Origin: Malacoraja senta
Lineage: Eukaryota
Assembly: GCA_038087875.1 (NCBI GenBank)
Contig: CM075988.1
Span: 26,724,001 to 26,788,000, forward strand
Direction of reading: 5' to 3'
Length of the DNA: 64,000 nt
Shown: piece after piece, positions 1 to 64,000 of the stretch
Numbering within the stretch: position 1 is the stretch's first letter
Layout of the letters: each line of letters begins with the position of its first letter
Made by a program: the position numbers and the translations under genes
Notes under the pieces: model-generated
Seen by the model: the letters and a program-made list of their open reading frames with translations, nothing else
The model's database searches: none
Told to the model about the DNA's origin: nothing

Positions 1-44
1 AATCACACTCTGCTGAAGGCCAGGCTCCTTAACCCCTTGCTCAG

Positions 45-612
45 CTCACGGACACGCTACAGGTATGACGTACTCACGGACACGCTACAGGTATGACGTA
101 CTCATGGACACGCTACAGGTATGACGTACTCACGGACATGCTACAGGTATGACTTGCTCACGGACACGCTACAGGTATGACGTACTCACGGACACGCTAC
201 AGGTATGACGTACTCACGGACACACTACAGGTATGACATACTCACGGACACGCTACAGGTGTGACTTACTCACGGACACGCTACAGGTATGACGTACTCA
301 CGGACACGCTACAGGTATGACTCACGGACACGCTACAGGTATGACGTACTCACGGACACACTACAGGTATGACATACTCACGGACACGTACTCACGGACA
401 CGCTACAGGTATGACGTACTCACGGACACGCTACAGGTATGACTTACTTGCTGACACGCTACAGGTATGACTTACGGACAGCTACAGATATGACATACTC
501 ATGGACACGCTACAGGTATGACTTGCTCACAGACACGCTACAGGTATGACGTACTCACGGACACGCTACAGGTATGACGTACTCACGGACACGCTACAGG
601 TATGACGTACTC
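45..612. repeat. 28-bp CpG-rich minisatellite, about 20 copies (CTCACGGACACGCTACAGGTATGACGTA)
   Basis: Unit starts at 45 and 73 (period 28) and continues with small deletions and CpG>TpG/CpA variants. Confidence 0.97.
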
Positions 613-3569
613 TCCCCTTCAATTGATATCCTGGAGATAGGAGTTAATTGCAGAGTTTGAGCTCTTGGGAAACATTAATTGGAGTTATTCACTTTCCTGA
701 ACTGATTAATAAATGAGTGTACAGCCTAGATAGTTAAGATTGTATGTGGTTGATTGGCAAGAAGTGTCTTAAACAACAAATGGACGTTTCTCTTTCCCTC
801 CACGCGTTCTATTCTCACTTCTGCTGCGATGATCAAGCAGCCAAGTTGTCCTTTGGGATGTTGAAACTCCATAAAGTTTGCTAGACTGAGCCTGATTATG
901 TTCAGTTCTTAAACCCATTCCCTTCTTCCTCATGCCACCCAACCAACTGCTCCTAAAGAAGTAAAAACTGACCAATTGCTCAGAGAAAGAATGAACGCAG
1001 CAGTTTTGTTAAAAGGAGCTCATGGTACTGAAGACAGAAGGACTGTAGTGAATGTAGAATTCTCCGACAGAGCGCGAGGCAGGAGATACAGCTGAACTTT
1101 CAATATAAGCCCATTATCTGGATCAATTTTAACTCATTTACTCAGAAAGATAGCAAATAAAAACCTAATAGGAATTATGCAGAGGAAGGCCATTCCAGTG
1201 ATGTTAATGCTCCACACAATATCTTCCTGCTTCTCAGGTAACCCCCATCCCTTTCCCATCTGCTCACTCTCTCCTTCCTGTCCCCCTGCCTCCACCTCCT
1301 AGTTCCTTTTCCCTTCCCAAACCTATCTCCCATTCCTCCCATCTCAGGTCTCCCATTTCCATTCTCCACCCCCCAACCACTCCTGAGACAGGCAGATTCC
1401 AAGTAACCAGACCAGATACAGACACCAGCAACTGCAAGTGTTGGAATCTTGCACAAAACACACAGTGCTGGAAGAACCCGGTGGGTCAAGCAGCATCTGT
1501 GGAGGGAATGGACAGACAACGTTTCTGGTTGGGATCCATCTTCAAATAGAGAGAGAGCGAGAGAGAGAACGAGGTAGATAGATAAATCGGATACAACATC
1601 AATCTTGATGAGTGAGATTCAACCACAGCTATGATTTTGGCTTTAAGCTTTTAGAGGATACTTTTGGGTTTAAAGTGAACCCAACTGGCTGTCTCCATTC
1701 TAATCCAATTCCCTCTCCTGCCCATGATTGTTGGGGTGCTACAGTAGCAATCTCAGCTGTTTGTTTTGACTCTGATAGAAAGGCAAATGCGCCCTGTCAT
1801 TGTGAGTTCTGTAAGACGTTTGCATCTGTCCATCTACTGTCTGTGGGAGTGATTGCCAGGACATGGTGGATTAGTCGGCATGTGGAGTCTTGCGTAGACA
1901 GTCAGTACAGTAGGTGAGTTCCTCTTCCTGGATTCCACTGGGGAAACCACCTCTTGATAATCTCTGGGCTATTTTACAGCTGAAGGTGCCCGGGGAAGGT
2001 ACCCAGCACAAGTGTAACAGTTCACAGGAAGCCCAGACTCAATGAGATGGCAGTGAGGATGGAGGCATGTGTGGGCTAACATGTGCATGAACACTGTGTC
2101 ATTCGTTAATGAATCAGTTGGGGGGTTTACCTACAGTTTTTATTCGGTCACCATTACTAATCGACCGTCCTTATGAGATGGCAATAAACTTGACTAGCCT
2201 GAATAATACTAGCTTTCAGTTCTGGATGATCCAATTAACTGAATTTCAATTCTCAGTTGCTCTGGTGAGATGTTAACTCCTGTATCCGCGTCATTAGGAC
2301 TGCTTGAAGATCTCTGGTGCATTAAACATAACCACTGTGTCACTCGGTCCCTGTTAAACCTCTCGCAATGCCTCGCTGCTAAGGACTCTACGGAGACACG
2401 TTTAACCTGGGATTGTGTGGAGCAGGTGGCAATGATATGAGAACATCACAAATCACTGCTGTGATCTCTGGTGAGGGTGAATTTTGTTCACTGAGCTTAT
2501 AGCTGTGAGTTATAAAACATAACTAGATGAGGCAGAGGTAATACTATCCGTGTGTAATGTTGTTTAGTGCAGGTTTTGCAACAACTTGCTGCTATTTCAA
2601 GAGACTCTGCATTATACTTTGGTTCCCACCTGATATACCGAGGGCTATAGATCTCCCTTTGGAAGATATTTAAATAGCACTTACACTAAATAACCCAAAG
2701 TTTCTGCTCCTTGTTTTTCAAACTTTAAAATTCCAAGCTTCAAAGAAGATGTTGAATCGTTGCAGATTGGCTCTGGGTGAGGAGAGGCAACTGAATGGAC
2801 CGCTGTGTGGTTCTGTGAATAGCCTTTGTGCTGCAGGCTAAGGATTCTGTCTTTATGTGATCTCTGACCCAGATATGATCTAATAGATAAAAAGCTCCAC
2901 AATGCCAGCATGAATTTTGACCTCTTTTGAACCCCCTTCCCCAGCGCTGCTCAGCATCTCCTCCACTCCACATCACTCGGGGAAAGATCACTGCAGGATG
3001 TGACCTTGGAAATGCAGCCGGCGTTTCACAGTGAGCAGCCAGCGTTCACTAACAAGCCCTGGGACTTCAATCACCTCCCTCCCTCATTGTCCACCTCACA
3101 ATGCCCCTGGCTTGTGTGAAAACCCCAGCTATTTACCACTTGCAATTGTGAATGGCTGGCTTACATTCCTGCATTTACACTCCTGTTCCCATCCCCTTCA
3201 CTACCCTTCCCCCAGACCCACCCACCCACCCACCCCTCTCACTATAATCTGTCGGCTGAGACTGGGACCCTTGTAGTTATACAGGTGGCTGGATATAGCT
3301 CTGTGGGTCACAGATACAATGAAAGGCAAGAACAACCTGCAGCTGCAGGAAACCAGAAATAAAAACTGAGAATACTGAGACCACTCAGCAGGTCAGGCAG
3401 TCTCTGTTGAGGGAGAGCCAAAGTGAATGTTTCAGACTGATGTCCTTTCATCCGAGCTTTCATCAGGCCTGTCTCTACCGTACCTCTGTAGTATAGGCAC
3501 TGTTGTTGTATGGGAATCCTGGCCATCAATACAAACACATCAACGTCCCCACTCAGTCCGACTGATTGA

Positions 3570-3842
3570 AAGACACAGCATGGAAACAGGCCCTTCGGCC
3601 CACCGAGACCATTGAGCACCCATTCACACGAGTCCTATGTTATCCCACTTTCTCATCCAGTGCCTACACTCCAGGGGCAATTTACAGAGGCCATTGAACC
3701 TAGGGAGCAAACTATAGCACCCAAAGGTCACGGGGAATGTGCAAACTATAGCACCCAAAGGTCACGGGGAATGTGCAAACTGCAGACCAGGTAGCATGCG
3801 CTGTGAGGCAGCGGGCCTACCTGCTGCATCACTGTGCCGCCC
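3570..3842 (-). mobile_element. tRNA-derived SINE (HE1/V-SINE-like), with an internal short tandem duplication
   Basis: Minus-strand head GGGCGGCACAGTGATGCAGCAGGTAGG, V-domain-like body and CR1-type tail; same family as 39475-39760. Confidence 0.75.
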
Positions 3843-3989
3843 AGAATCTGAGCAGACTCATGCCGAATCTACTTCTTCCTCCCACGTAGCCTTCAGTTTC
3901 CCGACTCTTTAGCCTCCTTCTCCTATGCCGACTACACTGGGGCCATGTGGACTGCACTGCATAAGGAAGTATAGATCTTTGATTCCTTG

Positions 3990-4155
3990 AACTTTGTCCC
4001 CTTTGATCTCTCGTTTACACACCTTACTCTTCCTTATCTCTGTGTCTCCCTCTCCCCCTCCCCTGACTCTCAGTCTGAAGAAGGGTCTCGACCTGAAACG
4101 TCACCCATTCCTTCTATCCAGAGATGCTGCCTGTCCCGATGAGTTACTCCAGCGT
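3990..4155 (+). mobile_element. Penelope-like element 3' remnant with hammerhead-like core
   Basis: CTGAAGAAGGGTCTCGACCTGAAACGTC at 4075-4102, then the family tail that follows the GIY-YIG fragment at 41860-42300. Confidence 0.7.
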
Positions 4156-4464
4156 TCAGCTGGGAGCAAGCTTATTTGATGCGTAAGCATCAGCAGCCCT
4201 GCGCTGTAAACTCTACATTCTACCATGTAAACGCAAGCCTTGATCATAATTTAACCAACGTTGCAAAGTTACATCATTGATGCTGTGATTTTCAGTCAAT
4301 GAGATTGTTGTCCTGATTCTGTTGAGCATCTGATGATGGTGGAAGTTGTCGCCATCTTGTGGAGGGAAGCATCAAGTGCCATTCTCAGCATCTGAATATC
4401 CTCCCATTAAAACCGACCCGTCACTGAATACATTGTGAAGAGATTTAGATTCTTGATGCATCTT

Positions 4465-4790
4465 GTGTCAAGTGCCGGGACTCGAGGGCCTGAAGTATAC
4501 GCAGAGAACGGGCAGGCTAGGAGTTTATTCCTTGGTGCACAGGAACATGAGGTGAGAGGTGGATAGATGAATGCACATAGTCTCTTGCCCAGGGTAGGGG
4601 AATTGAAGAACTAGAGGGCATAGCTTCAAGGTGAGAGAGGAAAGATTTAATAGGAACCTGAGGGGCAACTTTTCCACACAAAGGGTGGTGGGCGTATGGA
4701 ACGAGCCGCTGGAGGAGGTAGTTGAGGCAGGTACAATAACAACATTTAGACAGGTACATGGATTGGAAAGGTTTCACGGGATATGGTTTA
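4465..4790 (+). mobile_element. CR1-type LINE 3' fragment
   Basis: Degenerate ERFNRNLRGNFSTQRVVGVWNE peptide, typical of the CR1 ORF2 C-terminus. Confidence 0.8.
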
Positions 4791-6703
4791 TCCATTTTGC
4801 CGGGCCAGCAGAGGTCACAAAGTCAGCCTCGGAAGTCGGCTATGGGAAGGGATCTGCCGGCTCTGGCCGGGCAGGAGTTCCAGAGACCCAGGCACACTGG
4901 GCAGATACAACCCACTGATCAGCGCGGAGATCCTGATGAGGTCGAGATCGACTGCGTCACCCAGCCTAAGCGCCACATTTTCGGGGGGAGTTCAAGTATT
5001 TTGGCCAGATTAAAGGAGCTGCCGGATCACCAGTTGCTGGAACATCAGTGATGGAGCTGTAGCAGCCAATAGAATGTAACTGGTCACGTGAGTGATGGCA
5101 GGGGTTTTCACAAGTGGCGGGTACTGAGAGGTTTCTGGCATTATCCCCACATCTGACCCTTTCCCCAGTGCCTGCACTGGGTGCCTGCTTTACCAAATGC
5201 ATCAGTTACAGGGATAGTTCCGGAATGACGTTCGGCAGTCCAGCAGACCTGCACGCACTGGAGTGAACCTCCCCTGCCCTCTGGCCAATTCTACAATTCA
5301 CCATTTGTGCTGTTAACAACGCTGGGAGGCTTCAGACAGGGATTTCATCTTTCTCTACATCTTGTTGATGGCATGGAGGTGGTTATTGGACGTGGCGGGA
5401 GTTGTCCCCGCCATCTGCCAGGCAGCCATGTTCACAGCTCAGACCTTGGTCACCTCTCTGCTGGAGCACTTGGCATCCATGCCATTCCCCATATTACATG
5501 TATATAGAGGCACTGGAGCAAGGACACAAGGAACTTTGCAATAATGGGACCAGCTGTGGGAGATACAGCAACAGGATACATTGACCAGGCTGAATCTCTT
5601 TGCTCTTCAGATGAAGCACAAAGGATTTTCTGATAGTGGTTTTTAAACTTTTGGGTGATACAAGAAGGTGGATATACGAATGATGTTTCCTTTTACACAA
5701 GAATCCAAAGAAAGGGACTACAAATTACTCTGAAGAAGGGTCCTGATCCAAAACGTCACCTATCCATGTTCTCCACAGATGCTGCCTGACCCGTTAAGTT
5801 ACTCCAGCACTTTGTTTGTGTAAACTAGCATCTGCTGTTCCTTGTTTCTAAGCCATAAATGCATAGTTGTAAATCCAGTCTGTGTTCCTCCTCTACACAC
5901 AGTGACGTGAGAATGTGGAACTATTATCTCACGTGGTGGATGTGCCGTATAACAACAATAATTAACTTGGGGTTGAAGCACCGAGGTGGAACTGTAGGGC
6001 TAAATGGCCCCGTCCCTCACGAGATGGATGGGTCAACCTATTGTACTGAGATCCCATGCTTCAGTTGTACAACCACACTACACCGTGACTAGTTGCCAAT
6101 GTCTGTGCATTGTACAATATTCTGGAATTATTCCAGGTTATTTTCCAGGATGTATCTAATGATTCCAAGTGGAAATAGCTACCGGTCACTTTATGCTGAC
6201 CCTTCCCCATCTGCACCCCAAATCCTGCCAACATCAAAATGTGGAGAGGTGTGTAAAACGATTGTATGTAAAAGATGATCCCCTTTCTTGCCTGACAGCA
6301 ATATCATCCACTGTCCTAACTTAAAGAACCCCCAGAATGACAATTACTTCTGCCTTCCTGAGAAGGAATGTTTTTTTTTTTAGGATTTATTGAAATTAAA
6401 TGTCCCACCTTTGCCATGGTTGGGGCCTTAGCCAGGTGCAGGCAGCTCTGTGACAAAGTATAATGCAACTTTGATTGGGACAAGGGGCTATTGATGAAGG
6501 TGACCCAGGGGATTACCTACAGTGGTGCAATAGAGGAGAGCTGCTACCTGGGGTCATTGTACACTGCCTATCTTCTTACGTTTCCTGTCCTACATCAAAT
6601 CCTGTCAGCAGCTGGTACCATTTACTAGGATCAAACATGTCAAGAATCACTCTCATCAAAAACCCACTTTTCACTCGTCCTAATTAATTGCGGATCTGCT
6701 GCC

Positions 6704-6762
6704 CGATGAGGGGGTGATCACTACCGATGAGGGGGTGATCACTACCGATGAGGGGGTGATTT
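6704..6762. repeat. 21-bp tandem repeat, about 3 copies (CCGATGAGGGGGTGATCACTA)
   Basis: Direct reading. Confidence 0.85.
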
Positions 6763-7100
6763 TCTAATGTCAGTCACAGTTCCTTTTCAACAGGTGGTGC
6801 GTGGTCTGTTGCTAACTGTGGACCAACTGGACCTGGATGTGTAATTTACACAGACACTGCCTCAACATTGAATTAATAAACGGCATAGACAGACAATCCT
6901 CGAACACCCTTTCAAGGTGTACCAGAGAAGTAGAGTTGCTTGGGGAATCTGCTCTGTCCAGCAATCTGTGACCATCTAGAAATGTCAGCCTTTTCTTTCC
7001 CTGACACTAAATCATTTATTGTCCCACATTTTAAATGCTAAGCCTCCACCTGGCATGGTCTTCCCATAATCTGAAGATAAGTTCATAAATCATAGGAGCT

Positions 7101-7222
7101 TCTTCTTGTGTATGGCGTGCACAGCCTAAAGTTGTAGGACAACTTGTTCTATTTGATCTTATTTGATTGTGCACGCCGGGTTGAAACAGGGCGGACCACG
7201 TGAAGTTGTAATCTTCCACCCC
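7101..7222 (-). mobile_element. Short retroposon (SINE-like) with HDV-like ribozyme head, copy 1 (internally deleted)
   Basis: Perfect 12-bp TSD ATCATAGGAGCT (7089-7100 and 7223-7234); (AAG)n tail on the minus strand; same 5' end as the copy at 20721-20846. Confidence 0.85.
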
Positions 7223-10200
7223 ATCATAGGAGCTGAATTAGGCCATTCGGCCCATCAAGATACATGGCTGATGTATCTTTCCTTCTCAACTCCATTCTCC
7301 TGCCTTTTCCCCGTAACCCCCGACACCCATACTGATCAAGCACTTGTCAATCCTTGTTTAAAAATACCCAAAGGCTTGGCAATGAATTCCACAGATTCAG
7401 TGTAAATCCTATAAGTATACATTTCCATTTTACTGTGTTCATTCTGAAATGGCAAACTCCAATATACAGGCAGACAGGACTTTATTTGGAGAGCCCTTTT
7501 CCCATGTGTTTATGGTTGTGCTAATGACTTGTTATAATGGATTAGATTGATAGTTTAATTGACAAATTCCCACAATCAATGTTCAGATTTACTCACATCA
7601 TTGATTTATTGCCTACATGATCTGCAAATAAATAAGCAATAAATAAATTGGTGACTACCTCTTTGTTTGATGATTAAATGTCATGTGAGTGAGTGACTGA
7701 CAGCTGATCCTGATATAGTGACTTCTTTGCAAGGGAAAGAAGATGATTCTCGGGTAAGGACAGGATTGAACTTGTTTGTGCTGCTACTCTATCTTGAAGT
7801 AATTTTGCTTCTTAGAGTCACAGAGTGATACAGTGTGGAAACAGGCCCAACTTGCCCACACTGGCCAACGTGTCCCAGCTACACTAGTCCCACCTGCCTG
7901 TATTTTGTCCATTGTCTGCACAGGGTTCTTGCTGTTATCCATCATCTAAATTATCGGGAGTCACAAGAAACTGCAGATGCTGCCTTACAAAGAAAGATAC
8001 AAAGTGCTGGAGTACCTCAGTGGGTCAGGCAGTACCACTGGGGAACATGGATAGGTGTCGTTTGGATCTGAACCCTTCTTCAGACTGGGAGGTTGGTTCA
8101 TTTATGTTTGACATTAAGGTTTAGTAAGTGTGAAGATAGTGAAGTACAGAAATGGGAGAGTAATAATAACAGGTAAATGAAACGTGGCTGTATAAATAAA
8201 TACCACAGGTCACTTGGACATCATGTCTTATTTTGTGCCTTATTTATTATTTGCAATTATTTTTACAATTCCACGTGATAAATGTTGTCAATGCGTCTAC
8301 AGAACATCTGAATGTAGCCTGGATTTCTTTATCAAATGTTAGTCTAGCTATTTTGGTATTTTTCACACTTGGTGTATGAATGAAGTTGTTGGTCTTTTAC
8401 AAAAGTTGCTTTATTGACCAGTCAGTAAACGGTGCCCCACAGAAAGTGGTCGCTGTTTGACACTGTTTATTTAGCTGGAGTATTACAACATTCAGGGCAA
8501 CAATGACAATCAAAACACTCAGCAGTTCTTGGTTGAATACATGGGACAAATACAATCTTCATCAGAGTAAAATATCTTTCAGACATTACGTTGGGAGAAA
8601 ACCCATTTGCCATGATTACTGCTGGAATTCTGTTCCAGTTTGGGGTTAACACAACTAACAGCCTCTTGGCTCGAGTTAACAACTTGTAAGTTTTTTGTCA
8701 GGTCCAGGGGAAGATTTATCTTTTTCTCCTTGAGTGACCAAGGTATTTATGGGGAAACGGCTAGTCATATGTGGGAGAGAAGAAAGGATGGTGCTTGATG
8801 GGGTTGGATAACCTGATGTTGTGGGAAGTACCTGATTATTGACCGAGGTCAGAGTTTGCAGACCCATGATAGCCACGCCAGTGATCTGCTGGAGGTGACG
8901 CTCCAGGCTTGGTGCCTGCTCACTGGGAATATGCCAAATACTAACTGTGTGGTTGTGTTAAAGCAATGATATAAGAAAATGAGAATATTCTCTCGAGCAT
9001 GAGCAGTGACTGCCCTCTACAGTGTGACATTTTACACCACAATGATATATCGTGCTCAGAGAAGCAAAGGGTGTGATGGGATCAGTGAGATAATGATTAA
9101 ATATTCTTCTTTAAGAATGTTGTATGAAGGATTGATCTGCCTGTGTTCTTCATCTCTAGTCTGTGCATCTGTGAATCTTCAATGTAAATACACCTAATGG
9201 AACCATGATGTGGTCTTCTGGGGAAAATGGCCATAAACTGGCCATAACATTACTATTTGCAATAGTTCTTCACTTTTAGTGGAGAAACTTGTGTTTCAAA
9301 AGGGAAAGCATCAGTAAAGTGGGAGAATAATTCAACAGCTTAAGGTAGTAGGACAAGCTTTGTTTATTAAGATCTCTGTGGATTCACAACACTAGGGACA
9401 TACAAATATGTTGAACAGCCTCTGGCCGCCTTTTGTTCCAATGAGTTTCAGATTCAGCATTGCTTTTTACTTTCAACATAGCGAGCGAGAAGAGAATATC
9501 ATACAGGACAAGATGCTGAGTTATCGAGTGGGAACCAAGAAAAGACAAATGAACAAAGTTTGGTATTGATGTAATATGTTTCACAAGGACCAATCCGAAC
9601 AGATTGTGTTTACAGTGCAACCCATACCTGAGTGATATTTTCAGGTCATCCAATCATTGTGAGCTTTATACATGGCACTTTTATTTAATATTACACTCCT
9701 GGGATACTTAAGAAGGAAGTAAAATCAGGCAGGATTTAACCCACTGTTGCTTCTAGTACCATCAATGTCCCAAAGGGCTGATACAATTATAATGATCAGT
9801 AAAGCTCTTTGCCCGTGAGCACAAGAATTATTTCAGCTTTATCCTGCAGTCCTCCATAAATCAGTGGGAAATCATTCAACCCATCTCATTGGGTGAGAAA
9901 TTGGCTCCACATGTTCAGTTACCTTTGGGTGTCTGGTAAGATGGGCCTTAATTTAATTTGGTTTCTCCATGAGGAGGTCCAGCATCACCCAAGACTAAAC
10001 ACACGATGTAGCAGTGGCCATGAGAGCCATCATCAATATTCCATTCCAATTAATGCAAGAATTTTGGAATCTGATGACATTGCACAGCTGCTAATATATT
10101 GCATCTTTAGTGCGAGTGACATAGGATAAAGATATTCTTAGCTATGGTTGTTGAAAATACTTTAACAATTAAAGCCATTCATAAATGTGTTGGATTAACA

Positions 10201-10403
10201 CGTGCGGAGAAAGGGAAGGATCTTGTGCGGAAGGGGTTTGAGTAAAGTAGGGGTGCAGACCATCACTCGACGTGGGAGCGAAAGGCCAACCGGCCTGTTC
10301 CCAAACTGTCAATGATCGAACGATGCAAGACAAGGTGGAAAGCAAACCCTTAAGTGTGCACCTTGCCAGTTGGACAGAAATAGGTGGGTTGCGATCCTTT
10401 GAT

Positions 10404-10684
10404 TCAGGAGTGTTGCCAGACGGACCACAGAATGCTGAGGATGATGACGTAGACCGCGACCACCAGCAGGTACACACGATAGAGGAGGACATCCAACACG
10501 TATCCCACCTCCAGCCACTCCTTGGCGATGTCCCTGAACCGTTCCCGCTTCTCCAGGAACTGGCGGATGGCTGACACCTCGTGCAGGATACTGTCCACTC
10601 CTTGCAGCGAGTCTGACAGGGGCGGTCCTGGCTCATCGGACACGTCGCATGGTGCTCCATTCCTGCAGCCAATCTGCTCCACTG
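10404..10684 (-). CDS. HTR3A: HTR3A exon 9 (MA helix, M4, stop)
   Basis: Acceptor ttttacctcag; [28 protein letters not shown]...WSVWQHS then TGA at 10406-10404. Confidence 0.95.
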
Positions 10685-13600
10685 CTGAGGTAAAATTAAA
10701 CCATGTCCTGAGGTGAACATTTACCTTTTTCCACAGATAAACCCACCCATCTCTGAACTTCTTCAGGACGATCATTCTTTACAAACTCCAATTCTGGTCT
10801 CGTGTACATTCATGACTTCAATTGCTTGAGCCTTCAACCCTTCGCTCTTACACCACCTCTGTAAAAATCTCCGCTATCAAACCACATTTCCACGTCACAA
10901 TATTCTTAAAGCTTGCTTCCTTCACCAAGCCTAGAACTACAAAAATGTCCTTGTGCTTCATGTGGTGTAGTCATAGAGTGTGGAAACAGGCCCTTCAGCC
11001 CAACTTGCCCACACTAGCCAACATGTCCCAGCTACACTAGTCATAGAGTGATACAGTGTGGAAACAGGCCCTTCAGCCCAACTTGCCCACACTAGCCAAC
11101 ATGTCCCAGCTACACTAGTCCCACCTGCCTGCGTTTGGTCCATTTCCATCCAAACCTGTCTATCCATGCTTAGAGTCCAATTTGTCTGATAACATTTCCA
11201 CAGTGTATGTTGGGATGTTACAAGATGTTTAATTATTAAAACTCTCTGCTGGTGAGAGATTCTCCATGTGATCAGAGCATCTTGTGCATAACACGTTTCA
11301 GAAATATCCAAACTATTCCTAATTCTAGTTATTTAAATTACAAATAGAAACATTTATCACTTAAGTCTTGTCTTCCATGACAACAGGACATTCCAAAATG
11401 CTTAACAATTATTGACGTCAATTTAATGTGGTGCCTTGGGTGTAATATAGGAGTCTGGACAATCGATTTGTAAACAGCGACTATCAGATAATCTATTGGA
11501 GTGATGTTGGTTGAAAGGTAAGCAGAGGCAGTGCCCTGGGGACCCTGGTCTTCCTTGAATGAGTGCCGCGGTTAATGTAACATCCACCTGACAATGCCAC
11601 AGCAACTTGGTTTGCCGTCACTTCTGACAGGCGGCACCTTTGAGAAGACAGTCTTTCACTGGAACTCAATATCTCCAACTAAATTAGGGTGGAGCTGAAT
11701 GATTCAATGATTCTTCTTGTCACATGTACCCAGCTACGGTGAAATTCATAGTTTAGCACACAATCCAGTAAAATTATACTCTAATCGTAGACGAGTACAA
11801 AAGTGTTATGCTTGTAGTGCAGTGTGTGAATAACGGGGCTTCACCAGGGCAGTACACAGAGTCGCCACCTTACTGCCACCAACGTGTCCAAGTCTTATCT
11901 TGGCCTTAAAGACCCGTTGTCCCGGTGTCCGCACTGGGTCAGTGGTGCAGGCTGGGTGTGAAGAGACAGAATGGATTATTCTCAACATTTCATTATCTCC
12001 TTCAAAGCTGCTCGGTGAAAACCTTCGCAAAAGTTCAGCAGCTTATTGGACATTCATTTGAAACCTCACTCCCATGTTTACTATTTTGAACATGGTGACT
12101 GTGTTTGGAGTAATTTTCCACTGGTTGGTTCATTAATCACCAGACTACCTGGGATGCAATGAGTCGTGTTCCAACTTGATGTTTTACATGTTGCATGCCA
12201 GCAACACAGACTCCACAAATCCCCTTCCATGCACTCGATGAGAAACAGCACAGAAACAGGCCCTTCAGCCCACTGGGCCCATGCTAACCACCGGACAACC
12301 AATCCTACTTTAACTCATTTTATTCTCCCCACTTTCCCATTAACTCCTCAGCCACTAGTAGACATGGGGAGGAAGGTGCTGAGTCCACAGGGAGAACGTG
12401 CAAACTCCAGACAGACAGCATTGAAGACCAGGAATGAATTTGGGTTGTTGGAGCTGTGAGGCAGTAGCTTTATGTTCAGTCAGAGGGCGGTGAATCTGTG
12501 GGATTCATTGCCAGACGCTGTGGAGGCAAAGAGTAGGAGTAAACGGGTCCTTTTCAGAATGGCAGGCAGTGACTAGTGGGGTACCGCAAGGCTCAGTGCT
12601 GGGACCCCAGCTATTTACAATATATATTAATGATTTGGACGAGGGAATTGAATGCAACATCTCCAAGTTTGCTGATGGCACGAAGCTGGGGGGAAGTGTT
12701 AGCTGTGAGGAGGATGCTAGGAGGCTGCAAGGTGACTTGGATAGGCTGGGTGAGTGGGCAAATGCATGGTAGATGCAGTATAATGTGGATAAATGTGAGG
12801 TTATCCACTTTGGTGGCAAAAACAGGAAAGTAGACTATTATCTAAATGGTGGCCGATTAGGAAAAGGGGAGATGCAACGAGACCTGGGTGTCATGGTACA
12901 CCAGTCATTGAAAGTAGGCATGCAGGTGCAGCAGGCAGTGAAGAAAGCGAATGGTATGTTAGCATTCATAGCAAAAGGATTTGAATATAGGAGCAGGGAG
13001 GTTCTACTGCAGTTGTACAGGGTCTTGGTGAGACCACACCTGGAGTATTGCGTACAGTTTTGGTCTCCAAATCTGAGGAAGGACATTATTGCCATAGAGG
13101 GAGTACAGAGAAGGTTCACCAGATTGATTCCTGGGATGTCAGGAATTTTATATGAAGAAAGACTGGATAGACTCGGCTTGTACTCGCTAGAATTTAGAAG
13201 ATTGAGGGGGGATCTTATAGAAACTTACAAAATTCTTAAGGGGTTGGACAGGCTAGATGCAGGAAAATTGTTCCCGATGTTGGTGAAGTCCAGGACAAGG
13301 GGGCACAGTTTAAGGATTAAGGGGAAATCCTTTAGGACCGAGATGAGAAAAACATTTTTCACACAGAGAGTGGTGAATCTCTGGAACTCTCTGCCACAGA
13401 AGGTAGTTGAGGCCAGTTCATTGGCTATATTTAAGAGGGAGTTAGATGTGGCCCTTGTGGCTAAAGGGAACAGGGGGTATGGAGAGAAGGCAGGTACGGG
13501 ATACTGAGTTGGATGATCAGCCATGATCATATTGAATGGCGGTGCAGGCTCGAAGGGCCGAATGGCCTACTCCTGTACCTATTTAAAAAATAAAATTAAA

Positions 13601-16600
13601 AAAAATCAATGGTGGAGATCGACAGATTCTTGATTAGTATGGGTGCCAGGGTTATGCAGAGAAGGCAGGAGAATGGGGTTAGGAGGGAGAGATAGATCAG
13701 CCATGATTGAATGGCATAGTAGAATTGATGGGCCAAATGGCCTAATTCTGTTCCTATCACATGGTCTTATTGTTGAGTTGAGATTCCTTGTTCCTACTCA
13801 CAAAGTGCCTAGGTAATTGTTGCTTCTCCACTGCCACGTGACTGGTCCTGAACTCCGTACCACAATAGCAACTACTTTAGATTGTTAGAGAGCCACAGCT
13901 ATTTAACTCATTAAATAACAGTACAGTGGCTTCATTTATTAGGAAATCAATCCTTAGATTTATTGACCTTAATGTCTTGCCTTGCTCTTTGTTTAATGCC
14001 TCTGCGGAGATGAGGGAGTTCTGGTGCAAGCTGTTAATGGTGCATCATTCAAGTATTGGGCTGGTCCCTCTGACCCATCAAATCATTCAGCACGGAAACA
14101 GGCCCTTCGGCCCAACTCATCCATGCTGACCAAGGTGCCACATCCAAGCTAGTCCTATCTGGCCGGGTTTGTTCACATATTCTAGGAGCAGAATTAGCCC
14201 ATTTGGCCCATCAAGTCTGCTCTGCTATTCAATCATGGCTGATCTATTTCTCCCTCCTAACCCCATTCTCCTGCCTTCTCCCCATCACCCTGACACCCGT
14301 ACCAATCCCATGTGGCCCATAGCTCTCTAAACCTTCCCTATCCATGTACTGCTTGAACTTATTTCACCGCAGTCGCTCGTTTCCAAATGCAATGACAAAT
14401 TGTGGTGAAACCATCTGGTTTCGGTGGGACCCATCACTTACCAGGGTTGGGTTTCCTGCCGTCCGGCAGTGCGGGGCTGAGCGGCTTTTTGTTGGGGATG
14501 CAGAACCAGATGGTGACCTTTTCCAGAACCAAGTGCTTGAGCCATTCAGGAACCTGTGGCTGGAGATCCTGCTTGTGGATCAATCGCACGATGAAAATAG
14601 TCTCCGTCAGGCTGATCACCAGCAAGGCCATGCACACCACAAAGTACACGCCTGGAACATAGATGGCCAAGTGAGAGAGCAGACAGTGGTCCATTAGAGT
14701 TCCCCTTAATAAGCTTCCACACACTGTATATTGATACTTGATATACATATTATAGTATACTATACAATATACATATTATAGTACACTTGCAAGGTTTTTA
14801 ATGCTAGACAAATCCCACATGAACAATTTCTCTTTAAAAGACGCAGGCTCAAACAAACTTCAAAATGCATGAAAAGTCCAATTTGGGATTTAACCCAAAC
14901 TACCCTGCAAGGCATAACAAGAATGGGCAGGAAAGTGGGGCTAGTTCCACTCACCTATCAGCGGCGTGCCAATGGCTGTGGCTGGAAGGGTATCGGAAAC
15001 GATGATCAGGAAGACGGAATAGCCCAACAGAAGGGTGATTTTGAAGGATACCCGCTCGGCACAATCTGGAGGCAAATTAAAGCCAATGATGTCCATGAGC
15101 ATCAGCAAGATGCTGGGTAGCAGCAGGTTTACGGCATAAAACAAGGGCCGCCTTCTGATGACGAGCTAAGATAAAGCAAGGGGAGAAATATTCTTGTGAC
15201 AGCTCCAACAATTAACGATGTTTAGTTTAGAGATACATCATTGACCCACTGGGTCCACGCTGACCATCGATCACCCTTCATACTAGTTCCATGTTAGCCC
15301 ACGTTCTCATCCACTCCCTACACACCAGGGGCAATTTACAGGCCGATTAACCTACAAACCTGCACGTCTTTGGGATGTGGGAGGAAACCGGAGCACCCAG
15401 AGGAAACCCACACGGTCACAGGGAGAACGTGCAAACTCCTCACAGACAGCTCCTGAGGTCTGGATTGAACCCGGGTCCCTGGCGCTGTGAGGCAGCAAAT
15501 CTAACCGCTGTGCCACTGTTACACCCCTCAAAACAACAAAGGAGTACAGAATGAATGCGAGACCAAAGTTCATAGTGTCGGCTAATTATCACGGAGAAAA
15601 AGCAATGCCTTTGTTACCGATGGCTCTGTGCACCTTCACCGATGACATAACCCCACTCCTGTGAATTACATCACCCCAGAACTTCAAGGATACATGCACC
15701 AGAAAGTGATGAACAGGCCAGGCCTCTTTACTCTGACATAGGCTGAGGGGAGACCTAGTAAGTCTTTGAATGATGAAGGGGTTTGATAGGGGTAATGCAG
15801 AAAGAATGTTCCCATGTGGAAGAAGGTTCAGCTCAAGACTTACAGTAGCAATAACATCCACGAATTAAGAAAACCATTCTTTACCCAAAGAGCAATGAGA
15901 CTGTGGAATTCACACAATGGAACTGAAAGCCTCATGTAAAGGGAGTTGACATATTCTTGATGTGAAGGACGAGGTGGTTATGAATATGCTGATAGCTTTA
16001 GCTGAGGAACAATGGGAGGGGAGTATAAATGCCAATGTGGACTAAAACAGACTGAAATATGGTCCCGTCCCAAAACATCACCTGTCCATTCCCTCTGCAG
16101 ATGCTGGCTGACCCGCTGAGTTCCTCCAGCACTTTGTGTTTTGCTTATGATTCCAGCATCTGCAGTTCCTTGTGTCTCCACTAATCCTGCATGTTCTACG
16201 TATAGTTTGTGATGTAATGCCACCATTTGCTTTGCTGAGATCAAAGGCTACCTGTACGTTAAGTGGGGCAACTTACATAGAAACGCATTTCTGCGTAGCC
16301 ATAATTGGTCACTTCCCGCTCCAGGTTGAATTCATTGAATTGTGTGTTGATGTAGAGAAGTTCCCATTCCCCTTTGTTCATGAAGATGCTCCGATCATAT
16401 TTCACAGCCTCGGGTGATCGCAGCAGAGAGATGTTGATATCCCGAACTAGACACATTAAATCAAAGCCATTGCAGCACCAATATCAGAACACCATTGCAG
16501 CACCAATATCAGAACACCATTGCAGCACCAATATCAGAACACCATTGCAGCACCAATATCAGAACACCATTGCAGCACCAATATCAGAATACCATTGCAG

Positions 16601-19600
16601 CACCAATATCAGAACACCATTGCAGCACCAATATTGCAGTTAGTGTTTGTAACAGAGCATTGGCCACAGATCCCAACTTCCCACTTCTACTGGAGTGGAG
16701 ATCATCGGCCATTCAGACTTGCTGCAAATGCCATTGTCTGACTTCCACACGTGACTTGCAGGATGTAAATGTGCATTAGTTCAGTTTATTGTCACGTGTA
16801 CCGAGGTACTGTGAAAAGTCTTTGTTGCGTGCTAACCAGCCAGCGGAAAGACAATACATGATTACAATTAAACCATCCACCATGTACAGATATAGGATAA
16901 CGTTTAGTGCAAGATAAAAACAAAGTCTAGTAAGGTCCATTTAAAGTACTGGATAATATTAAGGATTCTTTTGCACTTCCCACTTTCCAACTGATAATTC
17001 TTTGGAGTTTGCAATGGTAAGCTATGGAAAAGTGTTAATTTTACTGATAGAGCCTAGCCTGTTCTCCCAATCTTCATTTGGCACAAGTCGTTCATTACGA
17101 CAGTTTGTTAATGTTGAATTGTATCATTTTCACAAAGCATACCAATGATATCTTTGGAATAACATTCTTCCCCACCAATTTAGTGGTTAATTTGATTTAT
17201 CCATCTATTTTTACGCTGATATGAATAGGCCAGCTGTACATGAAATTAGTGAGAATGCACTTGGAATATTGTGCGCAGTTCTGGACCCCAGGCTGTTCGA
17301 AAGGATGGGATTAAGCTCAAGAGAGTGCAGAAAAGATTCATAGGGTTATTGTCAGAACTAGATGGCTTGAGATAAGGAGATAGCAGAGAAGTTGGGATTG
17401 TTTCCCTTGAAGCTGAGAGTTAACTTTACAGAGATGTATCAAATCATGAAAGGCATGGATTGTGACTGCAGTTCCCAGTGTAAAGGAATCTCAAAGTAAA
17501 AGGGCATAGGTTTAAGATGAGAGGGGGAGATCTACAGGGGACCCAAGGGGCATGTTTTTCCACACAAAGGGTTGTTCATCTCTGGACACTGGACAGATGA
17601 AGTGATGGAAGTGACTGAGTAAAATTTACAATGTTTAAAAGACATCTGGACAGGTAGCTGGAAGGAGAAAGGTTTAGAGAGATATGGGTCAAATGCAGGC
17701 AAAAAGCTCAGGAAGACACCTTGGTCAGCAGGGATGAGAGATCAAAGGGCCTGTTACCTTTCGTTATAACTCTATGGTTCTGGTTGAATATTTCCAACAG
17801 TGTTAGAAATTGTAGGAAAGATGATCTGGGGAAAGAATTTAAAAAAAAAAGCTTTGCTGGGTCTTAAGAAAAATGTTACAGGACTAGCTCAAGGTATACA
17901 TGGGCTTAAATGGTTGAGAAATAATGAACATGGAATCTACATAAATGAATGTCGGATCAATAAGACCAGAGACTGTTAATTTAAATGAACAGAGAAACAG
18001 AATAAATTGGAAATCAATATTGGAAGAGCATTTCCTAACTTGGTAAGCGATGAGTGTTTTTTGTCACCCAGTAGAAACATGAGCTGGAGTGAAATTGGAA
18101 TAAACATCATTAGCCTGAATGATCTTTTCCCATTTTTAACATGGCTTCCTGGTCTCAATGATCTAGTACACTCTGAGCTAAGAGGTTCCTTCATAAAGAA
18201 CTCAGTTCTTCTGTAAGACTTCAGTGGAAGCTGAATCGCATCGCTTCCCTGCTATCATCAGTCTGCCTATCAAATCCCACCAAAGATCTGCCTGACCCAC
18301 TGACTTCCTCCCGCACTTTGTGTTTTGCTCCAGAATCTGCAGTTCTTTGTCTCAGTTCTTCTACCCTTTCCCTTCCTCTTCCCTTTGTTTTCCTTTATTT
18401 CTTCCTTTCTTTTCTTTTCCTCCTATTTTCCTTTTTGTCCTTTTGATCATTGTTTTCTTCCGTTGTTTTCCACTTGTACCTGAAGGTGGAGATGAAGGGA
18501 ACCACTAAACATGTCATTGTGCGTTACATTCCAGATGGTTTGAGTAATGTACAACTCTTGAACTCTCCCTGTAGGTCATTGTAACACTGATTTTGTAAAA
18601 CAAGTTACTTTATTGTCCATTTTATAGCTCGTGATTTTTTCCAACATTTTCACTGAAGTTGAAATTGGACATCTTTCTTTCTAAAGTCTCGTCATGCAAA
18701 CCTCTACCAAGCAAAGCGGCCGGCTCAGTTACTTACTGTTGTGTAGCCAGCTAGTAAAGGTGAACGTACAGTTCTGGACATCGAATGGGAAGCTGTAGAT
18801 CTCCAGGCTGCAGGCAGTGACCACCTGGATAGGTTTGTAATTCTTCACTTGACCCTCGTAGTTAACGTAAACATACGGAATATCTGGAGATTTACCTACA
18901 TCGACACTGAGAGAAAACACGTGCTTAAGCCGGCAACACGGGGTCCAGATAAGGTGAAGATAGACACAAAAAGCTGGAGTAACTCAGCGGGACAGGCAGC
19001 ATCTCTGGAGAGAAGGAATGGGTGACGTTTCGGGTCTAGACCCTCCTTCAGACTGATGTCACCCATCCTTCTCTCCAGAGATGCTGCCTGTCCCACTGAG
19101 TTATTCCAGCATTTTGTGTCTTTCCTCGATTTAAAGCATCTGCAGTTCCTTCCTACACATAAGGTGACGAGGGTCTCTGGAGAGTGTCGGTAGAAGACTC
19201 GACCAGTCTGGCCAAGTGATCTATCCATTCACAGGACGTGGACACTGTTGGTGAAGCCAGCGTGAATCGTTCCATTCCCCTCCCTGGTCCACACTTGTTC
19301 CTTGCAAGACCAACTCTGGGTTGAGAATGTGGACTCTCATGTCAGCTGGATCAGTCAGGGAGATTTCACGTTGATGATATTATATATTTCATAATGATGT
19401 GTAAAGGAGGCCATTTGGCCCATCAGGTTAGTGCCGCTTCTCAGAATCATCCCATTGCCCCCACTTGTTTCTTTGTAATCTACTCTCTCTCACACCACGT
19501 AACTAACTTCCCTGCAGTTACTCCGCTCACTCGTTACTCCAGGGGCAGAGACCAATCTGCAGAGACCAATTAACATTACAGCATGATTATGGGAGGAATC

Positions 19601-22600
19601 CAGAGACCCTGGGATGGTGGTGGTGGGGGGGGGTCACAGGTAGAACGTGCAAACTCTACACGGGCAGCACCCGAGGTTGGGATTGGCGCCAGAGCCCTGG
19701 AGCTCTGCATGGTAGCACCAACGGTGTTGTACCAATCCACCTGATTCCTGAAGGAATTGAGTGAATGATGTGGGATTTTACAATGGTCCTGTTGTCCGAT
19801 GGGCTCTGCTACTGATACCAGCTCTACATTACCAATGTATTTGTTAATTGAATTTACATACAGTTAATGACACGATGGGTCTTTGGAGCATGCTAGAGTT
19901 ACATTAGTAGCATTACAGACTGAATCTTCTTTTTATGTCCAGCCAATAATATGAATTGCCTATTTAAAAAAAATATTTCAACACGCTATCTTAATATTTT
20001 TATTGCTCCACAGGACGTTGGCTGGTGGGTTGGAGGGGCTATCGGCAACACGAGGAATGGTGATATGTGGATTTGGAAATAGCTGAGAAGTAACAAATAC
20101 TTAAATATTCTGAGATTTGGGGTAAAAAAAATCAACAGGAAAGTTTAAAAAACAAAACAAATCCAAACTCTTGCTAATAAGAGTTTAGAAATAGGCCAGC
20201 GGATATATTTAAACATGAACTTCTTTGTGTCAGAGTCTGGTACAAGTTGCGTGCGGTTCTTGATTAGTACGGGTATCTGGGGTTATGGGGAGAAGGCAGA
20301 ATGGGGTTAGGAGGGAGAGATCGATCAGCCATGATTGAATGGCGGAGTAGACTTGATGGGCCGAATGGCCGAATTCTGCTCCTTGAACTTATGAACTTGT
20401 ACAAGTTGTATATTTTGGTCTGTGTCACCATCAATAATAAAATATCAGACTTACAATTCATTTATTAAAATGTCCGGCACCCAAATATTTTCGGTGGGAA
20501 TTGATAACTGAATGATGTTGTCAAAATCCTGTGGATCCCACTGCAAGAACTCATCTGTCCAAAACTGTAATGCATTGGAGACAGATCATTAACTAATGTT
20601 TGTACACTCTCTGAAAATATTCCACTTACAAAACAGGACATTGCATATTCTGCTAGAAATAGATTCCCAAATTCAAATAAATTCAAATGTCTTCGATTTT
20701 GCTGAATTTGATTAATAACATCTTCTTGCGTATGGCGTGCACAGCCTAAAGTTGTAGGACAACTTGTTCTATTTGATTGTGCACGCCGGGTTGATTGCAT
20801 TCGTCAAAAAAGGACGGACCACGTGAAGGTTGCAATCTCCCACCCCATTAATAATATCAATGATGCATTAGAATAATTTGGTATCTTTATCTCTGTAAAT
20901 ACAATGTCAATAGAACTAGATATGTTCAAAAAGTGCCGATGTGGCATAAATCTAAAATAATAACAGCAAATGCTGCAGTATCTCAGTGGGCTAGGCAGCA
21001 TCTGGGGGAGAGGACTATGTCAGGCAGCGTCTGTGGAGAGACGACTAGAGGGGAGAGAGGACTAACGTTTCAGGCCATTTACCGTTCATCACAACTCTTC
21101 ACCACTGATCTGAAACGTTTAAGGCCCTGTCCCACTTTCCCGAGCTGCTCACAAATTCTCCCGAGTTTTCCCCTTGATTTGAACTCGGAGAATGTTCGTA
21201 ACGGGGCCGTAGGAGTCCGTGGATATATCGTAGCGGCTTGTTATATCAGCCGTAGTTACTCGGGGCATTAAATGTTGCAATTTTTCTCCTCCCGACTATC
21301 TTTTTACTCATGGACATTTTTTGTCATGCTGGAAAAAGCGTCCCGACTTACCTGATGCCTCGAGTACCCACTGACATAACGAGCCGCTACGATATATCTA
21401 CGGACTCCTACAGCCTCCTACGGGCCCGTTACGAACATTCTCCGAGTATGAATCAAGGGGAAAACTCGGGAGAATTCGTGAGCAGCTTGGGAAAGTGGGA
21501 CAGGGCCTTAACCCTTAACCTGCAGTATTTTCTATCTTACAACTTGATTTTCCATTGATGGGTTTGATGTACAGGTAAGCGTTCCAATATTGGTATCTAT
21601 GGGACATCCTAAACAAATCATTATTAACCAACCTTTTTTATTTTACATTCAATCAAAATCCCCCACTCTTAGTCAAGTCTGTGCAATTAATGTCTTACCT
21701 GTCGGTACCAGATATATGTGGTTAGAACTTGGTTTTTCTCATCCTGCAATTAGATAAAGCAATCCATTAACCAATGATCATTTGTAATTGTTGAGGATAT
21801 GGAATAATCACACTCTATGGACTGTGTGCGTGTGTCAGTGTGCGTGTGTCAGTGTGCGTGTGTCAGTGTGCGTGTGTCAGTGTGCGTGTGTCAGTGTGCG
21901 TGTGTCAGTGTGTGTGTGTGTCAGTCTGTGTGTGTCAGTGTGCGTGTGTCAGTGTGCGTGTGTCAGTGTGCGTGTGTCAGTGTGCGTGTCTGTGTGTGTC
22001 AGTCTGTGTGTGTCAGTCTGTGTGTGTCTCTGTCTCTCTGTCTGTGAGTGCACATATGAAGGAGTCTTGTCTTTCAGCAAAGAATGATGAGTGGGCCATT
22101 CAACCCTTTGTGACTGTTCCATCACTCAGTCTCATTGCTTGATCTCCATTTAATGAATTTTTGTCCTTAATTTAATTTTTTAAAATATTAAATAGTACAG
22201 GCGCGTGGGGGTTCAGGCGCGTGGGGGTTTGGGCATGTGGGGGTTTGGGCATGTGGGGTTCAGGCACGAGGGCCAAGTTGGGTTGCTTTGCTATGAAGCA
22301 AAGAAGTTGCTCTCATTGGCAGAGGTGTGAATGTTGAGCCCAGACCGCCCACGGCTACCTACCACGTTTAGGATGGCGTACACCATCAAGTCGATGGCCA
22401 CTGTTGTTGTTCTCCTCCAGTCCCGCACTGGACGGACTGCCTTGGAGTAGTTGGCCATTAGATAGTTAGAAAGCTCCAGGGTTGTAGAATGATTTCCCAT
22501 TGTCTGCACTGAAAATTATGGTGAAAATGCATTATAAACTAAAATAATTTGCAATAACCTAAAATGGTAGAAAGGTACTCAGTTGGGGAATGGATTGCTC

Positions 22601-25146
22601 TGCTAACAGGCATAGTCTCAAGGGGCAGACTGGCCTTCTTCTAGGTCATAAAGAAGTTACTGGGGAAAAAAGTCTTACATTTAGAATTTGGAAGCGGCGT
22701 GGAAACAGGTCCTTCGGCCCACCGAGTCCCTGCCGACCAGTGATCACCCATACACCCAGAGAGTTGTGAATCTGTGGAATTCTCTGCCACAGAAGGCAGT
22801 GGAGGCCAATTCACTGGATGTTTTCAAGAGGGATTTAGCTCTTAGGGCTAACGGAATCAAGGGAGATGAGGAAAAAGCAGGAACGGAGTACTGATTTTGG
22901 ATGACCAGCCATGATCACATTGAATGGCGGTGCTGGCTGGAGGGGCCGAATGGCCTCCTCCTGCACCTATTGTCTATGTTTCTTTCCTGCACACCAGGGA
23001 CAATTTACAGAAGCCAAAAGCCTGCAAACCTGCACATCTTTGGAATGTGGGAAGAAACTGGAGCACCCTGAGAAAACCCACGCGGTCACAGGGAGAACGT
23101 ACCAACTCCGTACAGGCAGCACCCATGGTCAAGGTAGAACCTAGGTCTCTTGTGCTGTGAGGCAGCAGCTCTACTCACCGTGCCACCATGCCCCCCTAAA
23201 GGACGTTTCTAGAAGTCATTTTGTGTCCTTTTCAATTCTCAATGAAAGACTGTTGTGTAATCTAGACATTGTTGTAATACAGGAGGCAAAGCCAATTTGT
23301 ATAAACCAAAGAGACACAAAATGCTGGAGTAACTCAGCGGGACAGGCAGCATCTCTGGAGAGAAGGAATGGGTGACGTTTCGGGTCGAGACCCTTCTTCA
23401 GTCTATATAGCAAGTTCTCACACATATCAATGTCCAGCAATAACTAAATAATTGATTGTATCGGTCATAAACATAGATTTTTATCCAAAGTCGCTGGTAT
23501 TAAACACTCATACACTGTAGCAACTGTATTGTACACTGTTTCCAAACTTCAGTTCTATTTCTAACACACACTTCATTTTGTGTTTATTTAACATCTGTCG
23601 TCAATGTTGCAACTCCTTGTTTATTTTATTCACTATTTAATTCTTGAGGACTGAGGATCATAAACGATAGAGAGGTCACTTCATGTCATTAATTGAGCCA
23701 TCCAATGAATCCCACCGCCACGTCTTTGCCACGTAGCTCCGTCATATTAGTGACCTTTAAGCACTCACGCAATTCCTTTTCCAAAGTTTATCTTGAATTT
23801 GCTGTGATTGCCCTTTCAGGCAGAACATTTCAGACACCATCACCTCTGGTAAAACGATGGCTCTCGTTCCACTCAATCTCAATATTTTTCCACAGGTTTG
23901 TGGCGCTGGTTGTGCAGGTTTATTTAGAAGTCTATTTATCTTTCATTATTTAGTGACCATATCTGCCACAGTATCTCTGAAGCTGGAGTTTTAAAAATTA
24001 TTTTTGACACAAGATCAGCTAAAGTGGAAGGAAATAAAATTATTGTAATTTTGCAAAAATAATAATGGAATAAGTGAAGGTAGACAACAAATGCTGGAGA
24101 AACTCAGCGGGTGAGGCAGCACCTATGGAGAGAAGGAATAGGCAACGACGAGAGAAGTAATCGCCTATTCCTTCTCTCCATAGATGCTGCCTCACCCGCT
24201 GAGTTTCTCCAGCATTTTTTGTCTACCTTCAATTTTTGCAGCATCTGCAGTTCTTTCTTAAACAATGGAATAAGTGACTTCAAAGTGCTAGAAGTTAACT
24301 CCTGACACAGTTTAGAGACACACTTTAGAGAGAGTGTGAAAACAGGCCCTTGGGTCCACTGAGTCCACACCAACCAGCAATCGCCCCATGCAATAACAGT
24401 ATCCTACACACTTTACCGAAGCCAATTAACCTACAAACCTGCACGTCTTTGGAATGTGGGGAAAACTGGAGCACCCGGAGAAAACCATGCGGTCACAGGG
24501 AGAATGTACAAACTCCGTACAGACAGCACCCATAGTCAGGATTAAACCTGGGTCCCTGGCGCTGTGAGGCAGCAACTCTACCGCTGCACCACCGTGCCGC
24601 ACATTCTCCATAAATGAATAGGGTGGCCGAGGACCAGACGATGAAGAATAGCTTCTCGAGGAAGCTTTCAGAACGTGATTCAAAGTATCAGCTTTAAGGA
24701 TCATCTCCTGAAATGCATCAAAGATATCACAGGAAGGAACTGACGAGCTTACTTCTTGAAAAACTACTTCCATCCTGATAGAAAACATGATTGTATGTCG
24801 GTTGTTGGCTTTTATCAGGTAACTCCACCAACGACCAATGACAGCAAAATCTGTGTGAATTTTAGATTATGCATTGGATCTTGACACAAGTTGATCACCT
24901 TGGTTCATATTGCCCAGTATAGTGACATATTGGCTTCAGCAGGGCAGCAATTTATATTACAAGACCTATCTCAAGGTACAAGCTCGATACTGTACCAAAG
25001 AAGAGATGGGGGTGGGATGGAAGTTTGAGAGAGACAGTCATCTACATACACAAGTTCACAAGAGCAACAAAGATCAACCTACCTCCAGAAGAGAGCAAAG
25101 CATTGAGAACTATGGGCACAACTGCCCAGGATATGTGGAAGCTCAT
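10404..25146 (-). CDS. HTR3A: 5-hydroxytryptamine receptor 3A, 9 coding exons, 468 aa: join(25146-25083, 22508-22363, 21743-21699, 20564-20455, 18906-18737, 16446-16277, 15165-14955, 14651-14442, 10684-10404)
   Basis: All introns GT-AG with compatible phases; total 1407 nt. Signal peptide, [15 protein letters not shown], Cys-loop [16 protein letters not shown]2 [34 protein letters not shown] helix IRQFLEKR and M4 are all 5-HT3A-diagnostic. Confidence 0.96.
11480..11690 (-). mobile_element. Old, decayed Deu-domain-like SINE remnant
   Basis: Motifs resemble the DeuSINE/SacSINE central domain (AGTGCC..., CATCCACCTGA, TTGGTTT, GGCACCT); recognised by eye only. Confidence 0.4.
12240..12470 (-). 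mobile_element. tRNA-derived SINE (HE1/V-SINE-like), decayed
   Basis: CACAGGGAGAACGTGCAAACTCCAGACAGACAGCA ... GCTGTGAGGCAG shared with the other copies. Confidence 0.7.
12527..13605 (+). mobile_element. CR1-clade LINE (HER1-like), 5'-truncated, RT C-terminal half; antisense in HTR3A intron 8
   Basis: [26 protein letters not shown] (FADD variant), one in-frame TAG at 12770, then a 244-aa ORF with [14 protein letters not shown] and [11 protein letters not shown]; 3' UTR and A-rich tail. Confidence 0.95.
14442..14651 (-). CDS. HTR3A: HTR3A exon 8 (M3 and start of intracellular loop)
   Basis: 210 nt, phase 1-1; [30 protein letters not shown]; donor gtaagt. Confidence 0.95.
14955..15165 (-). CDS. 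HTR3A: HTR3A exon 7 (M1-M2)
   Basis: 211 nt; [18 protein letters not shown]...[16 protein letters not shown]...GTPLIG; donor gtgagt. Confidence 0.97.
15222..15520 (-). mobile_element. tRNA-derived SINE (HE1/V-SINE-like), near full length
   Basis: Minus-strand head GTGGCACAGCGGTTAG, B-box-like GGGTTCAATCC, V-domain-like body, (TAAAC)n tail. Confidence 0.85.
16277..16446 (-). CDS. HTR3A: HTR3A exon 6 (loops F and C)
   Basis: 170 nt, phase 1-0; [30 protein letters not shown]...YAEMRFY; donor gtaagt. Confidence 0.95.
16467..16638. repeat. 25-bp minisatellite, about 7 copies (CCATTGCAGCACCAATATCAGAACA)
   Basis: Units at 16467, 16492 and onward; near-identical copies. Confidence 0.95.
17225..17780 (+). 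mobile_element. Old CR1-type LINE 3' fragment
   Basis: Decayed CACTTGGAATATTGTGCGCAGTTCTGG (HLEYCxQFW) and downstream CR1 3' motifs. Confidence 0.8.
18737..18906 (-). CDS. HTR3A: HTR3A exon 5 (loop E, Cys-loop, loop B)
   Basis: 170 nt, phase 2-1; [14 protein letters not shown]...[25 protein letters not shown]; donor gtaagt. Confidence 0.97.
18955..19160. mobile_element. Palindromic (inverted-repeat) Penelope-derived element
   Basis: Arm AGACACAAAAAGCTGGAGTAACTCAGCGGGACAGGCAGCATCTCTGGAGAGAAGGA followed by its reverse complement. Confidence 0.8.
20455..20564 (-). CDS. HTR3A: HTR3A exon 4 (loop A)
   Basis: 110 nt; [37 protein letters not shown]; cag acceptor, gtaagt donor; not in the ORF track. 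Confidence 0.96.
20721..20846 (-). mobile_element. Short retroposon (SINE-like) with HDV-like ribozyme head, copy 2
   Basis: TSD ATTAATAA(C/T)ATC at about 20711-20722 and 20847-20858; (AAG)n tail; near-identical to 7101-7222. Confidence 0.85.
20793..20846 (-). ncRNA. Minimal HDV-like ribozyme motif (predicted fold, activity untested)
   Basis: P1 GGGGUGG/CCGUCCU, P2 GAUUGCA/UGCAAUC, P3 ACC/GGU, L3 UUCACGU, J4/2 C-GAA in the canonical nested order; G1 coincides with the element boundary. Confidence 0.7.
21123..21507. mobile_element. MITE / non-autonomous DNA transposon with ~150-bp terminal inverted repeats
   Basis: Starts GGCCCTGTCCCACTTTCCCGAGCTGCTCAC, ends GTGAGCAGCTTGGGAAAGTGGGACAGGGCC; TTAA on both sides (21119-21122, 21508-21511). 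Confidence 0.92.
21699..21743 (-). CDS. HTR3A: HTR3A exon 3 (loop D)
   Basis: 45 nt, [15 protein letters not shown]; gcag acceptor, gtaaga donor. Confidence 0.97.
21823..22045. repeat. 14-bp (GTGTGCGTGTGTCA)n / TG-rich tandem repeat
   Basis: Direct reading. Confidence 0.95.
22199..22268. repeat. Short ~15-bp G-rich tandem repeat (GGCGCGTGGGGGTTCA-like), about 4 copies
   Basis: Direct reading. Confidence 0.8.
22363..22508 (-). CDS. HTR3A: HTR3A exon 2
   Basis: 146 nt, phase 1-0; [37 protein letters not shown]; donor gtaggt. Confidence 0.94.
22690..23192. mobile_element. HE1-like SINE (minus) interrupted by a CR1 3' fragment (plus, about 22752-22980)
   Basis: SINE tail 22690-22750 and head 22990-23192 flank a [15 protein letters not shown]1 end. 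Confidence 0.75.
24075..24265. mobile_element. Palindromic Penelope-derived element, flanked by direct repeat AATGGAATAAGTGA
   Basis: Inverted arms AATGCTGGAGAAACTCAGCGGGTGAGGCAGCA and TGCTGCCTCACCCGCTGAGTTTCTCCAGCATT; AATGGAATAAGTGA at about 24064 and 24264. Confidence 0.8.
24330..24600 (-). mobile_element. tRNA-derived SINE (HE1/V-SINE-like)
   Basis: Minus-strand head GCGGCACGGTGGTGCAGCGGTAGAGTTGCTGCCTCACAGCGCCAGGGACCC. Confidence 0.85.
25083..25146 (-). CDS. HTR3A: HTR3A exon 1 coding part (signal peptide [21 protein letters not shown])
   Basis: ATG context gtcaacATGA, hydrophobic core, phase-1 donor G|gtaggt matching exon 2; best candidate found between exon 2 and HTR3B. Confidence 0.8.
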
Positions 25147-26853
25147 GTTGACTCTTGTACCTCTTGTAAGTCAGTGATTCTGAAGTCTAAAGGCAGATGT
25201 TTCAGTCGGGCAGTGAGCTGGAGGTCCACCCACATCTGTTCAGGACAAAGGCAGTCTCCTAATCCCGATTCTTCATTAAAAGTGACTTTAACCCAACCCA
25301 CGAGTGACTTCTGAAGAAGGGTCTCAACCCAAAACGTCACCCATTCCTTCTCTCCAGAGATGCTGCCTGTCCCGCTGAGTTCCTCCAGTTATTTGTGTCT
25401 GTCCATGAGTAACTTTGTTCCTCTGCTCCCCTAGTGTTTATGGAGCGGCTGGTGATTAAAGGCTCATGTAATCAGATGTACAGGACCTCAGTGTTGGGTT
25501 TCAGCCAGTATTACTAGCTGATGTCATCTCTGTAGCACCATCCAGCTTCAAGCTCCCTGCCCACAGAGTGAGTGAGTCACCATCTCAACATCAGAATCCT
25601 AGAAAACTTCAAATTGATCAAAATAAATAGCAGATGACCCTGGACATGCTTTGATTTAAGAAAGTGGCAATTTATTAGAGGAATGTAATGCTCTAAAATG
25701 GGATCTGTATTTAGTTTAGAGGGTTTTACAAATTGGATGATTGATTATATACTAAAAGTGTTTGTGGTTCAGGATCGTAGCTTAGTCGTTGCTGCCATTT
25801 AGTGAAGTGGAAACATTTCACTCTTGCCTACACGAGTGTCATTCTCTTCCTCACACGTTAGCCTCTACTGATGGACACCTTTAACTCACCAATGTCATCT
25901 TATCATTGTCAATGACTTACTGGTTGTACAAAATATTTGCAACACGTTACATTACAAAGATGTCTTACAACCTTTGAGTCACCATCATTGCCTTATTACA
26001 CATCAATGATTTGATATTACAATGATTTTTGCAACAGTGAAAAAGTTTACACGTCTGATCTCTCTGGTGATCAGTTAGATTGTTGAGCAACTTATCAGTG
26101 AGGTGGCAACAGGGAAATGTAATCCACATTTCCACTTGCCTGCTAATGGCCAGTCTGTGTATGTCCCAGAGTTTGCTCAACACTATAATGTATTATAAAG
26201 GAGCAATTTGGTATTGAGTTTCACCCAGAGAAGGGAAATGCAATGAGGCATGTTTATCCGGTTCTACGCTGCACTACATATTCTCCCAAAGGAATCTTTC
26301 CCCTCAGGCTAGAAGCAATCAAGTCTGCAAACAGTTGGGTCAGATGACTTACAGATAATTTATTTAGTTGTTCAGCTGTAAGTGAATCTTATTAAAGTGA
26401 ACGGAAATAAGATTGGGATGCTGATGAACTGCTGTTGGCAGTGAGATTCGTGGACTAACAAAATAACATGTTAGGAAAAACAATATTAATTTAATTTATT
26501 TCAATGTGACTCTTTGAGATATTTCATTATCAATAAGACAGGGAAGCTATGATATGAATGGAAGATTTATTATCTTTTAAGTGAGATATTAAAACATTCT
26601 CTTTCATTCTCGCCTGATAATTTAACCTCGTAGTTCCTGGTCTGCTATAGACATGCTGGCGCCATAAACCTGTGCAAACTGGCACAAACCAGCACAAATC
26701 AGCGTAAACCAGTGTAATCCTGCATATACCAGCGTTAACCAGCATATACCAGCGAAAACCTGCTGGCAGCGTAAAGCTAACGTGTTTGCTTCTTTGTAAA
26801 ATTATGAAATGTCCTGCAAAGTTGTATGTGCCTGAATATCTAGCACAGGTATA

Positions 26854-27008
26854 GAGCTGCTGGTGTCTGCCACAGTGCTGCAGGAGCTGCTGGTGTCTGC
26901 CGCAGTGCTGCAGGAGCTGCTGGTGTCTGCTGCAGGAGCTGCTGGTGTTTGCCGCAGTGCTGCAGGAGCTGCTGGTGTCTGCTGCAGGAGCTGCTGGTGT
27001 CTGCCACA
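26854..27008. repeat. Compound tandem repeat (GAGCTGCTGGTGTCTGCCGCAGTGCTGCAG with shorter variants)
   Basis: Direct reading; it produces the spurious QQLLQHCG ORFs. Confidence 0.9.
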
Positions 27009-29269
27009 GGGCTGCGGGAGGTGACTTTGGTGCTTGGTAACAGCAATGATGTCCAGTCACCTGAGGTCTCTGTAATTGCTGACTATGGACATCAGCTGGG
27101 CTGCAGATTGCATTTGGGGGAACGTTACCCCCTCTTCTGAAGCTAACCGCTAAGTCTCTGCCTCCCCCCTGCCTTGATCTCATGTGAATTCCCTGTTTCA
27201 CTCAAGCTCTGATTGCCAGGCCTCCAGCTGCCAATGCCACCAGCCTGCAAGTCTTTTCATACATTACTGGGCGGCAGAGAGTGCAGCGGGTAGGGTGTGA
27301 TTGTGACCTTGGGTGCTGTCTGTGTGGAGTTTGCACCTTCTCCCTGTGACTGTGTGGGTTTCCTCCCACATGCCAAAGATGTGTAGGTTTGTAGGTTGAT
27401 TGGCCCTCTGTAAATTGCTCCCAGTGTGTAGGGAATGGATGCAAAAGTGGGATAACATAGAACTAGTATGAACGGGTGATCGATGGTCAGCATGGACACG
27501 ATGGGCCGAAGGGCCACAGATGCTGCTTGACCCGACACTGAGTTCCTCCAGCACATTCTTTTTTTTACTAAATGTTCAATATTAGTCAATTATCCTGAAG
27601 GATTCTTAAACAGTGGAAATTGATCTTCCCTTCAAGAGACAGGTGATACAAGTGGTAAACCAGGTAAGTGGGGACTGAGCGAATCAAAGCTAAATAGATT
27701 AAAACCAGAGAGAAGTACGTTGAGGTCATCTGGATTTCAATCTAAATTCATTTTACGGTAAAGCTAATGAGTAGCTTCTGGTAAATGAGGAGCAACAGGC
27801 CAAGATATTATGTAGGTGGCGACGAGGTTCCATTAGGTCGAACAGAACCCAGTTACCACACACCTGCCATGTTGAATCTGAGCTGATTGGCGCCACGTTG
27901 GGTCGAGTGCACCATCTCGGGACGCCACAAGGGGACAAATTTAATTCTCCAGGGATTTGGTTGTGCTCATGAGGGTAAATGTTTTAGAACATGGAACAGT
28001 ACAGCACAGGTACAGGCCCTTCGGCCCACAATGTCGGTGCTGAACCTGATTCCAAGTCAAACTAATCTCATTCCCTGGAACCTTATACATTTGAAAGGTA
28101 GCATCAGAAGTTGGACAGATTTGGACACAAAATGCTGTAGTAACTCAGCGGGTCAGGCAACATCTCTGGAGAACATGGATAGGTGACATTTCACATGGTC
28201 TGGGAGCAGAATTAGGCCATTTGGCCCATCAAGTCTACTCCATTCAATCATGGCTGATCTATCTTTCCCTCTCAACCCCTTTCTTCTGCCTTACCCACAT
28301 AACCCCTATCACCCGTACTAATCAAGTATCTGTCAATCTCTGCCTTAAAAATACCCAATGACTTGTCCTCCACAGCCTTCTCCTGCAAGGGATGCAGATT
28401 TGAATAATCTTTATGAGATTGCCCACAGTGGTTGCCTCTATCCAAACAATTCTTCAAGTGCTGAGAATTTCAAAGGGTTCGGTGTGTAGAGGAGCCTGGA
28501 TTTCCTACAGCTGATGATACTAAGTTAAAGGAAAGTATGAGGAGTGGGATATAGACAGGTTAACTGAATGAGCAAGGATATGGCAGCAAGAATGTACAGT
28601 AAAAGATGTGACCTGCAACTTGGGTACCATCACAACATTTAAGAAACATTTGGACAGGTACATGGGCAGGACAGGTTTAGACGGATATTGAACAAACACA
28701 GGCAGGTAGGACTAGTGTAGATGGGACATGTTGGTCGGCGTGGACAAGTTGTAAACTCAAACTCACCAGAGATCCCTGACCTGGGGAAAAGCTCTACATA
28801 AATGCTAGTGTTTTCTTCTCTTTGCTCCTTACTTTTTATCGAATTGCATCATCTCCTCATCCATCTATTCTCAAAGATGTGAAAATAAGTCAGCTGTTTG
28901 TCTTCCTTGGTCTCTTCATTCCCCTGTGATCTCAGGAATTGCTGTTGACCAGTCCCTGCATTCTGCCAATACTGGTGGCTGTTTAATACACACCTCTGTC
29001 GCTCAGATAGAAGTCAGAAAAACAGTTTTATTTATTTCAGAACAGCATGTTTATTATGCCATGTATATTCAGCGTTCACAATGGTGTACATGCAGATATA
29101 TCATTTGTTGGTCATAGTGACACAGGAATGACACAAGGTGAAAGTTCAAATCCATATTTGCAATCGCGACAAGCATGAGGGTCCCAGGATGCAGCTTACA
29201 CCAATGAGGTCTCTGGCGTCGCTTGCCAGAGAAACCCAGGTACACAGTCAGTGCAGTCAGAACCAGTGG

Positions 29270-29545
29270 TCATAGGTTAAAGGTGAGAGGGAAAAGATTT
29301 CATAGGAATCTGAGGGACAACTTTTTCATACATAGTGGGGGTGGGTATATAGAATGAGCTGCCAGAGGAGATAGTTGAGGCAGAAGCTATAACAACATTT
29401 AAAAGACATTTGTACAAGTGCATGGATACAAAAAGTGTGATGTGGGCCAAATGTGGGCAGGTGGGACTAGTGTAGATGGGACATCTTGGTCGGCATGGGC
29501 AAGGTGGGCCGAAGGGCCTGATTCCATGCTGTGTCACTCTATGAC
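29270..29545 (+). mobile_element. CR1-type LINE 3' end
   Basis: AAGGTGAGAGGGAAAAGATTT...GAGCTGCCAGAGGAGATAGTTGAGGCAG...GGGCCGAAGGGCCTG tail. Confidence 0.8.
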
Positions 29546-30625
29546 TTGTACTTTTATAAAAGCTCTTTCCACATCTGATTTGAAATCGTTGTACTTTTGT
29601 ACTGTTGAAACTGCTCCATTGGGTTAAGTGTTGATTCCATCTGCACCTCGATCATCAGTAGGGTTAGGGTCACTCTCTGGCACAGTGGAGGGGAATGAAG
29701 AAGTGTGGAGCAGTCAATAGAAATGACAAAAAATCTTGGGTCAAAGCATTTATCTCTGTTTCATTCATATATTTCCAGGTCTACTGTGAATCTTCAGGGT
29801 TTGTAATTATTTTAACCCCAATTCAGCTATTTTCAAGCAGAAGAAAGTTTTTGAATGGTTTAGAGTGTATTTATTTGGATGTGCAGATCTTGTTGAAGCA
29901 GCCGACTTTATACTGAGCAGTTACCATGCAGTAAATATTATCTCATAGTGCTAAATGTTGTTATATAGATCTGAAAGTATTTTGGGATTTTCCCATGATA
30001 ATAGGAAGTTAGATGCTTAACTCAGAATGTACATTCCATGCTGCTAAATGTGGCCAGCTTAGACATTGGACATCTAAACTTAGAAGCTGCTTGCACAGCC
30101 TGCAAGCTCTCTGTTTGGGAGGCTTTGTATACTTTGCCAGCTGAGAAGTGCTGGAATTAGGAACAGCTCCAGGGGCCAGTAATGGATTTCACAGATGATA
30201 ATGCTGATGTTGTTTCACACTACACAAAGCTGTTCAGCTTGTCGTATCATTCTGGTTAATCCCCAAAAGAGTACAAACATCACAGCAAATCCTAGATTTG
30301 GTACCATCTTGTCAGGGAATATGGAATCTACAGGGGTGGGGTGGAGGCAGGTACAATCGCAGCATTCAAGAGGTTCTTAAGACAGGCAAGTGGATCTGCA
30401 GGGAAGGGAGAGATATGGACTTGTACAGGCAGAAGTGTTTAGTTTAACTGGGATTTATGTTCTCACGGATATTGCGAGCTGAAGGGCTGTGTTTTATATT
30501 CTATGTACTAATCTACCTCACTAAAGGAGCTGCTTTAATGACCTAAACCACAAGAGGGCTAGTTTCACTACAAGGTTCAGATGGGGAGGTTTTTGTGGGT
30601 GAAGGATCAACCTGTGTGGTGAATC

Positions 30626-30909
30626 TTAGGGGTAGCTCCATATCAGCCAGAGGGTGGTCATGGTAAGAGTGTAACCTGCAAGGACCACCAGATACACGAG
30701 GAACAGGAAGCGATCGAGTCTGTAACAGAACGCCAACCATTCATTCTTGGGATTGCTGTCCACATCCAGATTGTGAAGGCAGAGCATGATTGAAGAGATC
30801 TCCTCCTGTAGCTCTTCCAGCGGCAACCTCCTGCGCTGGAGACCGCGGCTCTCTGTCTCCAGATGCTCCTCTTCCTGCTGGACGCCAGCTTCAGGGTCAC
30901 TCACAGAAA
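30626..30909 (-). CDS. HTR3B: HTR3B exon 9 (MA helix, M4, stop)
   Basis: EEISSIMLCLHNLDVDSNPKNEWLAFCYRLDRFLFLVYLV...LWLIWSYP stop; phase-1 acceptor aag at 30911-30910 after a pyrimidine tract. Confidence 0.85.
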
Positions 30910-33900
30910 CTTTACCAAGAGGAGACATAACAGGAACAGACGTAAGTCCTTAAGCTATTCAATTACAACGTTGCTAATCTCTATCTTAACTCCATTGGTC
31001 TGAGTAACTAAGATCTGTCAAATTCACTTCTGAAACGTTCAATTGCAATGCGGTCTCAGCGGCCGTCTGTGGTGGGACCTCACCCCCATGGAATGAAGGA
31101 GTCCTTCCTCACACCATCACTAAACACTGCAGAAATTGTAGATCTGAAATGAAAACAGAAAATGGTGGAAGCACCCAGCGGGTCAGGTGGCAACATGTGT
31201 GGAGAGAGAATGGGGAAAATGTTTCAGTTCAATGATGTTCACTGGATGGAGAAAAAGTAGAATTGGGACATGTATTAACTTGTGGGGGGGGGGGGGGCAG
31301 TAGAATCGGGACATGTATTAACTTGGGGGGGGGCAGTAGAATTGGGACATGTATTAACTTGGGGGGGGGGCAGTAGAATTGGGACATGTATTAACTTGAG
31401 GGGGAGGGGCAGTAGAATCGGGACATGTATTAACTTGGGGCGGAGGCTGGGGGAGAGGGGGAGTAGAATTGGGACATGTATTAACTTGAGGGGAAGGGGC
31501 AGTAGAATCGGGACATGTATTCACTTAGGGGGGGGTAGAATTGGGACATGTATTAACTTGGGGCGGGGCTGGGGGGGAAGGTTGCTGAAGTATGTGTGAA
31601 TCGTGCATGTTGGGATCAGGGGCAGGGTGGTGTTTCACATCCTGGCCTTTGATGGGGAGCTTGGACAGTCATTGGTTGGGGGTTCACTCTGTTTCTGTCT
31701 CTGCGGATGCTGCCTCGAAGGGCCGAAGGGCCTGCTCCTGCACCTATTGTCTATTGCCTGGCCCACTGTGTGTTTCCAGCATTTCCTGGATTTGTTTTAG
31801 CTTCTCAGCATCTGATTTTCAATTCATGGTCTGCTTTTCTCTTTCCCACAGATGCTGTCTTGTCTGCTGTACAAACCTCATATTATCCTTAACTTCAGAT
31901 ATCCAGCAAGCAATGTGTTCTGGATCACACACTTCCTGCATTCTTTTATTCATTAGTTTTTCTCTCTTTTCTGCATCTATGTACATGTGCTCTGGGCAAA
32001 TCAGTTGCTATCTTCAAGACTTGAACCCTCTCTCTCAGTTGATACCAACATGTACCATCCAACCTTGATCTTCAGTTGATTCCAGATATTCCACTTAAGG
32101 AATGATGCCCGGTAAAAATGGTGGCGGAAGGAATGTTGCCACCTCTGACCTTTGCAGAAGAAAGGTGCCACTGCTGGCAACTAGTATGGAAAGGGAACTG
32201 ACCAGGATGAGAATGTTCTCTAAAGCATGGCTCCTTACGCCTACCATCACTGTTCCTTCCTCTGGTCTCCAGCGATGGGCACGGGCTCTCACTGGTGCTC
32301 TGGCGGGAGAGGCAGCTGTTGGCCTTAAAGCAGATTGGTTCTGCATCCTCATTCATGTTCACAAGCTGTACGATAAAGATGGACTCAGCTAAGCTGATGA
32401 CGAGCAGAGCCATGCAGACAGCAAAGAACACGCCTGTGGAAGAGCAGATCACCATAATGGTCACCTCAACAGACCAGGGCATGACTACCACACTTACATC
32501 TAACATTGTATGTATTCATGTTCTCTGCTGGCACACATCACATACTGTTCTGAATACAAACAGATGTCAAGGCACCCGATTATGTCCATTATTTATTCTT
32601 TAATCATTATGTTTTGATTGGATTATCCTCTTGGTTGAAGCTTACTGTATGCAAATCATTATTACAATAATAAATAACAATTCAGAAATACTTTATAAAT
32701 ACAAAGCAATGTCTTTGTTCATGCTAACACTATTTCCCTTTCTCCGCATGGTTCAAGCTAACTTGTTCATATTCAATTCAATAGTTTTTATCATGACATG
32801 TACCGAGGTACAGTGAAATTCTTTTCACTAGGTAAATACAATCCCAGATTAAGTACAAAGTGTGGAGAAACTGAGACCGTACACAAGAGTCGGCAGGTTT
32901 TAGACATTTGCAAAGTCCAAACTTGCCGTAAAGGCCGGTTGCAGCTGCCACCTCACGGTTTATTTTGGATTAAAGGCTGAGAGATCGAGACGGAGTGGGA
33001 GATTGTCTGGAGAAGTGTAACGGTGGGGCTGGGAATAGAATGTGCTTTGTCATGGAACAGGCGGGTGGAATGGAGGGTGGGGGTGGATCTCATCAGTAAA
33101 CACATCCACCTTTAGGCCTATACTCGGCAGCAATCTAAGGCCAGTGAATCACAGTCATTTCACTAACCACAAGTAGCCCTTGCATTCCTCTCTTTCTCTC
33201 TCTCTCTCTTGGTCCCTCCCCCACCCTAGCTATCCTGCTAGTTTCACTGATCATATTCCCCTCGTTATCACCTCCTCCACAGCCAACAATGGACCATTGT
33301 GGGCTCCTTAGCCATATGTGCCAGCTGTGATTTGTTCTGTACATTTTCTTACTTCTAGTTTCCCTCTCCCCTGACTCTGTCTGAAGAAGGGTCTCGACCT
33401 GAAGCGTCACCTATTCCTTCTCTCCAGAGATGCTGCCTGATCCGCTGAGTTACTCCAGCACTTTGTGTCAATCTTCAGTATTTCTTACATTGTATTGAAA
33501 TAAAGCCACATGGCCTTCAATATTTTTTCCAACCTGCTTCCTGGGAGCAGATTATTTGCCCACACTCATTAAGCAACAGCACCAGCAGTTTGAGGCATGA
33601 CGTTTTTACCTTATCCAGCCCCAACATCCATCTTCAGAGCATTAAAACAACCCAGTTTCTTTTCAGAAATGCGACTCAATCTGCTGAATGTATTTTTCAG
33701 TATTTCATCCACTCATTTCACCCCATCATTAGAAGTTAATTTGAACCAAGGTGTCAGAAATAGAGCATTAAAAATTAGCCCTGTAGCAAGGTCCTTCTGA
33801 TTGTAGCTGTCTAGTGTTATTTAGTTCCCAATGTTGATACTAAGCTCAATACAGGGGCAATGTGGGGATGATTAGATGCTGTCCCTGGCAGTGACTCTGA

Positions 33901-36900
33901 AACAACTATCCTCCACTAACCGCATTTACTGGAAGTTACTCTGCTTTTATCGGGAGAAGTTGTTGTAATTCCTCCACTATTTAAAATGAGCAAATTTACT
34001 TAGAATATTTCCAACTGATAGTTGAGAATAATGATGCTGTTGTCAATAAAGATGCAATTATTTTAAGTTGATGAAAGAGCATCTTACCGATGAGTGGAGT
34101 GTGCAGGGAAGTGATGGCGAGCTCATTGTGGAGGTTGATGCGGAACACTGTGTATCCCAGCAAGGTGCTGGATTTGAACGTTATTCTGCCGCTGCTGTTT
34201 GGAGGCAGGAAGTAGCTGGTCACATCGACCAGCATCAGGAACATGCTGGGCAGCAGCAAACTGACCACGTGGAGCAACGGTCTCCGTCTTATTACAATCT
34301 GCAAAAAGCAAACCACTTTTGAGGAACGTCTCGACCCGAAAGGTCACCCGTTCTTTCTCTCCAGAGATGCTGCCTGTCCCGCTGAGTTACTCCAGCATTT
34401 GGTGTCTAAAAGCAAACTGCTGCTACATTCCAGTTATTTTATCAGTCCTCTTCAAAGTTAAGTGGTGAGTTTAGGGCATTGATGGGTAAGAGTGGGGGAG
34501 ATATGCTGAAATATTTGCCCAGATGACCAGAGAATTCACTCTTTAATGAATCATATCCCACCACCTCCTCCCCAGCATCAGGGGAACGTGGAATTAAATC
34601 CCATTAAGACTTTGGGGGAATTTAGGTCCAAAAAGGACTCGCTCAGGGTTACGTAGGAAGGAAGTGCAGATGCTGGTTTAAACCGAAGATGGATACAAAA
34701 AGCTGGAGTAACTCAACGGGTCAGGCAGCATCTTTGGAGAAAAAGAATAGGTGACATTTTGGGTCATGACCCTTCTTCAGACCGAGAGTCAGGGGAGAGG
34801 GAAATGAGAGATATAGACGGTGATATAGATAGATCTATCATTTCCTTTCCCCTGATAGCCTGAAGAATGTTTGATGCATTGGGAATATTTTTTAATATCC
34901 TATGAAACTGACATAAAGATGTCTGCATCATATTTTCGGATTCATTGTGTCTGTAGATTTAGAGTGATCTCGACGATCGACTTACGTTAAACTGAATCTG
35001 AGCGTAGTCATCACCTTCGCCGTGCAACCTTTGGTATGTGGAAGGGACAGAGAGAAGCTCCCACTCACTGTCACCTAAAAACGCCCTGGTGTCATTCTCA
35101 ACCTCCGCAAGACTTCTCCAAAACTTGAGGTTGACATCATTTACTGTCATAAAGCAAAGAGAAAGGGAGCAATATCACTTCATATGGCAATATTGTTATT
35201 ATTCATTCATGGGACTTTAGACAATAAAACCTAGGTGGAATATTATGGGAGAGTGTAATAGAGGAGAAGGCAGGAGAATGGGGTTTGGAGGGAGAGATAG
35301 ATCAGCCATGATTGAATGGCAGAGTATGGCCTAATTCTACCCCTATTCCTTACGACCTTAGAAGGCCATTTGGCCCATCGGGTCTGCACCGCCATTCAGT
35401 CATGGCTGATCTACTTTTCTCTCTCAACCCCTTCTCCCCATAACATTTGACAATAGTTTGTTTTGGTCCCTTTTATAAGGGAACAGAATTGCTCCGGATG
35501 CATCTTACTGAATGCTTTATGTCTGAGGGGGATTTAAAAATTATAAAGGTTTTGATAAACTAAAGTAGCAATATTCACGGGTCAGTGATCTGGTAACTAG
35601 AAGGTAACATTGCTTGGGAGTTTAGGGGAGTTCTGATTAGGATTAGAACTCAGAAATATGGAGGAAGCAGAATCTATTATACTTTTTTAAAGGAGAAATA
35701 GAAAACTAAATGAGAAAAGAGGGAGCAGAGCAGGAAGATGTTTGGGAAATTACACCAGAGAATGGGATCATGTCTACAGTTCTGTCAGCTAGATGGCTCC
35801 GACACACAATGGACATCTTGTGAATTGTAAAACAGGTGGAGTACATTCACCCGCTGATGCCCACCTCAATAATAACAAATACACTCTCAGCTCCACTTCT
35901 GAAATTCAGTTCCATTGCTGTCAATGGAATTGAATCTTAGGAGCAGAGATCAAAGCACCAAAGTGACTTTGACCACAAACCAGCCATGAATCTCTCCCCT
36001 GGATGTTCTTCTCCAAAGATTTGTTACACAGCTGAAGAGAAATTGATGCAGAACTGTAAATTATGTTAGCAGAAGTATGAAATGCTTCCAGTAAAGACTA
36101 GAGAGACAAGGAAAAGCAGATAAATTTCTTGCTGAAAACAACCCCCCTGCATGCGGTGACTTTGTGGTCCTTCTCTCTTCTCATGTGTCCTGCATAATAT
36201 AATCACCACCCCTCAGACAGTCACAGGCCACTTCTGTAAAAGATGTCTCCATTAACTTGTCTTGATCATTTACCATCCAAAGCACTTATGTTGTAACCAA
36301 ATCCATATTGCAATGTAAGTGGATAACAGCCACGCGTTGGTAATTGGCGGAGGGGAAAGGATTCATGGCCGGGACAAGTAGGCTGTTACAAAGGACATAA
36401 CTGCTGCACATAGAAAGAGACAATCAAGTTAAGCTTTGAGTGCTTGACTTTATTTCTTCTTTCCCTGTGCAATCATTTTCATTTTTTTAGAAGCGTTTAA
36501 CTGACACTATGTTCCAGATTTATATTGGAGATTTAAATAACACACTCACTCTATACTGACAATCTTCACAATTCACAATTCCCAACAGGGTCAGGGAAGG
36601 CACGGGGGTTAAAATCGATCCCCAGATCTCTCCTGCCCACAATTACAATTATTGAAAGGGTAAAAAAATACCTGATGCTGAAACACAGTTTAACTATTTT
36701 AATTACCTCTCCCATTATCTGTCCATGAACTGCCCCAGAATGCAGGCTTATAACAATTTTATGAACCCAACACTATTATTCCAGATCCTTCCAAAAGCTC
36801 CCATGTTGTTTACAGATAGCAGATGTAGGAAGTGTTTGCACAGTTACAATTTAAACCTACTCTAGATCCTTTCCCTTCAACCCTTGCTACCAAAGAACAT

Positions 36901-39900
36901 CGTTTCATCCATCATGTCTTTCTCCTGCCTGTCCAGCATCGTTTTATTATCCCACCAACTTGATGCTCGGCAGACAGAAAGAGAGGCATCTGAAGAAGGA
37001 TCTCGACCTGAAACGTCACCCATTCCTTCTCTCCAGAGATGCTGCCTGTCCCGCTGAGTTACTCCTGCATTTTGTGTCTATCTAAAGTTAGAGGGAAATG
37101 GATTCTGAAATGCAAATAAAGCAGGGAAAGGAAAACAGAAGGGGCTGTTTTATTAAGCTGGAAGAGATTAAGGGGTAATAGTGTGAAATAATGTCGAGAG
37201 GAAGTGAAAATATGGATGGAGTATAGAGTGATAGAGTCTTACAGTGTGGAAACTGGCTCTTTAGCCCAATTTACCCACACCGGCCAACATGTCCTAGTTA
37301 CACTGGTCCCAACTGCCTGCATTTGGCCCATATCCCTCTAAACCTGTCCTAGCCATGCACCTGTTGAACTGTTTCCAAGCTTGGTCATTGTACCATCCAC
37401 ACTACTGATTCCACCCAGTACTAGCCCTGCAGATGTTTGCGGTGCTGAACAACTGTGCAGATGTTTATGATGTTGAACAGACATGCAGATGTTGATGGTG
37501 TTGACCAGGTGTATAATGGCCAGGTGCTTCTCTCTGCCCACCTGTGTGCATCCAGCTGCCAAAGGTGAAGCTGCAGTTCTGTTGATCAAAGGGGAAGGCG
37601 TAAATCTTCAGGTTACAGGCAGAGACCACTTGCATCGGCTTGTAGTTTTTAACCACTCCAGAGGCGTTCACATACACGTAGGGCAGGTGGGGCGAGTTGC
37701 CGATGTCGATACTGCAAGCGGAAAATACCGGCACTTGTTTAACCGTCAACAAACCTAAAGTGAACAATTGCGATTGTTGGCAAATTCCTAGCATGCAAAG
37801 TTTGCAAAGTAAAATATTCCAAGGCAAAACCTGCGAGATGAAATATAATTTGAGACTCAATGTGGACCCTTAATCCAGGCACTGAGAGTAAAATAGACAG
37901 AGGTTCATCCTCATGAAGGTTAGAATCTGTTATTAAAATGTACAGGCCATACAGAATAAATCTAACAACAAGATTTATTGGCATAGGTTCGTCATTGAGA
38001 TGCAGTGCATTGGAACAGTAGACCCCCCCTCTACCCCCCCCCATCCTCCCCCCCTACCCCCCTCCACCCCACCCTCCACTCCCTTCCCCCCGCCAGACGG
38101 TGGGGCCCAGGCACTTCAGTCGTGGCTGAGTGAGTTCCAGGCATGTTCCAGTGATCAGACTGCACAATGCTTCTGTGTGTTACCTTGCCAGTGTGGCAAC
38201 AACAGATGTTTAATACCTTCAGATGTGGCATGAAACAAGGTTCCATCGATGCTCTGCGGTGGATGCAGAAGCTCAAACTTGTGCTAGTTTGAAAAAGAGA
38301 TGTTGAGTTGGGTTTATTGTCACCTGTACCGAGGTACAGTGAAAAGCTTTAGTTGGGGAGAAGTTCTCCCCAATGCTGTGATATTTGTCCCACACACACA
38401 CACACACAATGGCCTTGTCTCCATGATGCTTGTGGGAAGTTGCTTTGCACAATTTGCTGCGGTTCCTCCAGTACAATATGATTGTGTCCACTCAGTGCTT
38501 TGAGGTGTTCTGAGGAAGTTCCGCAGGGTTTTGCTTTGGATAATAGACAAATATATTTGATGAAAATCAAAGTTCTCTCATCTACTGCTAAGAACACATG
38601 GTTTATGCCAATTACTTACAATTCTTGAATGATTATGTCAGGGATCCAGATAGCTTCAACAGGCAGAGAAATTTCATTGATCTGGTCAAAATGTGTTGGG
38701 TTCCACACGAGGTAGTCATCCATCCATAGCTGCAAGAGTGAAAGGAGGCTGTGTGTGAGATTGCCTGTTTATACCCATGTTCTTTAACTCCGACCATGCA
38801 TGAACATTGGCAATAGAACGGTGTTGATGTCTAAATTCAATAAAAAGGAACTGCAGATGCTGGTTTATCCCAAAGATAGACACAAAATGCTGGAGTGACT
38901 CAGCGGGTCAGGCAGCATCTCTGGAGAACATGTCTGAAGAAGTCCTGACCCGAAATGTCACCTATCCATTTTCTCCAGAGATGCTGCATGATAGACACAA
39001 TACTCCAGCATTTTGTGTCTATCTTTCAGCCCAAATTCAAGATTGCACAGATGAGAGTTGAGCCGGTGAAACAAGTCAAGAACTTAAAGGAGCTTAAAGG
39101 AAACTACATGTCCTTTACGCTCTTAACTTTAATGGTTCAACCTTTATGTTCCTGTCCGTTCTAGGGTCGTTCAAGTGTTATTGTTGCTACCTTTGATCTC
39201 CAGGCGATTTGTGGAATGGTTGACTGCTGTGCTTTGTTGTTAATGGGGGCTTTTGCTAAAATGAGCAGCAGAGTTCTCAGCTCGTTAAGTAACAGTTGGT
39301 CCTCATTACACTGGGACTGTGTGCAGAAATGTCAGTAGAATAAGTTGACAAAATGTACCAATGATCCAGGAATGGTATAGAAGAAAATTCCATTCTCTCT
39401 GCACTCAATCATCCTTCACTTCAGTCCACTAATTTTCAAATGCATTTTGAGATGGGGCTGGAAGCACAGTGGAAGCATGGTGGCACAGCGGTAGAGTTGC
39501 TGCCTTACAGCGCCTGAGACCCGGGTTCCATCCTAGGTACGGGTGCTGTCTGTACTGAGTTTATACATTCACCCTGTGACCACGTGGGTTTTCTCCAGTC
39601 TCCTCCACATTTCAAAGATATGCAAGTTTGTAGGTTAATTGGCTTCTGTAAATTGTTCCTAGTGAGTGGGATAGAACTGGTGTACGGGGATCGCTGGTCG
39701 GCTTGGACTCGATGGGCTGGAATGTCTGTTTCCAGGCTGTATCGCTAAACTAAACTAAACAGGTCATAAAATACTAGCTCCTACTATGCTGTGGGCAGGT
39801 ATTTGTCCAGATTGACAGTATCCTCAGTGTAACTGCTGAGAACTGGTCTGTACTTCCATCTCACCAGACCAGCACTCCAAACAGTGATTTAACACATAGA

Positions 39901-42900
39901 CACAATCGTTAAACCAGATCCCCCTCGGTATCTGCTTGGCCTCCAGAAAACTAATTTTAATTGGGTGTCTTTGGTTATTTAATAAAAGATGTTGCAGACT
40001 GTTCACAGTTCTGTGGGTTTCTGACATGGAATGGGAACTTTGTTTTTCTTCACACAGGTACTTCTGCTGCCCAGTGTTTTCACCATTCTCTGGTTTTATT
40101 TCAGTTCCAGCATCAGCAATTTTTTTTTTTTGTCTTCACCAATATCAATCACTCCTATTTTGGCACCTCATCCTTGAACTGCCTGATATTCTAGGGGGAT
40201 GAACTTGGTAAGTATAAATAAAATAATTAAATTAAAGAAAGAAAATTTGGTTATGAATAAAACCGGGTAAAAATCTAATATTCTCCGGTAATAAAAAACA
40301 TATCGTTTAGTTTAGTTTAGTTCATTCAAGTCAAGTCAAGTCACATTTATTTATATAGCACATTTAAAAAACAACTCTCGTTGGCCAAAGTGCTTTACAT
40401 TTGTTATAAGAATAATATAAACAAACAAACTACATACATATATACATATATACGCTCAGAGGACGTCAAGAAAAGCTTGGGAGTATAGATACGTTTTTAG
40501 TCTTGACTTAAAGGAGTCGATGGAGGGGGCAGTTCTGATGGGAAGGGGGATGCTGTTCCACAGTCTAGGGGCTGCAACCGCAAAGGCGCGGTCGCCCCTG
40601 AGCTTATGCCTAGACCGTGGGATATTCAGCAACCCCAAGTCGGCCGATCTGAGGGACCTGGAGGTGGAGTGGTGGGTGAGCAGACTTTTAATGTAGGTGG
40701 GGGCAAGCCCATTGAGGGCTTTGTAGACACAGAGGAGGATCTTGAAATGTATACGGAACCGCACAGGGAGCCAGTGGAGATAGGCCAGGATCGGGGTGAT
40801 GTGGTCCCTTTTTCGGGTGCCCGTCAGGAGTCTCGCTGCGGCGTTTTGGACCAGTTGCAGGTGGGACAGGGAAGATTGGCTGATGCCAGTGTAAAGGGAG
40901 TTGCAGTAATCTAGGCGGGAGGAGATAACTGCAACTCATTGTCATGTGTACCGAGGTACAGTGAAAAGCTTTTGTGACATAGATACAGACATAGTGTGCT
41001 CACCAACACACTAACCAATAGGGCTATTCCCCTGTCCCTGTAGATGTCATAATACTGGGAAACGTACACTAGTATATTTGTGTATTTGGTGCCATAAACC
41101 TGTGACATACTGCTGTAAGCAGCTATAACTTAGCTAAGGTAGGAGGGTAATATGGTGAACACGTTGACAATGACTGGTTCTAGACATACCTGCCGGTACC
41201 AGACACTAGTGGTCAACTTCTGGTTTTGGCCATCCTGAAAGGTAATAAAGAAAAAAATATTTGTGAATAACAAAGTTAATACATGTTCGTTCATTTTGAT
41301 GCAGATTTGTAAGCATGTTTGTGAATATTAGATGAATAATTGGTTGTTTTTACTGGGCTATTTTAGCATCTCAATCGTTAACTGTTGACGATTGTTAACA
41401 GTTAACGATTAACTATGAACTAACTTTGAACTAACTTTGTCAGAGCTGTGTAAATGAGATATTCACCCTGTGTAGTAAAGACAAGATTGAAAGTCTGGTC
41501 TCACACACCAGTGTTGAACTGAGGAAACATTTCACCAAGAGAGCACTTCCTGTTACACAAAGAATCAAACCACATTCACACAATAATTCCTGCTTCTCCT
41601 TGGAGTCATGACCAACATTCACCCCTCAACCAACAGAATTAAAACTCTGTTAGATATTTGACTATTTTGTTTTACACGACAATGAGATTATTTCAAAGGT
41701 GCAGCGGCAGGCAGTACATAGGACAGTTCCGTACGTTTGTAACTTTGTGGCACCAACATGTGATGACACTTGTGTACTCCCTACACTAGGTTGTGTACAA
41801 AACCAAGCTTTCCACTGTGCCTCAGTTCCCTGGATACATGTGACAAGAAAGAAAGTCCTCCGCTCAGTTCGCTTTAACCAACCTGACCTCCCGGTGGCTC
41901 AGCACTTCAACTCCCCCTCCCATTCCAAATCCAACCTTTCTGTCCTGGGCCTCCTCCATGGCCAGAGTGAGTCCCACCGCAAATTGGAGGAGCAGCACCT
42001 CATATTTCGCTTGGGTAGTTTACACCCCAGCGGTATGAACATTGACTTCTCCAATTTCAGGTAGTCCTTGCTTTCTCCCTCCTTCCCCTCCCATTCCCAG
42101 CTCTCCCACAGCCCACTGTCTCCGCCTCTTCCTTTCTTCTTCCCACCCCCCCCCCCCACCCCCACATCAGTCTGAAGAAGGGTCTTGACCCGAAACGTCA
42201 CCAATTCCTTTGCTCCATAGATGCTGCCTCACCCGCTGAGTTTCTCCAGCATTTTTGTCTACCTTCCATTTTTCCAGCATCTGCAGTTCTTTCTTAAACA
42301 GAAAGTATCATTCATTCAACATACTTCATTGGATATGAAAACTTGCTACATCCTTGATTAAAAGGTTTGAATAAATCTGCCTGGTTTTCTCCCAAGCAGC
42401 CCTTAATCCATGCAGTATTCTACCAAATTTACAGCATGATCTTGTTTTAAATGTTAGATTAAACAATAACCCCCACATATGAATATGTATGTTAGTGTGA
42501 ATAGTTTACCACATCAAGCACAGCATGAAGGATAAAGTCAATATAAATGGTAGTGGGCTGGGTCCAGTTTTTTACTGGTCGGATGCCTTTGTCATAGTTC
42601 AGCAGTAGTGTCTCTGTTAGATGATGTACTGTTGAATTCTGCACTGATGCACCAGAGCCAACACCACCTGTAAGGAAGAGAACAAGTTAAAATAATCACC
42701 CACAAAACTGTTGGGGTGATGGGATTTCCATTTTACATACAATACCATAGTTAACTATGATGGCACAGTGGCGCAGCTGGTAGAGCTGATGCCTTATTGC
42801 GCCAGGGACCTGAGTTTGGTCCTGACATTGGGTGCTGTCTGTGCAGAGTTTGCGTGTTCTCCCTGGAACCATGTGGGCTTCCTCCCACATCCAAAGCCAT

Positions 42901-45631
42901 GCAGGCTGGTCAGTCATTTGGCCTCTGTAAGCTGTGGTCAATGTGTCGGGGGTGGATGAGAAAGTGGGATAACAAAGAAACACAGAGTCAGAGAGCACAA
43001 AATCGGGACCTTTGGCCCATGCCAGCCAAGATGCCCCATCTAGGATGGTACGCATGTGGAACAAGCTGCCAGAGGAGGTAGTTGAGCCAAGTACTATAAC
43101 AAAATGTAAAAGACATTTGGACAGGTACATGGATAGGAAATGTTAAGAGGGATATGGACCAAACGTGGGTGAATGGGACTGTCTTAGATGGGGCATCTTG
43201 CTTGGCATGGATGAGTTGGGAAGAGGGCCTGTTTCCATGCTGGATGACTCTGTGATTCTTAACAGGGGTATTTTATTTTAAGTACAGAGAGGATGGATAC
43301 ATACGCTTGACTCCCTGATCGGCACAAAGCAGCTGCAACATATTGCCCTCCACTTTCAAAGTTCAATGACAATGAATCATGGAAATGATGCATGATATGT
43401 GGTCACTGCCATGAAGTGCATTTAGCACCACCACCACTTATTGTAGGTGAATCCTTCAAGCCACCGACAGCCTCCTGCTCCTACCACCAATAGAAGTTGA
43501 TATTCCTTTTTATTGCGGCAATACATTTTGCTTTCAACTCCTTGGACGATCTTGCCGGCCCCATTTGTGATCATGTTAATTATATCTGTTGATGGTAATG
43601 GCATAACCCTTGTATTAGATTCCCATTATAAGGGCCATCTCATTCTAAAACAATTTTCAGTGCTTATTCCCATAGCACAATGGATTGTTAATGGCTGTGT
43701 GTTAAGAGCCTGATTTCCAAAGTAATTATGTCTCTAAAGGCCTCTTTTTGAAAAGGCATTTACCTTGCAAACGATCCCTGTGGAGATTTTCCACTTGGTA
43801 ATTAATGCTCAGATTATGGAGTTGTAGAACTGTGTAGAATTTGCCGGTAGGGAAGGATAACATGGAAAGGCAACTTTTTCTTAACGTTTTAGTTCCTTTG
43901 TCTTGAAGCATTCACCTGTCAATAATTACATTGATAGATGAACATCACCTATTTTAAAAACTCACGCACTATCTTTCAGACAAACGTATCAAGAAATATA
44001 AGGCCCAATGTTTTAAACAACACGACACAGGGGTGTGTCATCATAGGAAGTTGGATTAATGATGTTGAATATAAGTAATGGTTTGATAAAATTGCTCCTG
44101 TAGTGTTTAAGGTTATTAAAATAACTAGCGTGCACAATGATGTGAGCAGTGAGTTTTCAGGCATCATTTCAAACACAGTTTTTCAGAGGCTCCTGGTTTG
44201 TGCTGCTTTATGATCAGCCATTCTGCATGTTATTCAATAGAAGGTAGACAAAAATGCTGGAGAAACTCAGCGGGTGAGGCAGCATCTATGGAGCGAAGGA
44301 ATAGGCAACGTTTTGGGTCGAGACCCTTCTTCAGACTCAATATAGTTCAGTATCAATGAGGAATGAGTTGGTCGATGGGACCCAACAGGAAGGATTCAAC
44401 CCAGACGATGAAAGTAGCAGACGTGATTCATACTTAAGAGGTAAATTTAGAAGAGCAATTATTACAGTCGATCTAATAAAATAGGGAAAGAAAGAAAGGT
44501 TTTGATAATTGCATTTTAACTGGAAGAGACGAGTTTGTAAAAACAAAATTGTTGGGATTAGTTACTCAAACATTTTAGGTCAGGAATTGAATCAAAGATT
44601 CAGCATTCCTACTTATTGGTCAAACTGGAAGTATTATTCTTGTAAGGATCAAAAAGAGATACTATCGACTAATACACTGCACTACACTACAGTACATACA
44701 CTAATATATCACTGAAACAGTCCAGCTTCTTGTACTGGCCAAAAAGAGAAGGCTGAAAATAACATGTAAGATAAATACAGAAATAGTTCAAAAGCCATCC
44801 TTGGACTTTAACATCTTGTTGCCTGAAGTAGATACAGGTAACCAAATATAAAATACTTACTGTTAAAATTATATTCATTTATTTGAGATAAGGAATTGAG
44901 TTCCCCATAAACGGTAACGAGTTTGACTCCACATTCGTGTGTTTTTGTAGTTACTAAACCATTTTCATTATCGATGTGAATGCATAAAATCCATTTCTTT
45001 CAACAGAGCTAATTTATAAGCACCCATTCCATCAACATTAAAGATTGTAGAAACATATCACTGTGAATTGCTTCTGCTGTGGGGTGGATAATAGAACCAT
45101 AGAATAAAACTTTAGTTACATCATTTTACACCTAGATAATGCCAAATGCTCATCATCTATTCAGTTAAGAAAATGAAAACTATTCTTAAAATATCTCAGT
45201 ATTTTGTTAAATATATTTAAGCTCCTAAGTCATTTCAGTTCTGAAGAAGGGTCTCAACCCGAAACGTTGCCCATTCCTTCTCTCCAGAGATGTGGCCTGT
45301 CCGGCTGAGTTTCTCCAGCATTTTGTGTCTATCTTCATTTCAGTTCTGAAGACTCAGCGGGTCAGACAGCATCTCTGGAGAAAAGGAATAGGTGACTTTT
45401 CGGGTCGAGGCCCTTCTTCAGACTGAATCAGGGGAAAGGGAAACGAGAGAATATAGACAATGTCAAAAGCCAACGGCAGGGATGTGGAAGCCGACTGCCG
45501 TTTACAATTATTCCAAAATACATCAATCAAATACGTACAAATCCAGTTAGAAAATTCAGAGAGATAATAGAAATGTTTCCTCACGAGACCTTACCTGTAA
45601 TCAGGCCGAAGAGGAACAGAGCCAGTGACAT
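30626..45631 (-). CDS. HTR3B: 5-hydroxytryptamine receptor 3B, 9 coding exons, about 467 aa: join(45631-45595, 42667-42510, 41234-41190, 38729-38620, 37711-37542, 35143-34986, 34298-34088, 32433-32203, 30909-30626)
   Basis: GT-AG introns with consistent phases. 5-HT3B-type features: AFLGDSEWELLSV, AQIQFN, M2 RITFKSSTLLGYTVFRIN, no MA arginines, position directly upstream of HTR3A. Exon 8 donor and exon 9 acceptor are less certain. Confidence 0.92.
31257..31580. repeat. Minisatellite: 26-bp core GTAGAATTGGGACATGTATTAACTTG plus variable G-run linkers, 8 copies
   Basis: Direct reading; lies in HTR3B intron 8. Confidence 0.92.
32203..32433 (-). CDS. HTR3B: HTR3B exon 8 (M3 and intracellular loop); 3' end ambiguous (32245, 32239 or 32203)
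   Basis: Acceptor cttccacag; [25 protein letters not shown]; three in-phase GT donors. Confidence 0.85.
33150..33480 (+). mobile_element. Penelope-like element 3' region
   Basis: CAAGTAGCCCTTGCATTCC...CAGCCAACAATGGACCATTGTGGGCTCC...CTGAAGAAGGGTCTCGACCTGAAGCGTC plus family tail. Confidence 0.75.
34088..34298 (-). CDS. HTR3B: HTR3B exon 7 (M1-M2)
   Basis: 211 nt; IVIRRRPLLHVVSLLLPSMFLMLVD...TPLIG; donor gtaaga. Confidence 0.96.
34986..35143 (-). CDS. HTR3B: HTR3B exon 6
   Basis: 158 nt, phase 1-0; NDVNLKFWRS...DSEWELLSV...YAQIQFN; donor gtaagt. Confidence 0.95.
37542..37711 (-). CDS. HTR3B: HTR3B exon 5 (Cys-loop)
   Basis: 170 nt; IDIGNSPHLPYVYVNASG...CNLKIYAFPFDQQNCSFTFGSWMHT. Confidence 0.96.
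38620..38729 (-). CDS. HTR3B: HTR3B exon 4
   Basis: 110 nt; LWMDDYLVWNPTHFDQINEISLPVEAIWIPDIIIQEF; donor gtaagt; not in the ORF track. Confidence 0.95.
39475..39760 (+). mobile_element. tRNA-derived SINE (HE1/V-SINE-like), full length
   Basis: A-box-like TGGCACAGCGG, B-box-like GGGTTCCATCC, V-domain-like body, (TAAAC)n tail. Confidence 0.88.
40327..40935 (-). mobile_element. L2-clade LINE 3' fragment
   Basis: FRIHFKILLCVYKALNGLAPTY...RSLRS...GDRAFAVAAPRLWNSIP...FKSRLKTYLY; (CTTGA)n tail; TCATT TSD at 40322-40326 and 40936-40940. Confidence 0.92.
41190..41234 (-). CDS. HTR3B: HTR3B exon 3
   Basis: 45 nt, DGQNQKLTTSVWYRQ; tttcag acceptor, gtatgt donor. Confidence 0.95.
41858..42300 (+). mobile_element. 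Penelope-like retroelement 3' end (GIY-YIG endonuclease C-terminus plus 3' region)
   Basis: DLPVAQHFNSPSH...RKLEEQHLIFRLGSLHPSGMN, stop at 42064, then hammerhead-like core at 42172-42199. Confidence 0.88.
42510..42667 (-). CDS. HTR3B: HTR3B exon 2
   Basis: 158 nt, phase 1-0; GGVGSGASVQNSTVHHLTETLLLNYDKGIRPVKNWTQPTTIYIDFILHAVLDV; acceptor cttccttacag. Confidence 0.94.
42759..43255 (+). mobile_element. HE1-like SINE followed by a CR1 3' fragment
   Basis: GGCACAGTGGCGCAGCTGGTAGAG head; CR1 tail from about 43045. Confidence 0.75.
45595..45631 (-). CDS. HTR3B: HTR3B exon 1 coding part (MSLALFLFGLIT)
   Basis: ATG, hydrophobic signal core, strong phase-1 donor CAG|gtaagg matching exon 2. Confidence 0.82.
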
Positions 45632-45736
45632 TTCTTTCCGAGAGGAGTTGTGTTTTGAGTCTTTGCTGCTTTATCTCGATTACAGTGAACGAAGTGAGAA
45701 ACATGTGGCAATTCTGACTATGCAGAGTTTCCCATC

Positions 45737-45744
45737 TTTAAATA
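45737..45744 (-). promoter_or_regulatory. Candidate TATA box (TATTTAAA) for HTR3B
   Basis: About 105 nt upstream of the predicted ATG; positional inference only. Confidence 0.35.
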
Positions 45745-47061
45745 GCAGCCCGGTGAATTAGTCCCATTTAAACCCTATCCATTTATTTTCTTCTGTGATC
45801 ATCTGATCTCTGGTATTATTCTGATTCAACAGGTCTAGATGAAGAAGTATTTCCTGAAAAGATTGTAATTTGGGCTGCAGTTTTCTGACAGGGAATTGGA
45901 ATTTGATTTGACTGCAGGTTGAGAGGAGGTAAATGGATAAAGGTTTAATGGGAGTGAATCTCCTGGGGTTTGTCAAGTCTATACTCCGTAAATGTAAATG
46001 CATTGAATGCTTTCCTACAACCGTTTGTGATACTGCATAAATAACCTTGGCAGGATTAGATCTTTATGTAATCAATGATAAAATCATTTCTTATGTTGTG
46101 CTCAAACAAGAAAGTATTTTATCATTAATAATCAGATTAATATATCCACTTTAGTAATTGCAAGAAAAGGCTGAGTTTTTTTTTGCATTTTCCATTTATA
46201 GTTTCTTCTGAATGTGACAAAGTACCAAATTAACACAATGAATTAAAGCAGATCTGATATGTTAATTTATGATCATTTTAAAATATTGGCAGATGACCAT
46301 ATACATTTTCCCATGGTCTGCTATCATTGACACACACCTGATATTGAGCAATTTTTAAAAGTCAAATGGCCAAATAAAATAAAAATTGAAAACGTAATAT
46401 GAACATTGCTTTTATCTGTCAAAGATCAACGTCAAGTTCTGCCGGAGAATTGATTGGTTAGGGTGAAGGCTTTGGGCTGCCTCAGCCTGTGGCTGCTCTG
46501 TGCTCAGGGGATTAAAGTGGAGATGGGGGATAGTGGGACACTGGGTGTGCACCAGGGTGGGGGCTTTTGTAAATGTGAGAGATAAAGGGAAGGGTGTTAT
46601 GTAAAATTGGAGAATTCAATGTTGATACCATTGGGTTGCAAACTACCCAAGTGGAATACGAGGTGCTGATCCTCCAGATTCAGGTTGTGTGGCCTCACTC
46701 ATTGTCTCATTTGTACTGAAACATGCCAGAGCAATGGGCCAGGTTTATTTCCGATTAAAATTAGCAGACAAACCCTGTGATGTTCTAACACTCTCCAGCA
46801 AAATGGTATCATTCATTGCAAAAGGCACAGTAAAATAGTTGATAAACTATAGTCCCATCACAATCCCTTTAGTCCCTGAGATGACATTAAATATCAAGTA
46901 CCCGTTTACGTTAATCCCATTTTACTCTCCCCTCAGTTTCTGTCCATTTTCTCCATATTTGACCACGCACCCATCTCTGAGGGGCAATATACAATAGCCA
47001 GTTGATCTACCAAAATGCAAGATTATCAGATGTTGAAGGAAACCAAAACACCCAGAGGAAC

Positions 47062-47316
47062 GTGAATGGTCACATAGTGAATGGCCACATAGTGAATGGC
47101 CACATAGTGAATGGTCACATAGTGAATGGTCACATAGGGAATGGCCACATAGGGAATGGCCACATAGGGAATGGCCACATAGGGAATGGCCACATAGTGA
47201 ATGGCCACATAGTGAATGGCCACATAGTGAATGGCCACATAGTGAATGGCCACATAGTGAATGGCCACATAGTGAATGGCCACATAGTGAATGGCCACAT
47301 AGTGAATGGCCACAGG
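47062..47316. repeat. 15-bp minisatellite, about 17 copies (GTGAATGGCCACATA), embedded in a decayed SINE
   Basis: Direct reading; flanks CACCCAGAGGAA and CACAGGGAGCATGTGTACACTCC are contiguous SINE sequence. Confidence 0.95.
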
Positions 47317-48689
47317 GAGCATGTGTACACTCCAGACAGAGAATACAGGAGGTCAGGATGGGGGATATGGACACAGGCTGCTGGACAGTGAGGTGACAGC
47401 TCTGCCAGCTACACCACTCATGCTCCCAGTAATGTTAAAGAAGGAACTGCAGATGCTGCTCTGGAGGGAGGAGGAGAACTTCTTCAAAGTAGGCATAGCT
47501 TGAGGAGATTTCGCAGTGGAGTAGACAAAGTGTTAAAGAAGGAACTGCAGATGCTGCTCCGTTGCCTAAACGTTGCCTATCTCCTTCGCTCCATAGATGC
47601 TGCTGCACCCGCTGAGTTTCTCCAGCATTTTTGTGTACCTCCCAGTAATGTTGTTGGTCAGATCTGAAGATGGCAGTTCAAGTCCCAGCTGGAGAATCAA
47701 GTTAATTGAATAATCTTTTGAGCATCTATTGGACTTGTGATGAGGAAGTCAGAAGAAGGGTCTCGACCCGAAATGTCACCCATTCCTTCTCGCCAGAGAT
47801 GCTGCCTGTCCCGCTGAGTTACTCCAGCATTTTGTGTCTATCTTCGGACTTGATGATGAGTTTGTTTGACCTTGGGTTTGTTTGAGTTTGCTGAGGCCTT
47901 TACCTTCTGTCACTGAAGTTCAGAACAAATCCATAAGGGGGCGGTAACACTCAGAGAGTACAACACCAAGATATACTTTACCTTGACATCATGGGGAGCT
48001 GGGAGCAAAATAATAAAGGCCTGTAATTCTATGTTAAGAAAGTAATATTGTAATCATTGCAAAACATTGTTAAAAAAATGCATTTTTAATTATATATTCC
48101 TTTAATCTAGAATGTTACATTGACCTTGGCCGAATACCAAAATACAAAATTTATGTTAGACATAGAAAATAGGTGCAGGAGTAGGCCATTCGGACCTTCA
48201 AGCCAGCACCGCCATTCAATATATATCATCCAGAATCAGAACCCCAAATGTTGCATATATATACCATTGGTAACTTTATAATATTAAAAATCAGTCAACG
48301 TCTAGCCTACATAGTATTTGGAACTGTGGTTCTGAGTTAGTTACATCACAATATTCTTGTATTTTTGTTATATTGGAACAATGTTGTTGTATTTTCCTAG
48401 AATATTCTGTGTGGTGTGTTAGTTTGTAGGTTAATTGGATTCTGTAATTTGTCCCTAGTGTGTAGGATATAACTAGTATACGGTTGATCTCTGGTGGGCC
48501 GAAGGGCCTGTTTCCACGTTATACCCCTAAACTAAATATACTAAATGTACTGCTGAGGATGCACGGTTGTGGTACTTTCACAGTCACTGTATGTTTGTGC
48601 TAAGATTAAATATATTTACCTCTTAGTCAGCTGAACTTCAATTCCATTCTTAGCAGCTGGACAGATGCTGGGTCTCAATATGAAACGTG

Positions 48690-48880
48690 TAGAAAGGAAC
48701 TGCAGATGCTGGTTTAAACTGAAGATAGACACAAAAAGCTGGAGTAACTCAGCGGGTCAGGCAGTATCTCTGGAGAAAAGGAATGGTCTGAAGAAGGGTC
48801 TCGACCGGAAACGTCACATATTCCTTTTCTCCAGAGATGCTGTCTAACCCGCTGAGTTACTCCAGCACTTTGTGTCTTTT
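48690..48880. mobile_element. Palindromic Penelope-derived element with a hammerhead-like core in the loop
   Basis: Arms 48727-48784 and 48820-48877 are near reverse complements; CTGAAGA...GAAACGTC at 48788-48815. Confidence 0.8.
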
Positions 48881-49249
48881 CTCTATATGAAAAGTCAGGT
48901 ATTCTCTAGATTGAAGGGTGTACAGGGTGCCTGTCTAAGGCTGTGCTTTGGGACCATTGCATTTCCTAATGTATATTAATACACTGTATAAGGCAGATTC
49001 CACATGTACAGACAATACAAAGATTAGGAAAAAAAAGACACAAAGTGCTGGAGTAACTGCGGGTCGGGCAGATCTGTGGAGCGTAATGGGCAGATGCCGT
49101 GTGGCGGGACCATTCTTCAGATATGAAGGATCCCAACATCATCTGTCCATCTCCCTCCACAGACTCTGCCTGACTGGCTGAGTTACTCCAGCACTTTGTC
49201 TTTTGTTCCAGATTCCACCAGCATCTGCACTTCCAGATTAAGTGCTTTT

Positions 49250-49640
49250 TGACAATAGACAATAGGTGCAGGAGTAGGCCATTCGGCCCTTTGAGCCAGC
49301 ACCGCCATTCAATATGATCATGGCTGATCATCCCCAATCAGTATTCCAATCCTGCCTTCTCCCCATATCCCCTGACTCCACTATCTTTAAGAGCCCTATC
49401 TAGCTCTCTCTTGAAAGCATCCAGAGAACCTGCCTCCACCGCCCTCTGAGGCAGAGAACTCCAACTCGCAACTCTCTGTGAGAAAAAGTGTTTCCTCGTC
49501 TCCGTTCTAAATGGCTTACTCCTTATTCTTAAGCTGTGGCCCCTGGTTCTGGACTCCCCCAACATCGGGAACATGTTTCCTGCCTCTAGCGTGTCCAAAC
49601 CCTTAACAATCTTACATGTTTCAATGAGATCCCCTCTTGA
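49250..49640 (-). mobile_element. CR1-clade LINE 3' fragment
   Basis: [38 protein letters not shown]...; CTATTGT tail. Confidence 0.92.
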
Positions 49641-49751
49641 CATTTGTGTTCTTTCTGGAAATGAGTGAAAGGTTCCAAACAGAAGCAATCTCCCCACCGG
49701 CACAGAGAGGTGAGGCTCGACGCAACATCACCCATCCCCTCTCCGCACAGA

Positions 49752-50135
49752 AACATAGACAATAGGTGCAGGAGTAGGCCATTCGGCCTCCGAGCCAGCA
49801 CCGCCATTCAATATGATCATGGCTGATCATCCCCAATCAGTACCCCGTTCCTGCTTTCTCCCCATATCCCCTGATTCCTTCAGCCCCCATAGCTAAATCT
49901 AACTCTCCCCAGATCCCTTGATTCCTTCAGCCCCCATAGCTAAATCTAACTCTCCCCAGATCCCTTGATTCCTTCAGCCCCCATAGCTAAATCTAACTCT
50001 CCCCATATCCCCTGATTCCTTCAGCCCCCATAGCTAAATCTAACTCTCTCTTGAAAACATCCAGTGAATTGGCTTCTGTGACAGAGAATTCCACAGATTC
50101 CCAACTCTCTGGGTGAAGAAGTTTTCCTTCATCTC
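49752..50135 (-). mobile_element. CR1 3' end containing a 47-bp unit repeated 4 times (about 49860-50048)
   Basis: GATTCCTTCAGCCCCCATAGCTAAATCTAACTCT at 49873, 49920, 49967 and 50014. Confidence 0.88.
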
Positions 50136-50224
50136 ACACAGATGCAGCCCGACCCGCACTTACTCCAGCACTTTGTGTTTGTCTCGGGCTAAACCCGCAT
50201 CTGCAGTTCCTCTTTCACTAAGTT

Positions 50225-50496
50225 GCGCCGCAGAGGGGCGACAACCTGCCGCGGGGGCGCGCCTGGAGCGTCGGGGACGCGCCCAGCAGTGGGGACGGGA
50301 GTGTTTGTGACCCTCTCTGTGTCTCTGTCTGTGTCTCCCTCTGTGTCTCTGTCTCCCCGCCGCCTCCCGCACGCAGTCTCGGGAGCGCATTTGTCACCAA
50401 CTTGAAAGAAGAAAAAGTCAACAAATAGTTTGCGGGGCAGACGGAGAGAGAGAGAGAGAGAAGGAAGGAAGAAGGAAGGAAGGAGAGAAGAAGGAG

Positions 50497-50528
<32 letters not shown>

Positions 50529-50630
50529 CAGGATGACTGCGGGGGAGAGCCGGGCGGAGCGCAGCGGCGACAACAACAAGGTAACTGTGGGAGCGTGTAA
50601 TGGTGGGGACTGTGCGGGATAGTGGGACCG
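50225..50630 (+). promoter_or_regulatory. CpG-island-like promoter/5' UTR with (GA)n and (GAAA)n tracts
   Basis: High local CpG and GC content compared with the rest of the window, surrounding a first-exon candidate. Confidence 0.7.
50533..50580 (+). CDS. USP28: Probable first coding exon of ubiquitin-specific peptidase 28 (MTAGESRAERSGDNNK); rest of the gene is beyond the window
   Basis: ATG in a CpG island; MTA start as in USP28; 48-nt phase-0 exon with donor AAG|gtaact like USP25/28 exon 1; head-to-head with HTR3B as in mammals. The identity rests largely on synteny. Confidence 0.6.
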
Positions 50631-50634
50631 CATC

Positions 50635-51356
50635 CCCAACTCAACTCTCCCCCCCCCCTCAACTCTCCCCCCCTCCCTCAACTCTCCCCCCCTCCCTCAA
50701 CTCTCCCCCCCCTCCCTCAACTCTCCCCCCCTCCCTCAACTCTCCCCCCCCCTCAACGCTCCCCCCCCTCAACAACTCTCCCCCCCCAACTCTCCCCCCT
50801 CTCCCCCCCTCAACTCTCCCCCCCCCTCAACTCTCCCCCCCTCAACTCTCCCCCCCTCTCAACTCTCCCCCCCCTCAACTCTCCCCCCCCCCTCAACTCC
50901 CCCCCCCCTCAACTCCCCCCCCCCTCAACTCCCCCCCCCCTCAACTCCCCCCCCCCTCAACTCCCCCCCCCTCAACTCCCCCCCCTCAACTCTCCCCCCC
51001 CTCAACTCTCCCCCCCCCCTCAACTCTCCCCCCCCCTCAACTCTCCCCCCCCTCAACTCTCCCCCCCCCTCAACAACTCTCCCCCCCCCAACTCTCCCCC
51101 CCTCAACTCTCCCCCCCTCTCCCCCCCTCAACAACTCTCCCCCCCCCCAACTCTCCCCCCCTCAACTCTCCCCCCCTCTCCACTCTCCCCCCCTCAACAA
51201 CTCTCCCCCCCCTCAACTCTCTCCCCCCCCCCTCAACTCTCTCCCCCCCCTCAACTCTCTCCCCCCCCCTCAACTCTCTCCCCCCCCCCTCAACTCTCTC
51301 CCCCCCCCCTCAACTCTCTCCCCCCCCCCCTCAACTCTCTCCCCCCCCCCTCCCTC
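50635..51356. repeat. C-rich minisatellite (CTCAACTCTCCCCCCC)n
   Basis: Direct reading. Confidence 0.97.
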
Positions 51357-51551
51357 TGCAGCGGTGGGGGCACAGTGTGGGATACTCTGTCCCCCCCACC
51401 TCACTGTGAGTGAGTGAGTGAGTTCCCCAGTCCCCTGCAGTGGCGGCACTAATGACCACATGGCCTCCTGTTGTTTGTAAAAGTCTGGTTTCGCTTTGCA
51501 TTGATTTCTGTTTAAACGCGGCTGCTTTGTTACAATAGTTGTGCCCTGACC

Positions 51552-51797
51552 GGGGTTGTAGAGGGGAGAGGGCTGTAGAGGGGAGGGGGCTGTAGAGGGG
51601 AGGGGGCTGTAGAGGGGAGGGGGCTGTAGAGGGGAGGGGGCTGTAGAGGGGAGGGGTGGGGAGAGGGGAGGGGAGAGGGGAGAGGGGAGAGGGGTGGGAG
51701 TGGAGGAAAGGTCAAGAGAGGACGGGTGGGGAGGGGCAAGGGAGGAGAGAACAGGAGGGGAGGGGAGGGGAGGGGAGGGGAGGGGGGAGGGGGGCTG
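51552..51797. repeat. G-rich tandem repeats (GGGCTGTAGAGGGGAGG)n and (GAGGG)n
   Basis: Direct reading. Confidence 0.92.
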
Positions 51798-52064
51798 TGA
51801 CTATTGTCAGTGGATCAGATGGTGTCGGTCCCTGCCTGTCCCACTAGACCAGGGCTCCCTGTGTTGGTTCAACCACGTGTATCTTGGATCAATTCTGTCA
51901 GGGCTGGGACGTCCCTTGAGGAATGACGGCAGGAATACTCTACCTGACTCCTGTTGAGTCACGGATAGGGAATTCCACAACTCCATCACATTACTACATC
52001 ACTCTGTAGCGAGGTGAGATGTGTGGAGGTTGTGGGAGTCAAGGGGCATGGACATAAGGTGGAA

Positions 52065-52330
52065 TTATCAGGCAACTGAACCATCCCACCACAACCAGAG
52101 AGCAGGGCTGAACTACCATCTACCTCATTGGTGACCCTTGGACTATCCTTGATCGGACTTTGCTGACTTTACCTTGCACTAAACGTTATTCCCGTGATGT
52201 ATCTATGCACTGTAAATGACTCGATTGTAATCGTGTATCGTCTTTCCGCTGGCTGGTTAGCGCGCAACACAAGATTTGCACTCTACCTCGGTACACGTGA
52301 CAATAAACTAAACTGAACTGAAATGAACTA
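52065..52330 (+). mobile_element. LINE 3' UTR fragment, probably Rex1/Babar-type
   Basis: ATCAGGCAACTGAAC start; ends CACGTGACAATAAACTAAACTGAAC, similar to the tail of the element at 55640-55674. Confidence 0.6.
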
Positions 52331-52435
52331 AAGGATCGGCCATGATCTTGTCCAGTCTTGTAAGAAGTGTCACGGCCAGAGTGCTCCCTGCCGCTTCTGT
52401 TTCCTATCTTGTGTTCTAACATCTTACCAGATCCC

Positions 52436-52990
52436 CATGGTTCATTTCACCCAAGAGTGGAACTCGCTATCAAAACATGGAGGGGACGGGGGACACAATT
52501 TTTTGGCGGCCGCGTGCGCATGAGCACACACACACACACACACGTGCGCGAGGCTTCGGAGGCTCAATCCAGCGCTAAATGCAGCTCAACTCTGCCTGTC
52601 TCACCGGGTTAACTACAGCCCTGACTGGACTGATGGGACACCAGCGCTGCTTCTCCACGCTGCCCATATTTCCTGCAAGCCCAGGCAGGTTCACCTGGCG
52701 GGACAGGCAGAGTGAGCTGGGTTTAGCGCTGTTTCTCTGCGCTGGCTGTGGGCCTGGGGGCACAGCTCGCGTCTGACTCCCGACCTCTCTGGCCACTCGT
52801 GGGGGGGGGTGCACTCGGGACAGCACCGGAGACCCGGCCGGAGATCAGCAGTCCCACCCCCACTGTCTCGCGGAAAGTGGAGATTTTAAAATACGGATCA
52901 CAAAAACTTGGGGGGGGATGTCTCCCACCACTCAAAACATGGGGGGGGGGGACATGTCCCTTCTGGCCCCCCCGGGTTTTTCACCATGAG
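52436..52990. mobile_element. Possible non-autonomous DNA transposon remnant (GC-rich)
   Basis: TCAAAACATGG-GGGGAC motif near both ends and a GC-rich interior; termini not resolved. Confidence 0.35.
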
Positions 52991-53109
52991 TAAAAAACAA
53001 ACTGCTGGGGAACTCGGTGAGTCAGGCATAGTTTAAAGGAGGTGAGCGAGGTAACTTTCTACACAGAGGGTGGTGAGTGCTTGTAACACTCTGCCAGGGA
53101 TGGTGATGG

Positions 53110-55674
53110 CATCTGGGAAAGGGAGAGGAGGGGGCGTCTGCCTCATGGTCAACTGCGTGGTGCTCAGACATGGCATTCCTGTCCAACTCCTGCTCTCCAC
53201 ACCTCGAACACCTGCCGGTGAAGTGCCGTCCCTTCTACCTTCCGAGGGAATTCTCCTCCGTCATCCTGACCGCGGTCTACATCCCACCCCAGGCAGACGT
53301 CCGTCTGGCACTGGAGGAGCTGCACGCCGTGGTCAACAAACACCAGACATCTCACCCCGAGGCATTTACCACCATTGCTGGGGACTTCAATAAGGCAAAC
53401 CTAAAGAAATCACTCCCTAACTTCCACCAACTTCCAATGTCTTCTGCAGCACCAGAGGACCAAACACCCTCGACCACTGCTATACGACCATCAAGGATGC
53501 CTATCGCTCTATCCCTCGCCCTCACTTCGGTAAATCCGACCATACCGCGGTGCTGCTTCTTCCTGCCTACAGGCAGCAATTGAAGAGCGCACCCCCAGAG
53601 ATGAGGACTGTACAGAGCTGGTCGGGGGGGGGGGGGGGCAGAGGAACAACTCCAGGACTGTTTGGAGTCTGTAGACTGGGCAATGTTCAAGGACTCGGCT
53701 ACGGACCTGAACGAATACACCACAGTCGTTACAGACTTCATTAAGAAATGTGTGGAGGACTGCATCCCCACCAAAACCTTCCGAGCGTTTCCCAATCAGA
53801 AACCTTGGATGAACTTTGAGATCCGTTCTCTCCTGAAGACCAGACTCCGGGCATCCATGTCTGATGATACAGTGGTCTACAAGAAGTCTAGATACGACCT
53901 TGGTAAGGCCATCAAAAAGGTCAAAAGGGACTTCTGCTCCAAACTGGAGGAAGAGACAGATGTTCGGCGGCTGTGGCAGGGCCTGATTGCAATCACCTCC
54001 TACAAGGCGAAATCAGGAGGCAGCTCGAATGTCGGCGAAACATCACTCCCTGATGAGCTCAATGCGTTTTACACACGCTTTGATAGGGAGAACACCAATG
54101 TGCCTTCCCGAGCCCCCATTCGCTGTGATGGTATTTCAGTCTCAATCACAGAGGCCGACGTCAGGAAATCCTTCAGAGGGGTGAACCCTCGAAAAGCGCC
54201 TGGACCTGATGGTATACCTGGTCGTGTTCTAAAAACCTGTGCGGACCAACTGGCTGGAGTTTTTACGGACATTTTCAACCTCTCACTTCTGAGGTCTGAG
54301 GTTCCCACCTGCTTCAAAAGGGCATCAATTATACCAGTGCCCAAGAAGAGCAAGGTAACGTGCCTCAATGACTATCGACCTGTGGCACTAATGCCTGTGG
54401 TGATGAAGTGCTTTCAGAGGTTGATCATGACGCAGATCAACTCCTACCTCAACAAAAACCTGGACCCACTGCAGTTCGCTTACCGCCACAACAGATCAAC
54501 GGTGGATGCGATCTCGCTGGCCCTCCACTCCGCTCTGGACCACTTGGACGACAAAAACTCATATGTCAGGCTGTTATTCATCGATTACAGCTCGGCATTT
54601 AATAAAATCATCCCCTCCAAGCTGGTTACCAAACTCGCAGAACTGGGTCTCTGCGCATCCCTCTGCAATTGGATCCTCGACTTCCTCACTCTCAGACCAC
54701 AGTGACTCGATAACAATCAGCACGGGAGCACCTCAAGGCTGCGTGCTCAGCCCTCTGCTGTACTCACTCTATACTCATGACTGCGTAGCCGGTCATAGTT
54801 CGAACTCCATCATCAAGTTCGCTGACGACACCACTGTTGTGGGACGTATCACTGATGGGGATGAGTCAGAGTACAGAAGAGAGATCGAGCAACTGTCCAT
54901 ATGGTGCCAGCACAATAACCTGGCCCTCAACACCAGCAAAACCAAGGAATTGATTGTGGACTTTGGAAGGAGTAGGATGGGGACCCACAGTCCCGTTTAT
55001 ATCAACGGGTCGATGGTTGAAAGGGTCAAAAGCTTCAAATTCCTGGGCGTGCACATCTCTGAAGATCTTTCCTGCTCCGAGAAAGCACATCAGCGCCTCT
55101 ACTTCCTGAGAAGATTACGGAGAGTCGGTTTGTCAAGGAGGACTCTCTCTAACTTCTACAGGTGCACAGTAGAGAGCATGCTTTCCGGTTGCATCGTGGC
55201 TTGGTTCGGCAACTTGAGTGCCCTGGAGAGGAAAAGACTACAAAAAGTAATAAACACTGCCCAGTCCATCATCGGCTCTGACCTCGAGGGGATCTATCGC
55301 AGTCGCTGCCTTAAAAAGGCTGGCAGTATCATCAAAGACCCACACCATCCTGACCACGCACTCATCTCCCTGCTACCTTCAGGTAGAAGATACAGGAGCC
55401 TGAAGACTGCAACAACCAGGTTCAGGAATAGCTACTTCCCCACAGCCATCAGGCTATTAAACTTGGCTCGGACAAAACTCTGAACTTTAATAGCCCATTA
55501 ACTGTTATTTGCACTTTATCAGTTTATTTATTCATGTGTGTATATATTTATAGAATGGTATATGGACACACTGATCTGTTTTGTAGTCAATGCCTACTAT
55601 GTTCTGTTGTGCTGAAGCAAAGCAAGAATTTCATTGTCCTATCAGGGACACATGACAATAAACTCACTTGAACT
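53110..55674 (+). mobile_element. Rex1/Babar-clade LINE, nearly complete APE endonuclease plus RT, disrupted
   Basis: [60 protein letters not shown]; frameshifts and a deletion near 54700; TSD TGATGG at 53104-53109 and 55675-55680. Confidence 0.95.
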
Positions 55675-56411
55675 TGATGGAGGCAGATAGTATAGATGTT
55701 TATGACAGACACATGGATGTGTAGAGAATGGACAGATCACGTGAGGCAGATGAGATTAGTTTAACCTAACATCAAGTTTAGCACGGACATTGTAGCCTCA
55801 AGGGCCTGTTCTTAGCTTTATTGATGGGTCAGAGTATCTGTGGCCCTGTGGGCTAGATTAATCAAAAGACACACAATCTTCTGACTGAAGACATTTGCCT
55901 CTTTCTGAAGTGGTTACCTCCTCTATGTTTTAAATGGTCAACTTATCCTGAGATGATGTCCCCTAGTTCTGGCCTGTCCACCAATGAAAATGTCCTCTTG
56001 GCCAGTACTCTCAGGACTTTCTCGTGCCCAGCAGTGAAAGGGAAGCACTTTTCCAGAGAGGGGTTAGGTCCTCTGTAAGTATGGGTTGGCTGCTGCCCAA
56101 CTAGAACATCACACAATGTGAGTGGGGGAAAGACCGGTATTTCCTGCAAATGTCCAGTTGATTGTCGTGGAGCAGCATTTCAGGCCAGGTCTTGAATGGG
56201 CTTCCAGGCTAACAATGGGGTCTCTGAAAGGAAAAGGTGAAATGTTCTGTATATGTCCACTCGTTAAGTCTGTTGGCAGCTGGGCCTTGGGTGGCACTGT
56301 GGCCATGCTAGAGAGCCATTGCCTCTTAGTCCCAGACACATGGAATCTATTCATCACCAAATACCCTCTAAACTACCCTTATAGAATGGGCTCCAGAGTA
56401 AAGCTCTAACT

Positions 56412-56620
56412 ATGTAGGAAGGAACTGCAGATGCTGGTTTACACTGAAGATGGACACAAAGTGCTGGAGTAACTCAACGGATCAGACAGCATCTCAGGAG
56501 AGAAGGAAGCGGCAGCGTTTCGGATCTGAAGAAGGGTCTCGACCCGAAACATCGCCCATTCCATCTCTCCGGAGATGCTGCCTGATCCGCTGAGTTACTC
56601 CAGCACTCTGTGTCTGTCAA
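56412..56620. mobile_element. Palindromic Penelope-derived element
   Basis: Inverted arms around CTGAAGAAGGGTCTCGACCCGAAACATC at 56526. Confidence 0.75.
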
Positions 56621-56901
56621 AGCTCTAATCCCCTCCTTGGAAACTACGAAAGATATTTGTAGGAAGTCAGTGTGAGAATAATCTGTGACATTAACATGTG
56701 TGTGTGTGTGTGTAGCATTCTTGTGAGAAGCAAATGTCTCCAAATCGCTCGCCACAACTGTGTCTCTCCAAGATTTATGTTGCGATCATTAATAGTTTGA
56801 TGAGTATCGGCTATGAAGGTGTACTCTAGTATTACAAGTCCCAGCGAGTATTTCATAATGTGCAAAAGAAATGTTAATCATGTGCAAGCACAACTGTTTA
56901 A

Positions 56902-58484
56902 TAATAATAATAATATCTTTTATTGTCATTGCACGTCAGTGCAACGAGATTTAGTATGCAGCTCCACCGATGTACAAGAAAAGTAAAATAAATAAATAAG
57001 CAAGCTGAGTGACGTGACCATCCGAGGGAGACTGTCCTGGAGGGGTGGGTGGGGGGGACGCTCAGCAGGGCCGGTTCAGAGCCGCTATAGCTCTTGGAAT
57101 AAAGCTGTTTCTGAGTCTGGAGGTTCGGGCGTAGAAGGCCTTGTAACGTCTGCCGGAGGGAAGTAGTTCAAACAGTCCGTTACAAGGGTGTGATGAGTCC
57201 TTGTGGATGCTGACGGCCTTCCTGAGGCACCGTGTGTGGTAGATGCCCTCCAAGGCTGGTAGCTCTGTCCCAATGATCCTCTGCGCTCTGTGAACGTCGC
57301 GCTGAAGAGCTCTCCCCGTGCAGCTGAGATACCACACAGAGATGCCATACGTTAATATGCTCTCTGTGGTGCAGCGGTAGAACGTTGTCAGCAGCTGTTG
57401 GGGCAGACCAGTCTTTTTTAATGTCCTCAGGAAGAACAGTCGTTGCTGTGCCTTCTTGACCAGCGCAGCGGTGTTGGTGGACCATGTGAGGTCCTCTGAA
57501 ATGTGAGTGCCCAGAAACTTAAAGCTGGACACTCTCTCCACACTTTCCCCGTAGATGGAGATTGGGGCGTATTCTCCATTATTGGACCTCCTGAAGTCAA
57601 TAATCAGCTCCTTGGTCTTGGAGGTGTTTAGTGACAAGTTGTTATGAGCGCACCAGTCCGCCAGGTTCTGCACCTCCGCTCTGTATTTTGTTTCATCACC
57701 GTTGGTGATCAGCCCAATCACTGTTGTGTCGTCTGCAAACTTCACGATGGTGTTGGTGTCGAATGCAGGGACACAGTCGTGAGTGAAGAGGGAGTAGAGC
57801 ATGGGGCTTAGTACACAGCCCTGTGGTGTGCCGGTGCTCAGGGTGATAGTGGAGGACAGGTGCGGGCCCAGTCTCACTGCCTGCGGTCGCTCCGTCAGAA
57901 AGTTCAGGATCCAATCGCATATCGGCGAGCTGAGGCCTAGCTGGTGGAGTTTGGTGGTGGGCTTGGTGGGGATGACCGTATTGAATGCAGATCTATAGTC
58001 AATGAGGAGCATCCTCACATACGTGCCCTGTCTGTCCAGGTGAGTCAGGACAGTGTGAAGAGCCAGAGAGATGGCATCCTCTGTTGATCTATTTGCCCTG
58101 TATGCAAATTGATGGGAGTCCAGTGAGGCAGGGATGCTGGATTTGATATGGGAGAGGACCAGCCTTTCGAAGCACTTTAATGGGATCGGAGTTAGGGCAA
58201 CCGGGTGGTAGTTGTTCAGGTTGGTGACTTTGGACTTTTTCGGCACCGGCACTATGGTGGCTGTTTTCAGGCACTTGGGGACCGTTGCCAGAGATAGAGA
58301 CAGATTGAAGATTCTCGTGAATACCTCCGCCAGCTGTACAGCACAGTCCTTTAGTACCCTTCCCTGGACTCCATCCGGGCCTGCAGCCTTGCGTGGATTG
58401 ATCCTACGCAGAGCGCACTGTACCTCCTGGGTGCTCAGTGTTAAGGCCTGTCCCTCCGCCATGGCCGGGGTTATTCCACTCCTG
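56902..58484 (-). mobile_element. Rex1/Babar-clade LINE, 5'-truncated, uninterrupted 466-aa RT ORF (58462-57062)
   Basis: [34 protein letters not shown]; (ATT)n tail; TSD GTTTAA at 56896-56901 and 58485-58490. Confidence 0.95.
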
Positions 58485-58869
58485 GTTTAAAGAGTTAATT
58501 ACGGTTCCAGCTGAGTTTGACAATGGTGAATATTGTAGATGTGACCCACTCTGCCAATGATAATTGCAATGCTTTATCTGCAGAGATGTGCTGTTAGGGA
58601 CCATTTGGTAGAAGTCAGACATCAAAGTCAAAGAATCATTGTCAAGTTTAAAAGCTTGTGCAGCCTCCTGTGGGATCCAACAGCAGTAGCAAACGTTCCT
58701 CAGATAGATGTCAGTCCCAATCAGTAATTAGGTGAACGTAGTGTTATGCCTTAGTATTGTTCGTGCCTGTACACAAGAGGAACAATGCAGACAAGTTGGG
58801 CTGAAGGGGCTGTTTACTGACTAATTTGCTTAACTGAGCTAATCCAACTTTCTGTTCACCTGGCCCTAT

Positions 58870-59170
58870 TTCTCCAAACCCGTTCTCTCTGCGTACCTGC
58901 CTAAGTGTCTTTTACAAGTTGTAGTGGTACATGCTGCCACCACATCCTCTGGCAACTCAGTCCATGTACACACCGCCAACTGTGTGGAAATAGTTGCCCC
59001 TCAGTTAAAGCTTCGTCTCCTCTGTAAACCTCTGCTGTGTAGTGTTGGACTCCCCAGCCCTGGGTATTCGCCTCGTCTATGCTCCACATGAGTTTAGATA
59101 CCCCAATAAGATCGCCCTTCACCCTCCTCGCATCGCCATCGTAACTCAAACCCTCCAGATGTGGCATGAT
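58870..59170 (-). mobile_element. Old CR1 3' fragment
   Basis: Degenerate LEGLSY...KGDLIGVSKLM peptide. Confidence 0.7.
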
Positions 59171-59561
59171 GTTAAACAACGTTCAATCCCAAAGAGCTAA
59201 TTCTGCACCTGTGCTTCTGTCCTGTTCATTGCTGGGGTGATTCTGAATGGAGTGTTATGTATTTGAACGCTGCACTTTTGTTGTCTTTGAAGGGCGGTTG
59301 GGGCACGTGTCAGTGTGGAACAAAGAGTTCCTGTGTGTGAGCTTTAGTTCTTGTCTGAATCGCAGCCAGTTTGTAAAGAGGCTTTTGTAGATGTAGGTTA
59401 TTGGCCAATGTCATCTCAAGCTCGGGATTCACTGAGGAAATGCAAGTCTTTTATCCTGTTTTCATTACGTAGACTCACTCGAAGCATTATTAATAAGCAT
59501 TAAAGATTATGGAATACATTACTGATACTTTTACTCGAGGGTTTGGATATTGAGTATCACT

Positions 59562-59770
59562 TGAAGATAAGCACAGTGCTGGAGTAACTCAGTGGGACAG
59601 GCAGCATCTCTGGAGAAAAGCAATGGGTGACGTTTCGGGTCGAGACCCTTCTCATCCTGAAACGTCACCTATTCCTTCTCTCCAAAGACGCTGCCTGTCC
59701 TCCTGAGTTACTCCAGCTTTCTGTATCCATCTTCGGTTTAAAGCAGCATCTGCAGTTCCTCCCTACACAT
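59562..59770. mobile_element. Palindromic Penelope-derived element
   Basis: GGTGACGTTTCGGG...CCTGAAACGTCACC centre with inverted arms. Confidence 0.75.
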
Positions 59771-61874
59771 CGAGTAATACTTGGCTATTTGAGTGTTCTG
59801 TGCATCCCTCTCTGTGGCTGCCATCCACACACATGCAGGTACCGTCCCACCTCTGGGTGTAGCTGGCATTTGCCCCTCTGATGGGGGTGGGGGGTGGGGG
59901 CAGGTGGCATTTGTGGTGTTCCTTCTCTTTGTGTCACTTCCATTTCACTGCCACATATCGCCATACGCAGCCTACCCCCCCCCCCCTCCCCTCCACCATT
60001 ACCACCTTCCAACATTGTCCACACCACCTTTTCATAGCTGAAAATCGACGAAGGTCAGGAGTGAAAACTAAGATTTCAGTGTCTTTCAGATGTCGCAATT
60101 AACAGCAAAGGGACCATTTTGAAGTTTGTAGAAACAAGGAATTGCAGCTACTGGTTTACACAAAAGGACACAAAGTGCTGGAGTAACTCAGCGGGTCAGG
60201 CAGCATCTGTGCAGAACATGGATAGGTGACGTTTCACAGAGTGCTGGAGTAACTCAGCGGGTCAGTTCAGATAGAAGATGGATCCCGACCTAAAGGGTCA
60301 CTCCTTTAGATAGGCTCATATAGTTGGAGGGATATGGATCACATGCAAGCTAAGGAGAATATTTTAGCTTGGCATCATGTGGGCTGAAGGACCTGTTCCT
60401 GTGTTGTACCTGTTCCATGTTCAGCTTCTCAAGTGTAATTATGCAATTACATTTAGCAATGAATTTAGATTAAAAATCAGTGTGAATGTTTATAAGCCAT
60501 AGGAGCAGAATTAGGACATTCGGCCCATCGAGTCTATTCTGCCATTCACTCATGACTTTCCCCACAACTCTCGATGAATCCCCATAACTCTTACTGTTCC
60601 ACCATTACTATTCAGAAAGCTGCCAATCTCTGCCTGAATGGTACTGATTGAGTGGAAACTTATAACGAGTAAATATTGTGGAAGCCACAACATGTATTCC
60701 CTCACTGTGATTGTTTGCGACAACTGTCTGGCAGTGCGCCAGGTTTGTTTGCAACCTCTAGTGCTAGAGTTGGCCCCAGGATGGCTGAGGACCACATATC
60801 CATATCATGAGCAAAGTTCTGTAACATTGGCCAACTTTCCCTCATCACCTGCTCTGTAATCTCTCGCTGAAACTCCATTGCTTGACTATCCCGACATCTG
60901 GCATTTTTGTTTTTCACTGTAAACTCTGTGGCCATTTGGAGTAATTCCTGTTGCACTGTCATGACCATTGGACCTACTGACCGGTCGTAGCAATGGGAAA
61001 GCAATGCCTTCATTTAAAAATGTTCAACTTTGATTTGAAACGTCTTGCCTTGTCCTACATCCAGCACCTACATCCTCCTGAGGTCTGTGGTCCTCCACTC
61101 CTGACCCGTCCATCTCAGATATAATCACCTCACTACTGGCAGCTCTGTCTTTACCAGCCGCAGTGTTAGGTTCTGGAATCCTCTCTCTTAGCCTCAACAA
61201 AATCTGCCTCTGAGAACAACACTGGTCACCTGCTCCAAAAACCTGGTCAATGTTGTGCAGTGGGGGTTTAATGACATTCCAGTGGATGTAGCACAAAGTG
61301 GTTTACGCCAATACAGGCGTTAATTAAACCCGGTTGCTGTTTGGCTTCATCCAGTGCCTGGAATCCTGCAGCATTTCATGTACCTGAGAGACAGACAGAC
61401 AGACTGACATGGGTTTGATTTGCTCCCCACCCCCACACAGCTGTTGAACGTTCTATTTCTGCCTCTGCCTCTGCCTCTCACACAGAGAGCAGCTCATTGC
61501 AGCTGGGATATTTCTGGAATCGCTCACTCAGCTCTCTGCCCTGCACATGGTTGAGCTTCTGACACTTGCACCTGAGAAGCAAGACACTTACACCCGATAC
61601 ACGGTGCTGGCAGCTCGACGTCAAGTTAAAGGGTGCTCAGTATGGACAGTTCAGGCAATCTAAGGGTGTTTACACCATTGGAAGATGATCACAATGGTTC
61701 AGTGAATTATAGTTGTATAGAACGATGCAGGCCCTTCAGCCCATCAAAACCCATTTTACACTAATCCCTTTTCATCCTCCCCAGATTCCAACAACTCTTG
61801 CCCACATTCTACCCCACTCTTACAGACCAGAGGCAATTTACAGTGGCCAATCAACTTGCCTACCTGTGATTGAG

Positions 61875-62156
61875 GTTAGTTTCGTTTAGAGATACAGCGC
61901 AGAAACAGGCCCTTCGGCCCACCGAGTCCGTGCCGACCAGCGATCCCCACGCACTAACAGTATCATACATGCACTAGGGACAATTTAGAATTATACTAAA
62001 CTGATTAGCCTACAAACCTGTACGTCTTTGGAGTGTGGGAGGAAACCGGAGCACCCGGAGAAAACCCACGCAGGTCACGGGGGAACGTTCAAACTCCGTA
62101 CAGGCAGCACCCGTAGTCAGGATCCAACCTGGGTCTCTGGCGCTGTGAGGCAGCAA
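61875..62156 (-). mobile_element. tRNA-derived SINE (HE1/V-SINE-like)
   Basis: Same family as 39475-39760 in reverse; 5' head slightly truncated. Confidence 0.85.
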
Positions 62157-63416
62157 ATGGAATGAAACTGATGCACTCAGAGGTCTCAGGCATTTATAGA
62201 GAATAAATGCAAACTGCACATAGGTGGCACCAGATGGAACTAGGGTGAGTGACTGTGAGGAAGCAACTCTACTAGCTGGTAGCTCGACCACGGGTCCTCA
62301 TCAAAGAATGCCGGACACACCTGCAGGAATTTTTCTGTATTCTTTGTGGTGTTGACTGACTCAAGCCTCTCTGTAGTTTTCAACTACTTGCTTCCCCTCA
62401 TTTCTCCATCCCTGGCAGTCAGGGTTATATTTCCCTTCATCTTCTCAATCTTGAATTTGCACAGTCAGTCATTTTTCTGCAACTTCCACCTCTGGAAAAA
62501 GGTGAATCTTGCATTGATATTCTATTTCCTGACTGCAATGCCTCGATGTACATTGGAGTCGGGGAAGTTTATGTTAAGTGGAATCACTGGTATTAATGCA
62601 AGATGCCCAACAGCAAAGCCGTGCTCCAATGAGTCTCCGCAGCAAAGATATGGTGTTTACTAGATTGCCTCATCCAGGGCCAAGGGTGAATGTTGTCCGG
62701 GCTGCTACAGAATGTTCCAGCTATATAGAACAGTGTCACAGGGCCTCCCATGCCCACCTGATAGTGCACCAACTTTGGTTTCTTGCCCCATCCTGAAGAT
62801 GCAGCATCCCTCAAACCGTACTCAACTGTCAGCCTGAATTGTCTGTTTAACTTCTTTGATCTGCAAAACAGCATAATTGTGAGACATCTCTGGAGGTGTA
62901 ACTAAGTTCAAAGCTTTGTACAAACACTGTTGCCTGGAGGTGCCTGAATCAGTGGAAGTTTCCCCAGGTGACATTATTTGCATCTACATTGCATGCTTAT
63001 CTTGCTGAGCGCGCAGGTTGCCATTGGCTAAGGGATGCCAGGGGGTGGGGGGGGGGGGGCTTTTAGTCCATGGGACCGTCACTGTGTAAGAAGGAACTGC
63101 AGATGCTGGTTTAAACCGAAGCTAGACACAAAATGCTGGAGTAACTCGGTGGGACAGGCAGCGTCTCTGGAGAGAAGGAATGGGTGATGTTTCGGGTCGA
63201 GACCCTTTAGACCATCACTCCTGGGCCCAGCAAATACTAACACTCACCAGGCCTGCCCATTAGTGGGCAACCCTGAGACCCACAGCATTGACCACAATGC
63301 TGGCCCTCTGGGCTGGTACCAGTGTGGCACTCAATCATACTGCGCCCTCTGGCCAACAACAGCAGGGAAGCAGCATTTGGGATGATATTGAGATGTTTGA
63401 GTCCATCCATCAGGAG

Positions 63417-63423
63417 CACACAC

Positions 63424-63469
<46 letters not shown>
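63417..63469. repeat. (CA)n microsatellite
   Basis: Direct reading. Confidence 0.97.
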
Positions 63470-63470
<1 letters not shown>

Positions 63471-64000
63471 TCAGCAGTAGGAATGCACCACCTCAGAAAT
63501 CCCCACCCACCCACTTGCCTCAACACTATCACAGAGACATAGAACTAGAGGAACATTGGGAGTGGTGAAGAAAGATTGCAGTGCTGGTCAAGTCTGGAGT
63601 AGGCTCTCACCTCCATGTTCTCCAGGGATACTGCCTGACCTGCTGAGTGACTCCAGCACTTTGTGTGCAGTTGCTTGTTTCCACAGGTAAATGTTCCCTC
63701 AGGCAGAGCAGGAAATGGAGACAGGAAAGATTGGCTTACACAGTCATTTCCTGATTAGAAAATTGGTTGCTTTTTGTGGGAAATTACTTGCCTATACAAT
63801 TCAAAGAATTATATGCTTTGTTGATTTTTCAAGATGTTTCCATTTGCAATCACTACTGTGTGTCGCAAAAACCTTTTCTGTAAATAAAGAGAATCTTGCT
63901 ATTTAAGCAGCACATTGTCCCATTAAAGTAGGTTTATAAACATTGGTGCCAGCATTCTGTGGCATTCAGATGTAATGCTAGCCATTGGTTGGAGACGGGC

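What the first reader, a model, noticed from the sequence alone, without database searches (positions are those of the whole stretch)
20721..20846. Short retroposon whose 5' end is a minimal HDV-like self-cleaving ribozyme
Seen, on the minus strand from 20846: GGGGUGG (P1), GA, GAUUGCA (P2), ACC (P3), UUCACGU (L3), GGU (P3'), CCGUCCU (P1', G1.U wobble), UUUUUGA, C-GAA (J4/2, C at 20803), UGCAAUC (P2'). This is the nested order of HDV/CPEB3-family ribozymes with P4 almost removed. G1 abuts the TSD exactly in both copies, as expected if self-cleavage sets the 5' end. There is no tRNA head or Pol III box. Merging the two copies gives P1' CCGCCCU, G, U-UUCG-A, CGAA, which restores the P1.1 G and a UUCG-capped mini-P4. 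Established: HDV-like ribozymes head R2, RTE and L1Tc elements and R2-derived SIDEs. Inference: a promoter-less, ribozyme-processed SINE family mobilised in trans, perhaps by an RTE-clade LINE (12-bp TSD, AAG tail). I do not know of a description in elasmobranchs, but cannot check.
Basis: partly seen in the sequence, partly recalled or inferred. Interest (0 to 1): 0.9.

Follow-up and report, generated by a model that had tools for sequence, protein, structure and literature searches.

The report
Ribozyme-headed mini-copy of RTE retrotransposon
A 126-base mobile element, present in thousands of copies in this large eukaryotic genome, is a cut-down version of a 3-kb jumping gene and starts with a stripped-down RNA motif that very probably cuts itself free to make a clean 5' end, a known trick found here in an unusually small and successful form.

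Summary
Window 20721-20846 (-) is one copy of a short retroposon with at least 7,637 copies. It has 12-bp target-site duplications, an (AAG)n tail and a uniform 5' end.

Its first 54 nt fit the HDV-like double pseudoknot: P1 7 bp, P2 7 bp, P3 3 bp, a 7-nt L3, C-N-A-A in J4/2, and P4 reduced to a 5-nt linker. No other sequence in 722 kb matched at that stringency.

I found the partner. It is a roughly 3.1-kb RTE-like LINE whose 5' end carries the same head (55 genome matches) and whose last ~43 nt form the element's 3' end. The element is therefore an internally deleted derivative, like the R2 SIDEs, rather than a classical SINE.

Related RTE copies in metagenome contigs carry HDV-like motifs just upstream of their ORF. 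Their helices covary and their core is conserved. One of them scores as a full Rfam CPEB3-ribozyme member (55.6 bits).

The window copy itself is decayed: the P1.1 G is lost. Cleavage has not been tested, and only assembled contigs were available, so RNA ends could not be read.

This is a new member of a known kind.

The parts
20721..20846 (-). Whole non-autonomous element (126 nt), one decayed copy of a family of at least 7,637
   Evidence: It is 94-98% identical to 39 other full-length genome copies.
20847..20858 (.). 5' copy of the target-site duplication (GATATTATTAAT)
   Evidence: It abuts G1.
20711..20722 (.). 3' copy of the target-site duplication (GATGTTATTAAT, 1 mismatch). Its first two bases overlap the end of the AAG tail.
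20840..20846 (-). P1 5' strand, nt 1-7. The presumed cleavage site lies immediately 5' of G1 (20846).
   Evidence: It pairs with nt 30-36. ViennaRNA returns P1+P3 as the MFE of the isolated majority-type 54-nt head, at -12.4 kcal/mol.
20831..20837 (-). P2 5' strand, nt 10-16
   Evidence: It makes 7 Watson-Crick pairs with nt 48-54. P2 appears in the MFE and the centroid of the whole element.
20818..20830 (-). P3 (ACC/GGU) enclosing the 7-nt L3 UUCACGU, nt 17-29
   Evidence: L3 is identical to the Rfam CPEB3 consensus L3 in the cmscan alignment and to the CPEB3 construct printed in bioRxiv 10.1101/2022.09.22.508989.
20811..20817 (-). P1 3' strand, nt 30-36. This copy has U33 where the family has C33; the pair is kept as G.U.
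20804..20810 (-). J1/4 plus a 5-nt linker in place of P4, nt 37-43. This copy has U37 and U41 where the family has G37 and C41, so P1.1 is lost here.
   Evidence: A>C at 20810 and A>G at 20806 in nearly all contigs. (the window copy fails the descriptor).
20800..20803 (-). J4/2 CGAA, nt 44-47. The candidate catalytic C is at 20803.
   Evidence: The LINE heads have CUAA at this place.
20793..20799 (-). P2 3' strand, nt 48-54
20768..20792 (-). nt 55-79: a continuation of the LINE 5' UTR retained in the element
   Evidence: The LINE copy L102 and 55 LINE heads share the sequence up to AAATAGA and then diverge.
20721..20763 (-). nt ~84-126: derived from the LINE 3' end. It covers the last codons including the stop TAG, a ~30-nt 3' UTR and the AAG tail.
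   Evidence: Alignment with the LINE 3' ends in L074 and L097.
20735..20787 (-). 3'-domain hairpin. The outer 10-bp stem is nt 60-69/103-112 and the inner 7-bp stem-loop is nt 82-98.
   Evidence: MFE and centroid. The loop base at 20756 varies between runs while the stems do not.
7101..7222 (-). Second copy, of the subfamily with a 10-nt duplication. It lacks 13 nt (G42-C54: catalytic C and P2'). The duplication AGCTCCTATGAT lies at 7223-7234 and 7089-7100.

Best explanation
The element is a short internally deleted derivative of an RTE-like LINE that lives in the same genome. It joins two pieces of that LINE. The first is the LINE's initial 79 nt, which is a 54-nt P4-less HDV-like ribozyme plus 25 nt of 5' UTR. 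The second is the LINE's last ~43 nt, which is the end of the ORF, a ~30-nt 3' UTR and (AAG)n.

Proposed mechanism:
1. Copies lying in transcribed DNA are read through by host transcription.
2. The head folds into the nested double pseudoknot and cleaves just 5' of G1. This gives every RNA the same first base.
3. The LINE's endonuclease and reverse transcriptase recognise the shared 3' end and copy the RNA by target-primed reverse transcription. This produces duplications of about 12 bp.

Shown here: anatomy, copy number, end uniformity, derivation from the LINE, fit to the motif, and covariation of the motif across related RTE elements. Inferred: catalysis, co-transcription and mobilisation in trans.
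For: 1. Family and ends.
- 7,637 matches to the 3' domain, with 0 for the reversed control.
- In the 30 copies picked by that domain alone, 27 have a flanking repeat of 6 nt or more, with a mode of 12.
- 21 of the 30 begin at G1, with or without 1-8 extra nt (my reading).

2. Motif.
- Majority-type heads satisfy every descriptor element.
- Across 722,052 nt, 48 element heads hit, and no other sequence reached a P2 of 6 bp or more.
- The MFE of the isolated head is exactly P1+P3.

3. Rfam.
- For a majority-type copy, only 2 of 4,227 families appear at E<=10. Both are HDV-like and align in register.
- They are RF02682 (14.4 bits, E 0.64) and RF00622 CPEB3 (11.0 bits, E 1.2).

4. LINE partner.
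- L074 and L097 end with an ORF whose stop codon lies inside the shared 3' sequence.
- Pfam finds RVT_1.
- The family has 2,849 first-look candidates.
- Homologues are roughly 1,000-aa endonuclease+RT proteins, mostly on contigs of about 3-4 kb.
- One copy spans C1:~194036874-194039975.
- Its 5' region (L102) holds head nt 9-79 followed by LINE-specific sequence and an ATG.
- The pattern 'head start, 60-75 nt, LINE-specific 12-mer' has 29+26 matches, against 0 for the control.

5. Relatives.
- In 80 metagenome loci of RTE relatives (477,946 nt scanned), all 6 hits with P1=7 and P2>=7 lie on the coding strand less than 100 nt upstream of the ORF start. These are 4 distinct sequences.
- A fifth sequence was found through its L3 motif.
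- Across these and the element, 13 of 18 helix pairs change on both sides, and 1 cell is unpaired.
- L3 stays U-Y-C-A-C-G-Y and J4/2 stays C-U/G-A-A.
- Rfam scores: L162 is CPEB3 at 55.6 bits (gathering 35, E 1.1e-12), and L108 is RF02682 at 41.6 bits (gathering 44).

6. Literature.
- RTE ribozymes cleave at the 5' junction (PMC3774820, passage; PMC6765202, passage).
- P4-less HDV-like ribozymes exist (PMC10879173, passage).
Against: - No cleavage assay has been done and no RNA ends were seen. All four runs laid were assembled contigs, and their RNA label is a guess.
- Rfam scores are far below gathering: no match for the window copy at E<=10, and 14.4 against 44 and 11.0 against 35 for a majority-type copy.
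- P4 is absent, and P1.1 is one G-C pair plus a U.U. The literature calls that arrangement weak in CPEB3, so the head could be slow or dead.
- Copies within the genome are too alike to show covariation.
- Four of the five relatives' sequences were picked by a descriptor that demands pairing, so their pairing is partly by construction. Only their position and their conserved core are independent evidence.
- Five insertions with normal 5' ends lack the catalytic C and P2'. They are rare: 4 exact junction matches against 2,610 for the intact junction.
- 6 of 27 sampled copies start one nt off.
- The LINE copies of this family that were scored have open frames of at most 422 aa, so present activity is not shown.
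Confidence: 0.78

Rival explanations
1. The head is a relic of an RTE ribozyme that no longer cleaves, having lost P4 and having a weak P1.1. The uniform 5' end would then come from something else in the first ~80 nt. One option is an internal promoter that starts transcription at G1, as the L1Tc Pr77 region does alongside its ribozyme.
For: - No activity data exist.
- Rfam scores are sub-threshold.
- A few copies lack the catalytic C yet have normal 5' ends.
- There is a precedent for a 77-nt head that is both promoter and ribozyme (PMC3383444, abstract in the listing).
Against: - All core positions (G1.U36, C22-G37, C44, A46, A47) are kept in both the LINE and the element majority.
- The differences between the LINE head and the element head fall at unpaired or pair-preserving positions: nt 8, 32 and 45.
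- P4-less HDV-like ribozymes are reported as a class.
- The deletion variant makes up about 0.15% of junctions.
Confidence: 0.15
2. It is a classical Pol III SINE whose head derives from a small RNA, and the pseudoknot pattern is coincidental.
For: Its short length, high copy number and LINE-type tail are typical of SINEs.
Against: - No tRNA, 5S, 7SL or snRNA match at E<=10.
- The head is the 5' end of the LINE itself.
- The descriptor's background rate at this stringency was 0 in 722 kb.
Confidence: 0.03
3. The 5' structure serves the LINE in another way, for example translation initiation or protein binding, and 5' uniformity simply reflects full-length reverse transcription of a defined transcript.
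For: The title of Ruminski et al. 2011 says HDV-like ribozymes of non-LTR elements act in both processing and translation initiation. I saw only the title, in reference lists. The LINE's ATG lies only ~52 nt after the head.
Against: - The element has no ORF yet keeps the head.
- This role does not exclude cleavage and would normally follow it.
Confidence: 0.04

Closest known systems
R2 SIDEs (Short Internally Deleted Elements) of Drosophila. Eickbush & Eickbush 2012, PMC3414825; abstract read.
   Same: - A 5' HDV-like ribozyme of the autonomous LINE is joined to that LINE's 3' end.
- There is no ORF, and propagation uses the LINE's machinery.
- The 5' junction shows small variation.
   Different: - The parent here is an RTE-like LINE, not R2.
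- Insertions are dispersed with ~12-bp duplications, not site-specific in 28S rDNA.
- There are at least 7,637 copies, whereas that abstract calls SIDEs rare.
- The ribozyme here lacks P4.
RTE-clade LINEs with 5' HDV-like ribozymes. Ruminski et al. 2011 J Biol Chem was not held; known to me through passages in PMC6765202 and PMC3774820.
   Same: - Single-ORF LINE of about 3 kb.
- Extremely short 3' UTR ending in a simple repeat (RTE features in the abstract of PMC2887409).
- Ribozyme at the exact 5' end.
- No promoter reported, so dependent on read-through.
   Different: - Whether a P4-less form, or a high-copy deletion derivative, was described there I could not check.
- No RT phylogeny was made here.
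Mammalian CPEB3 ribozyme (Rfam RF00622; bioRxiv 10.1101/2022.09.22.508989, passages and the section 'Sequences').
   Same: - The same length for every element up to nt 38.
- Identical L3 (UUCACGU), G37-U38 and CGAAU.
- The same weak P1.1 (C22-G37 plus U21.U38).
   Different: - P1 (pairs 5-7), P2 and P3 have other sequences.
- P4 is missing.
- The score is 11.0 bits against a gathering score of 35, so it is not a member by Rfam's rule.
- CPEB3 is a single intronic locus, not a repeat.
Minimal (P4-less) HDV-like ribozymes and theta ribozymes of metagenomes and gut phages (PMC10879173, passages).
   Same: A double pseudoknot without a P4 domain, about 50-60 nt long.
   Different: Those are phage or metagenomic and tRNA-associated. 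This one heads a eukaryotic retrotransposon.
L1Tc/NARTc of Trypanosoma cruzi (PMC3383444 and PMC3185411, abstracts in the listing).
   Same: An autonomous LINE and its short non-autonomous partner share a 5' HDV-like ribozyme.
   Different: - A different LINE clade.
- A 77-nt head that is also a promoter.
- A protist host.
Schistosome SINE-like elements with hammerhead ribozymes (PMC6765202, passage).
   Same: A short non-autonomous retroposon processed by a self-cleaving ribozyme.
   Different: - Hammerhead rather than HDV-like.
- Pol III transcription.
- Tandem arrangement.

Membership tests
HDV-like self-cleaving ribozymes | Nested double pseudoknot in the order P1-P2-P3-L3-P3'-P1'-(P1.1)-(P4)-J4/2-P2' | tested here: met
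   Majority-type heads and the LINE head fit, with P1 7 bp, P2 7 bp and P3 3 bp.
HDV-like self-cleaving ribozymes | G at +1 closing P1 with a G.U wobble, with cleavage 5' of it | tested here: met
   G1.U36 is present, and G1 is the first base after the target duplication. Cleavage itself was not tested.
HDV-like self-cleaving ribozymes | Catalytic C as the first base of J4/2, followed by N-R-A | tested here: met
   CGAA in the element and CUAA in the LINE heads and RTE relatives.
HDV-like self-cleaving ribozymes | P1.1 between L3 and the bases after P1' | tested here: inconclusive
   The majority has one C22-G37 pair plus a U.U, as in CPEB3. The window copy has U37, so it has no P1.1.
HDV-like self-cleaving ribozymes | P4 helix (canonical forms) | tested here: not met
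   A 5-nt linker replaces P4. The literature describes a minimal subclass lacking P4, so this does not exclude membership.
HDV-like self-cleaving ribozymes | Score at or above an Rfam gathering threshold | tested here: not met
   No match at gathering in the window. Scores are 14.4 against 44 and 11.0 against 35 for a majority-type copy. Relatives reach 55.6 against 35 (L162) and 41.6 against 44 (L108).
HDV-like self-cleaving ribozymes | Compensatory changes in the helices | tested here: inconclusive
   None within the genome family. Against 5 RTE relatives, 13 of 18 pairs change on both sides, but 4 of those 5 were chosen by a descriptor that requires pairing.
HDV-like self-cleaving ribozymes | Mg2+-dependent self-scission abolished by mutating the catalytic C | not testable with these tools
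   This needs an in vitro transcription and cleavage assay.
RTE-clade LINE (the partner) | Single ORF of about 1,000 aa with endonuclease and reverse transcriptase, in an element of about 3.2 kb | tested here: inconclusive
   Homologues have this architecture. N- and C-terminal matches lie 2.9 kb apart in one copy. No intact ORF of this family was seen; the longest was 422 aa.
RTE-clade LINE (the partner) | Extremely short 3' UTR ending in simple repeats | tested here: met
   The stop codon lies about 30 nt before (AAG)n in L074 and L097. The feature is named in the abstract of PMC2887409.
RTE-clade LINE (the partner) | Placement of the RT domain in the RTE clade by phylogeny | not tested
   No reference set of LINE clades was at hand.
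SIDE (short internally deleted element) | The 5' end of the autonomous element, including its ribozyme, joined to that element's 3' end with no ORF | tested here: met
   nt 1-79 match the LINE 5' end. nt ~84-126 match the LINE 3' end.
Classical SINE | Pol III-type head derived from tRNA, 7SL or 5S | tested here: not met
   No such Rfam match at E<=10. The head is the LINE's own 5' end.

The most novel reading that the evidence does not exclude
The 5' ribozyme of this RTE lineage and the mammalian CPEB3 intronic ribozyme may be one family. On this reading the CPEB3 ribozyme is a domesticated 5' end of an RTE-type retrotransposon (or of a SIDE like this one). The same lineage has also spawned a P4-less version that amplified to thousands of copies here.

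The evidence rests on a decayed RTE relative in a metagenome contig, L162 (with near-identical L163 and L164). It carries, less than 100 nt upstream of its ORF remnant, a sequence that passes Rfam's CPEB3 model over its full length at 55.6 bits. By my hand comparison, 35 of its first 38 nt are identical to the chimpanzee construct printed.
Probability: 0.4. Interest if true: 0.8.

Novelty: new member of a known kind. Interest (0 to 1): 0.58.

Why it matters
- It gives a natural example of a eukaryotic retrotransposon that appears to rely on a 54-nt, P4-less HDV-like ribozyme.
- It shows that a ribozyme plus about 70 further bases may be enough for amplification to thousands of copies.
- It supplies a LINE and deletion-derivative pair in which self-cleavage, 5'-end definition and 3'-end recognition can be tested separately.
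- The relatives found along the way tie the sequence of the CPEB3 ribozyme to RTE 5' ends. That makes the long-open question of where that mammalian ribozyme came from directly testable.
- For genome annotation, it explains a high-copy repeat that lacks any Pol III head.

Tried and rejected
- **Rfam.** Nothing at gathering for the window. Nothing at E<=10 on the window copy.
- **Wrong boundaries for the LINE.** I first looked for a LINE at assumed boundaries (right after nt 54, or right before nt 55). Each pattern gave 6 matches, all indel variants of the element. One head followed by unique DNA (L099) proved single-copy. The real boundary is nt 79/80.
- **13-nt deletion variant.** I tested it as a possible ribozyme-less subfamily. 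It has 4 exact matches against 2,610 for the intact junction, so it is too rare to count as one. Its origin is unexplained.
- **RNA evidence.** All runs are kept as contigs, so starts, ends and expression cannot be read. Parts without cover say nothing.
- **Earlier findings by sequence.** Nothing was returned.
- **Literature by sequence strings.** 0 papers. 'HDV-like' plus 'shark' gave 2 papers, which by their titles and abstract starts (all I saw) do not concern such an element.
- **Papers not held.** Ruminski 2011 and Webb 2009 were unavailable, so what they list for vertebrate RTEs or for CPEB3-like sequences is unknown to me.
- **MAFFT alignment of the ribozymes.** It misplaced the 3' strands, so I counted pairs from a structural parse in a script.
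- **Catalytic-base control.** I did not run a descriptor control with the catalytic C replaced by another base.
Full report
**What is in the window.** The element is flanked by a 12-nt duplication with one mismatch (20847-20858 and 20711-20722). A second copy lies at 7101-7222 (-) between perfect 12-nt repeats. The window belongs to a 1.94-Gb assembly that could be searched but not downloaded.

**The family.** A BLAST-type search returned 40 scored matches out of 881 first-look candidates. All were essentially full length and 94-100% identical. A 37-nt pattern from the 3' domain, with up to 2 mismatches, matches 3861+3776 times, and its reversed control matches 0 times. The first 30 of these are a sample that is blind to the state of the 5' half. 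Most belong to a 136-nt subfamily with a 10-nt duplication. Of the 30, 27 have a flanking repeat of 6 nt or more, and 10 of those 27 are 12 nt long. By my reading:
- 16 begin exactly at G1, allowing for terminal G's shared with the repeat
- 5 begin there with 1-8 extra bases
- 6 are one base short or differ at the first base
- 1 has no repeat
- 1 is truncated near nt 20
- 1 is rearranged

Tails are (AAG)n. Contigs of four other coded organisms cover only 20714-20857 of a 241-nt stretch, at very high summed depth. So the family is shared beyond this genome. Those contigs also show that the window copy's U33, U37 and U41 are private changes.

**Fit to the HDV-like motif.** I wrote a descriptor with these requirements:
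- P1 of 7 bp starting with G
- J1/2 of 0-4 nt
- P2 of at least 5 bp
- P3 of 3 bp
- L3 of 6-9 nt with a C at position 2 or 3
- a G directly after P1'
- C-N-R-A before P2'

Majority-type heads pass. The window copy fails, because G37 is U. I scanned 722,052 nt (window and 96 loci, both strands). The descriptor hit 48 heads of this element, all with the full 7-bp P2. It hit 8 other places, all with the minimal 5-bp P2, and 5 of those lie inside one 25-nt tandem repeat. Of the 30 blind-sample copies, 27 have an ungapped head and 13 keep every feature, which is what neutral decay would give. For the isolated 54-nt head, ViennaRNA's MFE is exactly P1+P3 (-12.4 kcal/mol), and P2+P3 scores -7.3. In the whole element, P2 and a separate long 3' hairpin are predicted.

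**Rfam.** Rfam finds nothing at gathering and nothing at E<=10 for the mutated window copy. For a majority-type copy, the only 2 of 4,227 families that appear at E<=10 are both HDV-like and align in register. They are RF02682 (14.4 bits, E 0.64, whole model) and RF00622 CPEB3 (11.0 bits, E 1.2). Both are far below gathering.

**Resemblance to CPEB3.** The cmscan alignment shows identical L3 (UUCACGU), CCCUGU and CGAAU. So does the construct printed in bioRxiv 10.1101/2022.09.22.508989 (section 'Sequences'), which I compared by hand. Every element up to nt 38 has the same length. P1 pairs 5-7, P2 and P3 differ. That paper's text gives the same numbering (U21, C22, A23-U26, G37, U38, catalytic C first in J4/2) and calls the one-G-C P1.1 weak. 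The bacterial RF02682 consensus has a very similar P3 and L3 as well. On its own, therefore, this resemblance could be convergence.

**The partner LINE.** A partial hit in locus L074 proved to be the 3' end of a LINE. It is an ORF ending in a Cys-His motif, and its stop codon TAG lies inside the sequence shared with the element. About 30 nt and (AAG)n follow. A second copy (L097) has a 350-aa RT-bearing frame (Pfam RVT_1, E 5.4e-08) and the same end. The alignment shows homology over the element's last ~43 nt. The LINE family has 2,849 first-look candidates. Its database homologues are mostly 950-1,050-aa proteins with endonuclease and RT domains, mostly on contigs of about 3-4 kb. That architecture is what the abstract of PMC2887409 describes for the RTE clade, along with an extremely short 3' UTR made of simple repeats. 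I made no phylogeny.

**The LINE carries the same head.** I searched the genome with the N-terminus of the best homologue (P0001). The top hit lies 2.9 kb upstream of a C-terminal hit on the same strand. The 361 nt around its start (L102) contain head nt 9-79, then LINE-specific sequence, then an ATG about 52 nt after the head. In this copy a foreign ~48-nt piece interrupts the head after the P1 strand. The pattern 'GGGGTGG, 60-75 nt, LINE-specific 12-mer' matches 29+26 times, with 0 for the control. The printed matches show an uninterrupted head. It differs from the element's majority at:
- nt 32: A, giving U5-A32 instead of U5.G32
- nt 45: U, giving CUAA
- two positions downstream of the head

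So the element is LINE nt 1-79 joined to the LINE's last ~43 nt. My earlier failure to find this came from assuming the boundary lay at nt 54/55.

**Relatives.** A scan of metagenome contigs with an alignment of 12 homologues returned 80 loci. Over their 477,946 nt (both strands), a slightly relaxed descriptor gave 13 hits. All 6 hits with P1=7 and P2>=7 lie on the coding strand less than 100 nt upstream of the estimated ORF start. These are L108, L119, L127, and the near-identical L162, L163 and L164. The other 7 hits have P1=6 or P2=5. A further relative (L105) was found by its L3 motif. I parsed these five distinct sequences together with the element. In that set, 13 of 18 helix pairs change on both sides and one cell is unpaired. 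L3 stays U-Y-C-A-C-G-Y, G follows P1', and J4/2 is C-U/G-A-A. The caveat is that pairing in four of the five relatives was a selection criterion. Their location and their conserved core were not. Rfam scores these relatives far higher than the P4-less head:
- L162: CPEB3 family, 55.6 bits (gathering 35, E 1.1e-12, whole model)
- L108: RF02682, 41.6 bits (gathering 44)
- L119: RF02682, 30.9 bits
- L105: RF02682, 30.3 bits

These RTE copies are themselves decayed. L162 has no ORF of 250 aa or more, and L108 has one of 466 aa.

**Points against, and open points.**
- Five independent insertions (L031, which is window copy 2, plus L032, L033, L034 and L041) share the same 13-nt loss of the catalytic C and P2' yet have normal 5' ends. 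Genome-wide, that junction has 4 exact matches against 2,610 for the intact junction. It is therefore not an amplifying subfamily, but I cannot say how it arose. It may reflect template skipping during reverse transcription, or a few events from a defective source.
- Other assorted deletions also fall in nt 35-56. That sample was biased by the query.
- No raw reads were available, so there is no evidence on RNA ends or expression.
- No intact ORF of the partner family was seen.

**Literature.**
- HDV-like ribozymes at the 5' junction of RTE, R4, L1Tc and R2 elements are established (PMC3774820, passage; PMC6765202, passages).
- That review also states that some non-autonomous SINEs use hammerhead or HDV-like ribozymes.
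- R2 SIDEs are the direct precedent for a ribozyme-plus-3'-end deletion derivative (PMC3414825, abstract).
- P4-less HDV-like ribozymes are known from metagenomes and phages (PMC10879173, passages).
- My searches found no paper containing the element's sequence, and 'HDV-like' plus 'shark' returned only two papers, seen by title and abstract start, neither on this subject.
- The words CPEB3, ribozyme and RTE occur together in 3 papers. I read the relevant passages of only one of them, and it does not link them.
- The library is partial, and the key 2009 and 2011 papers were not held.

**Verdict.** The element is best filed as an RTE-derived, SIDE-type non-autonomous retrotransposon headed by a minimal HDV-like ribozyme. 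That makes it a new member of a known kind. It is notable for three things: the missing P4, its copy number, and its kinship with RTE ribozymes, one of which is a bona fide CPEB3-family sequence by Rfam's threshold.

Noticed in passing
L162:1106-1189 (+); near-identical in L163 and L164 (metagenome contigs): A decayed RTE relative carries, just upstream of its ORF remnant, a sequence that matches Rfam's 'Mammalian CPEB3 ribozyme' over the whole model at 55.6 bits (gathering 35, E 1.1e-12). Similarity starts at G1, not in the leader.
   Followed up: partly
L031 (window 7101-7222), L032, L033, L034, L041: Five separate insertions share an identical 13-nt deletion removing the catalytic C and P2', bounded by a 2-nt TC repeat. 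Other copies (L038-L042, L051) have different deletions in nt 35-56. The cause is unknown.
   Followed up: partly
L092:1504-1585 (+): A 5'-truncated copy begins exactly at nt 55, the first base after the ribozyme. It has its own 7-nt duplication (ACTCCAG). This is a single case. It might mark a reverse-transcriptase stop at the base of P2.
   Followed up: no
L102:170-242 (G000 C1:194036809-194036881): In this LINE copy, a ~48-nt piece resembling the head of a tRNA-like repeat sits between the P1 5' strand (a G-rich run) and nt 9 of the head.
   Followed up: no
G000, e.g. C8:937053-937556 (-), C4:35489054-35489629 (-), C4794:29568-30110 (+): Other RTE-like families match the P0001 N-terminus at 30-45% identity and have open frames up to 1,014 aa. 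A very abundant one has 403-aa frames with one TAG. Their 5' ends were not examined.
   Followed up: no
window 4074-63218, many sites (families D5-D10, D16): The window is dense in another short repeat of about 100-170 nt. It contains motifs such as CTCCAGAGATGCTGCCTG and GAGTTACTCCAGC, occurs in both orientations (16 or more copies), and often forms inverted pairs.
   Followed up: no
window 16442-16666; also 1-660, 21782-22071, 31206-31572, 47002-47383, 50647-51800: There are several tandem arrays, with periods of 25, 28, 14, ~39, 15 and ~16-17 nt. The last lies in a G-rich block with GC 0.62. The 25-nt array produces 5 false hits of the HDV descriptor at minimal stringency.
   Followed up: no
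window 20756 (loop of the inner 3' hairpin) and 20802 (nt 45, J4/2): In contigs of four other coded organisms, the only common variants inside the element fall in a hairpin loop (A>C/T), at the N position of J4/2, and at CpG sites. The helices are invariant at the 10% level.
   Followed up: partly

Follow-up and report, generated by a model that had tools for sequence, protein, structure and literature searches.

The window, a 64,000-nucleotide stretch of contig CM075988.1 of the skate Malacoraja senta, contains an intact nine-exon HTR3B orthologue that spans 45631-30626 on the minus strand and lies upstream of HTR3A (Table 1). Its exon borders are GT-AG, its full open reading frame of 455 aa is 96% identical to the annotated HTR3B of Amblyraja, and a contig from a relative, presumably from an RNA run, joins exons 5-9 in order, so the motifs discussed below are not chance occurrences. 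Repeats dominated the depth of the relatives' contigs, from which piece positions alone were used. The 455 aa correspond to an exon 8 donor after 32239, where a contig end falls, and align without gaps to P0214; a second possible donor, after 32203, would yield 467 aa, equally without gaps against P0213. The domains PF02931 and PF02932 on P0214 (the 96%-identical protein), together with the Cys-loop and transmembrane segments in the window translation, place the product among the Cys-loop receptors. Residue numbers are anchored on the ungapped alignment of the skate relative P0005 with the mouse 5-HT3A chains in the PDB. The motifs of loops A-E named in the original prediction lie where it placed them, in spliced exons of the minus strand, the loop-B Trp codon exactly so, and the F226 equivalent is Leu; the range that it gave, 34986..41234, covers exons 3-6 only. 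Relatives have the same gene in their annotation, there is nothing unusual about it as such, and the trait examined here is not peculiar to this genome.

Table 1. Exons and ligand-binding loops of HTR3B, and exons of HTR3A, in the window
Feature	Position	Strand	Content
HTR3B exon 1	45595..45631	-	ATG at 45631, signal peptide start; agrees with N-terminus of Rhinoraja P0005
HTR3B exon 2	42510..42667	-	D69 (42539-42537) and I71 (42533-42531) equivalents; His at Y73 equivalent; contig piece in run X4
HTR3B exon 3	41190..41234	-	Loop D SVWYRQ: W90 (41201-41199), R92 (41195-41193)
HTR3B exon 4	38620..38729	-	Loop A: Gln at N128 equivalent (38627-38625), E129 (38624-38622); contig piece in run X2
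HTR3B loop A		-	IIQEF, split across exons 4/5
HTR3B exon 5, loop E	within 37542..37711	-	YVYV..NYKP: Y141, Y143, Y153 (37644-37642), K154; Cys-loop also in exon
HTR3B exon 5, loop B		-	FGSWMHT: Gly at T181 equivalent (37560-37558), S182, W183 TGG (37554-37552), H185
HTR3B exon 6, loop F	within 34986..35143	-	W195, R196, E200, D204
HTR3B exon 6, loop C		-	DDYAQ: Leu TTG at F226 equivalent (35027-35025), Y234 (35006-35004), Gln at E236 equivalent (35000-34998)
HTR3B exon 7	34088..34298	-	M1-M2-M3 start; B-type pore: Gly at -1', Arg at 15'
HTR3B exon 8	32239..32433	-	M3 and intracellular loop
HTR3B exon 9, coding part	30626..30909	-	MA helix with Leu/Ser/Asn replacing A-type basic triplet; M4; stop
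HTR3A	10404..25146	-	Presumed partner of skate HTR3B; all 6 principal contacts kept
HTR3A exons 1-5	25146-25083, 22508-22363, 21743-21699, 20564-20455, 18906-18737	-	
HTR3A exons 6-9	16446-16277, 15165-14955, 14651-14442, 10684-10404	-	

In a 69-sequence tree, all 51 B sequences form one split (SH-aLRT 100, FastTree 1.0; skate clade 100), apart from HTR3A and the C-like subunits; these supports are of SH type on an interim tree, are read as splits and were obtained with the intracellular loop trimmed. The identification as an HTR3B orthologue thus passed the phylogenetic check on which the original prediction had staked it. HTR3B and HTR3A lie in their usual tandem on the same strand within the window, and the same order occurs in three fused teleost gene predictions (P0002, P0239, P0240). 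As in all B subunits, the pore lacks the -1' Glu and has Arg at 15'. The MA helix of skate B has Leu/Ser/Asn for R/R/K, the Arg triplet being what accounts for the low conductance of A according to PMC8584345. By tree, pore and intracellular helix, the predicted product is a B-type subunit. The idea that the gene is wrongly named and really an A-like paralogue, or that its prediction is an artefact, in which case A-type residues would be unsurprising and for which the A-like paralogues of frogs and lungfish might be invoked, is already refuted by the fully supported nesting within skate HTR3B, the identity of 41% to the adjacent HTR3A against 96% to annotated B, the B-type pore and the spliced contig in a relative.

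Skate B resembles mammalian 5-HT3B (O95264, Q9JHJ5) not only in orthology, exon number, position upstream of HTR3A, pore and lack of the MA-helix Arg triplet, but also in its Gln at E236, non-Phe residue at F226 and short loop C. Unlike mammalian B, it retains W183, Y234, I71, W195 and E200; it has both R92 and Y153, of which human B keeps only Y153 and mouse B only R92, and it has lost N128, which mammalian B retains. With 5-HT3A (mouse PDB 6NP0/6BE1; skate HTR3A) it shares the loop-B Trp, the loop-C Tyr and every residue of the complementary contact list described below; it departs from it by N128Q, T181G, F226L, E236Q, a shorter loop C and the B-type pore and MA helix. The human motifs given in the original prediction (FKSILHT, SVWYQE and GGFAQ) are all present in the human protein P0186, and the agonist-binding residues that it listed for skate B are there, although the list was selective, since E236, N128 and T181 are changed and mouse B also keeps R92. 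The proposed R92 difference between fish and mammals did not hold: Arg occurs in mouse B and 48/78 eutherians and Gln in 7/17 chondrichthyans, so R92 was rejected as a marker. W195 was likewise dropped, as fish A subunits do not retain it.

The case is different for W183 and Y234. Among fish B sequences, 81 of 83 have Trp at the W183 equivalent, as does the only salamander (1/1), against none of 17 frogs, which have Cys, or 107 amniotes, which have Ile, Val or Ala; Tyr occupies the Y234 equivalent in 82/83 fish B and 2/107 amniotes, and is missing from the salamander. This effect is site-specific, because, of the other seven extracellular Trp, six are retained at 0.96-1.0 in either group, and skate B is overall as similar to the A consensus (identity 0.53) as human and mouse B are (0.54 each). 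Of the positions invariant in A, six persist in fish B but not in amniote B, and none shows the reverse. The lost positions are weakly enriched in a six-residue pocket core that was picked after the data had been seen (p=0.018), and show no enrichment in a 33-position pocket list (p=0.42). Polarized by tip states with A as outgroup, the presence of W183 and Y234, which every complete HTR3A sequence shares with almost all B sequences of fishes, is the ancestral state that the original prediction had suggested, lost stepwise in tetrapods; skate B has both residues because the common ancestor of A and B had them and fishes, with few exceptions, did not lose them. Around the base of the tetrapods Y234 gave way to Phe, and W183 was lost separately in frogs and amniotes, a timing carried by one salamander and one lungfish, no B from a bird, coelacanth, caecilian or lamprey having been identified among the named matches. 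The complementary face eroded mainly in mammals; the lungfish B also has only 4/7 of its contacts.

We counted contacts separately for the two faces, using lists from serotonin simulations as given in PMC7655109: N128, T181, W183, F226, Y234 and E236 on the principal face, and D69, I71, W90, R92, Y153, R196 and E200 on the complementary one (I228 was excluded because the loop-C tip could not be aligned). By these lists, skate B has 2/6 principal contacts and 7/7 complementary ones, human and mouse B have 1/6 and 4/7, and complete A sequences have 5-6 of the 6 principal contacts. Complementary contacts average 6.5 of 7 in chondrichthyan B, 6.2-6.5 across fishes and 3.7 in eutherian B. The principal region of skate B also has E129, S182 and H185, and between the F226 and E236 positions its loop C has 10 residues, against 11 in 7/8 A and 14 in skate A. 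At the interface positions Y73, Y88, L126 and S206, all B differ from A, which could alter geometry. Counting contacts is not measuring affinity, since mouse B has W90 and R92 although, according to reviews, A-A is the only interface that binds. In PMC7655109, the amine of serotonin is held through water by E236 and T181 and its ring is touched by F226, and a legend in PMC6642186 gives mouse A EC50 values that rise from 2.7 to 306 uM in W156Y, and to 43 in Y126F, 20 in Y207F and 14 in R65A. Granisetron binding is unchanged in E236C and N128C, N128Q is tolerated for palonosetron, and E236 may matter more for assembly than for binding; with this possible assembly role and the tolerated N128Q, the principal face of skate B may be less dead than counted. 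The original prediction missed the split between the two faces and did not single out the complementary one, which makes the better case for a contribution to ligand sites.

Like nicotinic beta2/beta4, as these are described in PMC9319688, skate B would be an accessory subunit that keeps the loop-B Trp and loop-C Tyr; beta2/beta4 serve as complementary face only. They have both residues and yet form no principal site, so W183 and Y234 alone are insufficient for one, and in them the site is blocked by an Arg two residues before the Trp. The same Arg stands at the T181 position in 65/65 ray-finned B, where it aligns with the nicotinic Gly/Arg position and makes loop B Arg-Ser-Trp as in beta2/beta4. 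These subunits belong to another receptor family, and at this position skate B differs from them in having Gly, as do alpha subunits, in which Gly is the permissive state, and beta3, which is still not a good principal subunit; among 17 chondrichthyans, Gly is found in 4 skates only and Cys in the 13 others. From the alignment we infer that the fish loop-B Arg may plug the pocket, the ray-finned B(+) face being probably self-plugged in the manner of beta2/beta4.

Mammalian 5-HT3B works only with A and raises single-channel conductance, and mammalian AB receptors need an A-A interface; even the human A+B- interface binds VUF10166 and mCPBG. By analogy, skate B would co-assemble with the neighbouring A as an accessory, conductance-raising subunit. 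With moderate confidence, we regard it as most likely to combine a working A(+)/B(-) site with a weak B(+) face. The A(+)/B(-) interface would bind serotonin because the minus face of B carries every contact listed for mouse A, and fish heteromers would thus hold more functional sites than mammalian ones; B(+) interfaces, with Trp and Tyr and without F226, E236, T181 and N128, and with a loop C one residue shorter than that of most A subunits, are most likely weak or modulatory. The original interpretation is partly supported, and that skate B may contribute to ligand sites is what we infer.

A rather unlikely alternative, still the strongest, is that retention is purely structural: fish B would make no agonist site on either face, only A-A interfaces would gate, and W183 and Y234 would be kept for fold or interface packing, like the Trp and Tyr of beta2/beta4. 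The lack of a principal site in those subunits, the unenriched broad pocket list and the A-A requirement of mammalian AB agree with it, as does the absence of F226, E236 and A-type loop-C length from the B of both fishes and tetrapods, which implies that pocket divergence predates the gnathostome radiation. However, amniote B folds and assembles without these residues and thus does not require them structurally, yet in fishes they are near-invariant; the complementary face of fish B, as A-like as that of A itself, goes unexplained; and beta2/beta4 act as complementary subunits, an analogy that favours an A(+)/B(-) site.

Less probable is that fish 5-HT3B is a true agonist-site subunit, with A(+)/B(-) sites and, in skates that carry the loop-B Gly, also B(+) sites, and an independent beta2-like plug in ray-finned fishes. 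We doubt even more the strong form of the original prediction, in which serotonin would also find a complete site on the principal face of skate B (B+A-, B+B-), perhaps allowing B-rich or B-only channels, a state lost by tetrapods. W183, the residue of largest effect, is present with Y234, E129, S182 and H185, the skate Gly before Ser-Trp matches the nicotinic-alpha permissive state, granisetron tolerates E236C and N128C, and chicken alpha10 forms homomers as rat alpha10 does not (PMC8634148). Against this stand the 2/6 principal contacts, with the serotonin-holding E236, T181 and F226 missing, the confinement of Gly to 4 skates, the poor performance of Gly-bearing beta3, and the pore common to all B. 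In the same paper, chicken alpha10 contributes both faces and rat alpha10 does not, a precedent for a binding-site contribution that decayed in mammals; the alpha10 loss was shown by experiment, whereas that of 5-HT3B is read from sequence and its principal-face losses start earlier, in tetrapods.

The interest of skate HTR3B is comparative and not specific to this window. Our literature searches turned up neither electrophysiological, binding or structural data on a fish B subunit nor the pocket-retention pattern in print, although the supplementary B alignments or tables of PMC9977066 could show it. The rule that agonists bind only at A-A in 5-HT3AB rests on human and mouse subunits, the stoichiometry of the receptor has been in dispute, and fish receptors may have more working serotonin sites than human ones. 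Fish and tetrapod B offer a ready-made series for testing what it takes to turn an interface on, with Gly-Ser-Trp in skates, Cys-Ser-Trp in sharks, Arg-Ser-Trp in zebrafish, Trp but no Tyr in the salamander, Cys in frogs and Ile in mammals. This bears on zebrafish 5-HT3 drug work that assumes mammalian pharmacology, htr3b being expressed in zebrafish gill nerve terminals. If fish B were a true agonist-site subunit, the A-A-only rule would be a derived tetrapod or mammalian state reached stepwise (first Y234, next W183 on two occasions, and last the minus face), and the 5-HT3AB receptors of fishes might assemble in other stoichiometries and differ in their response to setrons.

The window carries an ordinary, intact HTR3B gene on the minus strand, with nine coding exons from the ATG at 45631 to the stop at 30626 and AG/GT borders throughout. 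The original prediction, whose interval spans exons 3-6, placed the binding motifs correctly, including the loop-B Trp (TGG, 37554-37552), and gave the human 5-HT3B motifs accurately (human protein P0186). With the exon-8 donor at 32239, the product has 455 amino acids and no internal stop, and is 96% identical, gap-free, to the annotated HTR3B of Amblyraja. A second in-frame exon-8 donor at 32203 (minus strand) yields 467 amino acids, matching the longer annotated skate isoform, also gap-free; the two forms differ in the intracellular loop. Exons 5, 6, 7, 8 and 9 are joined end to end in one 2,023-base contig of a relative (sequencing run X1, putative RNA), and in a contig of a relative from run X4 exons 2 and 5 are separated by 155 bases, just what exons 3 and 4 add up to.

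A phylogenetic tree built from 69 sequences out of the 231 assembled (alignment of 357 columns; SH-type supports on an interim tree) established the gene as an HTR3B orthologue. The 51 B sequences formed one split (SH-aLRT 100, FastTree 1.0), with the window gene among skates (support 100), which are also its closest named relatives in homologue searches; supports were 97.9 for tetrapods, 97.8 for salamander plus frogs and 99.7 for amniotes. The pore is B-type, with Gly at -1' and Arg at 15', and the intracellular helix has Leu/Ser/Asn in place of the Arg/Arg/Lys of skate A, a type of triplet to whose absence passages of a review ascribe the higher conductance of AB receptors (PMC8584345). A second gene (25146-10404), intact with nine exons about 5.5 kb downstream, is 41% identical to window B and clusters with HTR3A in the tree; this B-then-A order recurs in three fused gene predictions from teleosts. 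A frog A-like paralogue (5-HT3A-like; P0298, P0301) adjoins HTR3A in the tree, keeps W183 and has Asn at R92 (mouse 5-HT3A numbering, fixed by aligning a skate relative, without gaps, with mouse 5-HT3A chains); in Mixophyes and Dendrobates the contig that carries it is as long as the one with HTR3B, a hint that it is perhaps a third gene on the HTR3B scaffold. Repeats found in the same window are listed in the table; two other retroelement remnants that were scanned had no Pfam match.

Retroelement remnants and tandem arrays in the window
Feature	Position	Strand	Remark
Reverse-transcriptase-like retroelement remnant	57065-58486	-	Pfam RVT_1 match
Reverse-transcriptase-like retroelement remnant	53605-55480	+	
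Reverse-transcriptase-like retroelement remnant	12494-13504	+	
Reverse-transcriptase-like retroelement remnant	40456-40935	-	
Tandem array	47062-47314		15 bp x 17, 97% matches
Tandem array	50640-51347		17 bp x 41, C-rich
Tandem array	45-612		28 bp x 20

The residue states and their distribution were established across 208 B sequences. These were picked by hand, one per genus and without isoforms or duplicates, among the matches of three homologue searches, three cluster look-ups and a representative search; the window counts among the 17 chondrichthyans, which are joined by 65 ray-finned fishes, one lungfish, one salamander, 17 frogs, 22 reptiles, platypus, six marsupials and 78 eutherians. 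B sequences of birds, coelacanth, caecilians and lampreys were absent from the named matches listed; among the best 120 matches listed, crocodilian and turtle HTR3B are present and bird HTR3B is absent, perhaps a ranking effect only. At the W183 position 81 of 83 fishes have Trp, as does the salamander Pleurodeles; it is replaced by Leu in Ictalurus and Engraulis (P0070, P0281), by Cys in all 17 frogs and by Ile, Val, Ala or Met in all 107 amniotes. At Y234, Tyr is found in 82 of 83 fishes (the lone exception being a mispredicted fused model) and in two of 107 amniotes, both crocodilians; the salamander and all 17 frogs have Phe. The trait is thus common to fishes in general and, because HTR3A has both residues, ancestral, so that the predicted ancestral state is right and mappable. 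On the simplest reading of these tip states, which include a single salamander, the change from Tyr to Phe would fall close to the base of the tetrapods, and Trp would have been lost twice separately. Lungfish B (P0128) lacks W90 and Y153, and platypus B (P0453) has none of the six core pocket residues, W90 being gone too; their states, and those of Ictalurus and Engraulis, are further independent losses or annotation errors. R92, proposed as a third marker, behaves differently: Arg is present in mouse and rat B and in 48 of 78 eutherians, whereas the great apes, human included, have Gln, as do 7 of 17 chondrichthyans, implying a lineage-specific human loss. The Arg of mouse 5-HT3B (P0199) at this loop-D position (R65) conflicts with a passage of PMC7655109 by which, of the subunits of mouse and human, A alone has Arg65.

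Skate B is no closer overall to A than its mammalian counterparts, the share of extracellular positions that carry the A majority residue being 0.53 in skate B and 0.54 in both human and mouse B. Of the 106 positions invariant in A (n=8), fish B retains six that amniote B has lost, namely I68, Q93, P104, G134, W183 and Y234, the reverse being found at none, and six other extracellular Trp stand at 0.96-1.0 in fish and amniote B alike. Pocket residues are modestly enriched among the lost positions (p=0.018 for a six-residue core picked after the data were seen; p=0.42 with a 33-position list). A purely structural retention of W183 and Y234, compatible with the second value, seems to us rather unlikely.

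Scored by the serotonin contacts named for mouse A in part of PMC7655109, the minus (complementary) face of window B is complete (D69, I71, W90, R92, Y153, R196 and E200), exceeding skate A (5/7), and human and mouse B have 4/7 each. Means over gap-free sequences are 6.5 in chondrichthyans (n=17), 6.2 in ray-fins (n=61), 5.7 in frogs (n=17), 5.1 in reptiles (n=14) and 3.7 in eutherians (n=78). The plus (principal) face keeps only W183 and Y234 of six contacts, with N128Q, T181G, F226L and E236Q, and 2/6 is also the score of 17/17 chondrichthyans and 61/64 ray-fins; the original prediction had noted the F226 change but overlooked E236, although its quoted motif DDYAQ shows Gln there. Loop C is one residue shorter in all 51 B sequences of the tree than in seven of eight A. 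The cost of the plus-face losses is uncertain: in passages of the cited studies, E236 and T181 contact the serotonin amine via water (PMC7655109), granisetron binding is unaffected by E236C and N128C, with a possible role of E236 in assembly (PMC5464333, PMC4220016), and W183 is the most sensitive position, W156Y moving the EC50 from 2.7 to 306 uM (PMC6642186).

The T181 position, two before the loop-B Trp, aligns gap-free with the Gly of nicotinic alpha4-like loop B. It is Arg in 65/65 ray-finned B (e.g. P0043), Cys in 13 chondrichthyans and Gly in four, all skates (window codon 37560-37558); Lys stands there in B of humans and some other primates. The ray-finned Arg occupies the same place as, and is apparently convergent with, that of nicotinic beta2/beta4, which, according to passages of PMC9319688 and PMC11965388, reaches into the pocket and pushes the loop-B Trp aside. 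There, beta2/beta4 keep the loop-B Trp and loop-C Tyr, yet contribute a minus face only, and beta3, with Gly as in skate B, is still rated accessory. Trp and Tyr are therefore insufficient evidence of a principal site, and a full B(+) site, for which their retention speaks, is improbable. A minus-face role of skate B would fit these analogues well, and nicotinic alpha10 offers a positive precedent for mammalian decay (PMC8634148, in part).

Our literature search found no paper that deals with the function of 5-HT3B outside mammals or with its binding residues; most subscription journals lay outside it and absence is unproven. A Metazoa-wide study (PMC9977066) analyses pocket residues in A only, as far as its outline, two sections and passages go, and the portions available of PMC6354393, PMC12645548, PMC9124788 and bioRxiv 2024.02.23.581731 have minor bearing on the question. 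In skate A, loop C (HTR3A exon 6, 16446-16277, minus strand) is three residues longer than in the seven other A compared, and Leu/Ala stand at W195/E200; its pharmacology may differ from that of mammalian A.

In mammals, B functions only together with A and agonists act at A-A interfaces, and A(+)/B(-) can bind VUF10166 or mCPBG (passages of PMC3504740, PMC3898987, PMC4220016, PMC8584345). The original observation is real and correctly read; its functional idea, judged from the residues of both faces, should shift from the plus to the minus face of B. It appears somewhat probable that skate B would co-assemble with the neighbouring A, raise conductance and offer a working minus face at an A(+)/B(-) site, while its plus face would be weak.
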